Positions 1 through 64,000 of a DNA stretch of 64,000 bases are shown here, piece by piece; within the stretch, counting starts at the first letter, position 1, and each line of letters opens with the position of its first letter. The DNA is from Salibacter sp. GTDB taxonomy: Bacteria; Bacteroidota; Bacteroidia; Flavobacteriales_G; Salibacteraceae. The stretch covers positions 2,009 to 66,008 of the forward strand of contig NZ_JAVLBN010000003.1 in assembly GCF_031581065.1 (NCBI RefSeq). The letters are read 5' to 3'. Position numbers and translations under genes: made by a program. The notes under the pieces are model-generated. The model made no database searches. It was not told the DNA's origin and saw only the letters and a list, made by a program, of their open reading frames with translations.

Positions 1-1572
1 ACTGTTCCAGCAGGAACGGGGTATGAAATGAATGCAACCGGTTCAACTGTTTCAGACTTGTACAGGAATAGTGGCGGTGCTTCATTCCCTTATACTAGTA
101 CTAATGGTTATGCAACAATAACAGACGGCACTTTAGCCGGATATTATTATTACTTCTATGACTGGGTGCTTTCTGACTCAGACTGCGAAAGTGCTCCTGC
201 AAGAGTTACATTTGAGTCTAATCCGATCCCTACAGTATCTCTCGGTAACGATACAGCATATTGCGAAGGAGATGCGTTCAATATCACACTAGATGCAGGA
301 AACGCTGGTGCTACTTACAACTGGAGTGATAACTCAACCAATCAAACACTTGTAGTAGATACAGCAGGTACATACTGGGTTGAAGTTACAAGTGCTGGTG
401 GATGTGTAGATACAGATACTCTTGAAGTAACAGAAAACGCACTTCCAATGGTAAGTCTTGGAAATGATACAGCTTACTGTGCAGGAGATGCGTTTAGCAC
501 TACACTAGATGCAGGCAATGCTGGAGCTACATACAACTGGAGCGATAACTCAACCAATCAAACACTTGCAGTAGATACAGCAGGTACATACTGGGTTGAG
601 GTTACAAACGCAAATGGTTGTGTGAGTACTGACACGCTAGAGGTAACAGAAAACGCACTTCCAATGGTGGACCTTGGAAATGATACAGCATACTGTGCAG
701 GTGATGCATTCAGTATAACATTGGATGCAGGAAATGCTGGTGCTACTTATAACTGGAGCGATAACTCAACTGGTCAGACCCTTACTGTAAATACAGCAGG
801 TACATACTGGGTTGAGGTAACAAACGCTGGCGGCTGTGTGAGCACAGATACGCTAGAAGTAACAGAAAGCTCAGTGCCAACTGTATCGCTCAATGATGCA
901 GATATTTGTGCTGATGAAACTGCTACCCTAGATGCAGGAGCTGGATTTGCCAGCTACAACTGGAGTACAGGAGAAACAACACAAACGATCACTGTGTCAT
1001 CAGATGATTCGTATGATGTTACCGTGACAAATGCAGCAGGATGTGAAGGAGAAGCATCAGCAGTAGTTACAGTTAATCCTCTACCGGTAGTTGACCTTGG
1101 AAATGACACATCAATGTCTCCAGGTTACACGATTACACTGGATGCAGGATCTGACGGAGACACATACAACTGGAACACAGGTGCATCAACTCAAACAGTA
1201 GATGTTGAGTATGGAGATGTACCAGCAGAGTTCTCAGTAGAAGTGACTTCAGCTGAAGGCTGTGTGTCAACCGACACGATTTACATCGATGCCAACACAG
1301 GAGTTAGAGACCTTGTTAAAGGATCTATCAAATTGTATCCAAACCCAACGCGTGGAAACGCTAAGCTGGATATGACACTCACTGAAGGAGGCGAGATGAT
1401 GATCGAAGTTTACAGTATTTCTGGTCAATTACTCGATCAGGTACAATACGGAGCTTCAGCAGGTCAACAAATCGTACCGGTTGATATGAGTAACTACGAA
1501 AACGGTATGTATATCATCAATGTGAAATTGAATGACGAGAGTATTTCTCAATTCAACGTTACGAAGATGTAG
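1..1572 (+). CDS. Cell-surface repeat protein with T9SS (Por) C-terminal sorting domain; 5' end cut by the window edge
   Basis: The frame is open from base 1, so the ATG at 28 is probably internal. Five ~72-aa modules (LGNDTAYCxGDAF..LDAGNAGATYNWSDNSTxQTL.VDTAGTYWVEVT...GCV.TDTLEV) are followed by KLYPNPTRGNAKLDM...GMYIINVKL, the pattern of Bacteroidota type IX secretion CTDs. Confidence 0.85.
   Translation, partial: TVPAGTGYEMNATGSTVSDLYRNSGGASFPYTSTNGYATITDGTLAGYYYYFYDWVLSDSDCESAPARVTFESNPIPTVSLGNDTAYCEGDAFNITLDAGNAGATYNWSDNSTNQTLVVDTAGTYWVEVTSAGGCVDTDTLEVTENALPMVSLGNDTAYCAGDAFSTTLDAGNAGATYNWSDNSTNQTLAVDTAGTYWVEVTNANGCVSTDTLEVTENALPMVDLGNDTAYCAGDAFSITLDAGNAGATYNWSDNSTGQTLTVNTAGTYWVEVTNAGGCVSTDTLEVTESSVPTVSLNDADICADETATLDAGAGFASYNWSTGETTQTITVSSDDSYDVTVTNAAGCEGEASAVVTVNPLPVVDLGNDTSMSPGYTITLDAGSDGDTYNWNTGASTQTVDVEYGDVPAEFSVEVTSAEGCVSTDTIYIDANTGVRDLVKGSIKLYPNPTRGNAKLDMTLTEGGEMMIEVYSISGQLLDQVQYGASAGQQIVPVDMSNYENGMYIINVKLNDESISQFNVTKM
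241..1300 (+). repeat. In-frame tandem coding repeats, 216-nt period (three near-identical units, then two diverged units)
   Basis: Unit starts CTCGGTAACGAT (241), CTTGGAAATGAT (457) and CTTGGAAATGAT (673) are exactly 216 nt apart. The translated units are almost identical for three copies. Confidence 0.85.
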
Positions 1573-1595
1573 TCTGGAAACTCATAGATAATTGA

Positions 1596-1628
1596 AAAGG
1601 GCATCGGCTTAGCTGATGCCCTTTTTTA
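1596..1628 (+). terminator. Rho-independent terminator downstream of the adhesin gene
   Basis: Stem GGGCATC (1599-1605) / GATGCCC (1615-1621) followed by a T run. Confidence 0.75.
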
Positions 1629-1868
1629 TTTACAGTATAAATAACCAGTATACCTAAGTGTAAATACCTTATTCTACTTTGTAGAATCTATAATTAAAAG
1701 AATAATGAACTTTTCTTCAACTGGCCAATAGGCTTATTACCAATATATAATATTGAGCCTTAAAAAACTTTGGGGTAAAGAAGGGTTCATTGATTTTACC
1801 AACTTGAGAGTTTAAGAATACTCAATTAAAAACTGTTTGTTTGAATTACCTGATACAGCATAATTTAG

Positions 1869-2606
1869 TTAATCCCTTGACTGTAAGCGGGCGAGCAACT
1901 TAAGCAGCTCCAGATAGAGCCATACCAGCGTTACCATCAATCCAAAAGCGCCAAACCATTCCATATATTTGGGAGCTCCTGACTTTGCACCACGCTCAAT
2001 AAAATCGAAGTCGAGTAATAAGTTGAATGCTGCTACACCCACAATTACCAGGTTGATTCCGATCATCATCCAGGATGTGTTTTGCAAACTCAAAAAAGAA
2101 CCGCCAAAAAAGCCCATCACCATGTTGATGATGTACATAAGAGCAATTCCGCCAGTTGCGGCCATTATTCCAGATCGCAACTTCTTGTTGACTTTGATGA
2201 TTCCGGTTCTGTAGAGAAAAAGCATTGCAAAAAACACACCTATTGTGGAGGCTACTGCCTGGAAAACAATACTTCCCCCGCCAAAACTTTGGCTGATGTA
2301 GAGTGATATACCACCAAGAGCCATTCCTTCAAGCAAAGCGTAAACGGGAGCTGATATAGGCGATAAATTTGGTTTGAAAGAAGTCACCAATGCTGCGATT
2401 AATCCGCCAATAATACCAACCCACATCAATGTTGTACTGGGGTTTAGCCATGTGTAAGAAGCGCTGGCTAAAACGAGTAGAGTCAATAGAATTGTCTTGT
2501 TGACAGTTCCCGCAATTGTCATAGCTCCATCTGCGGTTGAACTTTTTGTAGCTTCTTTAAATGCTTTCGAGTTAAAAGCTGGGTTTGAAGATTGTATTTG
2601 TCTCAT
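1869..2606 (-). CDS. Bax inhibitor-1/YccA family membrane protein
   Basis: 245 aa. An N-terminal polar segment (SNPAFNSKAF) is followed by about seven hydrophobic helices, the layout typical of BI-1/YccA proteins. Confidence 0.7.
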   Translation of the reverse strand: MRQIQSSNPAFNSKAFKEATKSSTADGAMTIAGTVNKTILLTLLVLASASYTWLNPSTTLMWVGIIGGLIAALVTSFKPNLSPISAPVYALLEGMALGGISLYISQSFGGGSIVFQAVASTIGVFFAMLFLYRTGIIKVNKKLRSGIMAATGGIALMYIINMVMGFFGGSFLSLQNTSWMMIGINLVIVGVAAFNLLLDFDFIERGAKSGAPKYMEWFGAFGLMVTLVWLYLELLKLLARLQSRD

Positions 2607-2655
2607 TGTTATTTTCAGTTTATTGAGATTCTAAACGACTTGTAGAATGAATTGG

Positions 2656-3090
2656 TTACTTTTTCCCGGTTGAGCCGAATCCGCCTTCTCCACGGTCACT
2701 GTCTTCGAGTGAATTTACTTCTCTCCATTCAACCTGTTCGTGTTTTGCTATGACCATTTGCGCCACACGCTCCCCATCTTCAATCGTTACGTCCTCATTG
2801 GATAAATTCACGAGCAATACACCAATTTCTCCACGATAATCGGCATCGATTGTGCCCGGAGCATTCAAAACTGTAATCCCTTGTTTAAATGCGAGTCCTG
2901 ATCGCGGCCTAATCTGAGCCTCATAGCCCGCCTTTAACTCCATAAAAAGCCCCGTCTTGATCAATGTCCGTTCAAGTGGCTTGAGCGTTACAGGAGCATC
3001 TAAATTAGCTCGCAGATCCATCCCGGCACTCTGCTCAGTAGCGTAGTGCGGTAGTTTGTGTTTGCCTTTGTTGACAATTTTTACGTTCAT
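2656..3090 (-). CDS. dut: dUTP diphosphatase
   Basis: 144 aa with trimeric dUTPase motifs: [33 protein letters not shown]. Confidence 0.93.
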
Positions 3091-4568
3091 AATAACTGTT
3101 TAATGCGTTTGCGTTCAATGGTCAGAACCGTAAACAGGAAGACGAGAAGTATTCCTGTGTTCAGGGTGTATTTCATCCAGCCTTCAAGTTCTGGAATCGT
3201 GCTGAGTCCATAGAGAGCTACAGCATAAGCCAAATAACCTAAAACTCTTTTTAGGTCGTATGGAATTGGGTTGTGTTTTTGGCCAAAGAAGTACGATAAA
3301 TAACACATACTGGCATAGGCTGCAAAAGTAGCCCATGCGGCTCCTTCATAGCCCATTTGCGGAATGAGCATGTAGTTGAGCACAACTGTAATGATGGCTC
3401 CAACTACAGCAAGATAAGCACCGTAAATTGTCAGGTTTTTAATCTTGTACCAAACACTCAGGTTGTAAGTCCAACCGAGGAAAATGTTGGCTAAAAGTAA
3501 AATTGGAACAATGTGTAATCCTTTCCAGTATTCCTCTCTTCCCAAAAAGTGTTTAAACAAATCGAGGTACATGAGTACGAATAAAAACATTCCCGATACG
3601 ATGATGGTAAACCAGTTCATGACATCGGCATAGGCGTGAGCCGCACCTTGTTGTTTTGCTCTAGAAAAGAAGAACGGCTCTACGGCATAGCGAAATGCCT
3701 GAATGAAGAGCGTGATTACGATGGAGAGTTTGTAAACACCTCCATAGATTCCAACCTGTGACTTTGCTGCTGTTTCACCGATTTCAGGTTCCAGAATTAC
3801 GCGAATGAGTCTCCTGTCAAGTGTTTCGTTGATGATGCCGGCAAAACCTGCAACCATAACGGGCAGTGCATAGATCAAAAGTGTTTTGATTTGCTGTGAG
3901 TCGAGTTTGAAGTGTACGAGCCTAAAGGTTGGTGATAGCGCGATAAACTTGATTCCGCTCGCAATCAGGTTGGCGATAAACACATATCCCACACCAATAG
4001 CCGGGTTGTAAAATGTGTCGATAACCCAGTTTGAAGTTCCTTCACGAGCTTCCGGAATGAGGTATCCGATGAAAAACAAGTTGAGCCCGATGTTGACGCC
4101 AATATTCAGGAAGTTGATAACAGCAAACTTCACTGATTTTTCATCTTTCCTTAGTTTGGCTAGCGGAATTGCCGATAATGCATCAAAACCGAGAGCCAGC
4201 CCCATCCACACGATGTACTCGGGGTTTTGCTCATATCCAATCCAGTCGGCCAGGAGGTTCTGACCGAAAATAATAATAATGAAAAAGATGACGGTGCTGT
4301 AAGACAAAAAGCCCAGCACGTTGCCAATTACTTTGTTGCTATCAGTGTTATGTTCGTTGATGTAGCGGAAATAGGCGGTTTCAAGCCCCCATGTGAGTAA
4401 GACAGCAAAAAAAGCTGAGAGTGCATAAATTTCAGTGATAACACCGTAATCAGCTGTGATGAATTGAGTCGTGTGCAGCGGCACCAATAGGTAGTTGAGA
4501 AACCGACCCAGCATGCTCGATAAGCCGTAAATAGCGGTTTGACCTGCCAGTTTTTTTAGTGCTGCCAT
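3087..4568 (-). CDS. Polysaccharide/oligosaccharide flippase (MOP/Wzx-like) membrane protein
   Basis: 493 aa and highly hydrophobic with about 12-14 helices. The N-terminal [26 protein letters not shown] is typical of polysaccharide biosynthesis flippases. It overlaps dut by 4 nt. Confidence 0.7.
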
Positions 4569-4634
4569 GAATTGATTTGTAGCTCAAAAGTAAAATTTAA
4601 AATCGGGTTGTGGGGAGAAGAAGCATTGTAACAA

Positions 4635-4778
4635 AGGGGGTGTATCAAAAAGCTTCTATGAGATAAAAAAAGACTCGTGTTTTAAAGGCATTAATCCAGT
4701 ATTTTTAGCTACTACAAATTCTTAAGTAGCTTTTTAAAACCGAAAAATGTGAGATTTTTCGGTTTTGATACACCCCCT
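4635..4778. repeat. Nested inverted repeats in the intergenic region (16-bp perfect outer IR)
   Basis: AGGGGGTGTATCAAAA (4635-4650) pairs with TTTTGATACACCCCCT (4763-4778). The pair encloses two further hairpins. Confidence 0.8.
4736..4766 (-). terminator. Strong hairpin, likely terminator of the enoyl-CoA hydratase gene
   Basis: 13-bp stem AAAACCGAAAAAT / ATTTTTCGGTTTT with loop GTGAG, about 30 nt after the stop at 4798. Confidence 0.6.
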
Positions 4779-4797
4779 GTGAAAAGTATACTTTGAT

Positions 4798-5580
4798 TTA
4801 TTCGCCTTTAAAGTTCGGCTTGCGCTTTTCCAGGAAAGCTGAAGTTCCTTCTTTGAAATCTGCTGTTCCAAAAGAGTTTCCAAACTGGTTGATCTCTTCT
4901 TCAAAACCGTTTTTTCCTTCATCAAAGCCTGCATTAATCGCTTTGATAGCATTTCCAATGGCTTTAGGAGAATTCTTTTTGATGGCTTTTGCAATTTCCT
5001 CGCACTTTTCGAGAAGTTCACTCTGGAAAGTAACATGGTTGACGAGACCCCAGTGATGAGCATCTTCAGCATTGATCATGACTGCTGTAGCAACCATCTC
5101 AATCGCTTTTCCTTTTCCAACGAGCTGAGCGAGACGTTGAGTTCCTCCGTAACCCGGAATAACACCGAGAGAAACTTCAGGCAGTCCCATTTTGGCGTTT
5201 TCTGATGCCACGCGGATGTGACAACTCATAGCCAATTCGAGTCCGCCACCGAGAGCAAAACCGTTTACGGCTGCAATTACAGGCTTCCTGAGTGACTCAA
5301 CCAAATCGAATAACTTCTTGTGGCCGTCAGCACTCAGTGATTTTCCTTCTTCAACACTGTAGTTTGCAAATTCCTTGATATCAGCACCTGCAACAAAAGC
5401 TTTTTCGCCAGATCCGGTTAAAATGATCACCTGAATATCATTATTTGCCTCACCATCTTTGAAAGCCTGAGAGAGCTCGCCAATGGTCTCGCGATTAAGC
5501 GCGTTGAGTTGCTTGGGGCGGTTTATCGTGATGTATAGAATGTTGTCTTTTGACTCGGTTTGTATGTTGTTATATGCCAT
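4798..5580 (-). CDS. Enoyl-CoA hydratase/isomerase (crotonase family)
   Basis: 260 aa with crotonase-fold motifs: ILTGSGEKAFVAGADIKEF and NGFALGGGLELAMSCHIRVA. Confidence 0.88.
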   Translation of the reverse strand: MAYNNIQTESKDNILYITINRPKQLNALNRETIGELSQAFKDGEANNDIQVIILTGSGEKAFVAGADIKEFANYSVEEGKSLSADGHKKLFDLVESLRKPVIAAVNGFALGGGLELAMSCHIRVASENAKMGLPEVSLGVIPGYGGTQRLAQLVGKGKAIEMVATAVMINAEDAHHWGLVNHVTFQSELLEKCEEIAKAIKKNSPKAIGNAIKAINAGFDEGKNGFEEEINQFGNSFGTADFKEGTSAFLEKRKPNFKGE

Positions 5581-5615
5581 TTTAAATGATTTTTTGTCTG
5601 CTCAAAATTATACAT

Positions 5616-7067
5616 TTATTCAGAGCTCAACGGGAGCAAAATAGTGAAAGTGGTGCCTTCATTCACTTTTGTTTGGAAGTTGATTTCGCCTCCGGCAGCA
5701 ATTACGATATTCTTCACCATTGCCAATCCAAGGCCCATTCCGCTCGATTTTGTGGTGAAATTCGGACTAAAGATTTTCTCTTTCAATTCATCAGGAATGC
5801 CGCTTCCGTTATCGCTTATTTTCACGACAACATTTGAGTTTGTTTTTTCCAAAAAGATTTTGATTTCGGGCTCTCTTTCATCGGGCACGGCCTGCAATCC
5901 ATTTTTGATAAGGTTCGTGAAAGCGCGCAACAGGTGTTGTTTATCGGCAAAAACATAATGGTCAGATCCTTTTACATCAAGCTCGATTGCTCCGTTGTTG
6001 CGGTGCAACTCAATAGCCGAATTGAGGACAGATCTCAAACCAACTTTTTCGTTTTGTGCTTTTGGCATTTTGGCGAAATTGGAGAATTCATTCGCGATGC
6101 TTGAAAGTGTGTCGATTTGCTCAATTAGGTTCTGACCGATAGACTGAATGCGTTCTTCCAGCTCCTCAGGGTTTTGTTTTGCAGTGCGTTGAAGGTGCTG
6201 AATGTTGAGCCGCATTGGCGTGAGCGGATTTTTAATTTCGTGAGCAACCTGCCTGGCCATCTCTTTCCATGCAGATTCACGCTCGCTTTTGGCGAGTAAC
6301 TGTGCACTTTTTTCGAGCTCTTCCAGCATCCTGTTGTAGTCGTTGATGAGCTCGCCAATTTCATCTTTGCTGTTCCACTCAATGGGTTCATTTTTCTTGT
6401 TGATGCGCACTTCTTTGAGTTTCGCACTGATTTTTTTGAGCGTGTTGGTGATGTAGTTACTCAGTAGGAAAGCGACAATCGAGGCGAATAAAAACAACAA
6501 CACATAAACCTGGGCAAGAGTCAGCAGAAACGAAGAAACTTCATTCTGCATGGTTTGTGAGTCCTTGCGATACGGCAAATTGATAATAGCAATTTTCTTG
6601 TTGCCGTTCTCCAAAATGAAATAAGCGGAGAGATATTCCTCACCATCGAGCTGTTCCTTTTTGACGATGGATTCGTTGGGTTTGAGTTTGCCCAAAATTG
6701 AATCGTGGAGTGTTTTGGAGAAAACACCTTTTTCAAAAAGTTCAACCTGGGTTGAACCCAGTAAGTCACCATCAGTGGTATACACGTTTAGATCAACATC
6801 GTGAATTTCAGCCAATTCATGGATTTTGTTTTCCAGCTTTGCATTGACCTCTCTTATTCCGTTTTCAATGGTAAAATATTGCAGCGAAAGCATGATCGTG
6901 TTTTCCTGCTGCTGCAGTCTGTTTTGGTGAAACTGCTCGTTTCGGTTCTGAAAGAAAGCGTAGGTGGAAATACCGATGACAATGAGCGAAATGAGGATGA
7001 GCGCCATCATTGAAAGGTAGATGCGCGTACCCAATCCCAGTTTTAATGATTTTTTGCTCTTTGTCAT
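5616..7067 (-). CDS. Sensor histidine kinase (two TM segments, HAMP, HisKA, HATPase; NtrY-like H-box)
   Basis: 483 aa. H-box VAHEIKNPLTPM, N box FTNLIKNGLQA, G boxes SDNGSGIP and GMGLGLAMV. Confidence 0.88.
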   Translation of the reverse strand: MTKSKKSLKLGLGTRIYLSMMALILISLIVIGISTYAFFQNRNEQFHQNRLQQQENTIMLSLQYFTIENGIREVNAKLENKIHELAEIHDVDLNVYTTDGDLLGSTQVELFEKGVFSKTLHDSILGKLKPNESIVKKEQLDGEEYLSAYFILENGNKKIAIINLPYRKDSQTMQNEVSSFLLTLAQVYVLLFLFASIVAFLLSNYITNTLKKISAKLKEVRINKKNEPIEWNSKDEIGELINDYNRMLEELEKSAQLLAKSERESAWKEMARQVAHEIKNPLTPMRLNIQHLQRTAKQNPEELEERIQSIGQNLIEQIDTLSSIANEFSNFAKMPKAQNEKVGLRSVLNSAIELHRNNGAIELDVKGSDHYVFADKQHLLRAFTNLIKNGLQAVPDEREPEIKIFLEKTNSNVVVKISDNGSGIPDELKEKIFSPNFTTKSSGMGLGLAMVKNIVIAAGGEINFQTKVNEGTTFTILLPLSSE

Positions 7068-7107
7068 GGCTTATCTTTTCTTCAGATAAGCAAAAACCGG
7101 GCTAAAG

Positions 7108-8136
7108 TTATTCAGTGCCCTCGTCATTTGTAATTTCCTGAGCGCTTTCGTCAAGAATTTTGAATAACTGATCGAGGTTTGGCGTGAGGATTACTTCAAT
7201 TCTGCGGTTTTTTGCTTTACTTTCAGGAGTGTCGTTTGATGCGATTGGAAAGTGCTCTCCTCTACCGGCAGCTGTAAGCGTTTGTGGGTCGATGGAGCTA
7301 TTGTTCATCATAATTCTCACAACTGATGTAGCGCGCATCACAGAAAGGTCCCAGTTGTCTTTTATGCATGAAGAGCTTATAGGATCAGTATCGGTGTGGC
7401 CTTCAACCAGAATGGTGAGTTCATTTTGATTTTCCAAAGCTTTTGCTAATTGAACAACAGCTTTTGTACCTTCAGATCCGACACTTGTTGAGCCACTCGC
7501 AAATAGCAACTTGGCCTCCATTGAAACGTAAACGCGACCGTTGCGCTGTTCAACGGTAATACCTTTATCGGCAAAGCCTGTAAGTGCATCTTTTACTTTA
7601 TCGCGTAGTGCTTTTACAGCAGCATCCTTTTGAGCGATTATATTTTCGAGTTCCTGGACGCGTTTTTCACGAGCCTTGAGTTCTTCCTGGAGTTTGTTGA
7701 GTCTTTTTTCTTTGTCATCCAGTTTTTTGTCGAGCAGCTTGAGTTTGTCTTCCTTGATTTGAAGGTCGTCCTGTAGCGCCATTACTTCGCTCATCAGCTT
7801 GCGGTTTTCCGCATTCGACCCGCTTTCGAGAGCATCGGCCTTTTCACGAAGTTGTGTGTTGATTTTTTTGAGGCGATCAGTTTCGTGACGCAATTGGCGG
7901 TACTGTTTTGCTGTGGAAGCCGTATCGTCAATCATTGATCTCACAGCCTGCTTGAGCTTTTTTACCTCAGCTTTGAGCTCGGCATTTTCAGTTTCCAGGC
8001 GGTCTTTTTCTCCTGCGAGGTACTCGCGTTCTCCCTCGCATTTGTCGTATTTTGTTTTGAGTTCTTCAACGCGCTTTACAGGGACGCACGATGCAAACAG
8101 GGCGATGAACAAACTAAAAGCTATGAGTTTACGCAT
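7108..8136 (-). CDS. OmpA-family lipoprotein with a long coiled coil
   Basis: Start taken at ATG 8136 (MRKLIAFSLFIALFASC, lipobox). The ORF-track start at 8178 adds 14 unlikely residues. The heptad-rich middle is followed by a C-terminal OmpA-like domain (EGHTDTDP...NRRIEVIL). Confidence 0.8.
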   Translation of the reverse strand: MRKLIAFSLFIALFASCVPVKRVEELKTKYDKCEGEREYLAGEKDRLETENAELKAEVKKLKQAVRSMIDDTASTAKQYRQLRHETDRLKKINTQLREKADALESGSNAENRKLMSEVMALQDDLQIKEDKLKLLDKKLDDKEKRLNKLQEELKAREKRVQELENIIAQKDAAVKALRDKVKDALTGFADKGITVEQRNGRVYVSMEAKLLFASGSTSVGSEGTKAVVQLAKALENQNELTILVEGHTDTDPISSSCIKDNWDLSVMRATSVVRIMMNNSSIDPQTLTAAGRGEHFPIASNDTPESKAKNRRIEVILTPNLDQLFKILDESAQEITNDEGTE

Positions 8137-8234
8137 GATACAGATACATTTTTTCCAATATACAAAGGTTGATGTCAAACGCGCTCAAAACAATGGATAT
8201 TGCGCTATTTTATGAACAGATGTCTTTTGACAAC

Positions 8235-9446
8235 CTAAGGGATTAGTAAAGAACTGTCACCGTAACTCAAAAACCTGAACTCATTGTTGAGCGCATAACC
8301 GTACACTTTTTTCCAGTCAGACCCAATAAGAGCTGCGACCAGTAGCAAAAGTGTGCTTCCGGGCTGATGAAAATTGGTGATGAGTCCGTCACACACCTTA
8401 AACTTGTATCCCGGGGCGATGATAATCTCAGTTTGTCCACTCAACTTGTCAAGTTTGTGGTGCTTCATGTATTCCAGAATCATTTGGAGCGACTCACCTC
8501 TGGATGCATCCCACGGCTCATCGTAGGGTTCCCACTGCCCGATGCGAAACGGCATTTCCATTTTGAAGCCGTGCTTAGCGATTTGTGCGCCAACCCAATA
8601 AAGACTCTCCATCGTGCGCATGGCAGTTGTTCCAACGGTTATGAGTTTTTTATCATCCGTTTTGAGTAGTTCTTCAATGGTTTTTTTATTCACTTCAAAA
8701 AACTCACCGTGCATAGCGTGATCACCAATTTTATCGGTTTGCACGGGTCTGAATGTGCCGGCACTCACGTGCAGAGTAATTTGAGAAGAGTTGATTTTTG
8801 CTTTTTCAATATCGGTCAGAACCGAAGGCGTGAAGTGCAAACCCGCAGTGGGTGCAGCAACTGATCCTTCCACTTTGGCGAAAACTGTTTGATAGCGTGA
8901 TTTGTCTTCCTCCTCAGCTTCTCGTGTCATGTAAGGAGGTAATGGAACTTTTCCGGCTTCTTCCAAAAGTTGAGAAAAGGTGAAGTTTTTAGGCTCCCAG
9001 CTAAACTCGATCAAAAAGCGGACATCTTCCCTGTCGATTTTTTTGACATTCAATAGATCGCCTCTTCCCGTTTGGAGCGTGAGTTTTTCTTCTTTCCATT
9101 TTTTTGCTCCGCCAACCATGCACCACCAGCGTGTGCTTTTGGTTTGTGAAAGAGCCAGCTCAGCGCTCGGTTCTGACTGTGGCTCGAGACAAAATACTTC
9201 GATAACACGCCCGTTTCGGTTGCGGAAAAACAGCCGGGCGGGAACGACCTTTGTGTTGTTAAAAATTAGGTGACTGTTTGATGGCAGCTCTTTTGGTAGC
9301 TGATTGAAGGTTTTGTGATCGATTTGTCTCTTCCTGTAAGTGAGAAGTTTTGAGCTATCTCGTGGTTCAACAGGGTATTGAGCGATTTTTTCATCGGGCA
9401 GGTTGTACTGGTAGCTCGCGATTGAAATTTCCTTGGGATGGGCCAT
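8235..9446 (-). CDS. queA: S-adenosylmethionine:tRNA ribosyltransferase-isomerase
   Basis: 403 aa. The N-terminal YNLPDEKIAQYPVEPRDSSKLL, TAGLHFT and C-terminal FRFLSYGDSSLL are QueA hallmarks. Confidence 0.9.
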   Translation of the reverse strand: MAHPKEISIASYQYNLPDEKIAQYPVEPRDSSKLLTYRKRQIDHKTFNQLPKELPSNSHLIFNNTKVVPARLFFRNRNGRVIEVFCLEPQSEPSAELALSQTKSTRWWCMVGGAKKWKEEKLTLQTGRGDLLNVKKIDREDVRFLIEFSWEPKNFTFSQLLEEAGKVPLPPYMTREAEEEDKSRYQTVFAKVEGSVAAPTAGLHFTPSVLTDIEKAKINSSQITLHVSAGTFRPVQTDKIGDHAMHGEFFEVNKKTIEELLKTDDKKLITVGTTAMRTMESLYWVGAQIAKHGFKMEMPFRIGQWEPYDEPWDASRGESLQMILEYMKHHKLDKLSGQTEIIIAPGYKFKVCDGLITNFHQPGSTLLLLVAALIGSDWKKVYGYALNNEFRFLSYGDSSLLIP

Positions 9447-9483
9447 TCTTAACTTTTTGACAAAAGTAAAGATGACGGATTTA

Positions 9484-9645
9484 TCAGCTATCTAGCTTTT
9501 CTATTTCTTTCAATACATCATCAGCTTCCTGCATTTTTTGATCGGCAGCCTTTCTGTCTTTATGCGATAGAGCGTGTGACTCCTCCATCAATTTTTTGTA
9601 TTTCTTTTGAAGTTTCTTTTTGGGATCAGAATTGAATAGTCCAAA
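9484..9645 (-). CDS. Small conserved hypothetical protein (Lacal_2735-like)
   Basis: Likely start is MFGLFNSDPKKKLQKKYKKLMEE at 9645. It is a small basic/acidic helical protein of a type common in Flavobacteriia. Confidence 0.5.
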   Translation of the reverse strand, partial: FGLFNSDPKKKLQKKYKKLMEESHALSHKDRKAADQKMQEADDVLKEIEKLDS

Positions 9646-9696
9646 CATATTATCTCTATTTATGATTAGAACAGTCATAGTCTGCTAATGTTCGCG

Positions 9697-12141
9697 CTAT
9701 TCGAATTTCAATTGCATTTTTTGAATGCGGCTTTCGAGTGATTCTGCAATGAATTTTTCCCTCAATCGATCTACCATCACGGGAAAGGCGAAGGGAGTGG
9801 GCTTTTCAGGTTCTGACAGAATAAACTCCTGGCTGTTGATGCGTTCAAGTGTTTTGAATAGCCTGTTAAACTCGAGTTGAAACTCCATGGCTTCTTCAAA
9901 TGCTTCTTTATAAAGTAGATTGCGCGGTTCGTAATCGCGAAATACATCGAAAAACAGTTGTGAGGAAGATTGCAGGTGTCGGTCAGATTTTGATTTTCCG
10001 GGATAGCCTTTGAATACGAGTCCGCTAATGCCGGCAATTTCGCGAAACCTCCTTCGAGCCATTTCTGATGCATTGATGCTGTTTTGAATATCATCCATCA
10101 AATGCTCAGTAGTGAAAAGGTTATTGTCAATTGCTTCCTGTATAGGTACCGGTTGATCGCTGAGTAATTCAAATCCGTAATCGTTGACTGCGATAGAGAA
10201 CGAGATAGGCTTGAGTAAACTCATGCGATAAGCGATTAGGCTGGCGATTCCTTCATGAACAAAGCGGCCGTCAAACGGATACATGCAGCAATGGTGGCCC
10301 TCTTTACTTTCAAAAGATTCTATGAGAAACTCGTTTTCCAGCGGAACATGACTTCGCTCTTTTTGAAAGTTCAGGAGTGGCTGAATAGTCTTGAGTTCAA
10401 CATCCGATCCGGTGTTTAAAATGGCTTCTTGCATTTTTTCGCGGAGCATTTCAGATAAGTTGCTGCTCAAAGGCATTCTTCCTCCCTGCCAACTGGGAAT
10501 TTTTCCGGTTTTGCTTTTACTCCTTTTTACCTGAACGACCATGTCTTTGATTCTCACTAGTTCAAGACTTCTTCCGGCAAACCAAAAGACATCGCCAGGC
10601 TTGAGTTTTGAGATAAACGACTCTTCAATTGAGCCTATTCTTCCTCCTGAAACAAATTTTACCGTTAGCATAGCATCAGAGACGATTGCTCCAATTTGCA
10701 AGCGATGCCTCATGGCTACTTTTCTGCTCGTTACTTTGTAGAGATTGTCTTCCAGCACTTCAACTTTGTGGTATTCATTATAGCTGTGTAGGCTGTCACC
10801 TCCTGTTGTGATGAAATCCAGGCACCAGAGCCATTCATCATCATTGATACTGTTAAAACTGAATGTGGATTTTATCTGTTCCAGTGTTTCATCGGGATAG
10901 AAACCATCACCAACAGCAAGAGTGGTGAGGTATTGAACCAAAACATCAAACGACCGGATATAAGGAGTTCGTTCCTCCATGTAATTTTGGTCGATCGCTT
11001 TTCTCAGTGCAGCCGCCTCAATCAGCTCGAGCGAATGAGTTGGAACGAAGTAGATTTTACTTTTCTCTCCCGGTCGGTGTCCACTTCTCCCTGCTCGTTG
11101 AGCAAACCGAGCTACTCCTTTTGGTCCGCCAATTTGAATAATCGTTTCAACAGGTCTAAAATCAACTCCCAGGTCGAGGCTCGATGTGCACACTACAGCT
11201 TTTAGTCGTTCGTCATGCAGAGCATCCTCAACCCAATCGCGCAGTTCCCCTGAAATAGAGCCGTGATGCATGGCTATTTGTCCGGCTAATTCAGGATCTT
11301 CATCCAGAATTCGTTGATACCAAATTTCACATTGAGAACGCGTATTGGTGAAAATAAGAGTTGTTTTGCTTTCATTGATAATGGGGACAACTTTTGCCAG
11401 GAGCTTTATGCCGAGGTGCCCGCTCCATGGAAACTTTTCAACTTCATCGGGTAAAACAGAAATGATCTCGAGCTCTTTTTTGATATCTGCTTTAATGAAA
11501 GCCGTTTTTTGTGGGTCGTGGTCAGATCCGAGTAATACTTCCATCGATTCCTCCATATTACCGATCGTAGCTGAAATGCCCCATACGCGCAATTTGTTGG
11601 AGAGGGATTTGAGTCTGCTCAGAGCCAGCTCCATCATCACCCCTCTTTTAGAGCCCATCAACTCGTGCCATTCATCACATACAACAGCTTTGAGGTTTTT
11701 GAATCGCTTTGAGGCATTTTTTTGTGCGAGGAGTAAGTGTAAACTCTCAGGAGTCGTGATCAATATTTGCGGCATTTTACGTGATTGGCGGGCTCGTTCT
11801 TTACTTGATGTGTCCCCGGTTCTGACCGAAACCTCCCAGGGAATATCGAGACCCTCAATCATTCTTTTACTGGATAGGTGAATTTCTTTACTCAGCGCCC
11901 GAATTGGCGTAATCCAGATGACTTGAAGTCCGCGAGGCTGTTTGTAGTTTGCTTTTTGTGAACTGAGATATTCAGCAACTATTCCGCCAAGCATGGCATA
12001 AGTCTTCCCCGAACCTGTTGGTGCATTGATCAATCCGTTCTTTCCAGATCGATATGCTGACCAGGCTTCCTTTTGAAATGGAAAAGGCTTCCAGCCCTTA
12101 TCAGAAAACCAGTTTTTAACTAATGATGTACCTGCTGCCAC
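9697..12141 (-). CDS. Lhr-core / ligase-associated-type DEXH-box helicase
   Basis: 814 aa. Walker A NAPTGSGKT, DEWH box (VVCDEWHEL), motif VI QRAGRSGHRPG, and a long C-terminal DEAD/H-associated region. Confidence 0.8.
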   Translation of the reverse strand: MAAGTSLVKNWFSDKGWKPFPFQKEAWSAYRSGKNGLINAPTGSGKTYAMLGGIVAEYLSSQKANYKQPRGLQVIWITPIRALSKEIHLSSKRMIEGLDIPWEVSVRTGDTSSKERARQSRKMPQILITTPESLHLLLAQKNASKRFKNLKAVVCDEWHELMGSKRGVMMELALSRLKSLSNKLRVWGISATIGNMEESMEVLLGSDHDPQKTAFIKADIKKELEIISVLPDEVEKFPWSGHLGIKLLAKVVPIINESKTTLIFTNTRSQCEIWYQRILDEDPELAGQIAMHHGSISGELRDWVEDALHDERLKAVVCTSSLDLGVDFRPVETIIQIGGPKGVARFAQRAGRSGHRPGEKSKIYFVPTHSLELIEAAALRKAIDQNYMEERTPYIRSFDVLVQYLTTLAVGDGFYPDETLEQIKSTFSFNSINDDEWLWCLDFITTGGDSLHSYNEYHKVEVLEDNLYKVTSRKVAMRHRLQIGAIVSDAMLTVKFVSGGRIGSIEESFISKLKPGDVFWFAGRSLELVRIKDMVVQVKRSKSKTGKIPSWQGGRMPLSSNLSEMLREKMQEAILNTGSDVELKTIQPLLNFQKERSHVPLENEFLIESFESKEGHHCCMYPFDGRFVHEGIASLIAYRMSLLKPISFSIAVNDYGFELLSDQPVPIQEAIDNNLFTTEHLMDDIQNSINASEMARRRFREIAGISGLVFKGYPGKSKSDRHLQSSSQLFFDVFRDYEPRNLLYKEAFEEAMEFQLEFNRLFKTLERINSQEFILSEPEKPTPFAFPVMVDRLREKFIAESLESRIQKMQLKFE

Positions 12142-12257
12142 AATGAAGTAATTCCAAATAAACGTAAAATGTTCAACCTTCCTGTAATTTTAATAAGTGC
12201 AAGAGACTTATATACTTGAGACTTTTTATATCAAAGGTCAAACTATGTTAACACAAG

Positions 12258-12542
12258 ATGCAAACCTTAGGGAAAATAAAAGGGGTAGATTTTATACAAA
12301 CCGATATTAGTGTAAAAAAAGGCAGTGCTATAGTACCTTTACTCAGAAATAACCGAGGCCTTCATGGTTTTGTGAATAACAAGGTTTACGATTACCGCGT
12401 TCAGGGTCTCGGGTTTGCTATAAGAAATAACATGATCAATAGCTTCCTAAGAGGAGAGGAAAGAAAAGTTGAACTCGAAGAAGTTGACTCAGATAAAGTT
12501 GAAGAAGAAAACGAAGAAGAAATCACAGAGGAAGAGGATTAA
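12258..12542 (+). CDS. Hypothetical 94-aa protein; possible remnant of the C-terminal half of a trypsin-like (HtrA/S1C) protease, with an acidic tail
   Basis: FIQTD..KGSAIVPLL...GLHGF...GLGFAIRNNMI resembles FIQTDAAINPGNSGGPL...G.GFAIP of HtrA. The catalytic GNSGG box is degenerate and the His/Asp half is missing. Confidence 0.35.
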   Translation: MQTLGKIKGVDFIQTDISVKKGSAIVPLLRNNRGLHGFVNNKVYDYRVQGLGFAIRNNMINSFLRGEERKVELEEVDSDKVEEENEEEITEEED

Positions 12543-13579
12543 CGCTCTTCCTTTTTCTTACCCTTTTCTTTGAATCGGATTGATTTGATAACAGCTTCTA
12601 CTTCTCTCAAGTATTCACGTTTATCAAACTCAGGGGCGTAAGCATACCCGTAAGCCGTTACAACTTCATTTTTATGCTCATTCAAAATTGTGAGCATTAC
12701 GAATGGTCCTCCCATCAGGTAGCCTTCTGTTCGCCAAAGACCGCGGACCTCTGTGGCAAAATGATCTCTGAAGTTGATTTCCTCAGCTCGCGGACGAACA
12801 AACCGGGTGTCAATGTCCATGTAAGAATTCTCAACCGGACCTGGAATGGTAGCCTTTAAAGCGCTATCGGCTTTGTTGATGATATTTGTTGGTTGGAGTT
12901 GATCGGGTGAGGTGTAAGGGTGTTTGAAAACCAACACCCCCTGGCTGATCTGATGCTTAAAGCCTCCTCTTTCGCGTTCACGTTCAAGCCTCAACCAAAC
13001 AAAGTCTTTATTTGACTTGGCAAAATACATCCCTTTCATAGTCGTGATCTCAATATTCAATAAGCTGTCAATACGATCGTTGAGTTCTTCACTTCCGGCA
13101 CTTTTATTTTTGTGGTAGAGCCTGTCGAGAGATTTTGCTTCAAAGTAATCGATGAGGTTTTGCGATTCCTCGTTGAACTTTTTGATGAGTCCCTCTTCAT
13201 CTTTCGCCTTGATGCGAACGATCAATTGATGGCGAGCCCACACGTTTTTTTGAATATCCATTTTAGGTCCGGTTACCCGTGTTGGATCGATTTCAAAAAT
13301 GAGGATATTCCCAAACGACTTGTAGACCTTGCTAAAACTCTTGTCAGTAGTGTGCTGTACGTTGAAAATCGGTTCTGACTGTGGAAGGCCGTATTGCGTT
13401 TTTCTCAGCTTTTCCCGAATCGTATCGCCAAGTTTTCCTTTCCACATATCCTGTTTTACCCAAACGATCAAGTCTCCTCCTTCTCCGCTCGCCATAGGCA
13501 AAAAGCGTTGGTTGTCTTCATCGCTCGAACAGCCGATGAAAAAGAGGACAGAAAGGAAAAATGCGAAATATTTAGCCAT
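12539..13579 (-). CDS. DUF4837-like lipoprotein
   Basis: 346 aa with lipobox FFIGCSS. I recognise the overall sequence as the conserved Bacteroidota DUF4837 type. No homology search was run. Confidence 0.55.
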   Translation of the reverse strand: MAKYFAFFLSVLFFIGCSSDEDNQRFLPMASGEGGDLIVWVKQDMWKGKLGDTIREKLRKTQYGLPQSEPIFNVQHTTDKSFSKVYKSFGNILIFEIDPTRVTGPKMDIQKNVWARHQLIVRIKAKDEEGLIKKFNEESQNLIDYFEAKSLDRLYHKNKSAGSEELNDRIDSLLNIEITTMKGMYFAKSNKDFVWLRLERERERGGFKHQISQGVLVFKHPYTSPDQLQPTNIINKADSALKATIPGPVENSYMDIDTRFVRPRAEEINFRDHFATEVRGLWRTEGYLMGGPFVMLTILNEHKNEVVTAYGYAYAPEFDKREYLREVEAVIKSIRFKEKGKKKEER

Positions 13580-15053
13580 TTGTACCTACCACTATTTTCA
13601 TTCCCGGTTTTAAGCGGGAATAGTTGACGTTTTTATTCAGTTCTTTTAGCTGAGAAACGCTAATTCCGCGGGCTTTTGCAATGTCCCACAGCGTATCACC
13701 ACTTTGTATTTGGTAGTAAACCTTGCCTCCATCTTGCACAACCTCAATTTTTTTCGGTTCACTTTTTTGAGCGTAATGGTTACCACCTTTCGGGTAAATC
13801 ACAAGTCGCTGACCGATGTTTATGCGTGAAGACCTCAGGTTATTCCAGCGCATAATTTCACTGGATCTAACACCATAACGTTGAGCAATTCGTCCTAGTA
13901 CATCACCGCTCCTTACACGGTAGTAAACGCGATCTTCTTCAAACTCTTTTAAGTTTCCGTCATTCTCTTCACCCATCGTCTCATAAGTGGATGCTATGAG
14001 GGTATCCTGTTGCTCGTAAAATTCAAAAACCTTTTCGCGGGGGAGTCTCAGGATATTTGTTTTATCGCTGTAAGCAGGGATAAGATCACGCTTGTATGCC
14101 GGATTTAAAAAACTCAACTCTCTTTCGGTCAGATCCAGTTTTAAACTCAGTTCAGAGTAGAAAATTGGTCCTTTCACGTGAACGGTATCTGTCTCGAAGA
14201 AAGTTTTGAGTGGAGCTACACGGTTGATCTTGTATTCATCGGCATGTTCAAAAACGTAATATGCTGCGATAAAAGCCGGAACATAACCTCTTGTTTCACG
14301 AGGTAGAAAAGGGTAGAGATCCCAGTAATTTCCATCTTTAGACCCCGATCTTCTCATGGCTCGGTTCACGTTTCCGGGGCCGCAGTTGTAAGCTGCTAAA
14401 GCCAAATCCCATTTGTCATACATTCTGTATAAATACTTGAGGTATTGGGCTGCTGCATGAGTCGATTTAACCGGATCCATCCGTTCATCCATGTAGGAGT
14501 TTTGTTCCAAATCATACATTTTACCTGTAGAGTACATAAACTGCCACATTCCCACAGCGCCAGCATGTGAACGAGCTCTTGGGTTGAGAGCACTTTCCAC
14601 AACTGCTAAATATTTTAATTCTAATGGAACATCGTGCTGATCGAGTACTTCTTCAAACATAGGGAAGTAATACTCGCTCAAACCGAGCATTCTGGAAACT
14701 TGTTCTCTCCTTTTTACTGCGTAAAGGTTGATGAAGGCTTCAACGCGATCGTTGTGAACCACATTGAATGGAGTGCGCAGATTCAGCGAATCCAAACGAT
14801 TTTTCACAATGGAGTCGCTGAAAGTTGGAATTTCATTTTTGGGTATTTCCAAAAAGCCGGTATCAAAAGTCAGCTTTGCTGATTCTGCCATTTCAAAATA
14901 CGGGGCATGCATCATGCTATCCATTGCCGCTACTAACGATGAGGTTTGTTCGATCACGGTAGTATCAATCGGTTCTGACTGTGAGCTATCTGGCTTTGTT
15001 GCCAACGCGCTCAATGAAAAAAATAAAAGACTTGTTAATGAAATCCACTTCAT
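13572..15053 (-). CDS. Lytic transglycosylase (MltD-like) with two LysM domains
   Basis: 493 aa with a signal peptide. SLT catalytic region VVESALNPRARSHAGAVGMWQFM, plus two C-terminal LysM repeats (YRVRSGDVLGRIAQRYGV and YQIQSGDTLWDIAKARGI). Confidence 0.88.
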   Translation of the reverse strand: MKWISLTSLLFFSLSALATKPDSSQSEPIDTTVIEQTSSLVAAMDSMMHAPYFEMAESAKLTFDTGFLEIPKNEIPTFSDSIVKNRLDSLNLRTPFNVVHNDRVEAFINLYAVKRREQVSRMLGLSEYYFPMFEEVLDQHDVPLELKYLAVVESALNPRARSHAGAVGMWQFMYSTGKMYDLEQNSYMDERMDPVKSTHAAAQYLKYLYRMYDKWDLALAAYNCGPGNVNRAMRRSGSKDGNYWDLYPFLPRETRGYVPAFIAAYYVFEHADEYKINRVAPLKTFFETDTVHVKGPIFYSELSLKLDLTERELSFLNPAYKRDLIPAYSDKTNILRLPREKVFEFYEQQDTLIASTYETMGEENDGNLKEFEEDRVYYRVRSGDVLGRIAQRYGVRSSEIMRWNNLRSSRINIGQRLVIYPKGGNHYAQKSEPKKIEVVQDGGKVYYQIQSGDTLWDIAKARGISVSQLKELNKNVNYSRLKPGMKIVVGTNG

Positions 15054-15079
15054 GGGTTGAAATTTATGCAGCTAATATG

Positions 15080-15112
15080 AAAAAACCATTGGCTGCTGTG
15101 AACCAATGGTTT
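15080..15112 (-). terminator. Rho-independent terminator after gatA
   Basis: On the minus strand, AAACCATTGG..CCAATGGTTT forms a stem followed by TTTTTT, about 35 nt after the gatA stop. Confidence 0.7.
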
Positions 15113-15147
15113 CGTTACTTTTACACAACGGAGTTTTAACGAAATAG

Positions 15148-16557
15148 TTACTCAGTTAGTGTGCTAGCGAAACTGAGCAACTTCTTTTCTTCGAATGAAC
15201 CGGCCATTATTTGCAGTCCATAAGGCATTCCGTTGCTGTGAAATCCAGCCGGAATCGATATTGCTGGTGTCCCGGCCAAGTTGGAGTGGACCGTGAAAAT
15301 ATCTTCCAGATACATCGAAACGGGATCATTATCATTGGCTCCAAACTCAAAAGCTGTCTTTGGAGTTGTTGGAGACAGGATGAAATCATAATCCCTGAGC
15401 ATTTCATCAGTTTTTTCGCGAATAATTCTTCTAACTTTTTGTGCTTTAGAGTAGTAAGCATCGTAATAGCCGGCACTCAAAACAAATGTGCCCAGCATGA
15501 TTCTGCGTTTTACCTCAGTGCCAAAGCCTTCAGTTCTCGACTTTACATAAGTTGATTCGAGATCCTCTGCCTGTTCGCTTCTGTAACCGTAACGCATTCC
15601 GTCATAGCGCGACAGGTTACTCGATGCCTCAGCATTTGAAAGCACGTAATAAGTTGGAACGAGTTTATCTAAAATATCAAGACTCACATAATCAATAGTG
15701 TGGCCTTGTTGTTTTAGCGAGTCTATTCTTTCTTCGAGATTCTTTTTTATTTCAGGATCGAGTCCGTCAGTCTCAAAAGTTTCTTTGATGACTGCAATTT
15801 TTGCTTTGCCATCAAACTTTGGAGCTGTTGAATAAGCATCCGTCTTTTTCGTTGAGGCAGTGCTGTCTTTTTGGTCAGATCCGGCAATAACCTCCAGGAT
15901 AAGTGCCGAATCTTCAACCGAGTTCGTAAGCGGGCCAATTTGATCGAGCGATGACCCGTAAGCGATAAGCCCCCAACGTGAAACTCTTCCGTAAGTAGGT
16001 TTGAGACCTACAACACCACAAAATGAAGCGGGTTGACGAATAGATCCACCAGTGTCGGATCCAAGAGTTGCAAGACATAATCCAGCAGCTACAGCAGCTG
16101 CTGAACCACCGGATGATCCACCGGGTACCCGGTTCTGATCGTGAGGGTTTTTCACCGCACCATAAGCCGAGTGCTCATTAGAACTACCCATTGCAAATTC
16201 ATCACAATTCAGGCGACCGATGATCACGGCATCCTCTTCGAGAAGTCTTTCCACAACGGTTGCACTGTAGAGTGACTCAAAGTTTTCCAGGATTTTTGAG
16301 GAAGCACTCACAGCATGACCTTTGTAGCAAATGTTGTCTTTTAAGCCGATTACCATTCCCGCCAGCTTTCCGGCAGAGTTGTTTTTCAGCTTTTCGTCAA
16401 CTTTTTTGGCCTGCTCGATAGCATCCTGATCAAAAACCTCGAGAAAGGCATTGAGCGACTCTTTTTCTTTAATGGTTTCAAGGTAGTTGCGCGTAATATC
16501 TACAACGGTTTTACCGTTTTCGATTTCGCGCTTTACCTGTTCAAAAGATGTGTACAC
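15148..16557 (-). CDS. gatA: Glu-tRNA(Gln)/Asp-tRNA(Asn) amidotransferase subunit A
   Basis: 469 aa with amidase signature GGSSGGSAAAVAAG and GSDTGGSIRQPASFCG. Confidence 0.93.
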   Translation of the reverse strand: MYTSFEQVKREIENGKTVVDITRNYLETIKEKESLNAFLEVFDQDAIEQAKKVDEKLKNNSAGKLAGMVIGLKDNICYKGHAVSASSKILENFESLYSATVVERLLEEDAVIIGRLNCDEFAMGSSNEHSAYGAVKNPHDQNRVPGGSSGGSAAAVAAGLCLATLGSDTGGSIRQPASFCGVVGLKPTYGRVSRWGLIAYGSSLDQIGPLTNSVEDSALILEVIAGSDQKDSTASTKKTDAYSTAPKFDGKAKIAVIKETFETDGLDPEIKKNLEERIDSLKQQGHTIDYVSLDILDKLVPTYYVLSNAEASSNLSRYDGMRYGYRSEQAEDLESTYVKSRTEGFGTEVKRRIMLGTFVLSAGYYDAYYSKAQKVRRIIREKTDEMLRDYDFILSPTTPKTAFEFGANDNDPVSMYLEDIFTVHSNLAGTPAISIPAGFHSNGMPYGLQIMAGSFEEKKLLSFASTLTE

Positions 16558-16579
16558 GTGATTGAGTTTTGAGAACGTG

Positions 16580-16765
16580 TTAGCTTTCTTTTTTGTCTTC
16601 TACTTTGTTCTTTTTGGAGTTTGCATCATCGTCTTCGTTAGAAGCGTCTTTAAATTCTCTGATGCCTTTTCCAAGTCCTTTCATTAGCTCGGGAAGTTTT
16701 TTACCGCCAAACAGTAAAAGTGCGAGCAAAAGAATGAGGACGATTTGCCATGGACCAATATTCAT
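16580..16765 (-). CDS. tatA: Twin-arginine translocase subunit TatA/E
   Basis: 61 aa. MNIGPWQIVLILLLALLLFGGKKLPELMKGLGKGIREFK is followed by an acidic tail. Confidence 0.9.
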   Translation of the reverse strand: MNIGPWQIVLILLLALLLFGGKKLPELMKGLGKGIREFKDASNEDDDANSKKNKVEDKKES

Positions 16766-16844
16766 AATTTCCTCCTATATAGTTCTCGTTTATTCAACGC
16801 TAAATTGATGGGCAAAGGTACGAAAATGAACGGCAAAATTGAGA

Positions 16845-18104
16845 CTATCTTGCTTTATAAAGCCAATATGCAGGGTTGAGGGTTTCAGCCTTTTGTCCTT
16901 TGCGTATTTGGAATTCCATTTCAGTCTTGCCCTGGCTGGTTCTAATCGTGCCGATAGCTTGTTTACTGGTTACTTTTTCACCGGTTGTGACGAATACGTC
17001 ATCGAGTTTTCCGTAGGCTGTGAGGTAATCTCCGTGACGGATTACCACAACTTTTCCGGCACCCGGAATGATCAACACTTTGCTCACTTCACCGTCAAAT
17101 ACAGCTCGTGCAGTTGATCCTTCTTCAGTGCTGATGGCAACACCGTCATTTTTTACTTTCAGGTGGCTGAGTACCGGGTGTGCTTTGATTCCGTAACTCT
17201 GCGTGATAACACCTTTTTCTGTAGGCCAGGGTAGTTTACCCTTGTTGCTTGTAAAGTCATCGGCAAGTGCTTTTGCTTCAGGTGTTAGAGCCCATTCGCT
17301 TTCTTTTGATTTTGGATTGGCTTCTCGAGACTTACGCAACTCCTCGGCAATAACGCGCTGAATCGCTTTTTGGATAGCGAGCTGTTCTTCCTGTTTCTTT
17401 TCGATTTCTTTTTTGAGTTCACGCTCTTTTTGCTTGAGGTTGTTTGCGAGCGATTCCTGCTCATGTTGTTCCCCTGCAAGTTTTTGTTTTTCAGAACTCA
17501 AATCGGTGAGGAGTTGCTCCTTTTGTTTTCGGTCTTTTTTGAGTTGATCGGTTTCTTCCTGGAGTTTTTTCTCAAGTCTTTTGATTGCTGCAGCTTGCCT
17601 TTTGCGATACTCGGTGTATTCGCGCAGGTATTTTATTCGCTTGTAAGCCTGGTTGAAGTCTTTGGCCGCAAAAACGAACATGAGTTTATCGTAGCTGTTC
17701 TGGTTGCGCTCAGCAAAACGAATCAACTCAGCGTATTCTTCTTTGAGCTTTTTGAGGTCGTTGTGCATCGACTCTAAAAGGGCTTGATTTTCTTCAATTT
17801 CGTCAGAGAGGAGGTTGATCTCGGTTCTGATTGTGGTGATGAGTTGTTGGCGCTCATTGATTTTTTTGTTGATCAGAACCAAATCGTTGAGCGTACTTTG
17901 CTTTTGCTTTTTGGTTTGTTCGAGCAGCTTGTTTTTGTACTCAATATCCTTTACGAGGCTTGACTTTTGCTTTTCCAGCTCTTTGCGCTTTTGGCTCTGA
18001 CCAAAAACTACCGAGCAGCTCAGGAGAAGAACAAAAGCCAGTGTTGTTGCTTTAGCGAATGGGCGTATAGCTGTCGTATATTTTGAAAGGAAAGCGTTCC
18101 TCAT
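16845..18104 (-). CDS. M23/LytM peptidase family protein with coiled coil (EnvC-like murein hydrolase activator)
   Basis: 419 aa. Signal anchor, about 250 aa of heptad-rich coiled coil, and a C-terminal M23 beta-domain (GVAISTEEGSTARAVFDGEVSKV...VVIRHGDYLTAYGKL). Confidence 0.82.
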   Translation of the reverse strand: MRNAFLSKYTTAIRPFAKATTLAFVLLLSCSVVFGQSQKRKELEKQKSSLVKDIEYKNKLLEQTKKQKQSTLNDLVLINKKINERQQLITTIRTEINLLSDEIEENQALLESMHNDLKKLKEEYAELIRFAERNQNSYDKLMFVFAAKDFNQAYKRIKYLREYTEYRKRQAAAIKRLEKKLQEETDQLKKDRKQKEQLLTDLSSEKQKLAGEQHEQESLANNLKQKERELKKEIEKKQEEQLAIQKAIQRVIAEELRKSREANPKSKESEWALTPEAKALADDFTSNKGKLPWPTEKGVITQSYGIKAHPVLSHLKVKNDGVAISTEEGSTARAVFDGEVSKVLIIPGAGKVVVIRHGDYLTAYGKLDDVFVTTGEKVTSKQAIGTIRTSQGKTEMEFQIRKGQKAETLNPAYWLYKAR

Positions 18105-18858
18105 CGTTAATGTTTATTCGCGAATATTGGTTTTCAATAGTAAGCTTTTGCTTTGACTTGATGGTTATGGTAGACTCAGTTGCGAGGACAAAGTTGTCGA
18201 TTTCTTTGAAATCCTGATAATCGATGAGGGCACTTCGTTTATTTCGTAAGTCGAGTATTTGCAATTTTGATAATCGGTAGTTTGCCGGATTGATCCAGTT
18301 ACTGATTACGATATCGTCATCAATCTTGTGACTTTTTTCTCTGGCTTTTTTCAATTTGCGCTTTTTGAGCGTACTCAGCAGGTAGAGATCGTTATCGTTA
18401 CTCCGCTTGATATTGGGGTCATCAATGTCGATTGCATTGCCGAGAAGGATTGACTGCAACTGATTGAAGTCGATATTGAGATCTAACTTTTCTTCGAGGA
18501 AAGAATATTCTCCGCTGAAGTATTCTTTTTTCGTTTTGTTGACAAAAAACAAACTGTCAGGACGAGCCAAAGCACGTGCAACTTCGTAACCGTATGCGGT
18601 AAATGAAATCCATATAACGGAATCAACCTGAATGCGGCAATTCATTTTTACGCTGTTCTTTTTGTCTTTCGATTTTATGTCGACAGCAGACTTAAATGAA
18701 ATGGTTTTTGGGTTTATCTCGTGCTTTTTGATACTGTCGATGAGTTGTTCTGTGCGCTTGTTCAGGTCAGCTTTAGCGCCATCACCAGCTTTTTGGGTGG
18801 CTTTACAACTGTACAGCACTAACGGAATGATGAATAGGAATAAAATGTTACGCATCAT
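18052..18858 (-). CDS. DUF4292-like (LolB-fold) lipoprotein
   Basis: 268 aa with lipobox LVLYSCK. The gene order TPR protein / this gene / M23 peptidase is conserved in Bacteroidota. Confidence 0.55.
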   Translation of the reverse strand: MMRNILFLFIIPLVLYSCKATQKAGDGAKADLNKRTEQLIDSIKKHEINPKTISFKSAVDIKSKDKKNSVKMNCRIQVDSVIWISFTAYGYEVARALARPDSLFFVNKTKKEYFSGEYSFLEEKLDLNIDFNQLQSILLGNAIDIDDPNIKRSNDNDLYLLSTLKKRKLKKAREKSHKIDDDIVISNWINPANYRLSKLQILDLRNKRSALIDYQDFKEIDNFVLATESTITIKSKQKLTIENQYSRININDEERFPFKIYDSYTPIR

Positions 18859-18862
18859 AAGC

Positions 18863-20617
18863 TTACTGTGCAGATTGAGTTAGTTTTTCGTCAATTTGAT
18901 CTGAAGCGGCTCCTGTATCTTTCGCTTTTTTCCAGTACTTACGGGCTGCTTCCTTTTGACCTAATTTGTTGAGTACATCACCGTAATGCTCCAATATTTC
19001 ACCCTGGCTCATTCCGCCATTTTCAAGAGCAGTTTCGAGGTGTGTTTTTGCTTTTTGATATTCTCCTTTTTGGTAGAGCACCCAGGCATAAGTATCTAGA
19101 TAAGTAGGATTTGTAGGATGTCTTTTAACTGTTTGAGAAGCCATCTCCTTAGCCTTTTCCAGGTTCTCCTTGCGCAAGCTCAAAAAGTACGCATAGTTGT
19201 TGAGCACATAATCGTTTTTTGGATTGAGCTTTAGAGCATTTTCATAGTTGAGCCATGCTTTCTCGTATTTTTCGAGATTGTAATAAGCATCACCGAGGCT
19301 ACTGTAGAACTGCGTTTGAAGAGACTGGTTGTCAACTACCAGATTTTTTCCCTGCTCCAATGCAAAAGCTGCTTTGTCGTAGTTTTCGAGTTGTAAGTTG
19401 CTGAGTCCGTTCATGAGGAACGATATGGGCTGACTAGGAAACAACTCCATTGCAGCAGCACTGTGCTCCTGGAGTGATTCTGTTTTATTGAGTTCACTTT
19501 CAATGATGAGTAGTTGATTCCAAACGAGAAAACGGCTGCTGTCAAGTGCGATACTTTTGATGTATTTCTCGCGCGCTTTTTCTGAGCTTCCCTCTCTTAT
19601 GAGGAAGTCTCCATATATGGCAAATGTTTTAGCTTCATCAGGGTGTGACTTTTCAAGGATCGAGAGCAACTCAAGACTCTTTTGTGCCAGTTGATCACCC
19701 GGATCTGAAACGCGGTAGTAATTCAGTAAAATTTTGACTTTGCTGTCGATGTCGAGCTCGGGATTTGCAAAAGCCTTTTTGCGCTCTTCAAAGGCCAAAT
19801 CGTCTTTACCGGCATCTTCGTAATAATCGGCAAGGGAAAGCGCGATTAGCGGATTTTCGGGGTCTAGGTCGCGCAGCTTTTTGAATGTTTCAATCGCTTT
19901 TTCATATTCTCCCTGGCTCCGGTACAATGAAGCTAACATTCCGCGGTAATTCGCATTTGTGGGATCGTTTTTGATCAGCTTTTTGACTTCTTCCTCGGCC
20001 TTTTTGTTGTTGCCCTGCTTTGAGTGCAGCTTGTACTTCTGCTTGATGATATCGGCATTGAACCCTATTTTCTCCTCAATTTCATCGTACACTACGAGTG
20101 CATCATCAACGCGGTTTTCGTAGAGGTACATATTGGCTAATTCGTAATAGTAGCGGATTTGACCGGGATTTAACTCAGTGAGTTTTTTAAATGTTTCACC
20201 AGCTTTCTTGTAATTGTTCGTTCGTTTGAGTAGATCAGCGTAATGATCGAGGTACCAGCGGTTGGTGTCTTCTACAGAAATTGCTTTTTGAATGGAGGTA
20301 ACCGCTTTTTCGTAATCGCTTTTTTCGGTCAGAACCAGAGACTTTTGGTATAAAGTTGCCGGATGGCCGGGAACCATTTCAAGGCATCTGTCAAATGATG
20401 AGAGTGCTTGATCCCAGTTCTCGAGCGACTTTTGCTTGATTCCGTCAAAGTATGCCGACTTAAACGAGTTTGAGTTCAGCTTGTCATTTGGTGTGTACCC
20501 TGTTTTATTTTGAGTTGCTTTATCCTTTTTAGCTGCTTTGTTGAAAACAGAGCAGGAACTCAGCAATAAAATCGAGAGAAAAACACCGGCTATTTTACTG
20601 TTTTGAATAATCTCCAA
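18863..20617 (-). CDS. Tetratricopeptide-repeat lipoprotein
   Basis: 584 aa with lipobox LLLSSCS and many 34-aa TPR-like repeats (W..A...F...L...P....A...LA..Y). Confidence 0.8.
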   Translation of the reverse strand: MEIIQNSKIAGVFLSILLLSSCSVFNKAAKKDKATQNKTGYTPNDKLNSNSFKSAYFDGIKQKSLENWDQALSSFDRCLEMVPGHPATLYQKSLVLTEKSDYEKAVTSIQKAISVEDTNRWYLDHYADLLKRTNNYKKAGETFKKLTELNPGQIRYYYELANMYLYENRVDDALVVYDEIEEKIGFNADIIKQKYKLHSKQGNNKKAEEEVKKLIKNDPTNANYRGMLASLYRSQGEYEKAIETFKKLRDLDPENPLIALSLADYYEDAGKDDLAFEERKKAFANPELDIDSKVKILLNYYRVSDPGDQLAQKSLELLSILEKSHPDEAKTFAIYGDFLIREGSSEKAREKYIKSIALDSSRFLVWNQLLIIESELNKTESLQEHSAAAMELFPSQPISFLMNGLSNLQLENYDKAAFALEQGKNLVVDNQSLQTQFYSSLGDAYYNLEKYEKAWLNYENALKLNPKNDYVLNNYAYFLSLRKENLEKAKEMASQTVKRHPTNPTYLDTYAWVLYQKGEYQKAKTHLETALENGGMSQGEILEHYGDVLNKLGQKEAARKYWKKAKDTGAASDQIDEKLTQSAQ

Positions 20618-21593
20618 TACTTAAATCTTTAGGTTCTGACTTTAAGGTAACGTGATTCCCGATCATTGAGTTATCAGCGTTCAATCCTTCAATAACCGTG
20701 TTGGTGTAGACGATGCTGTTTTTGATCACACTGTCTTTAACAGTTGTGTTTTCGTGAATACTAACGTGCGGCCCCACAACGCTATTTTCAATGACAACAT
20801 TTTCACCGAGATAACAAGGTTCGTTAATGATGCTGTTGATGATCTTAGCCGATGAGTCTTTTTGATCTTTATCGCTGTTGAAAGCTAAAATGCGCGAATT
20901 GGTGTGAACTGTAGCGTTTTTGTTTCCGCAATCGAGCCACTCTTCAACTTCTCCCGGAACGAATTCCATCCCTTTTTCGGTCATGTTGCGCAGAGCATCT
21001 GGAAGTTGGTATTCGCCACCTTTAATAATGTCGTTTTCGATGAGGTATTCGAGTTCCTTGCGAAGTGTTGCACCATTTTTGAAATAGTAAATCCCGATCA
21101 TCGCCAGATCTGAGACATATTCTTTTGGCTTTTCAACGTATTCGGTAATGACACTATTATCATCGATTTTCACAACGCCAAATTGGCTGGGGTCTTCAAT
21201 TTTTTGAACCCAAAGGACACCGTCTTTTTCAGCGTTGAATTTAAAGTCGGCTTTGAAAAGTGTATCGGCAAAAGCGACAATCACATTGCCTTCGAGTAAT
21301 TCTTTGGCACACAAAATTGCATGAGCTGTTCCAAGTGCTTCATCCTGGTAACAGATGTGGCCTTTTGCTCCCAGGTCATCAGCTACTTCCAGCAGTTTTT
21401 TTTCTGTTTCAGATCCAAATCTACCTGTAACAAAAGCAATATCGGTGATTTTTTCATCAGCAACATTAGCAATGTCTTCAACCAGTCTTTGAACAATTGG
21501 CTTTCCTGCAATAGGTAAAAGTGGTTTGGGAACAGTGAGCGTATGCGGGCGCATCCGTTTTCCCATGCCCGCCATTGGAACAATTATTTTCAT
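20595..21593 (-). CDS. Sugar-phosphate nucleotidyltransferase with C-terminal left-handed beta-helix
   Basis: 332 aa. N-terminal MKIIVPMAGMGKRMRPHTLTVPKPLLPIAGKPIV (NTP-transferase G-loop) and C-terminal hexapeptide-like repeats. Confidence 0.8.
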   Translation of the reverse strand: MKIIVPMAGMGKRMRPHTLTVPKPLLPIAGKPIVQRLVEDIANVADEKITDIAFVTGRFGSETEKKLLEVADDLGAKGHICYQDEALGTAHAILCAKELLEGNVIVAFADTLFKADFKFNAEKDGVLWVQKIEDPSQFGVVKIDDNSVITEYVEKPKEYVSDLAMIGIYYFKNGATLRKELEYLIENDIIKGGEYQLPDALRNMTEKGMEFVPGEVEEWLDCGNKNATVHTNSRILAFNSDKDQKDSSAKIINSIINEPCYLGENVVIENSVVGPHVSIHENTTVKDSVIKNSIVYTNTVIEGLNADNSMIGNHVTLKSEPKDLSIGDYSKQ

Positions 21594-21675
21594 GCGTGGA
21601 GAAGTCGTTTTATTTTCGCCAAAGGTAGTATTTAATGCATTTTTGACCTAAAGACTGTCAGAACCAAAAAAACAT

Positions 21676-22056
21676 GTGTTTATGAATGGGATTGTCGTGA
21701 AAAAGCTGGATGAAATTGGCCAAAATGAAAACGGATCAACTTTTGGTTTGGCCACTCGCACAGCTGAAGGATTTATTGTTGCTCAGCGCAAAAAAGGATC
21801 GAAGAGTGGAGGGCATTACCACAAAGGAAATTCGGCTACTAAAAACCCTGAAATTTTGATTTTGACCAGTGGTTTAGCTAAGGTTTATGGCTCTGACCGA
21901 AAAACAGGAGAAACGTTTCATCACGAAGTTCAGGCTCCGGTTGAGTTGAATATTTACCCAAATGTGATTCACACCGTTGAAGCCGTTACAAATATTTCGT
22001 TCATCGAATTCAATTCTCTCGATGAGCACAAAGCAGATACCTATTACGAGGACTGA
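21676..22056 (+). CDS. Cupin-fold protein
   Basis: 126 aa. GGHYHKGNS...NVIHTVEA resembles a cupin metal-site pattern. The start is GTG 21676 or ATG 21682. Confidence 0.5.
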   Translation: MFMNGIVVKKLDEIGQNENGSTFGLATRTAEGFIVAQRKKGSKSGGHYHKGNSATKNPEILILTSGLAKVYGSDRKTGETFHHEVQAPVELNIYPNVIHTVEAVTNISFIEFNSLDEHKADTYYED

Positions 22057-23315
22057 TCTTTTGTGTGTTGATCTATGGCTTCCTGTTCTTGCCTGGCGAT
22101 TTCATCATCGTAGAGCTCATCGTAGATATCAGTCTTTTTGCTCGATATCAAACTCCAGGTCATGATGATGCTGGTACCTAATATCACATATAACAAGATT
22201 CCCGATTCAAATGCTTCAATTTGGTACTCGCTTGGAATAGCGAAGTAGAGCAAGATGGTGATCAAACCTCTTGGTGCTATCCATAGCTCTGTTTTAGCAG
22301 CTTTCCGCTCGATAAAGAAAAGGAAAATGAAGCGTATCAAATAGGCTGCAGCCAGAATGATGACACTCACCAGAAAAACTTTTACTGATACGAGCGAAGA
22401 AAGAACGATCGTCATCCCAAATACCACGAAGAAGAAAGTGCGCACCACAAATGCGGTTTCGATCGTGATAAGCCTGAAATCGACCAGAACCCTGCGCATA
22501 GCAACTGGTTTGATCCAGCGACTAAGGCGACCCTGGAAAAATACTTTACGGTTGTTGAGTATCAGGCCAAATGTGAGAATAATGAGTAATGACGACAAGT
22601 GAAGCATTTTACCCAGTGCGTAGAGTAACACCAAAACTGCAATCAGTAAAAACAGCTTTACTTCCGATTCGATTTTTTGGAATACCCACACGAGAGCATA
22701 ACTCAACACGAAAGAGAGCAAGATCGTGATGAGCGTATTCGTTCCAAAGTTAGCAAGCATAGCCGAACTGCTCTCGGCATCGACAGCCCCGGCATAAAAG
22801 TAGAAGAACATAATCCCGAAGATGTCGGAAAAGGTACTGTTGTAAATCAAAAATTCTTTCTTGTGTTCATCTAAAGAACCAACAGACGGAATCACAATAG
22901 CACTACTCAAAATACTCATCGGCATGGCGTAGAAAATACTTTGCTGAATCGAGGCACCTGTAAAAAACTGCACGATGTAAGTGAGCACAGCCGTTGTAGC
23001 CAGTAACTCCAGCAATGCAACCGACATGGATTTGATAATGATGGGCGCTTTGTCCTTCGTGAGTTTGAGGTCGAGTGCGGCTTCCAGCACGATCATAATT
23101 AATCCCACAATCCCCAGTAACTCTAAAATAGACATCATATTGATCTCGCCCATTTCAAAATAATTCATCAACTGGTTGAGGATGATTCCGGTCGTGATGA
23201 GCATTAAAACTGTTGGAATATTCGTGCGCTTGCTGATGAGGTTGTAGAAGTAACTCAATACAACAATGACACTAACTCCAATAAGAAAAATATATGGTGA
23301 ACCGATGTTTGGCAT
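22044..23315 (-). CDS. Cation:proton antiporter (Na+/H+ exchanger family)
   Basis: 423 aa with about 11-12 TM helices and an acidic cytoplasmic tail. Confidence 0.7.
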   Translation of the reverse strand: MPNIGSPYIFLIGVSVIVVLSYFYNLISKRTNIPTVLMLITTGIILNQLMNYFEMGEINMMSILELLGIVGLIMIVLEAALDLKLTKDKAPIIIKSMSVALLELLATTAVLTYIVQFFTGASIQQSIFYAMPMSILSSAIVIPSVGSLDEHKKEFLIYNSTFSDIFGIMFFYFYAGAVDAESSSAMLANFGTNTLITILLSFVLSYALVWVFQKIESEVKLFLLIAVLVLLYALGKMLHLSSLLIILTFGLILNNRKVFFQGRLSRWIKPVAMRRVLVDFRLITIETAFVVRTFFFVVFGMTIVLSSLVSVKVFLVSVIILAAAYLIRFIFLFFIERKAAKTELWIAPRGLITILLYFAIPSEYQIEAFESGILLYVILGTSIIMTWSLISSKKTDIYDELYDDEIARQEQEAIDQHTKDQSS

Positions 23316-23363
23316 GAGTCAATTTTTGATCAATTGGGTTGTAAAGATAATAGTCGAAAAGAA

Positions 23364-24188
23364 CTATCGTTCAGTAGCTGCTTGAAATTGCGAATAAATA
23401 ATCTTCGCTAATTCCGGCATGTAAGTCTCGTTAATGGTCAGAACCGAATTGTCACTGGCCGGAACTTGAATAGCGGCTTTTCCACCGTGCAGCCAGGTTC
23501 CGTCAGTCTTGTAAACTGAATAATGAGCCTGTAAATTTCTGTTGTAGCGATTGTGCTGAATGTCGAGCTGACTCGCATCCATCGGGATAACGAAATCGAG
23601 CTGGTTGATGGAAACCAAATAGTCAGTTTGGTGTTTTTCGCGCAAGAGGAATAGGAAATCATCACGCTGAAAAACCGCATTCATGTACTTGTCACCTTTA
23701 CTCCGGTTTGTGCGTAACTGACCGTTTTCTATGTAAGTCCCCTCGCGTTTTGGCTCTTCTTTCTTTTTAAATTTCGACTTGAATTTATCGAGCTTCGATT
23801 TTTCCTCTTCGACTTTTGGAACACCAACATACTCGTATTTCATCGAGTTAAAGGCGAGCTCGTTGTTTTTCACGAGCACTGCTTTACGTGGGTTCTGAAA
23901 GTGAATAGAAGAAACGCTGTCACCAAATGTTTTGGAAACCGCTTTTACCAATCCAAATTTCAACGTGTCGCTGAGCTCTTCAAACTTGAGCCCGTTCACG
24001 TTCATCAGCTCCTGCGAAAAATGACATTTGAAAAGCGCATCTTTAAACGGCACAACGTATAAATCGCCCAGTTCGCTGGAAGCTGAAGCCTTATCATCAG
24101 ACTCACCGGCATTTACCCGATAAGTCTCGTCCTGCGCAAAGCTGTTGAGCGCAGTGAAAAAGATCAATGAAAGAAGTAATTTTTTCAT
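23364..24188 (-). CDS. Secreted hypothetical protein
   Basis: 274 aa with a signal peptide (MKKLLLSLIFFTALNSFAQ). I recognise no motif. Confidence 0.5.
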   Translation of the reverse strand: MKKLLLSLIFFTALNSFAQDETYRVNAGESDDKASASSELGDLYVVPFKDALFKCHFSQELMNVNGLKFEELSDTLKFGLVKAVSKTFGDSVSSIHFQNPRKAVLVKNNELAFNSMKYEYVGVPKVEEEKSKLDKFKSKFKKKEEPKREGTYIENGQLRTNRSKGDKYMNAVFQRDDFLFLLREKHQTDYLVSINQLDFVIPMDASQLDIQHNRYNRNLQAHYSVYKTDGTWLHGGKAAIQVPASDNSVLTINETYMPELAKIIYSQFQAATER

Positions 24189-24198
24189 GTTTTATTCT

Positions 24199-25530
24199 CT
24201 AATCTAACATCCTCAAAACATCGTTACCATTTGCCCAAAGAAGCAAAGTGAGCAACAGTAGCATTCCTGCCAGTTGAGCGTATTCCATGAATTTTTCGCC
24301 CGGCTTTCTTCCGCTTACAATTTCGTAGAGCAAGAACATGACGTGTCCGCCATCAAGGGCCGGAATGGGCAAGATATTCATAATTGCTAAAATGAGGGAT
24401 AGAAAAGCTGTAAGGTTCCAAAAAGTTCGCCAGTCCCACGCACTTGGGAAAAGGTTCCCGATAGTACCAAAACCACCGAGCTGACTAACACCTTCTTTGC
24501 TGAAAATAAGGCTGAACTGATCGATGTAGCCGCCCATTTTGTCCAGTGCTAAATTATAACCGGCCGGGAATGCCTCAAAAAAGGAATAATCTTTTTGTGT
24601 GAGTTCAAAAAAGTTAGTGATAGGCTTATTTCCAACGCCAACTTTGCCGTCTTCGCCAACCATTGCAGAGAGCGTTACAGGCTCACCATTGCGCTTTACT
24701 GTAATCTCGACTTCTTCCCCTTTCATATCCTGAACGGTTTTAGCAAAGTCGATGAAATACTCAGCATTTTTCCCGTTTACAGCCATGAATTTGTCGCCCT
24801 TTTGTATTCCCGCACTTTGGGCAGGTGAGTTTGGAAGAACAGTATCGGCAATGAACGGAATACGCTCTGTGAACAGCGATTTCTCTCCTGAGGCTAACAT
24901 CTTTTGAGCAAATTCGTGCGGTACGCGAACCGTTCGGGTCTGACCATTGTTTTCAACTGTTACTTCGTTGATTTCCTCATTTAGAAGAAGTTCCTGTGTG
25001 ATTGTAGCATAAGTGTAATCTTTTGGGAGCGGTTCTCCGTCAATTTCAATTACACGGTCTCCGTCCTTAAAACCGGCTTGTTTTGCTGTTTCACTTACGT
25101 GAACACCGTATTTGGCATCTTCAGCGCTGAGGTAGGTTTTTCCCCAGGTCATCATGATCATGGAGTAAATGAAAATGCCCAGGATAACATTTACCGTGAC
25201 ACCGCCCAGCATGACGATGAGTCGCTGCCATGCAGGTTTGGCTCTGAATTCGTAATCCTTTGCGGGTTCTTTCATCTGTTCCTTGTCCATGCTCTCGTCA
25301 ATCATGCCCGAGAGTTTGACATAACCGCCCAGCGGGAGCCAGCCAACACCGTATTCAGTATCACCTTTTTTGGTTTTAAAAAGTGAAAACCACGGATCAA
25401 AAAACAGGTAAAATTTTTCAACTTTAACTCCAAATAGCTTGGCGGGCAGGAAGTGGCCAAACTCGTGCAAAATCACCAATATGGATAAGCTCAACAGCAG
25501 TTGAGCGGCTTTGATCAAAATATCGTCCAT
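24199..25530 (-). CDS. rseP: RIP (site-2) zinc metalloprotease
   Basis: 443 aa. HEFGHF zinc motif in the first TM helix, PDZ domains, and C-terminal NILPIPALDGGH. Confidence 0.92.
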   Translation of the reverse strand: MDDILIKAAQLLLSLSILVILHEFGHFLPAKLFGVKVEKFYLFFDPWFSLFKTKKGDTEYGVGWLPLGGYVKLSGMIDESMDKEQMKEPAKDYEFRAKPAWQRLIVMLGGVTVNVILGIFIYSMIMMTWGKTYLSAEDAKYGVHVSETAKQAGFKDGDRVIEIDGEPLPKDYTYATITQELLLNEEINEVTVENNGQTRTVRVPHEFAQKMLASGEKSLFTERIPFIADTVLPNSPAQSAGIQKGDKFMAVNGKNAEYFIDFAKTVQDMKGEEVEITVKRNGEPVTLSAMVGEDGKVGVGNKPITNFFELTQKDYSFFEAFPAGYNLALDKMGGYIDQFSLIFSKEGVSQLGGFGTIGNLFPSAWDWRTFWNLTAFLSLILAIMNILPIPALDGGHVMFLLYEIVSGRKPGEKFMEYAQLAGMLLLLTLLLWANGNDVLRMLD

Positions 25531-25650
25531 CGTAAAATTTGATATTAAATGGCAAATGTAGGAACCACAAATCAGTAAACTATTATTTTTATGCCCGCTA
25601 TGGGTTAAAAATCTATAAACTTAACGCAAAACAGGTAAAGAAAAGTTACA

Positions 25651-27696
25651 ATGAAAAAAGTCGCAATAGCAGGAATAGCAGTAATTTTTAGTCTTTTGAG
25701 CTTCGGTCAGAACCGAATGACTCCCGAGAAATTATGGGAATTGGGCCGCGTAAGCGGTGAGGTTTTTGTCTCACAATACGATTTAGTTGTTTACAGCGTC
25801 ACGAAATACGATGTTGCAAAAAACTCGGGCGGTTCTGATTTGTATGTACTCAACAACCGCACCGGACAGGTGAATCAAATTACCGAGATGGAAGGTTCTG
25901 AACACGGTGTTCAACTACATCCCAGCGGAAAAAGGATTGGATTTATCAATCACGGGAAGCTTTTTGAAGTTGACTTGAGCGGAATGAATGTTCGCACAAT
26001 GGAAAACCAGGATGTAGCTGTTTCTCATTTCAAGTATTCACCTTCAGGTGACAAGATTGCTTTTACAACTGATGTGAGGGTGAAAGATCCACTCGTAGCG
26101 AAATACCCTGACCTGGGACGAGCAAATGCTAAAATCTACACCGATTTAATGTACCGTCACTGGGATACATGGGAAGATGGCTCGTACAGTCATCTTCACG
26201 TTGCCGATTACAGAGAAGGAGTAATCTCCAACATTGAAGATATTATGCCGGATGAGCCTTACGATGTTCCGGTTAAGCCTTTTCACGGAGGTGAAGACTT
26301 TACCTGGAGTCCGGATGGCACAACTCTGGCTTACGTTTGCAAGAAACTCACAGGAAAAGAATATGCCGAAAGCACAAACACCGACATCTATTTTTATGAT
26401 GTAGAATCAGGAAAAACCGAAAATGTAACGGAAGCAAATAAAGGGTACGACACTGATCCGCAATTCAATGAAAACGGAACTCTTTTCGCTTGGTTGAGCA
26501 TGGAGAGAGATGGTTATGAGTCTGACCAAAACGAATTGAAAATTGCTAATACAGATGATATCAAAAACCCTGTAAACATCACCCAAAACTGGGACCGCCA
26601 GCTTTTTGGATTTGCTTTTCACGGGAACAACGAGGTTATCATCAATGCTGGTGACGAGGCTACTTACCAGCTTTACAGCATGTCAGCTGTAATTGATAAA
26701 AAAGTGAAAAGTCTCGATGAAACACGCAAAGCATTGACATCAGGAGATCACAATATTACCGGTATTGTTGGTGTTGGGCCAACACGAGTAGTGGCTCACA
26801 AATCCACGATGAACCGTGCTAATGAGTTGTACAGCTATAACATTGAATCTGGTGAAGAAAAGCAATTGACGAAAGTGAATGACAAAGCGTATTCAAAGAT
26901 CAAAGACAGCAAAATTGAAAAGCGCTTTATCGAAACCACTGATGGTGAAAAAATGCTAACCTGGGTGATCTATCCGCCAGATTTTGATCCAAAGAAAAAA
27001 TATCCAACACTCCTTTATTGCCAGGGCGGACCACAGAGTGCTGTTTCGCAATTTTACTCTTTCCGCTGGAACTTTCAACTAATGGCGGCTAAAGGTTACA
27101 TAGTTGTAGCGCCAAACCGTAGGGGTTTGCCAACTTTTGGACAAGAATGGAATGAAGAGATCAGTAAGAACTGGGGCGGACAGGCAATTGACGATTACAA
27201 AGCGGCATTTGATGCCGTGATAGAAGAGCCGTATTGCGACAACGAGCGCACCGGAGCTGTGGGAGCGAGTTACGGAGGTTATTCGGTTTACTTCCTTGCC
27301 GGTAACCACGAAGATCGTTTTAACACGTTCATCTCACACTGCGGATTGTTTAACCTCGAGAGCTGGTACGGATCTACAGAAGAGCTATTCTTTGCCAACT
27401 TCGATATTGGCGGACCTTACTGGGGAAGTAATCCACCCGAGAGTTACGAGAAATATTCTCCTCACAACTTTGTAGACAACTGGGACAGCCCGATGATGGT
27501 CATCCACAGCGGAAAAGATTTTCGTGTTCCATACACGCAGGGAATGGAAGCTTTCCAGGCCGCTCAGTTAAAAGGATTAAAAAGCAAATTTCTCTATTTC
27601 CCTGATGAAAACCACTGGATTCTCAAACCACAAAACGGATTACTGTGGCAACGTGAATTTTTCTCGTGGTTAGAGGATACGATTGATGGAGAGTAA
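25651..27696 (+). CDS. S9 family serine peptidase (prolyl oligopeptidase / acylaminoacyl-peptidase type)
   Basis: 681 aa. Signal peptide, N-terminal beta-propeller region, C-terminal alpha/beta hydrolase with nucleophile elbow GASYGGY and terminal DENHW. Confidence 0.88.
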   Translation: MKKVAIAGIAVIFSLLSFGQNRMTPEKLWELGRVSGEVFVSQYDLVVYSVTKYDVAKNSGGSDLYVLNNRTGQVNQITEMEGSEHGVQLHPSGKRIGFINHGKLFEVDLSGMNVRTMENQDVAVSHFKYSPSGDKIAFTTDVRVKDPLVAKYPDLGRANAKIYTDLMYRHWDTWEDGSYSHLHVADYREGVISNIEDIMPDEPYDVPVKPFHGGEDFTWSPDGTTLAYVCKKLTGKEYAESTNTDIYFYDVESGKTENVTEANKGYDTDPQFNENGTLFAWLSMERDGYESDQNELKIANTDDIKNPVNITQNWDRQLFGFAFHGNNEVIINAGDEATYQLYSMSAVIDKKVKSLDETRKALTSGDHNITGIVGVGPTRVVAHKSTMNRANELYSYNIESGEEKQLTKVNDKAYSKIKDSKIEKRFIETTDGEKMLTWVIYPPDFDPKKKYPTLLYCQGGPQSAVSQFYSFRWNFQLMAAKGYIVVAPNRRGLPTFGQEWNEEISKNWGGQAIDDYKAAFDAVIEEPYCDNERTGAVGASYGGYSVYFLAGNHEDRFNTFISHCGLFNLESWYGSTEELFFANFDIGGPYWGSNPPESYEKYSPHNFVDNWDSPMMVIHSGKDFRVPYTQGMEAFQAAQLKGLKSKFLYFPDENHWILKPQNGLLWQREFFSWLEDTIDGE

Positions 27697-27710
27697 AAAG
27701 TAAAAGTACC

Positions 27711-27740
27711 GGGTTCTGATCAGTTTAATGGTCAGAACCC
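27711..27740 (+). terminator. Hairpin built from an inverted pair of the GGTTCTGA word, 15 nt after the peptidase stop
   Basis: GGGTTCTGA (27711-27719) / TCAGAACCC (27732-27740), followed by TTCCTTTT. Confidence 0.55.
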
Positions 27741-27755
27741 TTCCTTTTGAACTCA

Positions 27756-27796
27756 TTCAATTTTTCTAAAGTTCGAACTTTAGAAAAGTTCTTCAA
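27756..27796. repeat. REP-like palindromic element, copy 1
   Basis: TTCAATTTTTCTAAAGTTCGAACTTTAGAAAAGTTCTTCAA. The core is a perfect 26-bp palindrome at 27762-27787. A second copy lies at 31605-31646. Confidence 0.85.
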
Positions 27797-27831
27797 CATC
27801 GAGGATTAATTGCATTAGGACTGTTTTTTAA

Positions 27832-27858
27832 ACCATTTAGAAATGAAGAGTCATTGAG
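27832..27858. repeat. 27-nt intergenic repeat, copy 1
   Basis: ACCATTTAGAAATGAAGAGTCATTGAG is identical to 31956-31982. Confidence 0.85.
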
Positions 27859-28107
27859 TGACGTTTTAAAGAACAAACAGTTTGAGGCGAGAATGAAATT
27901 CAATCTACTCACGATATGATTTTACGAGTTTTCTTAACCTTGGCCTTGACCTCGGCCTTAACTTTGGTGGTTGGTTAGTTTGCAGGTTGGCCGAAACGAA
28001 CGATCTATCACCCGAACGCCAAACTTTATAACAACTTAAACACACAATAATTCCACAACTCAATTAGAACTCCTCTCGGCCTTAACCTTAGCCTCGACCT
28101 CAACACT

Positions 28108-28138
28108 TGATTAATAAACGATCCATTTTGCTGTTTTT
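28108..28138. repeat. 31-nt direct repeat, copy at the 3' end of the T9SS cargo gene
   Basis: TGATTAATAAACGATCCATTTTGCTGTTTTT is identical to 29529-29559. Confidence 0.9.
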
Positions 28139-29547
28139 ACCGGTTCACCATTTTGGGTGAGAACACCAAAATACAGTCCCGGCTCATCAACTCTCAATCT
28201 TTTTTGAAAATTACTTCCCTGTACCGGGAAATGCATGACCTCCTGCCCCGTGCTGTTGTAGAGTGTGAACACAGCGTCTTTTCCTAGTAGGTGAGCTTTG
28301 TCAATAGCGAGTGTACTGTTTTGCCGGGTAGGATTGGGGTAAATAGAAACATTCACGTTTTGTTTAACGACATCATCAACCCCCAGGCACAACTGGCTGA
28401 TACAGCCATTGGGATCAGCTTTGACGATCCAGGCGTTTTGGTCAGGATTAGATACCTCCCCGGCCATGATGAAGCCACCATCTGAAGTTGCTTCAATGTC
28501 CAAAAGACCCGTTCTGTCAGAATTGTTGTATTTGTACCACTCGATGTCGAGGCTGTCCCCGTTTGAGGCAGAAACCTTCATAAAAAAAGTACTGTCAACT
28601 GGAGGTACTCCAAAAGGCCCACCGGTAAGGTTAATGATCCCGTCTTTAAGATAGCCCTCTGTTGGCAAAATACTTCCTTCCGGAAAATATTCCTTACTCC
28701 ATTCAATTGAGTAATCATCTGTTCTTAATTTGATTAAAGCAGTGTTTTGTTGGTTGTTCACTATTTTACCAGCACAGAAATAAACCTCATCATTTTCATA
28801 ACTTCCCGTATTGATAAAATCAACACCTAATGAGTAATCCTGATAGATTGTATCGTGTTCAATATTCCCCGTCTCAGGATCTAATACAATTAAACCGGGT
28901 TTTAAGTCAGCAACGTTGTATTCAACTATATAGCCAATTAGAACCTTATTATTCAATGAATAAACTTTGGCATTCCTGTCAAAAAGACCAGGGTTTGGTA
29001 TGATTTTTCTCCATCTTTCATTACCCTGCAAGTCCGTATTGATCACGAAAATATCGATATCATTGTTATTCTCAACACGTCCTGTAAGAATGAGTGTAGA
29101 GTCATTGACCTGGGCGACATTGCTGGTAGCTGTCCACCGTCCCATATCGTATACTCTCGTAAAAGTGTGATCGAGCAAAGTGGTATAAAAGCTAAGGATA
29201 GCGATACTGTCCTGGCTGGGGTCATAGAGATAGGCGAGTTTTGAATTTGAAGTAAAAGCTAATGATCCTGCTCTACCGTCATAAAGCCGTTGGTTGTTGT
29301 ACTGTACTTTCGTACTGGTAATCGAATCGCCCTGTTCATTGATCTTGACGAGTTCGAGGTCCCGGTAGTTTTGTGTACTTATCCACTGTGAAAACACATA
29401 TTGTCCGGGGCTTATTTCTTCAACATTACTCGAAGAGTTAATGCGGCCATTATGATCAAAATCTTTGCTGAAAACATGCTCTACCTGTGCCTTTAAACAG
29501 GTAGTACTGATCAGTAAACTGAAGAATATGATTAATAAACGATCCAT
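28111..29547 (-). CDS. Secreted protein with T9SS C-terminal sorting domain
   Basis: 478 aa with a signal peptide (MDRLLIIFFSLLISTTCLKAQ) and a C-terminal CTD pattern (VSIYPNPTRQNSTLAID...GLYFGVLTQNGEPVKTAKWIVY). Confidence 0.8.
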   Translation of the reverse strand: MDRLLIIFFSLLISTTCLKAQVEHVFSKDFDHNGRINSSSNVEEISPGQYVFSQWISTQNYRDLELVKINEQGDSITSTKVQYNNQRLYDGRAGSLAFTSNSKLAYLYDPSQDSIAILSFYTTLLDHTFTRVYDMGRWTATSNVAQVNDSTLILTGRVENNNDIDIFVINTDLQGNERWRKIIPNPGLFDRNAKVYSLNNKVLIGYIVEYNVADLKPGLIVLDPETGNIEHDTIYQDYSLGVDFINTGSYENDEVYFCAGKIVNNQQNTALIKLRTDDYSIEWSKEYFPEGSILPTEGYLKDGIINLTGGPFGVPPVDSTFFMKVSASNGDSLDIEWYKYNNSDRTGLLDIEATSDGGFIMAGEVSNPDQNAWIVKADPNGCISQLCLGVDDVVKQNVNVSIYPNPTRQNSTLAIDKAHLLGKDAVFTLYNSTGQEVMHFPVQGSNFQKRLRVDEPGLYFGVLTQNGEPVKTAKWIVY

Positions 29548-29559
29548 TTTGCTGTTTTT
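29529..29559. repeat. 31-nt direct repeat, copy covering the start codon of the same gene
   Basis: Identical to 28108-28138. It contains ATGGATCGTTTATTAATCA on the minus strand. Confidence 0.9.
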
Positions 29560-29614
29560 CGACTAACTGTCATCGAAGCTATGAATTTATTTTTGATTTG
29601 GCTATGACCAAAAT

Positions 29615-30463
29615 CTAAGCAGACTTCCTGTTCAGCCGTTTTTTCATTAGTAGATTGGCGATGACACCGGAGATCACGAGTCCGATCCCTACAAACATCG
29701 ACCAGTCGTGCGAGATGCCGAAAATCGAGTAATCCCAAAACAGCGCGAAGATGATGCCCACGTATTTCAGCGGGGCTATTTGATTGGCTTCCTCGGCCTG
29801 CCAGGCTTTTGTCATAGTGACCTGTGCGAGCTGTGTGAATACGCCCATAGCAAGAATGATGAGCCAGTCCCACCCAACGGGCGTTTCCCAGTAAAAAAGC
29901 GAAACAACTCCCATGATAGGTGTGGCGATAAGCGGAAAGTAAAACACCACCACTACGGGGTGGTCAGATCCTTTCACCTTCCCGATCATGTTGTAGGCGA
30001 GTCCGGCAAAAACAGCCGATACCACCCCGGCAATCATGTAGATGAGGTCGATGTCATCGTTGAATCCTTTGATGACGATAATACCCGCAAAAGAAAGAGC
30101 AAAAAAGAGCCATTGAACAGGCTTCATGGGTTCTTTCAATATCCAGATGGCAAATAATGCCGTGAACATCGGACTCAAGTACTGGATCACGATAGCCGTT
30201 GCGATGGGCAGGTTCTGAAGAGTGAAAAAGAAACTCGACAGGGCAATGACGCCAAAGATTCCGCGCAGTACCAAATACTTGCGCTTGTTGCCGAGCGGAT
30301 TTACGCCAGCTCTTTTCAAAATGATGAGGCTCAACACCAGCGATACGATGGATCTGAAAAAAACGAGCTCAGTAAAGGGCAAGTGGCTCAAAAACTTCAC
30401 GCACAACTGCATGAGGCTAAAGCACAAAGCCGATATGAGCATGTATTGAACCCCTTTATTCAC
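29615..30463 (-). CDS. EamA/DMT-family transporter
   Basis: 282 aa with ten hydrophobic helices arranged as two EamA-like halves. Confidence 0.75.
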   Translation of the reverse strand: MNKGVQYMLISALCFSLMQLCVKFLSHLPFTELVFFRSIVSLVLSLIILKRAGVNPLGNKRKYLVLRGIFGVIALSSFFFTLQNLPIATAIVIQYLSPMFTALFAIWILKEPMKPVQWLFFALSFAGIIVIKGFNDDIDLIYMIAGVVSAVFAGLAYNMIGKVKGSDHPVVVVFYFPLIATPIMGVVSLFYWETPVGWDWLIILAMGVFTQLAQVTMTKAWQAEEANQIAPLKYVGIIFALFWDYSIFGISHDWSMFVGIGLVISGVIANLLMKKRLNRKSA

Positions 30464-30534
30464 GAGCGTGCAAAGGTGGTGTTTTTTGTGAATTTTGCAG
30501 TGGAGTAGGCGTAATTTCGAGATAAATTACAACT

Positions 30535-31560
30535 TTGCTGTTCACCAAACACGAAAGCGTTTTGAAAAACAATCCGTCTGTAGCTGTTATTGGAGGAGGA
30601 AGCTGGGCATCAGCCATCGTAAAGATGCTCACCAACAATCTCGATCGCGTAAATTGGTGGATGCGAAACGAAAAGAGTGTTGATCACCTCAAAAAGTACC
30701 ATCACAATCCCAAGTATTTGCAATCTGTGGAGTACAACATGGACAAGATTCATGTGAGCACAGATCTAAAGGAGATTATCGACAGCTCACAGGTGTTGGT
30801 AATGGCCACGCCATCGGCATTTATCGCCAATATGTTTGACGATTACCCGCGCGATGGGATGGACAAAAAGATCATCATCTCGGCTATTAAGGGGATTGTG
30901 CCGGAGTTCAACGCTATTCCGGCCCGTTATTTTCACAAGACGTTCAGAATCCCTTACGAGCAAATAGGGATGATCTCAGGGCCTTGTCACGCTGAAGAAG
31001 TGGCGCTCGAGCGCTTGTCATATATCACGGTTGCCTGCCCCGATCAGGACATAGCGGCTAATTTTGCCAAAATGCTGGATTGCCGTTACATCAAAACTTC
31101 TATTTCTGATGACCTGTTCGGAACCGAGCTCTCAGCAGTTTTAAAAAATGTGTACGCCATAGCGAGCGGTATTTACAGCGGACTCGGATACGGGGATAAC
31201 TTCCAGGCGGTTTTGGTTTCAAATGCGATACAGGAAGCGGAACGATTCATCGATGCTGTAAACCCGATTCACCGCGATGTACTGACATCAGCTTATCTTG
31301 GGGATTTGCTCGTGACAGCATATTCAAAATTCTCGCGCAACCGCACTTTCGGTTTTATGATCGGGAAGGGATATTCTGTAAATACGGCCCAGCTTGAAAT
31401 GGATATGATTGCTGAGGGCTACTATGCTGTAAAAAGCATTATGGCGATCAACGAAAAATTTGAAGTTGATTTGCCTATTTGCCAGGCAGTTTATCACGTG
31501 ATCTACGAAAAGATTTCGCCTGTTATTGAAATGAATATTCTGGCGGATAAACTCAGTTAG
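30535..31560 (+). CDS. gpsA: NAD(P)H-dependent glycerol-3-phosphate dehydrogenase
   Basis: Rossmann motif VAVIGGGSWASAI and C-terminal GpsA-like region (EGYYAVKSI, LPICQAVYHV). The track start 30535 is TTG. A TTG at 30562 (MKNNPSVAVIGGG) is an equally plausible start. Confidence 0.85.
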   Translation: MLFTKHESVLKNNPSVAVIGGGSWASAIVKMLTNNLDRVNWWMRNEKSVDHLKKYHHNPKYLQSVEYNMDKIHVSTDLKEIIDSSQVLVMATPSAFIANMFDDYPRDGMDKKIIISAIKGIVPEFNAIPARYFHKTFRIPYEQIGMISGPCHAEEVALERLSYITVACPDQDIAANFAKMLDCRYIKTSISDDLFGTELSAVLKNVYAIASGIYSGLGYGDNFQAVLVSNAIQEAERFIDAVNPIHRDVLTSAYLGDLLVTAYSKFSRNRTFGFMIGKGYSVNTAQLEMDMIAEGYYAVKSIMAINEKFEVDLPICQAVYHVIYEKISPVIEMNILADKLS

Positions 31561-31604
31561 TTTAATGTTTAACGTTTAGTGTTTAAGGGGTTTCATTCCT
31601 CAGT

Positions 31605-31646
31605 TTCAACTTTTCTAAAGTTCCAAACTTTAGAAAAGTTCTTCAA
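31605..31646. repeat. REP-like palindromic element, copy 2
   Basis: TTCAACTTTTCTAAAGTTCCAAACTTTAGAAAAGTTCTTCAA, with a 13-bp stem and 3-nt loop. It lies 45 nt after the gpsA stop. Confidence 0.85.
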
Positions 31647-31955
31647 GAATCATTAAGGCGGTGAAATTTGTAAACGTAAAACCTTAGACGAGTAGCGGAT
31701 TCAGCTTTTACACGAAATCAAAACTACGAGCTAAACGGCCTCGGGAACTGACGCGTAGAATTTCAGCAGTTAAGTGAGCGTGCATTTCACTATCTGATGA
31801 GACGGAGCCTACGATTTAAGATTTAGGTTTATTGTTTAGCAAAGGATCGCTTGTTTTCTCCGTCTCAATCCTGATCTCAATCTTTTTATCAAGAAAACAC
31901 ATCTATATCTCGCTCGACTGCAGGTAGAGTATATCTCTATATTTCGAGATTTTTC

Positions 31956-31982
31956 ACCATTTAGAAATGAAGAGTCATTGAG
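31956..31982. repeat. 27-nt intergenic repeat, copy 2
   Basis: Identical to 27832-27858. Confidence 0.85.
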
Positions 31983-32324
31983 GAGGTGAAGATTCTTGAA
32001 TAGTGCTGACCAGAGGGTTTAAACCAAAGGTTTTTCATTCTTCTTCCGATTTGTAGTTCTTTTTAAGACTTTACACCTGGTTTCTCGAAGTCCTAATAAT
32101 TGAAGACGCCTTTTATGAAATATTAAAAAATTGTGGTAAGAACTTGACAAAACAGTTGTTAATCACTATCGAAACAATGTAAACGTTATTCTCGTTTTTG
32201 GGGTTTTAACTATGAGCTGAAATAGGTAATAGAAACATAGTTTTTCCTAGTATTTTGCACTGTCAACTAAACGGACATCTTAACGCCAGGTTTTTAACTT
32301 TAAAGATAAGAAAAAGCATTTTTA

Positions 32325-33254
32325 ATGACTATCACAGAAAGTGAGACTTTAAAACAAAAAATAGATCAATTACAACCATTTGTAGGGAATACACCTCTCT
32401 TCCCTATCACAGGTCTTCATCAGAATGAAAATGTTAAAATATACGCCAAACTTGAGTGGAATCAATTGACAAATAGCGTTAAAGCCAGAGCAGCTTTCAA
32501 TATTGTAAAAAGCGCCATAGATAATGGTGAGTTATCACCAGGGAGTCAATTGCTCGATGCAAGTAGTGGCAACACAGGTGTTGCTTATGCAGCTATTGCA
32601 GCAGCATTAGACATCCCTTTTACATTGTGTATTCCTGAGAATGCATCAATTACAAAAGTTTCAGCACTCAAGGCATTCAATGCGCATTTGATTTATACGT
32701 CACCTTATGAGCTCACCGATGGAGCACAGGAAAAAGCCCTTGATCTAAAGCACGCTAATCCAGAGATGTATTATTATGCTGATCAGTACGCAAACTCAAA
32801 TAACTGGAAAGCACATTTCAACAGCACCGGCCCTGAAATATATGAACAAACCCAAAAAGAGATAACACACTTTATAACCGGGGTTGGAACTTCAGGTACA
32901 TTCATAGGTACTTCAAAGGCGTTGAAAAGCTTTAATGAAGCAATAAGAGTAATTTCTGTGCACCCAGATTCTGCGCTACATGGTTTGGAAGGTTGGAAGG
33001 ATATGGAAACAGCCAGAGTGCCTGAATTTTACGATCCAAATTTGGCAGATGAAAGAAAAGAGGTTTCAACGGAAAAAGCTTACGAATACGTAAAAAAAGC
33101 AGGCCAAAAATTGGGCTTGATGTTGAGTCCGTCTTCTGCGGCTAATCTGTTCAGTGCAGTTGAGTTATCAAAAGAAATAGATCAGGGAGTAATCGTGACA
33201 GTGTTCCCAGATCATGGCAGTAACTATCCCGAGGTAATGAAGAATATTTTCTAA
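32325..33254 (+). CDS. PLP-dependent cysteine synthase (CysM/CysK family), probably sulfur-carrier dependent
   Basis: 309 aa. PLP-lysine region NSVKARAA, GNTGVAYA, and GVGTSGTFIGT glycine loop. The gene context is a JAMM protease, a MoaD/ThiS-like carrier and an E1-rhodanese. Confidence 0.8.
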   Translation: MTITESETLKQKIDQLQPFVGNTPLFPITGLHQNENVKIYAKLEWNQLTNSVKARAAFNIVKSAIDNGELSPGSQLLDASSGNTGVAYAAIAAALDIPFTLCIPENASITKVSALKAFNAHLIYTSPYELTDGAQEKALDLKHANPEMYYYADQYANSNNWKAHFNSTGPEIYEQTQKEITHFITGVGTSGTFIGTSKALKSFNEAIRVISVHPDSALHGLEGWKDMETARVPEFYDPNLADERKEVSTEKAYEYVKKAGQKLGLMLSPSSAANLFSAVELSKEIDQGVIVTVFPDHGSNYPEVMKNIF

Positions 33255-33335
33255 AACATTTTATGCTTTATTAGCGATCTGTGTAGGGTATCTAAACACA
33301 ACAGCTTCTGAAAAGAGATTTAAAACCAGATTATT

Positions 33336-33746
33336 ATGAAAATACAATTAACAGAAAAAGCAAAAGCAGCGATGGTTGAAGATGCCATTAAGACTTACCC
33401 ACATGAATGCTGTGGCTTTTTTTACGGAGATGAAAATGAAGAAAGATTGGTTACGCAAGCTATTCCTGTGGAAAACACCAGAGAAGAAAATAGAGAGCGT
33501 AGGTTTGAGGTTTCGGCTAAAGACTACATGAAAGCTGAACAATATGCTGAAGAAAACGACTTATCGCTTTTAGGTGTATATCATTCACATCCTGACCACC
33601 CTTCTATTCCCTCTGAGCACGACTTAAAACAAGCTGTCCCTTACTTTTCTTACATCATCATCTCAATAAGAAAAAAGGAGCTAGCTAATATCCAATCCTG
33701 GAGGCTAGACGAATCAAAATTTATAGAAGAGCAAATAGTGAAATAG
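33336..33746 (+). CDS. JAMM/MPN+ metalloprotease (Mec-like)
   Basis: 136 aa with an exact JAMM motif: E (HECCGFF) then H-S-H-PDHPSIP-S-EH-D, i.e. HxHx7Sx2D. Confidence 0.85.
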   Translation: MKIQLTEKAKAAMVEDAIKTYPHECCGFFYGDENEERLVTQAIPVENTREENRERRFEVSAKDYMKAEQYAEENDLSLLGVYHSHPDHPSIPSEHDLKQAVPYFSYIIISIRKKELANIQSWRLDESKFIEEQIVK

Positions 33747-33829
33747 AAATTTAAAAGAAATCAAAAAGCTGATAAAAGAAGAGACTCTCAAATTTATCAG
33801 GTATATAATAACAATAAAAACAAATAGTT

Positions 33830-34108
33830 ATGGCAAAAATTACAATTCCAACACCATTGAGAAAATTTACAGATCAGGAAAAAACATTTGAGTCTAATGC
33901 AGAAAATGTGGATACTGCTCTACGTGAATTGGTTGAAAAGCATCCAAAACTCAAATCCCAGTTGTTTAATGATGAAGATGATTTGAGATCTTTCATTAAG
34001 GTTTTTGTTGGAGATGAAGATATTAAAGACCTCAATGAAGGAGAAACAGCGATAAAAAAGGAAACAACGGTTAGTATTGTTCCAGCTATTGCAGGAGGTA
34101 AAAGCTAG
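33830..34108 (+). CDS. MoaD/ThiS-family ubiquitin-like sulfur carrier (CysO-like) with a GG-KS C-terminus
   Basis: 92 aa of beta-grasp size. The C-terminus is ...VPAIAGGKS, a di-glycine followed by two extra residues. Confidence 0.75.
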   Translation: MAKITIPTPLRKFTDQEKTFESNAENVDTALRELVEKHPKLKSQLFNDEDDLRSFIKVFVGDEDIKDLNEGETAIKKETTVSIVPAIAGGKS

Positions 34109-34114
34109 GTTTTT

Positions 34115-35290
34115 ATGAAGAAAGATGATTTTTTCTCTAAAGAAGAATTAGAAAGGTATAGCCGGCACTTAATCATACCAGAGTTTAATATCGATGGCCA
34201 AAAAAAGCTAAAAAGTGCCAAAGTGCTTGTTGTGGGAACTGGAGGATTAGGAGCTCCTTTATTGCAATATCTCACGGCAGCAGGTGTTGGTACAATTGGA
34301 GTCGTTGACTTTGATGTTGTAGAAGATAGCAACTTGCAAAGGCAGGTTTTATTTTCAACAGACGATGTTGGTAAACCTAAAACAGAAGCTGCTGTTGAGC
34401 GCATGAAGGGGCTCAACCCTCATATTGAGTTCAAAATATACAACACACAGCTCAACTCTTCAAATGCCCTTGATATTATTAAAGAATACGATATCGTTGC
34501 TGATGGGACAGATAATTTTCCAACGAGATATTTAGTAAACGATGCGTGTGTTTTGCTCAACAAACCATATGTGTATGCTTCTATATTCCGTTTTGACGGT
34601 CAGTTAACTGTATTTAATTATCAGTATGAAGATGGAACGACTGGCCCTAACTATAGAGATCTTTATTCAGAACCACCACCACCAGGCCTTGTTCCCAGTT
34701 GTGCTGAAGGAGGCGTTATTGGCGTACTCCCAGGAATATTGGGAAGTTTACAAGCCAATGAAGTAATAAAAGTTCTTTCTGGTGTCGGAGATCCGCTTAT
34801 AGGAAGAATGTTCAGTTTTGATACGCTTGGTTTTGAAACGAGGATATTCAAATTCAAGAAAGATCCCAAGAATCCAATTAGTGGTGAGAATCCAACAATT
34901 CATGAACTTATCGATTATGAGCACTTTTGCGGTATACCTCAACAAGAAGAGGAAGATGCTAAACAAGAAAGTGTTAAAGAGCTTTCAGCAAAAGAACTAA
35001 AAGAGTTGAAAGAGAATGGTGAAGACTTTCAGCTCATTGATGTTCGTGAAGAGTTTGAATACAGAATTTCAAACCTTGGAGGTGAATTGATACCACTTAA
35101 TAACGTTCTAGATGAAGCCGGTAAAATAGCCAAAGACAAAAAAGTCGTTGTTCATTGTAGAACAGGTGCGAGAAGTGGAGATGCAATTCGAGCTCTCAAG
35201 GAAAAGTTTGGTTACGATAACCTCTACAATCTTAAAGGAGGTATATTAGAATATGCTGACGAAATTGATGACTCATTGGCTAAATATTGA
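34115..35290 (+). CDS. MoeB/ThiF-type adenylyltransferase fused to a rhodanese domain (MoeZ-like E1)
   Basis: 391 aa. RYSRHLIIPEF, VLVVGTGGLGAP nucleotide loop, and a C-terminal rhodanese with active-site loop HCRTGARS. Confidence 0.85.
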   Translation: MKKDDFFSKEELERYSRHLIIPEFNIDGQKKLKSAKVLVVGTGGLGAPLLQYLTAAGVGTIGVVDFDVVEDSNLQRQVLFSTDDVGKPKTEAAVERMKGLNPHIEFKIYNTQLNSSNALDIIKEYDIVADGTDNFPTRYLVNDACVLLNKPYVYASIFRFDGQLTVFNYQYEDGTTGPNYRDLYSEPPPPGLVPSCAEGGVIGVLPGILGSLQANEVIKVLSGVGDPLIGRMFSFDTLGFETRIFKFKKDPKNPISGENPTIHELIDYEHFCGIPQQEEEDAKQESVKELSAKELKELKENGEDFQLIDVREEFEYRISNLGGELIPLNNVLDEAGKIAKDKKVVVHCRTGARSGDAIRALKEKFGYDNLYNLKGGILEYADEIDDSLAKY

Positions 35291-35307
35291 CACTGTTCAT
35301 CACTAAT

Positions 35308-35336
35308 ACCTGAAGCAACACGCTTCAGGTTTTTTT
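35308..35336. terminator. Hairpin terminator between the convergent moeZ-like gene and radA
   Basis: ACCTGAAGC (35308-35316) / GCTTCAGGT (35322-35330) followed by TTTTTT. The radA stop overlaps the T run. Confidence 0.75.
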
Positions 35337-36708
35337 ACCCAAAAAGATCAGCAAAAACTTCACCGATTTGCTTCACCATTTTAATCTCGATGTTGTAGTC
35401 TTTTTGGTCGATGCCTTTTTTGTTGTACGAACTGATGTAGATCTTTTCAAAGCCGAGTTTTTCTGCTTCGCTGATTCGTTGATCGCAGCGTGTCACGGGT
35501 CTTATTTCTCCTGAAAGTCCAACCTCGGCAGCAAAGCAGTAATTGGCACTTATCGGCATATCGGCATTGGAGGATAACACGGAACAAACCAGTGCCAGGT
35601 CGATGGCCGGATCATCCACTTTTATTCCGCCCGCGATGTTTAAAAACACATCTTTCGTAGCGAGCTTGAACCCGCAGCGTTTTTCCAGCACAGCTAAAAG
35701 CATTGAGAGTCTGCGCAGGTCAAAACCCGTAGCAGATCGTTGTGGAGTGCCGTAAGCGGCCGTACTCACCAGCGCCTGCGTTTCAATCATCATTGGGCGC
35801 AAGCCTTCCATTGTTGCGGCAATAGCTGTTCCGCTGAGTGACTGATCGCGGTTACCGATGAATATCTCTGACGGATTGCGCACTTCCCGCAAGCCGCTCC
35901 CTTCCATTTCGTAAATCCCCAACTCGTTAGTCGATCCAAAGCGGTTTTTCACGGATCTGAGCAAGCGATAAATGTGGTTGCGGTCGCCCTCAAACTGCAA
36001 GACACTATCTACCATGTGTTCCAGTATTTTGGGACCGGCAATGTGGCCTTCCTTGTTGATGTGCCCGATGAGGAAAACGGGAATGTTGCTCTCTTTAGCA
36101 AAACGCAACAGTTCGGCTGTGCACTCGCGCACCTGGCTCACGCTTCCCGGAGCGCTTTCGATCAATGAGGTGTGTAGCGTTTGAATAGAATCCACAATCA
36201 GGATGTCAGGTGCTACATTCTTGATGTGTTTGAATATTGTGTCGAGTGATGTTTCGGCCAGTAAAAAAGTATCGGCAGCTTCTTTTCCCATTCGCTGGGC
36301 GCGCATTTTGATTTGCTGCGGACTCTCCTCACCCGAGATGTACAGCACTTTTTTGCCCGGTAGCGAAACGGCTATTTGCAACATCAGTGTTGATTTCCCG
36401 ATTCCGGGCTCACCACCTATAAGCACGAGCGAACCCGGGACGATACCTCCGCCTAAAACGCGATCTAGCTCGTTGTTGTTGGTTGAAATACGCGGCAGGT
36501 TTTCCGTTTCAATTTCGGTCAGAGCCAGCGGTTTGGCAATGGTGTCGTTAGTCGATTCGGTTCTGACCGAAGCGCGCTTTTTATCATTTTTCGTGATAAC
36601 TTCCTCTACAAAAGAGTTCCATTCACCGCAGCTGGAGCAGCGTCCAACCCACTTTGGCGATTGCGCACCGCAGTTTTGACAGATGAAAACGGATTTCGTT
36701 TTAGCCAT
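35335..36708 (-). CDS. radA: DNA repair protein RadA/Sms
   Basis: 457 aa. N-terminal zinc finger CQNCGAQSPKWVGRCSSCGEWNS, Walker A GGEPGIGKST, KNRFG motif, and a Lon-like C-terminal domain. Confidence 0.93.
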   Translation of the reverse strand: MAKTKSVFICQNCGAQSPKWVGRCSSCGEWNSFVEEVITKNDKKRASVRTESTNDTIAKPLALTEIETENLPRISTNNNELDRVLGGGIVPGSLVLIGGEPGIGKSTLMLQIAVSLPGKKVLYISGEESPQQIKMRAQRMGKEAADTFLLAETSLDTIFKHIKNVAPDILIVDSIQTLHTSLIESAPGSVSQVRECTAELLRFAKESNIPVFLIGHINKEGHIAGPKILEHMVDSVLQFEGDRNHIYRLLRSVKNRFGSTNELGIYEMEGSGLREVRNPSEIFIGNRDQSLSGTAIAATMEGLRPMMIETQALVSTAAYGTPQRSATGFDLRRLSMLLAVLEKRCGFKLATKDVFLNIAGGIKVDDPAIDLALVCSVLSSNADMPISANYCFAAEVGLSGEIRPVTRCDQRISEAEKLGFEKIYISSYNKKGIDQKDYNIEIKMVKQIGEVFADLFG

Positions 36709-36723
36709 GCCGCTAAGGTAAAG

Positions 36724-37215
36724 CTATTGGTTTGAATCCAATATTTTTTGCTCTAAAGATGTGGTGGAATAGCCCGGTAAAAAGGCGATTGCTTCTACTT
36801 TTCCGCCATTTTTTTTCACATGGTCAGATCCCACAATGTAGCGTTTATCATTTTGGTCAGAACACTTTGGGTCGTAGTCGCCTCCTTTTACCAGAACATT
36901 AGGTGTGAGCTCATTGATAAGATCAAAAGGTGTTTCTTCATCGAAAATGATGACGGCATCCACAAAAAAGAGAGCTGCCAAAATTGTAGCGCGTTGATCC
37001 TGGTCTTTGATGGGCCTGGCCGGACCTTTATTCAGCGTTTTCACCGATGCATCGCTGTTGAGACCCATTACCAGCTTTGTGCCCAAATCGGCTGCTTTTG
37101 AGAGGTAGTCTATGTGGCCTTTGTGCAAGAGGTCAAATACACCGTTTGTGAATACGACCTTCTCGCCCTGCGACTTCCATTCGGCTACGGTTCTGACCGC
37201 AACCGATTTATCCAT
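36724..37215 (-). CDS. D-glycero-beta-D-manno-heptose-1-phosphate adenylyltransferase-like cytidylyltransferase (RfaE domain II type)
   Basis: VVFTNGVFDLLHKGHIDYL (the HxGH motif). Start taken at ATG 37215 (MDKSVAV), which removes the overlap with the upstream gene. The track start is 37248. Confidence 0.75.
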   Translation of the reverse strand: MDKSVAVRTVAEWKSQGEKVVFTNGVFDLLHKGHIDYLSKAADLGTKLVMGLNSDASVKTLNKGPARPIKDQDQRATILAALFFVDAVIIFDEETPFDLINELTPNVLVKGGDYDPKCSDQNDKRYIVGSDHVKKNGGKVEAIAFLPGYSTTSLEQKILDSNQ

Positions 37216-37219
37216 GATT

Positions 37220-38236
37220 TTATGCCTGAGTTGATTTGAGTTTGTCATTTTTCCATCGGTTAAACGGTGAAATTAAAGCAAATGACAGCGCGCCCAAAAT
37301 AAGGATGAGAATTGTTTGAGCTGTCCACACAATCCACCCGAAGGCTCCGGCTGTATTTTTATCCACTTCGTAAAGTACGAGAATTGCCTGTACAGCGAGC
37401 GGGTACGCACCAATTCCGCCATTTGTCACTGCGATTGTGATTCCGCCTAGAGCAAAGCCTGTGAGTACGCCCGCAATGGGAACGTCTGATGTTTCGGGCA
37501 ACGCGAAGAAGCACAGGTAAAACATCATGAGGTACATCAGCCAAATGAAAATTGTGTGCCCGATGAATGCCCATTTTTTCTTCATGGTGTAAATGCTGAG
37601 CATCCCGTCAACGATTCCTTTGAGTGTTTTTTGAATGGTTTGAATGAGTTTGTTTTCTGATTTGATTCGGTAGATGAAAACGAGTGATCCTATTCCGCCA
37701 ACCAGTAAAACAACTAACAAAACGAGGATTGTTGTACCGGATATTTTACCAAAAACAGATGCCAGGATATCATTGAGTAAACCCTGGATGACTTCGTACT
37801 GGAGAAAAACTACCGTGAGGATTGTGGTCATGAGAATGAGTGCATCGGCAACGCGTTCTGCGATAACTGTTCCCAATAATTTTTCAAACGGGATATTTTC
37901 GTATTTCCGTGCAATTCCACAGCGCGATATTTCACCGAGCCTGGGAACAGCGAGGTTGATAAGGTAGCCGATCATCACAGCAAAAAAGCTGTTGGTGAAA
38001 TTGGGCTTGTAACCGAGTGGAGCCAGTGTGAACTTCCATCGGTAAGCGCGACTCATGTGACTGAGGGTTGCTGCTACGAGTGAGAGCCAAACCCAACTGT
38101 AGTTGGCCCGCTCAAAAGCACCCATAATTTCTGTTTTGTCTTCAGGAGTTAGTGAGGAATAAAAATACCACACGAGAAAAAGACCAAAACCCAGCGGTAT
38201 GGCGATTTTCAAAAATCCGGTGAGGTACTTTTTCAT
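37220..38236 (-). CDS. UPF0104 / lysylphosphatidylglycerol-synthase-TM-region-like flippase-like membrane protein
   Basis: 338 aa with about eight TM helices. The N-terminal MKKYLTGFLKIAIPLGFGLFLVWY is typical of this family. Confidence 0.6.
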   Translation of the reverse strand: MKKYLTGFLKIAIPLGFGLFLVWYFYSSLTPEDKTEIMGAFERANYSWVWLSLVAATLSHMSRAYRWKFTLAPLGYKPNFTNSFFAVMIGYLINLAVPRLGEISRCGIARKYENIPFEKLLGTVIAERVADALILMTTILTVVFLQYEVIQGLLNDILASVFGKISGTTILVLLVVLLVGGIGSLVFIYRIKSENKLIQTIQKTLKGIVDGMLSIYTMKKKWAFIGHTIFIWLMYLMMFYLCFFALPETSDVPIAGVLTGFALGGITIAVTNGGIGAYPLAVQAILVLYEVDKNTAGAFGWIVWTAQTILILILGALSFALISPFNRWKNDKLKSTQA

Positions 38237-38242
38237 AGCGAG

Positions 38243-38596
38243 TTAGGGTTTCAAAGTGTTGTTGGTTTCGTCTGGAAAGATAACGGAAGGTTTGAACTTT
38301 TTCGCCTCTTCAAACTCCAGTTGAGCATAAGATATGATAATGATAATATCATTGACTGCAACTTTTCTTGCAGCCGGACCATTGAGGCAAATTTCACCAC
38401 TTCCGCTCTCGCCTTTGATCACATAAGTTTCGAGGCGCTCACCATTGTTGATGTTCACGATTTGCACTTTTTCGCCTTCAATGATGTTTGAGGCTTTCAT
38501 CAAGTCTTCATCAATCGTAATGCTGCCGATGTAATTGAGATCGGCCTGTGTAACCTTAACGCGGTGAATCTTAGATTTTACAACTTCAATAAGCAT
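38243..38596 (-). CDS. panD: Aspartate 1-decarboxylase
   Basis: 117 aa. [29 protein letters not shown] includes the Gly-Ser self-cleavage site. Confidence 0.93.
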
Positions 38597-38636
38597 AGCT
38601 AAATACGCTGATAAATAAAGTGAGCAAAAGTAACGA

Positions 38637-39482
38637 TTAATTCAGGCTGATGTTATCAATCAAACGCACATTTCCGGCAAAAACTGCTATGAATGCGCGA
38701 GCGGGAACATCAATAGTGCCGTTGAGCAATTCCATCGTTTTAGTGTTGGCAATATTGAAATATTCCAGGTCAAACATCTCCTGTTGATTAAAAGTCTCTT
38801 TGACAGCTTTTTCGATCTCTTCAACCGTTTTTCCTTTTTCTTTCAGATCACGGGCCATGAGGAGTGACTTGTAAATAATAGAGCCTTTCTCCATTTGCTC
38901 ATCAGTGAGTCGCTCGTTGCGAGAGCTTTTTGCGAGTCCGTTCGCTTCGCGCTCAATAGGGCAGCCCACAACATTGACATCGAGACCTTCAAGTTCAGCC
39001 ATTTTGCGCACTACCAAAACCTGTTGATAATCCTTTTCGCCAAAGTAAGCATTGTTAGGTTCAATGATCTCGAAAAGTTTTTGAACTACGGTTCCCACAC
39101 CATCGAAGTGGCCGGGTCTGAACTCGCCTTCCATTTTCGTAGCTAAAGAGCCAAAAGGATAAGATTTTGACTTTTTGCCTTCTGGATACATGTCGTCATC
39201 GGTAGGAGTGAAAACTACATCACATCCTGCAGATTGCAAATAGTCGATATCCCTTTCAAGTGTACGTGGATATTTTTCGAGATCTTCAGGATTATTGAAT
39301 TGAGTTGGGTTTACGTAAACGCTAACTACTGTGATGTCATTGTCACTTGCCGATCTTTCTACAAGTGCGAGATGGCCGCTGTGCAGTGCGCCCATGGTGG
39401 CAACAAAGCCTATCGATTGATTATTCGCCTGTGCATTTTGCACAACCGATTGCATTTCTTTCTTTGTTCTACAAACTTTCAC
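38637..39482 (-). CDS. panC: Pantoate--beta-alanine ligase
   Basis: 281 aa with motifs [24 protein letters not shown] and FGEKDYQQ. Confidence 0.93.
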
Positions 39483-39550
39483 GCTTCACTGAATTTAGTC
39501 AATTTATATTGACAGAGCGCAGGGCAAAGTGGGCAAAACTAATTGAAAAC

Positions 39551-39581
39551 TTGATTTACAAGCCATTTATGCTTAATTTTG
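39551..39581 (+). promoter_or_regulatory. Candidate Bacteroidota-type promoter (-33 TTG / -7 TAnnTTTG) for the glycogen synthase gene
   Basis: TAATTTTG at 39574-39581 matches TAnnTTTG. A TTG at 39551-39553 lies 20 nt upstream, and the ATG is at 39611. Confidence 0.35.
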
Positions 39582-39610
39582 TGCGAATTTTTTGATAAAG
39601 AAGGTATAAT

Positions 39611-40438
39611 ATGAGTAAGCCAAGAATTTTATTTGTGTCGCAGGAAATAACCCCCTACCTTCCTGAAAACCAAATGTCAGGTGTGGGGCGTAATCTGCCA
39701 CAAGGGATACAGGAAAGAGGAAAAGAGATCAGGACATTTATGCCCAGGTTTGGCGTAATCAATGAAAGGCGTCATCAATTGCATGAAGTTATTCGCCTTT
39801 CAGGAATGAACCTAGTGGTAAATGATTTTGATCATCCGTTGATTATCAAGGTGGCATCTATACAACCGGCACGTATGCAGGTTTACTTCATCGACAACGA
39901 AGAATTTTTTCACCGCAAAGCAATTTTTGAGGATAAAGAAGGAAACTTCTTTGAAGACAACGATGAGCGCTCGATCTTTTTTGTTCGCGGAGTGCTCGAA
40001 ACAGTAAAAAAACTAGGTTGGTCTCCTGATATCATCCACTGTCACGGCTGGATGACTTCACTTCTTCCAACTTACCTCAAGACTGTTTACAAAAATGATC
40101 CGCTCTTCAATGATACACAGGTTGTTTACAGCGTTTACGACCAACATCCCGATAAAAAGATCGATGATGAAATGATCAACAAAGTGAAGTTTGACGGTAT
40201 CGAGCACGATAAAATTTCAGTAATTGAAAAGGCTGATTACAACAACCTTCACAAATTAGCAGTCTCTCATGCCGATGCTGTAATCAAAGGATCTGAAAAT
40301 GTAGATGAAGGAGTGGAAAAGGCAATTAAAGAAGCTGATAAACCGTTCCTCGACTATCAAGACGAAGAATCATACATTGATGCATACTCAGAATTTTATG
40401 ACAAAATACTCGATGAAAAATCGGTTCTTGCCGATTAA
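39611..40438 (+). CDS. Short glycogen/starch synthase-like protein (Glyco_transf_5-type N-terminal domain only)
   Basis: 275 aa. ILFVSQEITPYLPE...GWSPDIIHCHGWMTSL is typical of the short Bacteroidota glycogen synthase homologue found next to panC. Confidence 0.75.
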   Translation: MSKPRILFVSQEITPYLPENQMSGVGRNLPQGIQERGKEIRTFMPRFGVINERRHQLHEVIRLSGMNLVVNDFDHPLIIKVASIQPARMQVYFIDNEEFFHRKAIFEDKEGNFFEDNDERSIFFVRGVLETVKKLGWSPDIIHCHGWMTSLLPTYLKTVYKNDPLFNDTQVVYSVYDQHPDKKIDDEMINKVKFDGIEHDKISVIEKADYNNLHKLAVSHADAVIKGSENVDEGVEKAIKEADKPFLDYQDEESYIDAYSEFYDKILDEKSVLAD

Positions 40439-40454
40439 GAGCATTACTACCATA

Positions 40455-41849
40455 ATGTCACAGGCAAAAGGGGTACTCGTTTACCCCTTTTCCATTTTAT
40501 TAATTCTTGTTGCTCTTTCTTCCTGCAAAAAGGAAAATAAAGTAGGCGGTCAACTACAGCCCGATAGCGACAAAGTATCAGGCAATGTGGTAGATACCTT
40601 CTCGATAAAAGCCAAAACTGTAAAGGTGGATTCTGTGCGCTCTGATGAAGGTTTTAGAACGCTTCTCGGTGAATACTACGACCCGGTTTTTGGTCCCACC
40701 AAAGCGAGTCTTTTTTTACAGTATCGCCCGTCACAGGTTCAGGTTGACTTTGGTAATCCCAACAACCTAACTTTTGACTCGCTCATAATGTCACTTCCCT
40801 TTACTGTTGGAACTTCATATTACGGACGAAACAGTTTGAGAGCAAATAACCTCGATCGCGTTTCATTAAAGGTTTATCGAGCCACAACAAATGTATTTGC
40901 GTCAGACTCAGTTTATTCGAATGGTACGATCAGAACTCCTGGCGGAGCCAGGCAGTTTACTTATGATGAGGGTAACCCGGTTGGTGAAGCAACTATTTAC
41001 ACTCCCAATGCTCAAGATACATTCGAGGTTGGAAATAATGCTGAGCCACCACAGTTACGCATAAAGCTCGACTCAACTTTTGGTCAGCAGCTATTGACTG
41101 CAGGAGCAGGAGTTTACGATAATCAATTAGCTTTCGTCCAGTACCTCAATGGTTTGGTTATCGTCCCTGAAGACAATAATTATTTCCTCGATGGCGGACA
41201 AATCATGTTCATAGATCCTTTGTCATCGTTCAACCGCATGATAATGCACTATCGCATTGATGATGGATCTGGTCAAAATGCAGAGACTTACGAGTACATA
41301 CTGAACGACTCCAGCTCTTATTTCAACCTCTACGAGCACGATTACAGTATGGCACCTTTTCAAATGGATCTGAACGATTATGAAGGTGGACGAGAAAAGC
41401 TGTACATCCAGGCCATGGGGGGAACACGTGTAACACTCGAAATACCGCATATCGAAAACTTCTTTGAAGGTTTTGAAAACGGAGTTATCATTAACCGTGC
41501 TGAGTTACTGCTCCCTGTTGAGCAAAATGACGGCTATAATCGCATAGCTCAATTGAGTATTGGTCAGTTTGATTCAACGCGCACTTTGTTCACCATCCCA
41601 GATGCGATTGAAGGAACATCACACCTCGATGGTTTTTATGACACAACTAATACACGTTATCGCTTTAATGTGACGCGATATGTTCAAAACCTGTTCCTCA
41701 ACCACGAGTCGGGTGAAAATGCTAAATTTGAAGTCGCGTTGTTAACTTCAGGCGAAGGTGTCAACGCTACACGCTCGGTGTTGACAGGCTATAACCCTAC
41801 ATCAGGCGCTAAACCTAAAATGAAAATTATTTACACCCCTGTAAATTAA
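40455..41849 (+). CDS. DUF4270-like lipoprotein
   Basis: Start taken at ATG 40455 (MSQAKGVLVYPFSILLILVALSSCKKE, lipobox), just after the upstream stop. The track start at 40305 overlaps the previous gene by 134 nt. Confidence 0.6.
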   Translation: MSQAKGVLVYPFSILLILVALSSCKKENKVGGQLQPDSDKVSGNVVDTFSIKAKTVKVDSVRSDEGFRTLLGEYYDPVFGPTKASLFLQYRPSQVQVDFGNPNNLTFDSLIMSLPFTVGTSYYGRNSLRANNLDRVSLKVYRATTNVFASDSVYSNGTIRTPGGARQFTYDEGNPVGEATIYTPNAQDTFEVGNNAEPPQLRIKLDSTFGQQLLTAGAGVYDNQLAFVQYLNGLVIVPEDNNYFLDGGQIMFIDPLSSFNRMIMHYRIDDGSGQNAETYEYILNDSSSYFNLYEHDYSMAPFQMDLNDYEGGREKLYIQAMGGTRVTLEIPHIENFFEGFENGVIINRAELLLPVEQNDGYNRIAQLSIGQFDSTRTLFTIPDAIEGTSHLDGFYDTTNTRYRFNVTRYVQNLFLNHESGENAKFEVALLTSGEGVNATRSVLTGYNPTSGAKPKMKIIYTPVN

Positions 41850-41857
41850 TCAGTCTT

Positions 41858-43702
41858 ATGTGTGGAATCGTTGGTTATGTGGGCAGCCAGGAGGCTTACC
41901 CAATCTTAATAAAAGGATTAAAAAGGCTTGAATATAGAGGCTATGACAGTGCCGGAGTAGCCATTGTTGATGAAGATGATATCAACCTCATCAAGTGCAA
42001 AGGTAAAGTTGCCGATTTAGAGAGTAAAGCTAATGGTCAGAACCTGAAAGGGACGCTGGGTATTGGACACACTCGTTGGGCAACTCACGGGCCGCCAAAT
42101 GATGTCAACTCGCATCCTCATTACTCTCAAAGCAAAAACCTCGCGATCATTCACAATGGAATCATCGAAAATTATGATTCGCTCAAAAAAGAGCTGGTGA
42201 ATCAGGGGTACCGCTTTGAAAGTGAAACCGATACTGAGGTTCTGATCAATTTCATCGAAATGGTGAAAGATGCTGAAGACCTTAAACTGGAAGATGCAGT
42301 ACGTGTAGCGTTGAACCAGGTTGTAGGTGCTTATGCAATCGCCATTGTAGAACGAGGAAACACTGATAAAATCGTATTGGCGAAAAAAGGAAGTCCGCTC
42401 GTTGTTGGAATTGGAGACGATGAGTTCTTTATTGCGTCAGATGCCACTCCTTTTGTCGAGTACACAAAAAACGCTGTCTACCTTGAGGATGAAGAAATGG
42501 CCGTTATTGAACGCGGTAAAAAGCTAGAGATCAAAAGTATTACTGATAACAAGTCGATTGATCCTTACATACACAAACTACAAATGCACCTCGAAGAAAT
42601 TGAAAAAGGAGGATACGATCACTTTATGCTCAAAGAAATTTTTGAGCAGCCACGATCTATTCGTGATACACTTCGCGGACGATTACTCCCAGACGAAGGA
42701 ATTATCTCAATGTCAGGAGTAAAAGAGTACGGAGCAAAATTTGAAAATGCGAGTAGAATTCTGTTTGTGGCTTGTGGTACGAGCTGGCATGCAGGATTGG
42801 TTGCAGAGTACATGTTTGAAGAGTTTGCCCGTATTCCGGTAGAGGTTGAGTACGCATCTGAGTTTCGTTATCGCAACCCAATTATCACTGAAGACGATGT
42901 TGTAATCGCGATTTCTCAATCCGGAGAAACGGCTGATACGTTAGCAGCGATCGAATTGGCGAAGAAAAAAGGAGCTACAATATTCGGAATATGTAATGTC
43001 GTAGGGTCTTCAATTGCGCGTGCTTCACATGCCGGAGCTTATACACATGCCGGACCGGAAATTGGTGTAGCATCGACCAAAGCATTTACAGCTCAGGTTG
43101 CCGTGTTAGCTTTGATCGCGTTGGAGATCGGGCGCAGAAAAGGGGCTCTGACCGAGAGTAGATTCAGATCACTGATCAGCGAGCTGGATCAAATACCCAA
43201 GAAAGTTGAGCAAATGCTCGAAAGTGAAGATACAACTGTCAGTATAGCTGAAATGTACAAGGATGTATCGAATTTCCTTTACCTGGGAAGAGGATACAAC
43301 TTCCCTGTAGCACTCGAAGGAGCTCTGAAGCTGAAAGAAATTTCATACATCCATGCTGAGGGATATCCTGCTGCTGAAATGAAGCACGGACCAATTGCCC
43401 TGATAGATGAAAACATGCCGGTAGTTGTTATTGCAACTAAAAACGGGCAATACGAAAAGGTTGTGAGCAACATCCAGGAGATTAAAGCACGTAACGGAAA
43501 AATCATTGCCGTTGTGAATGAAGGGGATGAAACCATTAGAGAAATGGCCGATCACGTGATTGAAATTCCTGATTCAGATGAAGCTTTTACACCATTGATT
43601 ACGACAATCCCGCTTCAATTGCTCTCGTACCACATTGCTGTGATGAGAGGTTGTAATGTGGATCAACCAAGGAATTTGGCAAAATCTGTTACAGTGGAGT
43701 AG
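41858..43702 (+). CDS. glmS: Glutamine--fructose-6-phosphate aminotransferase (isomerizing)
   Basis: 614 aa. N-terminal MCGIVGY (Cys nucleophile), two SIS domains, and C-terminal NLAKSVTVE. Confidence 0.95.
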   Translation: MCGIVGYVGSQEAYPILIKGLKRLEYRGYDSAGVAIVDEDDINLIKCKGKVADLESKANGQNLKGTLGIGHTRWATHGPPNDVNSHPHYSQSKNLAIIHNGIIENYDSLKKELVNQGYRFESETDTEVLINFIEMVKDAEDLKLEDAVRVALNQVVGAYAIAIVERGNTDKIVLAKKGSPLVVGIGDDEFFIASDATPFVEYTKNAVYLEDEEMAVIERGKKLEIKSITDNKSIDPYIHKLQMHLEEIEKGGYDHFMLKEIFEQPRSIRDTLRGRLLPDEGIISMSGVKEYGAKFENASRILFVACGTSWHAGLVAEYMFEEFARIPVEVEYASEFRYRNPIITEDDVVIAISQSGETADTLAAIELAKKKGATIFGICNVVGSSIARASHAGAYTHAGPEIGVASTKAFTAQVAVLALIALEIGRRKGALTESRFRSLISELDQIPKKVEQMLESEDTTVSIAEMYKDVSNFLYLGRGYNFPVALEGALKLKEISYIHAEGYPAAEMKHGPIALIDENMPVVVIATKNGQYEKVVSNIQEIKARNGKIIAVVNEGDETIREMADHVIEIPDSDEAFTPLITTIPLQLLSYHIAVMRGCNVDQPRNLAKSVTVE

Positions 43703-43711
43703 AGAAGACTA

Positions 43712-44614
43712 CTAAAAATTCATTTTTTTAACTTGATCACCCGCCTCATTAAAGTTTTTCCAAACTCCTTTTTCTCTATTGTTTTGATACTGGCCAATTT
43801 GTTTGATAGAGCCATTTGGATAATATTTTTTCCAAATTCCGGTTCTGTTATTGTTTAAGTATTGCCCAATTGTTTTTATATTCCCATTAGGATAAAACTC
43901 AATGTAGCTTCCGTTGGCTTCATTGTCTTTTAACTCGAGAATTGAAACAGTATTACCAGCTTTGTCATATGTATATTGAATAGGGTAAGGGGGGAGCGTT
44001 ATTTTTTTTCTCAAATCACCACTTTTGTAAAAGAACACTCTATCATCGGTTAGTTTACCGATTTTATAATGCTCTCTTTTTTTTACGAAACCATCATCGT
44101 CATAATATATCCAAACGCTGGTTTTTAGATTATTCTCGAAGGCACCTTTAATTACAGTATCTTTTTTATGATTGTACTTGACGTACTCACCATTTTTCAG
44201 GCCTTTGCTGTACTGTATGGTTTCGCTCAAAAAACCACTCTCGCTGTAAAGTTTTACTATCCCTTCAATTGTGTCATTTGTATAGTTTTGGGTTTGTTTC
44301 AAGAGTCCATTAGGGTAGTAATAATATTGAAGGCCATCTAGTTTTCCATATTTGTAATTTGCCTTTTGTTTAATTTGACCATTTTTATAATATACCTTCC
44401 ATTTGCCACATAAAAGCCCATCGCAATAAAACCCTTTTTGCCATATGTTGTTGTTGCTATATTTTATTTGGTAGAGTCCATTCTTGGTGCCGTTTTTAGT
44501 GTGATAAAACTCCTTTTCAATCCCATTTTTATAGTAGTTTTTTTTAGACTCTGACTGGCATTGAGCAGATCCTGTAAAGACCAATACAACAATAATTACT
44601 AAAATTGCTTTCAT
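43712..44614 (-). CDS. Secreted MORN-variant / YwqK-family repeat protein
   Basis: 300 aa with a signal peptide and many repeats of the type G.W..YY.NG.....G.Y..G...G.W. Its start overlaps the upstream stop (ATGA at 44611-44614). Confidence 0.7.
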   Translation of the reverse strand: MKAILVIIVVLVFTGSAQCQSESKKNYYKNGIEKEFYHTKNGTKNGLYQIKYSNNNIWQKGFYCDGLLCGKWKVYYKNGQIKQKANYKYGKLDGLQYYYYPNGLLKQTQNYTNDTIEGIVKLYSESGFLSETIQYSKGLKNGEYVKYNHKKDTVIKGAFENNLKTSVWIYYDDDGFVKKREHYKIGKLTDDRVFFYKSGDLRKKITLPPYPIQYTYDKAGNTVSILELKDNEANGSYIEFYPNGNIKTIGQYLNNNRTGIWKKYYPNGSIKQIGQYQNNREKGVWKNFNEAGDQVKKMNF

Positions 44615-45402
44615 CTTATCGTTATCGTTTTTCGCAAGGCTTCCAGGTCAAGACCAAAGCCAGGGTCAACAACGAATAGTATTTCATATGTGCCTTTGTC
44701 AAGGTCAGAGATATCATATGAAAGCCTTTTAATTTGTTTGGGGTAAACGGTTCTCTGCATCTTTTTTGATGATATATTCTCACCAGTTTTAGTGTTCACT
44801 GCAGAATAGTAATACTTAAACTTATGTATATAAGAGGGAGTGTTGTTTTTTATTTTAAGCGTACAAATATTTGAAGTTTTGTTATGAAAAAAGGAATCTT
44901 TAAGAAGTGAGAAGCTAATATTTTCTTTTTCTCCAGAGTCTTGAATTATCTTCACTGCTATTCTGGGGATTACTTTAATGCCGGTTTTAAGCTCATCTTT
45001 CATTCTTGTTCTAGCGTTTTCATCTACTACTGAAACAAATCCCGTAATCCATTTTGAGCCTTCTACATCTTTCGTATCTGGTTTCATTGTTATTTTGATC
45101 TCACCCTGTTCTTCAGGCCCAATTCTAACCTCTTTGTTATCGAGGGTTATCCATTTGAAGCAAGAGTTCTCAGTTGTTCCCGGACTCGTATATTTCTTTA
45201 CCCCGTCAATAAAATATTCATCAGAAAAAGTAAGCTTAAAGGTTTGAGGAGTGTCATTGTGGTTAGTTATTGTAATCGATGCTGCTTGAGGTTTTTCATA
45301 AGTTGCATTGAAGTATATAACAACAGGAGCTACTTCGAAATCCTGAGAGAAAGATTTTAAAGTTATAAGTAAAAATAAAACTCCGAAAATTGTTTTTTGC
45401 AT
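44611..45402 (-). CDS. Secreted two-Ig-domain protein, candidate PapD-like fibre chaperone
   Basis: 263 aa with a signal peptide. FEVAPVVIYFNATYEKPQAASITITNHNDTPQTFKLTF and RIGPEEQGEIKITM follow the strand pattern of pilus chaperone N-domains. This is a pattern-level inference only. Confidence 0.4.
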   Translation of the reverse strand: MQKTIFGVLFLLITLKSFSQDFEVAPVVIYFNATYEKPQAASITITNHNDTPQTFKLTFSDEYFIDGVKKYTSPGTTENSCFKWITLDNKEVRIGPEEQGEIKITMKPDTKDVEGSKWITGFVSVVDENARTRMKDELKTGIKVIPRIAVKIIQDSGEKENISFSLLKDSFFHNKTSNICTLKIKNNTPSYIHKFKYYYSAVNTKTGENISSKKMQRTVYPKQIKRLSYDISDLDKGTYEILFVVDPGFGLDLEALRKTITIR

Positions 45403-45435
45403 ATTGCGATTTATTAATTTCTAAATCAAATAAAC

Positions 45436-46059
45436 ATGAAAAGCGTTAAAATCCTCAAGTATTCATTATTATTGATAATTATTTCATGTTCTATTCCATC
45501 TTTCAGTCAGCCTGTTTCAGACAGAGCTGTAGTTCCTGTAGCCGTAACACTCAATCAGATACTTCGGTTAAATGTGACTGATGGGGGTAATATTGAGTTT
45601 GTGTTCAACCGAATAGACCAGTATCAAAACGGAATCCCTAATTCGGCTATTTACGATACTAGATTGACTGTAGCTTCATCAACTGCATGGGAGCTGAATA
45701 TGGGAGCTGAAGATGCTACTTTTATTGGTACAGATGACCCGTCAAATACTTTGGATTTAGATTATGTTGGTTTTCAGTTGACTGACGCGGGAAACCACAC
45801 TTTTGGGACTGAGTTTATCGATGCTGCCGGTGCAAATGCAGCTGCTGTTGGGCTTGCGACATACCCTGTTTCAGTTATTACAAGTGCTGCTGCGCCAAAC
45901 GGTAATGCAGGGGATATTACTGATAACATAATTGTTATAAATTGGGAGTGTAACACTACAGGTTTAAACACTACGACTGGAAATAATGCGCTTATTGATG
46001 AAACCATAAATCCAGATCGATACGTAACAAATGTTCTACTTGACGTAGAGCCAAATTAA
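45436..46059 (+). CDS. Secreted pilin-like subunit candidate A
   Basis: 207 aa. Signal peptide ending SFSQ, Ala/Thr/Asn-rich beta-rich body, and a C-terminal strand DRYVTNVLLDVEPN paralogous to the next gene. Confidence 0.45.
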   Translation: MKSVKILKYSLLLIIISCSIPSFSQPVSDRAVVPVAVTLNQILRLNVTDGGNIEFVFNRIDQYQNGIPNSAIYDTRLTVASSTAWELNMGAEDATFIGTDDPSNTLDLDYVGFQLTDAGNHTFGTEFIDAAGANAAAVGLATYPVSVITSAAAPNGNAGDITDNIIVINWECNTTGLNTTTGNNALIDETINPDRYVTNVLLDVEPN

Positions 46060-46063
46060 TCTA

Positions 46064-46618
46064 ATGAAGCTTAAAAGCTTTTTGATATCGATTTGTCTAG
46101 TTTTCATTTATTCGGTTTCTCACAGCCAGCCTTATAATACAGCAAGGTTGTCATTGATTCAATCACAGCAAGTAGAAGTTTATGTTAATTCATTCGATGA
46201 AATAGAAAACGGAATCACCGTTCCAGGTGGAACGGTGTTAGGGGTTACACTCCAGGACTTAAACGATCCTTCGGCTCCTGCCCCACTATCCGGTTTTGAA
46301 ATATTCGTAAGAACCAATAACGGTATTTCTTCAAACTTTGAAGGTATCAACGGGAATTCAATGGATCTTGACATACTATCTTTAACTAGTAGTAATAGAC
46401 AGGGTTTTGGATCGTCCACCTTTTTTTATGGGCCTTTAAGCCTTGATCAGATAAGCCAGTTGATTGTTGAGAGCACGTTAACTAATTGTGACTGGAGCAC
46501 TCATCAGATAAATGTTCAATATGAATTTGGCACAGCTAATTGCACCAGTAAATTCACAAGTTTCAAATCTGATTTTTATACAGTTGAAGTTGAATTTATA
46601 CTTGAACCGGTTTTTTGA
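46064..46618 (+). CDS. Secreted pilin-like subunit candidate B (paralogue of A)
   Basis: 184 aa. Signal peptide ending SHSQ and C-terminal strand DFYTVEVEFILEPVF. It ends in GTT TTT TGA. Confidence 0.45.
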   Translation: MKLKSFLISICLVFIYSVSHSQPYNTARLSLIQSQQVEVYVNSFDEIENGITVPGGTVLGVTLQDLNDPSAPAPLSGFEIFVRTNNGISSNFEGINGNSMDLDILSLTSSNRQGFGSSTFFYGPLSLDQISQLIVESTLTNCDWSTHQINVQYEFGTANCTSKFTSFKSDFYTVEVEFILEPVF

Positions 46619-49532
46619 TTATTTACTAAATCTTAAATCGCTTCTCATATGTTTAATTTTCATTGTGCCATCTATTATTTACTCTCAGGTAACAGAAGGG
46701 CCATCTATTGATACAACTGAGTTTTTCAAAAACCTAGATTCAACGAATAATTTATCTAATCCTGGCACAACGGATAGCCTAATTTATTTTTCATCATTTA
46801 AGACTTTTTTTGAGGGCGATAATGAGATTGTTTGGAAAAGCCTCAACATAAAATATAGAGCGCCTGACACCCGAGACTTCAAACTGAAATTGTTCTACTC
46901 TGATTTTTTTCAGCTATTATCAGCTAATAATGAATATGCTTTTAGCCAGGCCAAAGAGATAGACACAACCATTCTTTTACCATTTAGAGTAAAAGAAAAT
47001 TCAAGTCTTGAGGGAGGCACTACGACCAGCATAAGTGCTCAACTCCTTATCAATGAGCAGGAATTAGTTAAAGAGGCTATATCATTTCTCCATTATAAAA
47101 GAAAATCATCCTGGGACTTTAGTGCTGAGTTGAGTAATCCTTTGTGGTTGAAAAATGAAGCTGAAAAAAAAGTTTACGTTCGTGTATCGAACAAGAGCAA
47201 TTACACACAAACTTTTAATGTGAAGCTGAAGGCTCGAAGCACACAATCTTCTGAAGAAAAGATTTTTAAAATTAAGAAAAGAGCAGATACAGCTCTTGCC
47301 TTTAAAATCAAAAACCCTTCAACTAATTCTTTTGATGAAAACAGGATAACAATTGAGGTGGTTAATTCTGGTGAAACGAAGCGCCAAATTCTTTACACTC
47401 ATAATCCAGGTTCTAATTATGAAAATACCACTTACTTCACAGAAACACCAGCCAACCTGGAAGTTGGGGCTTTTAATTTTGGCTCTGGAGCCTCACCCAC
47501 ATACTCATTAAGAAGCTGGGGAGATATTCATTTTTCTTCCAATGAGAGGCTCCAGTATTCCTTCAACTTCTTCAATATTCTTTTTGACAGTCCTAATGTT
47601 GATCTTTGGAGATACAGTAGGCTCTCAATTATAGCTGATTTTCCAGGGTTAACCGTAAACGCAGGAGATCAAACTCTGGGGAACTTTTATCCAGAATGGG
47701 GAAGGGGCTTAAGCGCAACAAAAGTCTTCCAGGAATCAAATAATGAGGTTTCATTAGGTGCGGTAAATAACCTTTTTTTTGATAGAACAACATACAACGC
47801 CTCTGGGAAATTGCGTTTTGGTAATGTAGTATTAAGACCTTCATTTTCCAGGTCAACAGATGCTTCTAATCTGGTTCAAAAAATTGAAGGTAATATTTTT
47901 AGTGACTTCAGAATAAAAAAGCATTTAATATCAGCTGGTCTTTCTTTTTCACAAAGACAACACCTATATGATACGAATTCATTTAACACGCCATCACAGT
48001 TTTATCTTCCAGGCAGGACTCTAAATGGCTATGCTTATTCCCTAAGGTATGGGTTTTCAAATAAACTCTGGAGGATAAGACTAAAAACAAGAACCAAGTC
48101 AAAGTATCACGCAGGAGCATTTACCGGAACACAAAATCAAAGACTTCAAGTCACAAGAACGATCTCGCGAAAAAGCAGGGTCAGTGGTAGAGTTTCAAGA
48201 AGAAAGTTTGAGCCTTCTGAAACGTTTAGAGGGGTTTTGAGTAACCTGAACTATTACGATCTCACAAGAGCTATGCTCTTGTACCGAACCGAGATCTTAA
48301 AAACTAACCTTTCCTTTGGAACAAACTTTTTATATTCTGAAATAAGCAATAATTTAAATCAGTTAGATGGCACACCACTCGATTTAAATATTTATACCTC
48401 GCCAAGAATATATACGCGCTTATCTGGCAAAATTTCCTCTTATAGAATAAGCGCTCAGGCACAAGTTGGCCCAGTATATTTAAATCAAACCACACCAATT
48501 AACTTTTCCAATAATGCTTATCAAATTGGAGTAAATATCACTGATAACATTTCAAATATTTCATTGCGGTTTAATGATGGGTTAATTATACCCTCTGTTA
48601 CTGGTTTAAACTCATACACGCTCAATAACTCTCAAAGTTTTTTCTTGGCCTATCGTTACCGAAAAACACTTCTTGACCAAATGCTCGATCTCAACTTTAA
48701 CCTAAATTACAGTAATTACATAGAAGCACAAAGCACATTGGTTAGTGCATTTTTACAAAGTGACCTAAAGTTGAATCATGGCATTGAATTATCAGCATAT
48801 TTGAATTTTTCAACGGTAAATTATCAAAACCGTGAAACACAAACTCAATCACTTTTTACTAATGCAGGTTTTGCTCTGAGGAAAAAGTTTGACGTAAATC
48901 AGCCACAACTGAAGTATTTTGATTTGAGCTTTAATACTTTTTTTGACGAAAATGGTAACAATCAGCTCGACTCTACCGAGCTAAATATTCAAAATGTATT
49001 AGTGGAACTCGAAAACGTTATTGATGATAACCAGTCCGTTGAAAAGCGTTTACTTTCAAATGAAAGTGGAAAAGTGAATTTTAAGGACTTACCAGAAGGA
49101 AATTACACAGCTCATTTCACCCCCGTTGGAAAAAGCGAAATTAACCTTGGAGAAAAGGCTATATCATTCATGTTAAATAGTGATAAGACAGAAGATATTC
49201 CTTTATCTGAGGAATACAGCTTAAAGGGTCGGGTTATTTTTCAAAAAGCTAAGTTTTCTAGCGTTCAAAGTCTTGACTTTTCCAAAATTAAGTTAATAAT
49301 AAATGGACCCAGGGGTAAAGAAATCAAGACCTGGGCTTCTGATGATGGTCGTTTTAACTTTAACCTCAACAAAACCCCCGGGATTTATAAGCTATCAATT
49401 GACACTTCATTGTTACCTGATAACATTCTTGTAGAAAAACAATCTTATTATTTTGAAATGAATGGATTAAAAAGTTACTCAATTAACTTTAAGCTTTTTG
49501 AAAAAGAAAGGAAGTTAAATATAACAGAGTAG
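46512..49532 (+). CDS. Large (about 970-1006 aa) outer-membrane usher-like protein candidate; start uncertain
   Basis: A signal-like segment LKSLLICLIFIVPSIIYSQ begins right after the previous stop with no canonical start codon nearby. The nearest ATGs (46512, 46521) overlap the previous gene. The body has Ig-like N-terminal modules and a long amphipathic beta region containing LTVNAGDQTLGNFYPEWGRGLSATKVF. The C-terminal domain is SdrD-B/carboxypeptidase-regulatory-like (NGNNQLDSTELNIQNVLVEL...GKVNFKDLPEGNYTAHF). Confidence 0.45.
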   Translation: MFNMNLAQLIAPVNSQVSNLIFIQLKLNLYLNRFFDYLLNLKSLLICLIFIVPSIIYSQVTEGPSIDTTEFFKNLDSTNNLSNPGTTDSLIYFSSFKTFFEGDNEIVWKSLNIKYRAPDTRDFKLKLFYSDFFQLLSANNEYAFSQAKEIDTTILLPFRVKENSSLEGGTTTSISAQLLINEQELVKEAISFLHYKRKSSWDFSAELSNPLWLKNEAEKKVYVRVSNKSNYTQTFNVKLKARSTQSSEEKIFKIKKRADTALAFKIKNPSTNSFDENRITIEVVNSGETKRQILYTHNPGSNYENTTYFTETPANLEVGAFNFGSGASPTYSLRSWGDIHFSSNERLQYSFNFFNILFDSPNVDLWRYSRLSIIADFPGLTVNAGDQTLGNFYPEWGRGLSATKVFQESNNEVSLGAVNNLFFDRTTYNASGKLRFGNVVLRPSFSRSTDASNLVQKIEGNIFSDFRIKKHLISAGLSFSQRQHLYDTNSFNTPSQFYLPGRTLNGYAYSLRYGFSNKLWRIRLKTRTKSKYHAGAFTGTQNQRLQVTRTISRKSRVSGRVSRRKFEPSETFRGVLSNLNYYDLTRAMLLYRTEILKTNLSFGTNFLYSEISNNLNQLDGTPLDLNIYTSPRIYTRLSGKISSYRISAQAQVGPVYLNQTTPINFSNNAYQIGVNITDNISNISLRFNDGLIIPSVTGLNSYTLNNSQSFFLAYRYRKTLLDQMLDLNFNLNYSNYIEAQSTLVSAFLQSDLKLNHGIELSAYLNFSTVNYQNRETQTQSLFTNAGFALRKKFDVNQPQLKYFDLSFNTFFDENGNNQLDSTELNIQNVLVELENVIDDNQSVEKRLLSNESGKVNFKDLPEGNYTAHFTPVGKSEINLGEKAISFMLNSDKTEDIPLSEEYSLKGRVIFQKAKFSSVQSLDFSKIKLIINGPRGKEIKTWASDDGRFNFNLNKTPGIYKLSIDTSLLPDNILVEKQSYYFEMNGLKSYSINFKLFEKERKLNITE

Positions 49533-49543
49533 CGATTTAGGAC

Positions 49544-50215
49544 TTAGTCTTTTTCATGCTTTGATAGGCTCTCAGCGAAGAACTTCCTGTGAAAGATTAA
49601 AATAATCCCAACTCCAATTGAAATGGCTGTATCAGCAATGTTGAAAATGGGTCTGAAAAAGATAAAATGATCACCACCAACGAGCGGAACCCAATCAGGA
49701 AAAAAGCCGCTGATGAGTGGGAAGTAGAGCATATCCACAACTTTTCCGTGCATCCAGGTTCCGTAACCGCCACCCTCGGGGAATAGTTGTGCAATGCTGT
49801 AATAGCTGTCGCTGAATATGACTCCGTAAAATACTGAGTCAATGATGTTTCCCAACGCACCGGCCAGAATGAGTGTTACCCCAATGACAGCCCCTTTAGG
49901 TGCGCCTTCTTTGGTAATTCTTACAATGTATCGCGCAATGAAAAACACGGCCACAATTCGAAAGAGGGTTAGGAAGAGCTTGCCGTAGTCACCGCCAAAC
50001 TCCATCCCGAAAGCCATTCCGGGATTTTCAGTGAAGTGAATAATAAACCAGTCGCCCAAAACAGAGAACTCTTCGTTCAGGTACATGTTGAGCTTTACCA
50101 TGAACTTAGAGATCTGGTCGATAAGTAAAACTCCCAGTAGTACTAATACCGGGAGTTGAAAATGTTTTTCGTTTTTAGCCAAACTGATCGATGCTGCGGT
50201 TGCTGTTGACAACAA
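49544..50215 (-). CDS. lspA: Lipoprotein signal peptidase II
   Basis: 223 aa with LIDQISK, GALGNIIDS and FNIADTAISIG motifs. Confidence 0.88.
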   Translation of the reverse strand: MLSTATAASISLAKNEKHFQLPVLVLLGVLLIDQISKFMVKLNMYLNEEFSVLGDWFIIHFTENPGMAFGMEFGGDYGKLFLTLFRIVAVFFIARYIVRITKEGAPKGAVIGVTLILAGALGNIIDSVFYGVIFSDSYYSIAQLFPEGGGYGTWMHGKVVDMLYFPLISGFFPDWVPLVGGDHFIFFRPIFNIADTAISIGVGIILIFHRKFFAESLSKHEKD

Positions 50216-50593
50216 TTATTGCATTCGCTTAGCTTCAATGCTAAGGGTTGCGTGTGGAACTACTCTCAAGCGGTCTTTTGAAATGAGTTTTCCGGTTTTA
50301 CGGCAAACACCGTAAGTTTTGTTTTCAATGCGAACGAGTGCAGCTCTCAGGTGTTTGATAAACTTTTCCTGGCGAGCAGCTAATTGAGCAGTTTCTTCAC
50401 GAGAAAGTGTGTCAGATCCATCTTCCATCATTTTGAAAGTTGGAGATGTATCATCAGTTCCGTTATTGTTGTGTGAAATACTCGAGTTTAAAAGTTCGAG
50501 ATCTTTTTCAGCTTCAACAATTTTTTTGTCAATAATTTCTTTGAACTCAGCTAGCTCAGCATCGCTATATCTGTTTTTTTCTTTTGTTTCCAT
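50216..50593 (-). CDS. DksA/TraR-family protein
   Basis: 125 aa. Coiled-coil N-terminal part and a C-terminal YGVCRKTGKLISKDRLRVVPHATLSIEAK typical of Bacteroidota DksA-like proteins. Confidence 0.75.
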   Translation of the reverse strand: METKEKNRYSDAELAEFKEIIDKKIVEAEKDLELLNSSISHNNNGTDDTSPTFKMMEDGSDTLSREETAQLAARQEKFIKHLRAALVRIENKTYGVCRKTGKLISKDRLRVVPHATLSIEAKRMQ

Positions 50594-50618
50594 ACAGCGG
50601 AAATATTTTTATAGGTTG

Positions 50619-53600
50619 TTAAGTTCTTTCAATTTTAAACTTACAGGTGAGGTCTTCATTAAGCTCGCTTTCATGAACGTTATCGCCTGAAAGTGAGTCT
50701 ACAAAATTTAGCTCATCTGCCAATGTTTCCGCGCAAATATAATCGAAATTATCGTTTACTGCAGCGGTTAACAATTCTTGTGATTCAACAGTGATCTCAA
50801 TGCGGTCAGTTACGTCAAAACCACTGTCTTTACGCAGGTTTTGAATGCGGTTGACTAATTCACGCGTAATTCCCTCGTGGCGCAATTCATCATTCAGTTG
50901 AATGTCGAGTGCAACGGTAATTCCGTTTTCTGTCATAACGAGCCATCCGGGAATATCGTCAGTCGAAATCTCAACATCATCAATTGTGAGGGTTACATTT
51001 TCACCCTGAACCTCGATTTGGATCTGACCATTGCGTTCCAGCTCGTTGATATCTTCCTGTTCAAACTGATTGACAGCGGCTGCTATACCCTTCATCAGTT
51101 TGCCGTATTTTGGGCCTAGCGCTTTGAAATCGGGCTTGATCTGTTTTACCAATACGCCTTTCGTATCGTTGAGGAATTCGATTTCTTTGATGTTCGTTTC
51201 CGTTTTGATGAGGTTTGCCACATCGCTCAGTTGACGCTCAAAGGTGTCGTTCAGAACCGGAACCATGATCTTTTGAAGTGGCTGGCGAACTTTGATACTC
51301 TCTTTCTTGCGAAGAGCTAGAATCATTGAAGATACTTGCTGAGCGATAGACATGCGCTCTTCGAGGTCGGTGTCGATTTCACTTTCAACAACTTCTGGCA
51401 TGAAAGCGAGATGAACACTTTCCTGATCTTCTTTTGAGGTAACGCTGTTCAGATCGCGGTACAATTGCTCTGCGTAAAACGGAGCTATTGGAGCAGCCAG
51501 CTTTGCAACTGCCGTGAGACATTCGTAAAGCGTTTGATAAGCTGCAATTTTATCCTGACCGTAATCACCTCGCCAAAAACGTTTACGACTGAGGCGTACG
51601 TGCCAGTTCGATAGGTTTTCAACGACAAACTCCTGAATCAACCGGCCTGCTTTTGTTGGCTCGTAATCAGCGTAAGCTGCGTCAACTTCTTTGATGAGTG
51701 AGTTGAGTTTTGAAATTACCCAGCGATCGATCTCAGGGCGATCTTTGATGTCTATTTTATCCTCGCTGAAAGTAAAGCCATCTACGTTGGCGTAGAGCGA
51801 GAAGAAAGCGTAGGTATTTTGAAGGGCTCTGAAGAACTTGCGTTTAACTTCATTAACTCCTTCGAGATCAAACTTGAGGTTATCCCACGGCTGAGCATTC
51901 GTGATCATGTACCAGCGAATAGCATCTGTACCGTATTTTTCCATCGCTTCAAATGGCTCAACAGCATTGCCAAGGCGCTTCGACATCTTTTGTCCGTTCT
52001 TGTCGAGAACGAGTCCGTTTGAAACGACATTCTTGTAAGCTACGCTATCAAATATCATAGACCCGATGGCGTGCAACGTGAAGAACCAACCGCGTGTTTG
52101 GTCAACTCCTTCAGCGATGAAGTCGGCCGGGTAAGATTGGTTCTGATCGATAGCTTCTTTGTTTTCAAATGGGTAGTGATGTTGTGCGTAAGGCATTGAA
52201 CCGGAATCGAACCAAACATCAATCAAATCCTTTTCACGAGTCATCGTTTCACCCGATTTGCTCACGAGTTTTACATCATCAACATAAGGACGGTGAAGAT
52301 CAATTTGATCGTAATTCGATTCATCCATATTGCCTGGTTTGAAGTCAGCGAGCGGATTGTTGTCCATCACTCCGGCTTCAACGGCTTTGTCGATTTCGTC
52401 TTTCAGTTCTTCAACTGATCCCACGACTTTTACTTCGTCACCCTCTTCAGTTGTCCATACAGGAAGCGGAATTCCCCAGTAGCGTGAACGGGATAAATTC
52501 CAGTCGTTGAGGTTTTCGAGCCAATTCCCGAAACGGCCTTCACCGGTTGCTTTTGGTTTCCAGTTGATCGTTTTGTTGAGCCCGATCATTTGATCCTTCA
52601 TCTCAGTTGAGCGGATGAACCACGAATCGAGCGGGTAGTAGAGAACCGGCTTATCAGTACGCCAGCAATGCGGATAGCTGTGCGTGTACTTTTCAACATT
52701 AAAGGCGAGCCCTTCCATCTTGAGTTTGATGGAAATGCGCTCGTCAACGCTCAAATATTTATCAATGTTCTTGATGACATCTTTTAAATCGGTTTGTTGC
52801 TTTTTAAGGGCTTCTTCCTTTTCCTCATCGGTGAGGTACTCTTCTTTTACATATTCACCGCCAATTCCAAAAACATCATCTTTTACGGTTTCAAGGAATT
52901 TACCCTGTAAATCTACGAGTGGACTCGGGTTTCCGTTTTTGTCTTCCACGAGCATTGGTGGAACTCCGGCTTCTTTTGCTACGCGGGCATCATCAGCACC
53001 AAATGTTGGAGCGGTGTGAACGATTCCGGTACCATCTTCGGTAGTGACAAAGTCGCCCGGAATTACGCGAAAAGCATCATCCGGATTTTCCATCGGTTTG
53101 GCGTATGGAAGTAGTTGCTCGTAGTTTGTGCCCACGAGGTCTTTACCTTTGAACGATTCTGCGATGTAAAACGGAATCTTCTTGTCGCCTTTTTGGAAAG
53201 CTACAACGCCTTCAAGCGTATCGACCTGTTGGAATTTCTTTCCGAGGACGTTTTTGACAAGGTCCTTAGCCAACACGATAAATATTGGCTCGTGCGTGTA
53301 TTGGTTGAAGGTTCTGACCAGCACATAATCGATTTTTTCACCTACGGTCAGAGCCGTGTTTGAGGGCAACGTCCAGGGTGTAGTGGTCCATGCCAGCAGA
53401 TAGAGATTACCTTCTTCATAAGCAGCTTTAAGAGCCGGTACCTTGAAAGTAGAATCGGCAACTTTAAACTGTGCGATGATTGTTGTGTCCTTGACATCGC
53501 GATAGCAACCGGGCATGTTGAGCTCGTGCGAGCTGAGCCCGGTACCGGCTTTTGGCGAATAAGGCTGAATGGTGTAACCCTTGTAGAGCAAGTTCTTTTC

Positions 53601-54104
53601 GTGAAATTGCTTGAGCAACCACCACACTGTTTCGATGTATTTTGTTTTGTAGGTGATATACGGATCGTCCATATCCACCCAATACCCCATTTTTTCTGTG
53701 AGGTTGTTCCAGATATCAGTATAGCGCATTACCGCTTCGCGGCAGGCTTTGTTGTAATCAGCAATGGAAATTTTATCACCGATGTCTTCTTTGTTGATGC
53801 CCAGCTCCTTCTCAACGCCTAATTCAACTGGGAGTCCGTGTGTATCCCATCCAGCTTTGCGTTTTACCTGTTTGCCTTTCATCGTTTGATAGCGGCAAAA
53901 AAGGTCTTTGATGGTGCGGGCCATCACGTGGTGGATGCCCGGTTTCCCGTTAGCAGACGGAGGTCCTTCGTAAAAGACGAATGGGTCAGAACCGGTGCGT
54001 TCTTCAACCGACTTTTCAAAGATGCGGTTGTTTTTCCAGAATTCGTTTATTTCATCTGCAACCTCTGTGAGGTTTAACTGCTTGTATTCGTTGAATTTCG
54101 CCAT
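50619..54104 (-). CDS. ileS: Isoleucine--tRNA ligase
   Basis: 1161 aa. Class I HIGH-type motif (PSANGKPGIHHV) and KMSKS (KMSKRLGN), with the long Bacteroidota-type C-terminal extension. Confidence 0.95.
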   Translation of the reverse strand: MAKFNEYKQLNLTEVADEINEFWKNNRIFEKSVEERTGSDPFVFYEGPPSANGKPGIHHVMARTIKDLFCRYQTMKGKQVKRKAGWDTHGLPVELGVEKELGINKEDIGDKISIADYNKACREAVMRYTDIWNNLTEKMGYWVDMDDPYITYKTKYIETVWWLLKQFHEKNLLYKGYTIQPYSPKAGTGLSSHELNMPGCYRDVKDTTIIAQFKVADSTFKVPALKAAYEEGNLYLLAWTTTPWTLPSNTALTVGEKIDYVLVRTFNQYTHEPIFIVLAKDLVKNVLGKKFQQVDTLEGVVAFQKGDKKIPFYIAESFKGKDLVGTNYEQLLPYAKPMENPDDAFRVIPGDFVTTEDGTGIVHTAPTFGADDARVAKEAGVPPMLVEDKNGNPSPLVDLQGKFLETVKDDVFGIGGEYVKEEYLTDEEKEEALKKQQTDLKDVIKNIDKYLSVDERISIKLKMEGLAFNVEKYTHSYPHCWRTDKPVLYYPLDSWFIRSTEMKDQMIGLNKTINWKPKATGEGRFGNWLENLNDWNLSRSRYWGIPLPVWTTEEGDEVKVVGSVEELKDEIDKAVEAGVMDNNPLADFKPGNMDESNYDQIDLHRPYVDDVKLVSKSGETMTREKDLIDVWFDSGSMPYAQHHYPFENKEAIDQNQSYPADFIAEGVDQTRGWFFTLHAIGSMIFDSVAYKNVVSNGLVLDKNGQKMSKRLGNAVEPFEAMEKYGTDAIRWYMITNAQPWDNLKFDLEGVNEVKRKFFRALQNTYAFFSLYANVDGFTFSEDKIDIKDRPEIDRWVISKLNSLIKEVDAAYADYEPTKAGRLIQEFVVENLSNWHVRLSRKRFWRGDYGQDKIAAYQTLYECLTAVAKLAAPIAPFYAEQLYRDLNSVTSKEDQESVHLAFMPEVVESEIDTDLEERMSIAQQVSSMILALRKKESIKVRQPLQKIMVPVLNDTFERQLSDVANLIKTETNIKEIEFLNDTKGVLVKQIKPDFKALGPKYGKLMKGIAAAVNQFEQEDINELERNGQIQIEVQGENVTLTIDDVEISTDDIPGWLVMTENGITVALDIQLNDELRHEGITRELVNRIQNLRKDSGFDVTDRIEITVESQELLTAAVNDNFDYICAETLADELNFVDSLSGDNVHESELNEDLTCKFKIERT

Positions 54105-54673
54105 GATTTGGACTTTGCCCTAAAAATGCGAGCAAAGGTAAAATTTTGAATAGATTGCGCGGGTGTTAAAATGCATGTCCTTCGTGCAAGATGATATTAT
54201 CTTATCTGTGTTGCTCTATATTTTAAAGAAGTTAATCTTACAAATAATGCTTGTAAAATATTGCTCATGGGGAATTTAGTCTAAATGTGTTTTCACTGTG
54301 ATTAAATAATGAATTCATTATTATAAATTAGATTAGCAGGAGTTTATAAAAAACACATTCAACTAGTTGCTTTATTGATGCTTTAGGCTTTTGCAATGTA
54401 CTGCAAAAGCAACCTACAAGTGAATATCACCTTCTGTTAATATAAAAATGCAAATAGTTATCAATAATGTAAATTAAATCGATAATATACGTAAACATTT
54501 AGTGCTTATTTACACTCCTTAATGTTGTATGTATGTTACAGAAAGATTATCGGAAAAACGCAGATTATAAAAAAAAGGTAAAAATATTGTAAAAAAACAT
54601 ATTAGGTGCTTTTGATTTAATAATTGTATGATCTTGTTTAATCTAAAACATGATGTCTCATACACATCAAAAG

Positions 54674-54707
54674 CCTTACAAAACGTTAAATACGTTTTGT
54701 AAGGTTT
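54674..54707 (+). terminator. Orphan hairpin with U-rich tail in the ORF-free leader
   Basis: 12-bp perfect stem CCTTACAAAACG / CGTTTTGTAAGG with a 7-nt loop, followed by TTTATTT. Confidence 0.4.
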
Positions 54708-54760
54708 ATTTAAACAAATAGGTATTTTTAAGATTACACTCAAGATCGAGCACTTTCTTT

Positions 54761-54828
54761 AAGGTTTAGTTTATGTTTGATCAAGATTGTTAGGTTAGAC
54801 AGCCTCACAGAGTGGGGCTGTTTTTTTT
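54761..54828 (+). repeat. Copy A of a conserved motif-plus-terminator element (AAGGTTTAGTTTA..TTGTTAGGT..hairpin..T8)
   Basis: It shares AAGGTTTAGTTTA (54761-54773), TTGTTAGGT (54787-54795) and a terminator hairpin with the element directly after the adhesin gene at 58141-58212. Confidence 0.7.
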
Positions 54829-55482
54829 GAATGGTTTGTTATCAACCGCTCAATATTTGTTCTTTCTACTCTTTAATCAAATCCAAAAATCAATACGCTC
54901 TATTTTTTTAGGCCCTTTTATAAAATTTTGCTTTGAACGTCACTAAAACAGAATATTCATTTCATTTATGGATACTTCCTTTAAAAGTCACCTGAGCAAA
55001 TTCTATTTTTAAAGCCCGCTTAATCTGCTTGGCTTTTTTCTCAATATTCTAAAGTGCCTCAACCAATTAACCTTTCTGACTTTAATGTTATGAATAGTGT
55101 CAAGATCTGTTCTGTTAAGCACTATTTAGGGTATGTATTGCTGGAACTCTAACTTTTTCAGTTTGAGTTTTTAAAATAAACGTTTTGAAAAAAATTTTGC
55201 TGCCTACGTATTAGAAGAGCTTTATTGATCGATTAGGTGGAAATTTCCTTATTTTCATTAAAGGTGTAATCCCTTGTTCAATAGTTTTATGCTTTCCTCT
55301 TAGTTCGTATTATAACCATTAAAGTTAATTACCTCAAATAATGCCATGCGTGCTATTCAAAAATAGCAAATATAATTTAAAAAAAAGTACTTAAAAAAGC
55401 AAAAAACAGATCATTTCTATCACTTTTTATCACATCTCACATAACAACAACTAAATTCAATATAAGGCCTTAGAGATAGTGG

Positions 55483-55490
55483 TATTTTTG
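55483..55490 (+). promoter_or_regulatory. Candidate -7 box (TAnnTTTG) for the adhesin gene
   Basis: TATTTTTG lies 24 nt upstream of the ATG at 55514. There is no clear -33 element. Confidence 0.3.
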
Positions 55491-55513
55491 TAAAAATTTT
55501 AAAAAAAATTGTC

Positions 55514-58135
55514 ATGAACAACATTAGATTTCTGCTTTTAGCATCCTTAATTTTTATGTCTGCAAACCAAGTGTTTTCTCACTCTGTACAAACATTTTGG
55601 GAAGAAAGGAATAATGGATCTATTCGATTTTGGTTAGAGCATTGGCATGGTCAACCATCCCAAGGTTCACTTTCAAATTTCTACATAGTTGTTGATCAAG
55701 GGTCAGGCAATCAAAATGTCACAGCTACTGGAGCAGTGAACAACACCTCTTTCAGTAATTTACCTGTTCAAGGATCCGTACAAAACCGATCAACCTGTTA
55801 CGCAGCAAATAGTTACAATAACTGGGTTTATTACGATTTTTATCCAGCTTCGTGTAACCAATCTTTGACAATTACATTTGTTGATGGCCCACCTGCTGAG
55901 ACAACACCAGCTTGTAATGGACTTTTTGGTTTCTCAGTAACTAAAACCTTCAATGATAATGCTGCGCCAACTATTGTTGCCAATGATTTAAATGTGAGTA
56001 CATCATCAACGAATTGCTCTTATGTAGCGGGGTCGTTTTCAAATGTTACTGTAACAGATAATTGTGATTCAAATCCTAATGTTTCTTACAGTATTAACAA
56101 TCAGTCAATTAACCCTTCAACTTACCAATTTCCTGTAGGCTCAACAACAGTTGATGTAACAGCATCTGATAATACAGGTGTACCAACTAATAACACTTCA
56201 ACATCATCTTTTAACGTTGTAGTTTCAGACAATATTAGTCCTACCGTCCAGGCGCAAAACATAACTATACAACTCGATTCCAATGGACAGGCTACAATTT
56301 CCACATCAGATGTCGAAAATGGGTCATCCGATAATTGTACAACTCCTACATTAAGTTTAGATAAAACAACTTTTGATTGCAATGATCTAGGTGCAAATAC
56401 GGTTACACTTTCTGCAGATGATGGGAATGGGAATATTTCAGCTGTTTCAGCAACTGTTACAGTATCAGATAGTATAGCACCATCAGCAATTTCTCAGGAT
56501 ATTACAGTATATCTCGATGCAAATGGCCAGGCAAGTATAACAACCAATGATATCGATAACGGATCAAGTGACAATTGCTCGATAAGTAGTATGACACTTG
56601 ACCAAACGAGTTTCACTTGTGCGGATACCGGTCAAAATACGGTTACTTTAACCGTAACAGACGGCAGCAACAATGTGTCAACATCTTCAGCTGTTGTAAC
56701 AGTTGAAGACACAATAGCGCCCAATATCCAAACTCAAAGTGTAACAGTTTACCTCGACAGTTTAGGTCAGGCAAGTACAACAGCTATGAGTATAGATGCT
56801 GGCAGCAGTGATAATTGTGCTATTGACACCATGTTCTTAAGTGAAAGTAACTTTGATTGTTCACACATCGGCACAAACACGGTACAGTTGATTGCTACTG
56901 ATGTTAATGGTAATACTGATTCATCAAGTGCTATTGTAACAGTTGAAGATACTATTGCTCCTGAGGTAATAACTCAGGGTGTAACCCTTTATCTGGATAG
57001 TACAGGAACGGCAGTACTAACGCCATCGGTATTTGATAATGGTTCTAATGATAATTGTTCAATAGACAGTATGAGCTTGAGTCAGGATACATTCACATGC
57101 TCTGATTTAGGCTTACATGTTGTTGATTTACATGCAACAGATCAGAGTGGTAACGGTGCAACATCAAATGCTCTTGTTTCTGTTACAGACACCATAGCTC
57201 CCCTGTTGAGATCTTTCTCCAACATAACAGTTTATCTTGACAGCTCTGGCACTGCCTCAATTGATGCGGGCATGCTCGATAGTAACTCAGTAGATAACTG
57301 TAATTTAGATACTATTTATCTATCTCGTACAACGTTGGCATGTGCTGACCTTGGAAGCACAACAGTAGAGTTAATTGGAAAAGATAGATCGATGAACGAA
57401 TCGCGATTACTGGTAAACATAACTGTAGAGGACACACTTGCTCCTTCGATTGAGTGTCCATCGAGCTTTGATGCATGTGCCGGTATAGTGGACTTCCCAG
57501 ATGCTGTCAGCAACGATAACTGTACCAGTACAGTAACTAATACAGGGAATGTTTTTTCAGGAGACAGTTTAACAGAAGGTGAATATGTAACATCATTTGA
57601 GGCTGTTGATGAAGCGGGCAATGTGGCTAGTTGTACAACAAGTTTTAGTGTCAATGCTATTCCAGAAGTGGATCTTGGAGCAGACACAGCAGTTGGCCCA
57701 GGTCATGTTGTGAGTTTTTCAGTAAATGATACAGTCAGCGAATACCTTTGGAGTACAGGAGATACAACCAGATCTCTTGATCTAAAAGTATTGACAGACA
57801 CAACCGTTTGGATTAGTGTAACTGACAGTAATAGCTGTACAGGATCAGATACAGCAACTGTTACCATTCTCACAGGTATAAAGGGATCTGAAAAAACTCT
57901 TAATGTGAGTGCTTATCCAAACCCAACCAGAGGTGAAGTAAAAGTTGAATTGCTTGGGGTAGAAAATTTGAATTACCATTTAATAGATATGGCAGGAAGA
58001 ATACTCCAAAGCGGTAATATGCAATCGGGTTTAAACCGATTAGATATAAGCAGATATGCAACATCAGTTTATTATCTTCAGCTTCAAAATGAACAAGGAG
58101 AAGGTATAAAGGTTATACGATTGGTTAAGCAATAA
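55514..58135 (+). CDS. Multi-domain cell-surface adhesin-like protein with T9SS C-terminal sorting domain
   Basis: 873 aa. The signal peptide is predicted to be cut ...NQVFS|HSVQ. It has a novel N-terminal domain of about 130 aa, five 80-aa Ig/HYR-like repeats (TV.DTIAP....Q..TVYLD..G.A......D.GS.DNC.I), one HYR-like module, one module shared with the protein at 1-1572, and a CTD (AYPNPTRGEVKVEL...VYYLQLQ). Confidence 0.85.
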   Translation: MNNIRFLLLASLIFMSANQVFSHSVQTFWEERNNGSIRFWLEHWHGQPSQGSLSNFYIVVDQGSGNQNVTATGAVNNTSFSNLPVQGSVQNRSTCYAANSYNNWVYYDFYPASCNQSLTITFVDGPPAETTPACNGLFGFSVTKTFNDNAAPTIVANDLNVSTSSTNCSYVAGSFSNVTVTDNCDSNPNVSYSINNQSINPSTYQFPVGSTTVDVTASDNTGVPTNNTSTSSFNVVVSDNISPTVQAQNITIQLDSNGQATISTSDVENGSSDNCTTPTLSLDKTTFDCNDLGANTVTLSADDGNGNISAVSATVTVSDSIAPSAISQDITVYLDANGQASITTNDIDNGSSDNCSISSMTLDQTSFTCADTGQNTVTLTVTDGSNNVSTSSAVVTVEDTIAPNIQTQSVTVYLDSLGQASTTAMSIDAGSSDNCAIDTMFLSESNFDCSHIGTNTVQLIATDVNGNTDSSSAIVTVEDTIAPEVITQGVTLYLDSTGTAVLTPSVFDNGSNDNCSIDSMSLSQDTFTCSDLGLHVVDLHATDQSGNGATSNALVSVTDTIAPLLRSFSNITVYLDSSGTASIDAGMLDSNSVDNCNLDTIYLSRTTLACADLGSTTVELIGKDRSMNESRLLVNITVEDTLAPSIECPSSFDACAGIVDFPDAVSNDNCTSTVTNTGNVFSGDSLTEGEYVTSFEAVDEAGNVASCTTSFSVNAIPEVDLGADTAVGPGHVVSFSVNDTVSEYLWSTGDTTRSLDLKVLTDTTVWISVTDSNSCTGSDTATVTILTGIKGSEKTLNVSAYPNPTRGEVKVELLGVENLNYHLIDMAGRILQSGNMQSGLNRLDISRYATSVYYLQLQNEQGEGIKVIRLVKQ
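56228..57430 (+). repeat. In-frame 240-nt tandem coding repeats (five units)
   Basis: The GA(C/T)..AT(T/A)(A/G)..CC unit starts at 56228, 56468, 56708, 56948 and 57188 are each 240 nt apart. The next unit starts at 57431. Confidence 0.8.
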
Positions 58136-58140
58136 TTTCC

Positions 58141-58212
58141 AAGGTTTAGTTTAGTTTAACCATGTTTGTTAGGTATAGCAGGCTTGATTTATTTCAAGCC
58201 TGCTTTTTTTTT
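58141..58212 (+). repeat. Copy B of the conserved motif-plus-terminator element, 5 nt after the adhesin stop
   Basis: AAGGTTTAGTTTA (58141-58153), TTGTTAGGT (58166-58174), stem GCAGGCTTGA / TCAAGCCTGC (58178-58203), then T9. Confidence 0.75.
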
Positions 58213-58305
58213 AACTCAGAAGCAATATCCAGTTAATCCAACATCCAGCTAAGTAAAAATCATTCATTTGTTATAAATTCGCCAACTTAAGAATTAATTG
58301 ACAAT

Positions 58306-60375
58306 TTGAAATTTAAGCTAAGCAAAATAAAGCCTCAGGATACTGAGTTTTACGAAATATTATTCAACTATTTCGAAAATCAAGACAATGAGGTGTTTTG
58401 TTTTTTAGCCTTTGATTTAGAAGAATATGTGTTTTCAAACAAAATCAAAAGTCATCTAAATCTAGACAATGAGCAAGTCAAAGCTATACTAAATCAAGGT
58501 ATTGACCCGGTTTATGAGGGTTACGTAGAGAGTCTTGGTAAATTCGGCATTGGAGAAAGAAGGAGATTTCTTCGAGTAGATTTAAATTTGAATCAAGAAA
58601 CTAAACCATTTGTTACAACAAAATTAGTTGACTTTACCCCTATTGGCCTAGATTTTATTTTATTCGTTCTGTTCCCTTCAAAATTGTTCTCACCTAAGAA
58701 AATTAATGAGAATATAATAAAGTTTATATACGAACCCTCTCACTCTGTAGGCTTATTGAATAATGATACAATCACCCTTTCAAACTCAACGAGTTTGAAG
58801 CTTGAAAATGTTAAAGTAAAGACCCAGACAGAGTATAAAGGAAGAAAAATAATCTTTTTTCAAAACCCGAATTCAAACTACCTCAATGAGCTTATTAAAG
58901 ATTTTAGTGAAGTCCTAAAAAGTAGGGACGAACAAATTCATTACAGAGAGTTACTGACAGAGTCTATCTTCTCAGGTTATTGGGATTGGAACATCAAAAC
59001 AAATTATGAGTATCTCAGCCCACAATTCAAAGCTATGTTTGGGTATGATGTTGATGAAATGGAACATTCTCCAGAGTCATGGCAAAAGATCGCTTACAAA
59101 GAAGACTTACCTAAACTATTCGCAGAATTTGAAAAACATGTAGGTTCTAGAGGAGCCAAGCCGTTTTCCTCAATTACAAGATTTTATCATAAAGAAGGAC
59201 ATACTAAATACGTTTTATGTAGCGGGAGGGTTGTTGAGTGGGATGAGGACTGGAAACCAAAAAGAGCAATTGGTACCCATGTCGATTTGACCGAGCAATT
59301 TGAAACTAGAAAAAAACTAGATCAAAAAACAGAGGAAGCGCATAATATTTTTAGTTTTTCAAACTCATTGTTCTTTTTGATTGATAAGGAAGGAGAGATA
59401 GTTTGGAACTCACCTAATATCAAGGAGAAGCTCAAAACTTCTAAAGGTGACTTAACCGGAAAGTCTGTTTTAACACTACTAAATCGAAAATCAGACACAA
59501 TAAGCTCCTTTTTAGAAGATAAAATTGAAATTAAATCTGCACAAAATGAAAGGTGGTATGAAGTCTTTGCAACTGAAATTAGGCAGCACCTAGAAAATGA
59601 GAATGTTGATAGTGCAAAATATTTTTTTCAACTCCAGGATATTACTGAAAGAAAAAAAGCTGAAGAAATTTACAAGAAAAATTTAGAAAAGGAAGAGAAA
59701 ATTATTGAGCAGCAAAAAGTTTTTCTTTCTGCGAGTTCTCATATTTTGAGAACTCCACTTTCTGTAATTAACACCAATATAGAGATTATAAAAGAAAAAC
59801 TTAAAGCTTTAGAACTATCTAATAAGTTCTCTAACATAGAGGTTATTCAAAATCAAGTTAAAAAGATCAATGGTCTGATCTCTGATATGACAGAATATAC
59901 CAATGTTAAAGAAAGAGAAAAGTCAAAAGTTAACGGAGAAGAGTTAATCGACTTAATAGTTGAAGAAGCTAGAGATCATGAAATAGGTTTCTCTGTAGAA
60001 ACAAGGACATCTTTGAAAAATTACTATACTAAGTCAAATAAAGTTAACCTGGCAAACCTATTAAACACTTATTTTACTTTAATAAATGTAGGCGGAGAGC
60101 AAAATCATTCATGTGAAATATACAGGTCAGGAAATGAGTTGTGTGTTGTTTCCCGTGGTGGTTTAATTGAAGGGTTTCACAACATTGTTAAAAAACACTT
60201 TAGTGACGATAGTACTTTTGATATAGATCATATGTCTAGTAAAATAATAGAGTTACAGTTTAAATTTGAATTTTTTATAGAATTGGTCAATATTGAGCTA
60301 TTAAAATTCAATTTTAAAGAGGCTGACGATAACACAATCTCTTATAAATTAGCATTTAATCTATATGAAAACTAG
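58306..60375 (+). CDS. PAS-domain signalling protein with a HisKA-type phosphoacceptor (DHp) region but no recognisable ATPase domain
   Basis: 689 aa with a TTG start in the track. PAS region (IFSGYWDWNIKTNYEYLSPQFKAMFGY...), H-box SASSHILRTPLSVI. The last 190 aa or so lack N, G1 and G2 boxes (no DxGxG, no GxGLG). Confidence 0.65.
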   Translation: MKFKLSKIKPQDTEFYEILFNYFENQDNEVFCFLAFDLEEYVFSNKIKSHLNLDNEQVKAILNQGIDPVYEGYVESLGKFGIGERRRFLRVDLNLNQETKPFVTTKLVDFTPIGLDFILFVLFPSKLFSPKKINENIIKFIYEPSHSVGLLNNDTITLSNSTSLKLENVKVKTQTEYKGRKIIFFQNPNSNYLNELIKDFSEVLKSRDEQIHYRELLTESIFSGYWDWNIKTNYEYLSPQFKAMFGYDVDEMEHSPESWQKIAYKEDLPKLFAEFEKHVGSRGAKPFSSITRFYHKEGHTKYVLCSGRVVEWDEDWKPKRAIGTHVDLTEQFETRKKLDQKTEEAHNIFSFSNSLFFLIDKEGEIVWNSPNIKEKLKTSKGDLTGKSVLTLLNRKSDTISSFLEDKIEIKSAQNERWYEVFATEIRQHLENENVDSAKYFFQLQDITERKKAEEIYKKNLEKEEKIIEQQKVFLSASSHILRTPLSVINTNIEIIKEKLKALELSNKFSNIEVIQNQVKKINGLISDMTEYTNVKEREKSKVNGEELIDLIVEEARDHEIGFSVETRTSLKNYYTKSNKVNLANLLNTYFTLINVGGEQNHSCEIYRSGNELCVVSRGGLIEGFHNIVKKHFSDDSTFDIDHMSSKIIELQFKFEFFIELVNIELLKFNFKEADDNTISYKLAFNLYEN

Positions 60376-61402
60376 AAATATTTTAGTTGTAGAAGACGAA
60401 CTGGATCTTTTAAACTCTATTAGAGATATATTAGAACTCAAAGGTTATCACGTATTTGACTTTTCAAACCCACAAAGTGCTCTAAATTATATCAACGAAA
60501 ACAAAAATCAAATTGATCTCATTTTAAGTGATATAATGATGCCTGAAATGAGTGGTTTTGAATTTTTGAGAGAAATAAGATCTAATTCTGAGCTCGATCT
60601 TATTCCATTTGTTTTCCTAACTGCTAAAATTAAAGAGGACGATGTAAGGTACGGCTTTGCCCTGGGTGCTGATGATTACTTAAAAAAACCATTCGAGATT
60701 TCCATTTTATCAAATTCTATTTCTGCACAGCTAAAGAAAAGAGATTCTTTTTTAGCGCTACTTGAGGAGAATAGTAAAAAAGTAAAAGTAGCTACAAACA
60801 CATTTGATCAATTGTCCTTTTTTAACAGTCATCTTTTACGTGCACCTTTAGCTAATATTTCAACTATTTTAGAAGAAAAGAACTCTTTAAACGAAGAAGA
60901 AACACAGTACATTAAAGGACAAGCAAAGAGAATTGACAGGGCTGTCATGTTATTGACCTCTAAAATGAGCAGGTTCAAAGGTGAAATGGATTACCAGGTC
61001 AAAAAATTACCTGACTTCAACTTACTTGAGGAAGTAGTTTTTGTAGACGATGACAACTTCCAGTTACAACATATTAAAATGTTGTTTGAAAGGTTTTTTC
61101 CTCACATAAAACTCAGTAGTTTTTCAAACCCTCTTGAAGTGATCAACATTAAAGATGAACCCCAATTGCTAATTACAGATATTAACATGCCTGAAATGTC
61201 AGGTTTTGAGCTTTTAGAGACCCTTTCTTCCAAGGGATTTCATCCACCTACAGTAATACTTACAAGCAGTATTGACTTAAATGATTTGGAAAAAGCTATG
61301 TCATTTGAGAATGTTTTTCAATTCTTAAGAAAACCATTTACGCCTACTGATTTTGAAAAGGCTTTTATCAATAATAAAGGTGAGCCAGGAAGCATCTCAT
61401 AA
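60365..61402 (+). CDS. Dual receiver protein: REC - DHp-like H-box segment - REC
   Basis: 345 aa. REC1 has VVEDE...LILSDIMMPEMSG...DYLKKPF, the central segment has NSHLLRAPLANI, and REC2 has VFVDDD...LLITDINMPEMSG...FLRKPF. It overlaps the upstream gene by 11 nt. Confidence 0.7.
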   Translation: MKTRNILVVEDELDLLNSIRDILELKGYHVFDFSNPQSALNYINENKNQIDLILSDIMMPEMSGFEFLREIRSNSELDLIPFVFLTAKIKEDDVRYGFALGADDYLKKPFEISILSNSISAQLKKRDSFLALLEENSKKVKVATNTFDQLSFFNSHLLRAPLANISTILEEKNSLNEEETQYIKGQAKRIDRAVMLLTSKMSRFKGEMDYQVKKLPDFNLLEEVVFVDDDNFQLQHIKMLFERFFPHIKLSSFSNPLEVINIKDEPQLLITDINMPEMSGFELLETLSSKGFHPPTVILTSSIDLNDLEKAMSFENVFQFLRKPFTPTDFEKAFINNKGEPGSIS

Positions 61403-61405
61403 AGA

Positions 61406-63601
61406 CTATCTATCTTTAAAGACTACAAAGGATGAGGTACCCTTGTTAACATTTGATTCTATCATAATTCCAGCATCTTGCATGTTAGCTGCTTTTTTAC
61501 AGATCAAAAGCCCTAATCCGGTACCTTCATAATTTTTCGTGTTAGACCCTCTAAAAAAAGGTTTAAAAAGTGAAGCTTTATCTTTTTCGGGTATTCCTAT
61601 TCCATTATCTGTAACACTTAATTTGATGAATTTCTCTTCTTTTTTGCAGTTTATTTTAACTTCACCTGTGGAATATTTTAACGAGTTGTCAATGAAGTTT
61701 GTAAGGATTGTGGTTGTTAAATCAATATCCATTCTAACTTTTACATCAATACATAAGTCGAACTTGAGGCGCTTAAACTGATCCTCGTTGTTGTGATAAT
61801 AACTCTTTAGTGATTGCTCTAATTTTTTTAATGGAATTTTTTTCAAATGTGAAGCTCTGAAGTTATCGCTGTCCAACTTACTATTCTCTAAAAGGTTGGC
61901 AATTATGTCGAGAAGTTTATTCAGCTGTTTTTTTATTCGTAAAAAGTATTTGCTTTTGTCAATGTTTTTGAAAGATGAATTGAGTAATTCAAGGTTCGTT
62001 AAGATAGTTGAAATAGGGGTTTTAAGCTGATGACTTCCCATATCAATTATGGACTTCTCTAAATTGATTAACTCTTGTGATTTACGAAGCACCTCCACTT
62101 TTTCTTTTTCGAGTTCTCTTCTCTTCGAGATGTCCCTGGATGTTGAAACTATTTCGATTAGCCTCCCATCTTCATATATTCCTTTAGCATTAGTTTCAAG
62201 AATTATTTTATCACCATTTTTTCTAAACATTTCAATCTCACCTTCATAATGCGTGATCTCTTTATTTATCAATTTGACTAGTAAAGAATCTAATACTTCT
62301 CTTTTTTGTGTCGAAGTGGTCATTTCAAATGGATTTTTACCAATCAGCTCTTCCGGTTCATAACCTAGTACATTTTTGACTGATGCTCCAATAAACTTTA
62401 TCTTTACATTCGGTTTATGTATACATATAATATCAGAATTATATTTAGAAATAGAGTTCAATAATTTTGATTGATAATCTTTTTCTCTATTAAGCTTGAA
62501 CTCTTTAGTGATATCAATAAGTATGATCTCAAAGCTATTACCAGTTTTAGATTCAAACTTGTCTGCATATACTTGTAGCCATTTGTTGTCAGTTTTTGAT
62601 TTGGCTTTGAATTTAATTCTTTCGTGATGAGAGTTATTTTCAAAGAATTTGCAAATCTTATCCTTATCAAAGTCTGTTATTAAATCCTTTAACTTGCCTC
62701 CTTCAAGTTCAGAATTATTTAGAATTTTATAAGCTCCTCTGTTGGCATAGTTGATTGTACAGTTTTTATCTAATTGAAGAAGCCCAACTGATGTAGTTTC
62801 GATTAATCTTTGATATTTCTTACGGAGATTTTCTTCTCTTTCTTTAGAGTTTCTCAACTCAGTTACATTTTCAGAAACTGCAAAAATCATTCTTTCACCC
62901 CGGAAATTGAAAGGCGATTTAGTTGTGCGGTATATGCGATTTTCTCCCTTGTAGGTGGTGAAATCCTCATACTTGGTTAACGACTTATTTTTGTTCAGAA
63001 CCTCTCTTTCAAAGCTATCAAATTGATCCAGTTCACTTTTAACTTTATGAACTTCACTGTTATTGAAATTTTCTATTTCTTCTTTATCTTTTCCAAACAG
63101 ATCAGCAACAGCTTGATTTACTTTTATAAAGTCACCATTTGAATTCTTGACAAAAATCAAAGATGGACTTAGATCAAAAATGTTGTTTAAAAATTGAGCA
63201 GTTTCCCTCTGCAGTTTATAATTTCTGTGTTCCTCATCAACGTTTCTCATTAAGCCAACGACATATACAGGCTTATTATTCTCGAATTTTGCCTTACCCT
63301 GGTGTTCAGTATAAATGATGGTTCCATCTTTTTTGACCATCCTGTATATTGTCTTCTCAAAATAATCTGTATGTTTTTTTAAATGCTCATTGACGGGCTT
63401 TAAGGCTTTTTCTAAATCTTCAGGTAGAACATGTGATTCGTATGTCTTAAAAGTAGTATCGAGCTCTGAGGAATCCTCATATCCCAGTAGTTGACCCCAG
63501 CTCTTAGAATAATAAACTGTGTCTGTACACAAATCCCACTTCCATATTCCAATATTTTGTTTTTCAGTTAGCAGATCAAACAATTCTTTTTCGTAAAGCA
63601 T
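61406..63601 (-). CDS. Multi-PAS sensor histidine kinase (complete HisKA + HATPase_c)
   Basis: 731 aa with about four PAS modules. H-box GSHQLKTPISTI, N box NFIDNSLKYS, G1 TDNGIGIP, G2 GTGLGLLICKK. Confidence 0.85.
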   Translation of the reverse strand: MLYEKELFDLLTEKQNIGIWKWDLCTDTVYYSKSWGQLLGYEDSSELDTTFKTYESHVLPEDLEKALKPVNEHLKKHTDYFEKTIYRMVKKDGTIIYTEHQGKAKFENNKPVYVVGLMRNVDEEHRNYKLQRETAQFLNNIFDLSPSLIFVKNSNGDFIKVNQAVADLFGKDKEEIENFNNSEVHKVKSELDQFDSFEREVLNKNKSLTKYEDFTTYKGENRIYRTTKSPFNFRGERMIFAVSENVTELRNSKEREENLRKKYQRLIETTSVGLLQLDKNCTINYANRGAYKILNNSELEGGKLKDLITDFDKDKICKFFENNSHHERIKFKAKSKTDNKWLQVYADKFESKTGNSFEIILIDITKEFKLNREKDYQSKLLNSISKYNSDIICIHKPNVKIKFIGASVKNVLGYEPEELIGKNPFEMTTSTQKREVLDSLLVKLINKEITHYEGEIEMFRKNGDKIILETNAKGIYEDGRLIEIVSTSRDISKRRELEKEKVEVLRKSQELINLEKSIIDMGSHQLKTPISTILTNLELLNSSFKNIDKSKYFLRIKKQLNKLLDIIANLLENSKLDSDNFRASHLKKIPLKKLEQSLKSYYHNNEDQFKRLKFDLCIDVKVRMDIDLTTTILTNFIDNSLKYSTGEVKINCKKEEKFIKLSVTDNGIGIPEKDKASLFKPFFRGSNTKNYEGTGLGLLICKKAANMQDAGIMIESNVNKGTSSFVVFKDR

Positions 63602-63607
63602 ATTAAA

Positions 63608-64000
63608 TCAATTTTTTTGGCTAAACTTCTTCGGTGAAACTCTGTATTTGTCCTTAAAGCACTTTGAAAAATAAGATAGCGAGTTATACCCTACCATTGA
63701 GCTTATTTCTGAAATAGTGTTTGAATTCTGCTTAATCAAATGTGCAGCTCTCTCCAATTTAAAATTGTTTATAAACTCAGAGTAGTTTTGACCTGTTACG
63801 CGTTTAATTTTTTTCTGAACAGCTGAAGGGCTCAGATTTAGTAAGTTCGCCATTTTTTCCAATCCAAAGTCAGAGTCACCACTATGCTTTTGCACTTGAT
63901 TTTTAACTTCTTCAAGAAATGAGATGTCCTTATCTTTATGGTATTCGTGATCAGGAGTTTGAATTATCTTTTTTATTTGACCCCTTTTTCTTTCTATGAT
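63608..64000 (-). CDS. AraC-family HTH domain protein; N-terminus lies beyond the window end
   Basis: The frame is open to base 64000, and the track start at 63895 is an internal GTG. The C-terminal HTH_18-like region is LEKMANLLNLSPSAVQKKIKRVTGQNYSEFINNFKLERAAHLI...GYNSLSYFSKCFKDKY. Confidence 0.75.
   Translation of the reverse strand: MIERKRGQIKKIIQTPDHEYHKDKDISFLEEVKNQVQKHSGDSDFGLEKMANLLNLSPSAVQKKIKRVTGQNYSEFINNFKLERAAHLIKQNSNTISEISSMVGYNSLSYFSKCFKDKYRVSPKKFSQKN

Follow-up and report, generated by a model that had tools for sequence, protein, structure and literature searches.

In the chaperone-usher pili of Proteobacteria (type 1 Fim and P Pap; archaic Csu; alternate CFA/I), a single locus encodes a periplasmic two-Ig protein, small secreted subunits bearing a donor strand at the N-terminus, and a large barrel of the outer membrane that is preceded by N-terminal and followed by two C-terminal beta-sandwiches; the locus described here shares all of these features. 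The type V pili (FimA/Mfa), which are surface fibres polymerised by strand exchange and also belong to Bacteroidota, are built from lipoprotein precursors that undergo proteolytic maturation, and are not known to require a chaperone or an usher-like barrel (see Shibata et al. 2020, cited in PMC12518558). As for the WxL/WxLIP clusters of Firmicutes, a Gram-positive, peptidoglycan-associated system devoid of an outer-membrane barrel, we know of no polymer. [quoted passage not shown] Donor-strand complementation between Ig-like or jelly-roll subunits, as proposed below for subA, is also found in Bacillus TasA (8AUR, cited in PMC11494351), archaeal bundling pili and archaeal cannulae (PMC12518558); TasA and cannulae form their fibres without a chaperone, and none of the three systems has a two-Ig partner or an outer-membrane barrel gene of its own. 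[quoted passage not shown]

The window analysed here is a stretch of 64,000 nucleotides from a marine Salibacter sp., in which positions 43712-49532 encode five secreted proteins, arranged as two divergent units with 33 nt between them (Table 1). The open reading frames are all present as given in a preliminary description of this DNA, including that gap and the 4-nt ATGA overlap through which the MORN gene is translationally coupled to the chaperone-like gene. For the large protein, the mechanical reading frame opens at 46512 (1006 aa) and the NCBI gene at TTG 46584 (982 aa), the protein being otherwise identical; TTG 46602 is another possible start. All five products carry an N-terminal signal peptide, without a lipobox Cys at the cleavage site. 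Given the short spacer between the starts, the promoters must overlap neighbouring coding sequence; a sigma-70-type scan, with a tool that does not cover Bacteroidota promoters, performed no better on this DNA than on shuffles.

Table 1. Features of the cluster (sub-features are listed below the protein to which they belong; coordinates are those of the window)
Feature	Residues	Nucleotides	Strand	Length	Basis or remark
Secreted MORN_2 (YwqK-like) repeat protein		43712..44614	-	300 aa	ORF, Pfam MORN_2 1.8e-21
Periplasmic two-Ig chaperone-like protein		44611..45402	-	263 aa	AF2, Foldseek
 signal peptide	1-19				
 domain 1	27-126	45324-45025			
 conserved linker/strand	140-150				TGIxVxPRIxV
 domain 2	148-262	44961-44617			
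Spacer between divergent start codons		45403..45435	.	33 nt	read from sequence
subA, putative major fibre subunit		45436..46059	+	207 aa	TLP-1 profile match, hhalign
 signal peptide	1-24				mature N-terminus Q25
 donor-strand region	29-40	45520-45555			DRAVVPVAVTLN
 C-terminal strand					PDRYVTNVLLDVEP
subB, subA paralogue		46064..46618	+	184 aa	hhalign, conserved position
Usher-like outer-membrane protein		46584..49532	+	982 aa	start TTG 46584, overlaps subB by 35 nt
 signal peptide	1-34				
 two N-terminal Ig-like domains	65-280	46776-47423			
 ~26 long antiparallel strands	290-769	47451-48890			
 two C-terminal beta-sandwiches	778-887 and 903-973	48915-49502			

The block had been described as AT-rich and possibly acquired. 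Its GC content is indeed 0.351, compared with 0.410 for the remainder of the window, but other stretches of the same window are even more AT-rich, and in relatives the cluster lies merely 0-4 points below its flanks, so that the case for horizontal acquisition is weak. In the same line, the word GGTTCTGAC, which occurs 20 times in the window, is absent between 42037 and 53309, and thus from the block as had been noticed, but its absence from the block is not significant on its own since a stretch of 5.8 kb would on average hold about 1.8 sites.

Profile comparisons reveal a distant homology between subA and the TLP-1a/b protomer (PDB 9IKJ/9IKK). The subA profile matches the TLP-1b/a chains 9IKK/9IKJ over residues 28-87, with about 37% identity over 59 residues, and hhalign against the TLP-1-like family gives a probability of 98.4% (E 5e-15), or 96.1% (E 3.6e-9) when the signal peptides are removed, the donor strand being part of the alignment. 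Within the subA family, conservation is highest in the N-terminal strand. By contrast, the C-terminal head has no detectable match in TLP-1, which was not found with the C-terminal half of subA as sole query, and mature subA is shorter than TLP-1 (183 versus about 235 residues). No Pfam family was assigned to subA. In the TLP-1-like precursors, an invariant Gln23 directly precedes the residue aligned with chain residue 2, so that residue 1 of the TLP-1 chain probably corresponds to Gln23.

The two small secreted proteins had been taken for paralogues, which hhalign bears out over their full length (probability 98.1%, E 8e-14). The gap in the alignment falls exactly on DRxVIPVAVNLNQ of subA, subB being without the N-terminal donor strand of about 13 residues. 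Since it lacks this strand, subB, whose place behind subA is conserved in 41 loci, is probably the subunit incorporated first, as a tip or cap, and is comparable in this respect to the tip adhesins of chaperone-usher pili.

The AF2 model of the 263-aa protein (pLDDT 80, pTM 0.71) consists of two Ig-like beta-sandwich domains. Its best Foldseek match in the PDB is WxLIP in complex with a WxL protein (9i25, 9i1y; E 3e-12), followed by the pilus chaperones CupB2, CsuC, CfaA, EcpB, Caf1M, PapD and FimC at 1e-9 to 1e-6. The proposed PapD-like two-Ig chaperone is thus upheld at the level of the fold but not of the family, as none of 47 chaperone-like members matched PapD_N/C in Pfam; sub-threshold Ig-like matches were obtained with Cep192_D6 (47/47), fn3_5 and WxLIP_PGBD (29/47). 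The WxLIP matches, the strand donation predicted for WxLIP (PMC10599100) and a gene content loosely parallel to that of WxL clusters (two small, one large and one two-Ig protein) would also fit a non-filamentous surface complex of the WxL/WxLIP type, in which the two-Ig protein would be a permanent partner that completes the subA/subB sandwich and keeps both on the cell envelope, and the barrel an anchor or export pore, with no polymer being formed. This reading appears unlikely, given that the 263-aa protein is without the C-terminal transmembrane helix that is near-universal in WxLIP, that subA and subB match no WxL Pfam domain, and that the TLP-like profile misses the WxL chain in the PDB. 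Besides, the donor strand retained by subA is highly conserved and homologous to that by which TLP-1 polymerises, and the close relatives of TLP-1 have the same gene neighbours.

Regarding the large protein, its AF2 model (71-sequence alignment; pLDDT 87.4, pTM 0.68) contains a big beta-barrel whose top Foldseek matches in the PDB are the ushers FimD (3e-11) and PapC, with SlpA, BtuB, MtrB, LptD and porins ranking below. Short and long strand connections alternate as in outer-membrane barrels, every second one being of at most 5 residues; closure of the barrel and its strand number, about 26 as compared to 24 in ushers, are derived from secondary structure and Foldseek matches alone. While the usher-sized barrel that had been proposed is therefore found, no Usher Pfam match was obtained in 40 barrel-family members, and the likeness of one segment to the LxLGD...fRG block of ushers has no statistical support, hhalign against E. 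coli FimC/FimD-type chaperone and usher profiles giving a probability below 1%. Unlike in ushers, the modelled barrel shows no inserted plug domain, the two Ig-like N-terminal domains do not resemble the usher N-terminal domain, and the C-terminal domains are prealbumin/SdrD_B-like; the previously noted SdrD_B/CarboxypepD_reg likeness is confirmed by Pfam at residues 786-850 (810-873 in the 1006-aa reading frame). This generic match is the sole one above threshold on the large protein and, with BtuB, porins and LptD among the fold matches, it could be taken to indicate a nutrient-uptake or structural outer-membrane protein that merely neighbours unrelated small secreted proteins. Such a fortuitous neighbourhood is highly improbable: no TonB-dependent receptor or plug family matches the large protein, the CarboxypepD_reg-like domains are C-terminal, ushers rank above the other barrels, and the four core genes, which often overlap, have kept their order in two clades that diverged deeply.

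About 50 Bacteroidota loci hold these five genes in an unchanged order, among them L001/L002 and those of 47 genomes of Salibacteraceae, Crocinitomicaceae, Vicingaceae, Cryomorphaceae and Bacteroidales MAGs, a co-occurrence far beyond chance. The layout MORN<-chaperone | subA->subB->barrel is kept, orientation included, wherever the contig of a window-type locus reaches, except in L047, which has no separate subB, and in L008, where no MORN gene lies within 7 kb. When the TLP-1-type clade is included, the core genes co-occur in roughly 90 loci, and linkage of the two-Ig protein with the subunits and the barrel is strict in both clades. Metagenomic proteins with a full-length identity of 50-56% to TLP-1a/b lie in loci with the order chaperone -> TLP -> subB-like -> barrel, whose chaperone-like and barrel proteins align with the window families over their entire length (E 1e-16 to 1e-42 for the former, 1e-40 to 1e-65 for the latter). 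Where a source is named, as for two of these close TLP-1 relatives, it is Bacteroidota, and two of the closest loci are flanked by genes of T9SS type. In contrast to the window clade, the TLP-1 clade has the chaperone gene upstream on the same strand and no MORN gene: 43 window-type loci have the latter beside the chaperone-like gene and no TLP-1-type locus carries it, so that the MORN-repeat protein is an accessory restricted to the window clade.

Taken together, the predicted structures and the co-occurrence of the genes support the proposed architecture of chaperone, subunits and usher-sized barrel, and the cluster likely directs the assembly, in a chaperone-usher-like manner, of an extracellular fibre whose subunits are joined by donor-strand exchange. 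Judging from their signal peptides, of signal-peptidase-I type, all components would leave the cytoplasm by Sec. In the periplasm, as fold and gene linkage suggest, the beta-sandwich of subA and subB would be one strand short, and the two-Ig protein would bind both subunits and block their polymerisation. The 982-aa protein is predicted to form the outer-membrane barrel, its N- and C-terminal beta-sandwiches presumably being periplasmic and receiving the chaperone-subunit complexes, and the subunits would exit through it. At the barrel, the N-terminal strand DRAVVPVAVTLN of an incoming subA would displace the chaperone and complete the fold of the previous subunit, a step whose experimental demonstration is limited to the homologous TLP-1a/b fibrils. 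Having an acceptor fold but no donor strand, subB could only sit at the distal end, where it would probably start or cap the fibre. Some observations speak against this pathway: the subA-TLP-1 match covers only the N-terminal ~60 mature residues, and the n+4, four-chain architecture of TLP-1 is hard to square with one-at-a-time export through one usher. The latter fits lateral self-assembly better than stepwise usher catalysis and, with the chaperone-free fibres of TasA (8AUR, PMC11494351) and cannulae (PMC12518558), which need neither chaperone nor usher, and a modelled barrel showing neither a plug nor a usher-type N-terminal domain, it would suit a self-assembling fibre. There, subA would polymerise spontaneously outside, the barrel would be a passive, curli CsgG-like channel or anchor, and the two-Ig protein a holdase or minor fibre component rather than a usher-docking donor-strand chaperone. 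Spontaneous assembly nevertheless seems improbable, as the top fold matches of the barrel are ushers with the same order of periplasmic domains, barrel and two C-terminal sandwiches, as the two-Ig gene never parts from those of the subunits and barrel in either clade, and as an incomplete Ig-fold subunit must, in a diderm, cross the periplasm unpolymerised.

In terms of sequence, the cluster stands apart from the described chaperone-usher systems. None of the PapD_N/C, Usher, SCPU, DUF4402 and Fimbrial HMMs matched in 40-48 members per family, NCBIfam returned no chaperone-usher component for the cluster proteins, and Foldseek TM-scores are low (0.2-0.5), so that the resemblance lies in domain folds and general architecture. 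The Csu/spore-coat-U or DUF4402 kinship initially suggested for the subunits is replaced by membership of the TLP-1 fibril family; their fold is of that family and not of the Fimbrial/SCPU type of chaperone-usher pili, to which no sequence homology was detected. Likewise, no FimA/Mfa family matched the cluster proteins in Pfam, and the subunits gave no sequence match to TasA, archaeal bundling pili or cannulae. The cluster is most likely a new type of chaperone-usher-like fibre assembly, unrelated by sequence, rather than a member of the PapD/Usher/Fimbrial families. Of the two clades, only that of TLP-1 has been seen as fibrils, by cryo-EM. The Salibacter cluster is a relative of the hitherto unidentified gene cluster that encodes the TLP-1 fibrils.

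The five ORFs that the preliminary description had set out in two divergent units are all found by ORF reading in that layout, and each of the encoded proteins starts with a signal peptide. In the two small proteins, subA and subB, this peptide ends in SFS or SHS directly before a Gln, and a lipobox Cys is absent from both. The large protein of the rightward unit, hereafter the barrel protein, can also be read from an ATG at 46512, which gives 1006 aa; the TTG start chosen by NCBI is that of an identical protein from a "Salibacter sp." MAG, hypothetical protein RI557_01480. A scan for sigma-70-type promoters returned 17 matches against 19.6 expected from shuffles, Bacteroidota promoters being outside this consensus type, and terminator-like hairpins numbered 12 against 4.2 expected from shuffles, with none at either end of the cluster.

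Features of the surface-protein cluster and of the AT-rich region downstream, in window coordinates
Feature	Coordinates	Strand or place	Basis
MORN-repeat protein, 300 aa	43712-44614	-	ORF, Pfam MORN_2
Chaperone-like protein, 263 aa	44611-45402	-	ORF; ATGA overlap with MORN gene
Intergenic spacer, 33 nt	45403-45435	between divergent units	sequence
subA, 207 aa	45436-46059	+	ORF
subB, 184 aa	46064-46618	+	ORF
Barrel protein, 982 aa	TTG 46584 to 49532	+	NCBI start
T9SS substrate, HYR and Por_Secre_tail domains	55514-58135	window	
PAS histidine-kinase/response-regulator group	58306-63601	window	

Word-indexed searches were nearly blind to this family, returning only three relatives of the chaperone-like protein and, for the barrel protein used alone or as a two-sequence profile, only the query itself; the family was opened by exhaustive representative search and by DNA-pattern scans. 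The contigs of two chaperone-like relatives, L001 (28% identity) and L002 (48%), hold these genes too, arranged divergently in the same way. A scan with the subA alignment, taking one genome per species, yielded 47 loci, all from Bacteroidota MAGs (Salibacteraceae, Crocinitomicaceae, Vicingaceae, Cryomorphaceae, "Bacteroidales", GWA2_31_9). HMM mapping placed the MORN and chaperone-like genes on one side and subA, subB and barrel genes, in that order, on the other in every sufficiently long locus bar two: at L047 a separate subB is lacking, and at L008 a MORN gene is missing within 7 kb. Besides, when the large protein was the query of an exhaustive search, 259 representatives scored E<=1e-3, of which about a hundred were full-length. 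The genes of the cluster do, then, co-occur across genomes, and all named family members are annotated as hypothetical. At one MAG contig the MORN-chaperone-subA-subB segment is found twice in tandem with identical proteins (L035:7741-13790); an error of assembly or a very recent duplication is the probable cause. At L001, a distant relative, the cluster is followed by a 1362-aa PKD/CHU_C protein of T9SS type and flanked on the other side by two CsgG-family proteins and one TPR-SpoIIE protein (L001:699-4787 and L001:12963-16395), an arrangement that is not kept in other loci.

Pfam and NCBIfam scans covered all five proteins together with 47 chaperone-like, 40 barrel, 48 subA and 30 TLP-like family members, the latter being relatives of the TLP-1 fibril protomers discussed below. 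Neither the cluster proteins nor the family alignments matched PapD, Usher, Fimbrial, SCPU, DUF4402, WxL, FimA/Mfa or TonB-receptor families. In particular, PapD_N and PapD_C had 0 matches in the window chaperone-like protein and its 47 relatives, as had Usher, PapC_N and PapC_C in the 40 barrel family members, and Fimbrial, SCPU and DUF4402 in subA, subB and the 48 subA relatives. The PapD, Usher, SCPU and DUF4402 profiles thus found no family member, and the resemblance of the subunits to spore-coat-U/Csu or DUF4402-type fimbrial subunits, remarked on in the preliminary description, was not supported. The SdrD-B/carboxypeptidase-regulatory-like domain proposed for the barrel protein was recovered near its C-terminus (Pfam SdrD_B/CarboxypepD_reg). 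The N-terminal half of the chaperone-like protein gave only sub-threshold Pfam matches, to the Ig-like Cep192_D6, fn3_5, Motile_Sperm, ASH and WxLIP_PGBD, several of which we take to belong to the PapD-like clan. Profile-profile comparison (hhalign) gave a probability of 0.4% for the chaperone-like profile against FimC/SfmC/YehC of E. coli MG1655 and of 0.1% for the barrel profile against FimD/SfmD/YehB of the same strain, so that the "usher block" previously read in the barrel protein lacks statistical support. With no Pfam match to the chaperone-usher components and hhalign probabilities below 1%, the cluster lies, by sequence, outside the known chaperone-usher families. PDB sequence searches with the chaperone-like and barrel profiles returned nothing useful, and those with subB only Sm proteins, judged to be chance matches.

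Predicted structures nevertheless bear out, as regards fold and architecture, the two-Ig chaperone fold proposed for the 263-aa protein. Its AF2 model, built on a four-sequence alignment (pLDDT 80, pTM 0.71), shows beta-sandwiches at residues 27-126 and 148-262, and Foldseek ranked first among PDB entries the WxLIP of Enterococcus faecium (9i25, 9i1y; E 3e-12), followed by CupB2, CsuC, CfaA, EcpB, Caf1M, YadV, PapD and FimC (1e-9 to 1e-6). WxLIP is itself predicted to complete the sandwich of its partner by donating a strand (PMC10599100), and the WxLIP and pilus-chaperone matches therefore indicate one kind of activity. They also bring in a rival explanation, according to which the cluster would encode a non-polymeric surface complex of the WxL/WxLIP type. 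The two-domain fold and the sub-threshold WxLIP_PGBD match agree with it; however, WxLIP consists of DUF916, DUF3324 and a C-terminal transmembrane helix, whereas in the chaperone-like protein the C-terminal element, up to residue 263, is a beta-strand and a hydrophobic helix is absent. In addition, the WxL domain had 0 Pfam matches in the 48 subA and the 30 TLP-like proteins, and WxL chains were not found when the TLP-like profile was searched against the PDB. Compared with the favoured chaperone-usher-like pathway, in which the chaperone-like protein would complement the subunits by strand donation, such a complex would be the poorer explanation of part of the data.

In the same line, the claim that the large protein is a beta-barrel with usher-like architecture is upheld by its AF2 model (71-sequence alignment; pLDDT 87.4, pTM 0.68). 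With strand count and domain order taken from the predicted secondary structure, the model comprises two Ig-like domains (65-280), followed by ~26 long strands in antiparallel arrangement (290-769) and, at the C-terminus, by two sandwiches (778-887, 903-973). Alternate connections between the long strands are of <=5 residues while the remainder reach 10-18, which is the pattern of an outer-membrane barrel; this alternation of loop length is the only informative feature, the amphipathicity of the putative barrel strands being indistinguishable from that of soluble sandwich strands. Foldseek against the PDB placed FimD at the top (3e-11 to 1e-9) and PapC close to it, the range for both extending to 1e-6, and ranked SlpA, BtuB, MtrB, LptD and porins below them, with low TM-scores (0.2-0.3), which is to be expected of multi-domain proteins differing in strand number. 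The plug domain of ushers sits between barrel strands 6 and 7; no plug-like insertion of ~80 residues was seen among the barrel strands in the predicted secondary structure, the longest connection being of 18 residues. The likeness to chaperone-usher systems consists of a two-Ig protein with a signal peptide and of a predicted barrel between N-terminal and two C-terminal sandwich domains, and the barrel protein would sit in the outer membrane with its terminal domains in the periplasm. Many barrel homologues are of 1160-1190 aa and carry a C-terminal extension of ~180 residues (e.g., L001:4922-8407, L060:9551-13066, L088:9400-12960), which is absent from the window protein and matches no Pfam family.

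[quoted passage not shown] These fibrils are 8-nm helical tubules in which protomer n+4 lends its N-terminal strand to complete the Ig-like fold of protomer n; their authors found no TLP-1 sequence in their own metagenome or proteome and reported no source organism or function, gave as best structural relative a Flavobacteriales protein of <40% identity, and suggested that TLP-1 represents uncategorised bacterial pili (PMC11494351). The subA family profile matched two PDB chains weakly over mature residues 28-87, namely 9IKK (E 0.12) and 9IKJ (E 0.35), named TLP-2 and TLP-1 in the PDB and corresponding to TLP-1b and TLP-1a, respectively. Since an E-value of 0.1 proves nothing, the link was put to an independent test. 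When metagenomes were scanned with the 60 TLP residues of that alignment, 44 loci were obtained with 57-75% identity to the fragment; their full-length proteins align end-to-end with TLP-1a/b at 50-56% identity (BLAST E about 1e-80, phmmer 8e-79). Upstream of the TLP-like gene lies a two-Ig homologue (E 1e-16 to 1e-42, HMM 27-267/268 in complete ORFs), and downstream a subB-like gene followed by a barrel homologue (E 1e-40 to 1e-65, HMM ~17-995/1008). Window-type and TLP-type clusters hence have three or four homologous components in common, but the chaperone gene takes a different place in each, and the TLP-like clade is devoid of the MORN gene.

The homology was also recovered between the two subunit families themselves, hhalign giving 98.4% and E 5e-15 for the full alignments and, after removal of the signal peptides, 96.1% and E 3.6e-9 with 38% identity over 58 columns. 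The mature alignment begins at the donor strand (DRxVIPVAVNLNQVLR against DEkNVTVTMDLQPILQ), the putative donor strand of the window subA being DRAVVPVAVTLN. The C-terminal half of subA alone did not detect TLP-1 in a PDB sequence search, which makes the window protein a distant, shorter relative, and a single freshwater subA (from L030) used as PDB query did not find TLP-1 either. As judged from these alignments, subA is homologous, distantly, to the TLP-1a/b protomer. The homologous part is made up of ~60 mature N-terminal residues, with the donor strand among them; cryo-EM shows the strand exchange for TLP-1, and an incomplete Ig-like fold of subA may likewise take up a strand from the N-terminus of the following subunit. 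Residue 2 of the TLP-1 chain is aligned to residue 24 of the precursor, which immediately follows the family-invariant Gln23; Bacteroidota proteins habitually show an N-terminal Gln after signal-peptidase cleavage, and if chain residue 1 is Gln23, the mature start of TLP-1 would follow this habit. Two TLP-like members, 39-41% identical to TLP-1, are named from Bacteroidetes and Bacteroidales MAGs, and T9SS sorting domains occur in neighbours of L060 and L066, which are among the loci closest to TLP-1. There, a 1660-1760-aa P_proprotein and Por_Secre_tail protein lies immediately upstream of the chaperone-like gene (L060:64-5346, L066:1064-6061), and at L060 the barrel gene is followed by a four-domain FKBP isomerase and a WG-repeat protein (L060:13073-15788); these neighbours may be accessory factors or a coincidence.

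The paralogy claimed for the two small proteins extends over their full length (98.1%, E 8e-14). However, subB is without exactly the ~13 donor-strand residues of subA, its mature residue 5 aligning with mature residue 18 of subA. It would accept a strand and be unable to donate one, so that its only place would be the end assembled first, which is the end formed by the tip adhesins of Fim/Pap chaperone-usher pili. The best reading of the cluster is a chaperone-usher-like pathway, and its pillars are the gene linkage, the predicted folds and the homology of subA to a donor-strand-exchange fibre protein; self-assembly of subA, with a passive pore, would account for some of these data as well, though less satisfactorily than a chaperone-usher-like pathway. 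The n/n+4 exchange of TLP-1 implies that the machinery would have to build four donor-strand-linked chains per tubule, and we know of no usher that assembles four such chains into one tubule. Type V pili, in turn, are made from FimA/Mfa lipoprotein precursors, whereas the cluster subunits have neither a lipobox Cys nor a FimA/Mfa match.

The cluster was also described as AT-rich and possibly acquired. Its GC is indeed 0.351, 6 points lower than the 0.410 of the remaining window sequence. Yet the ordinary genes at 54-64 kb have a GC of 0.30-0.33, below that of the cluster, and a low GC therefore does not set the fibre genes apart; this stretch (54105-64000), the most AT-rich of the window, opens with an ORF-poor gap at 54105-55513. 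The most over-represented 9-mer of the window is GGTTCTGAC, usually followed by C. It occurs 20 times, counting both strands, where about 0.5 would be expected; the copies lie between 3121 and 53985 (e.g., 3121, 4256, 6128, 8815, 36559, 42036, 53310), have no conserved flanks, and behave as would a short signature word spread over the genome, for instance one of uptake-sequence or Chi-like type. No copy falls within the two AT-rich segments, 44-50 kb and 54-64 kb; as ~1.8 GGTTCTGAC(C) sites are expected in the cluster, their absence there is not significant. Low GC and absence of GGTTCTGAC are consequently confirmed, whereas acquisition is not demonstrated, the clusters of relatives being only 0-4 GC points below their flanks. 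None of the window flanking genes glmS, lspA, dksA-like and ileS adjoins the cluster in other loci; such non-conserved flanks fit mobility or rearrangement and prove neither. Subunit identity is highest, at 62-76%, in Salibacteraceae MAGs and is 40-47% in most Crocinitomicaceae/Bacteroidales loci, though values of 62-64% are also seen at some loci of Vicingaceae and unclassified Flavobacteriales. Horizontal acquisition of the cluster is possible.

Taken together, these data provide TLP-1 with relatives of 50-56% identity, compared to <40% for the best match in the CryoSeek paper, and with a likely source phylum, Bacteroidota, from the named relatives and the T9SS-type neighbours at two of the closest loci. 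They also offer a candidate for the assembly machine, namely the conserved core of four genes that includes a chaperone-like protein and an usher-like barrel, and place the window cluster in a marine sister clade of TLP-1-type loci; in the literature searched, nothing ties TLP-1 or the reference protein A0A2M8AA21 to a gene cluster, chaperone or usher. The surface filaments known from Bacteroidota are type V pili and T9SS adhesins, and to our knowledge chaperone-usher-type assembly has not been described in this phylum. What would be new here is chaperone-usher logic combined with donor-strand fibres, by components without detectable sequence relationship to known families, in a phylum for which such a route has not been described. 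We regard as evenly balanced the wider proposal that this cluster type supplies the genetic and mechanistic foundation so far missing for TLP-1-class fibrils. It would then be a third diderm donor-strand pilus pathway beside classical chaperone-usher and type V pili, would be confined to Bacteroidota, and would combine a two-Ig chaperone of WxLIP/PapD-like kind with an usher analogue of ~26 strands that is plug-less and sequence-unrelated to known ushers. Since the fold is common with Pap/Fim/Csu but without detectable sequence relationship, the pathway would either branch extremely deeply or have been invented independently, and each alternative bears on the evolution of donor-strand assembly.
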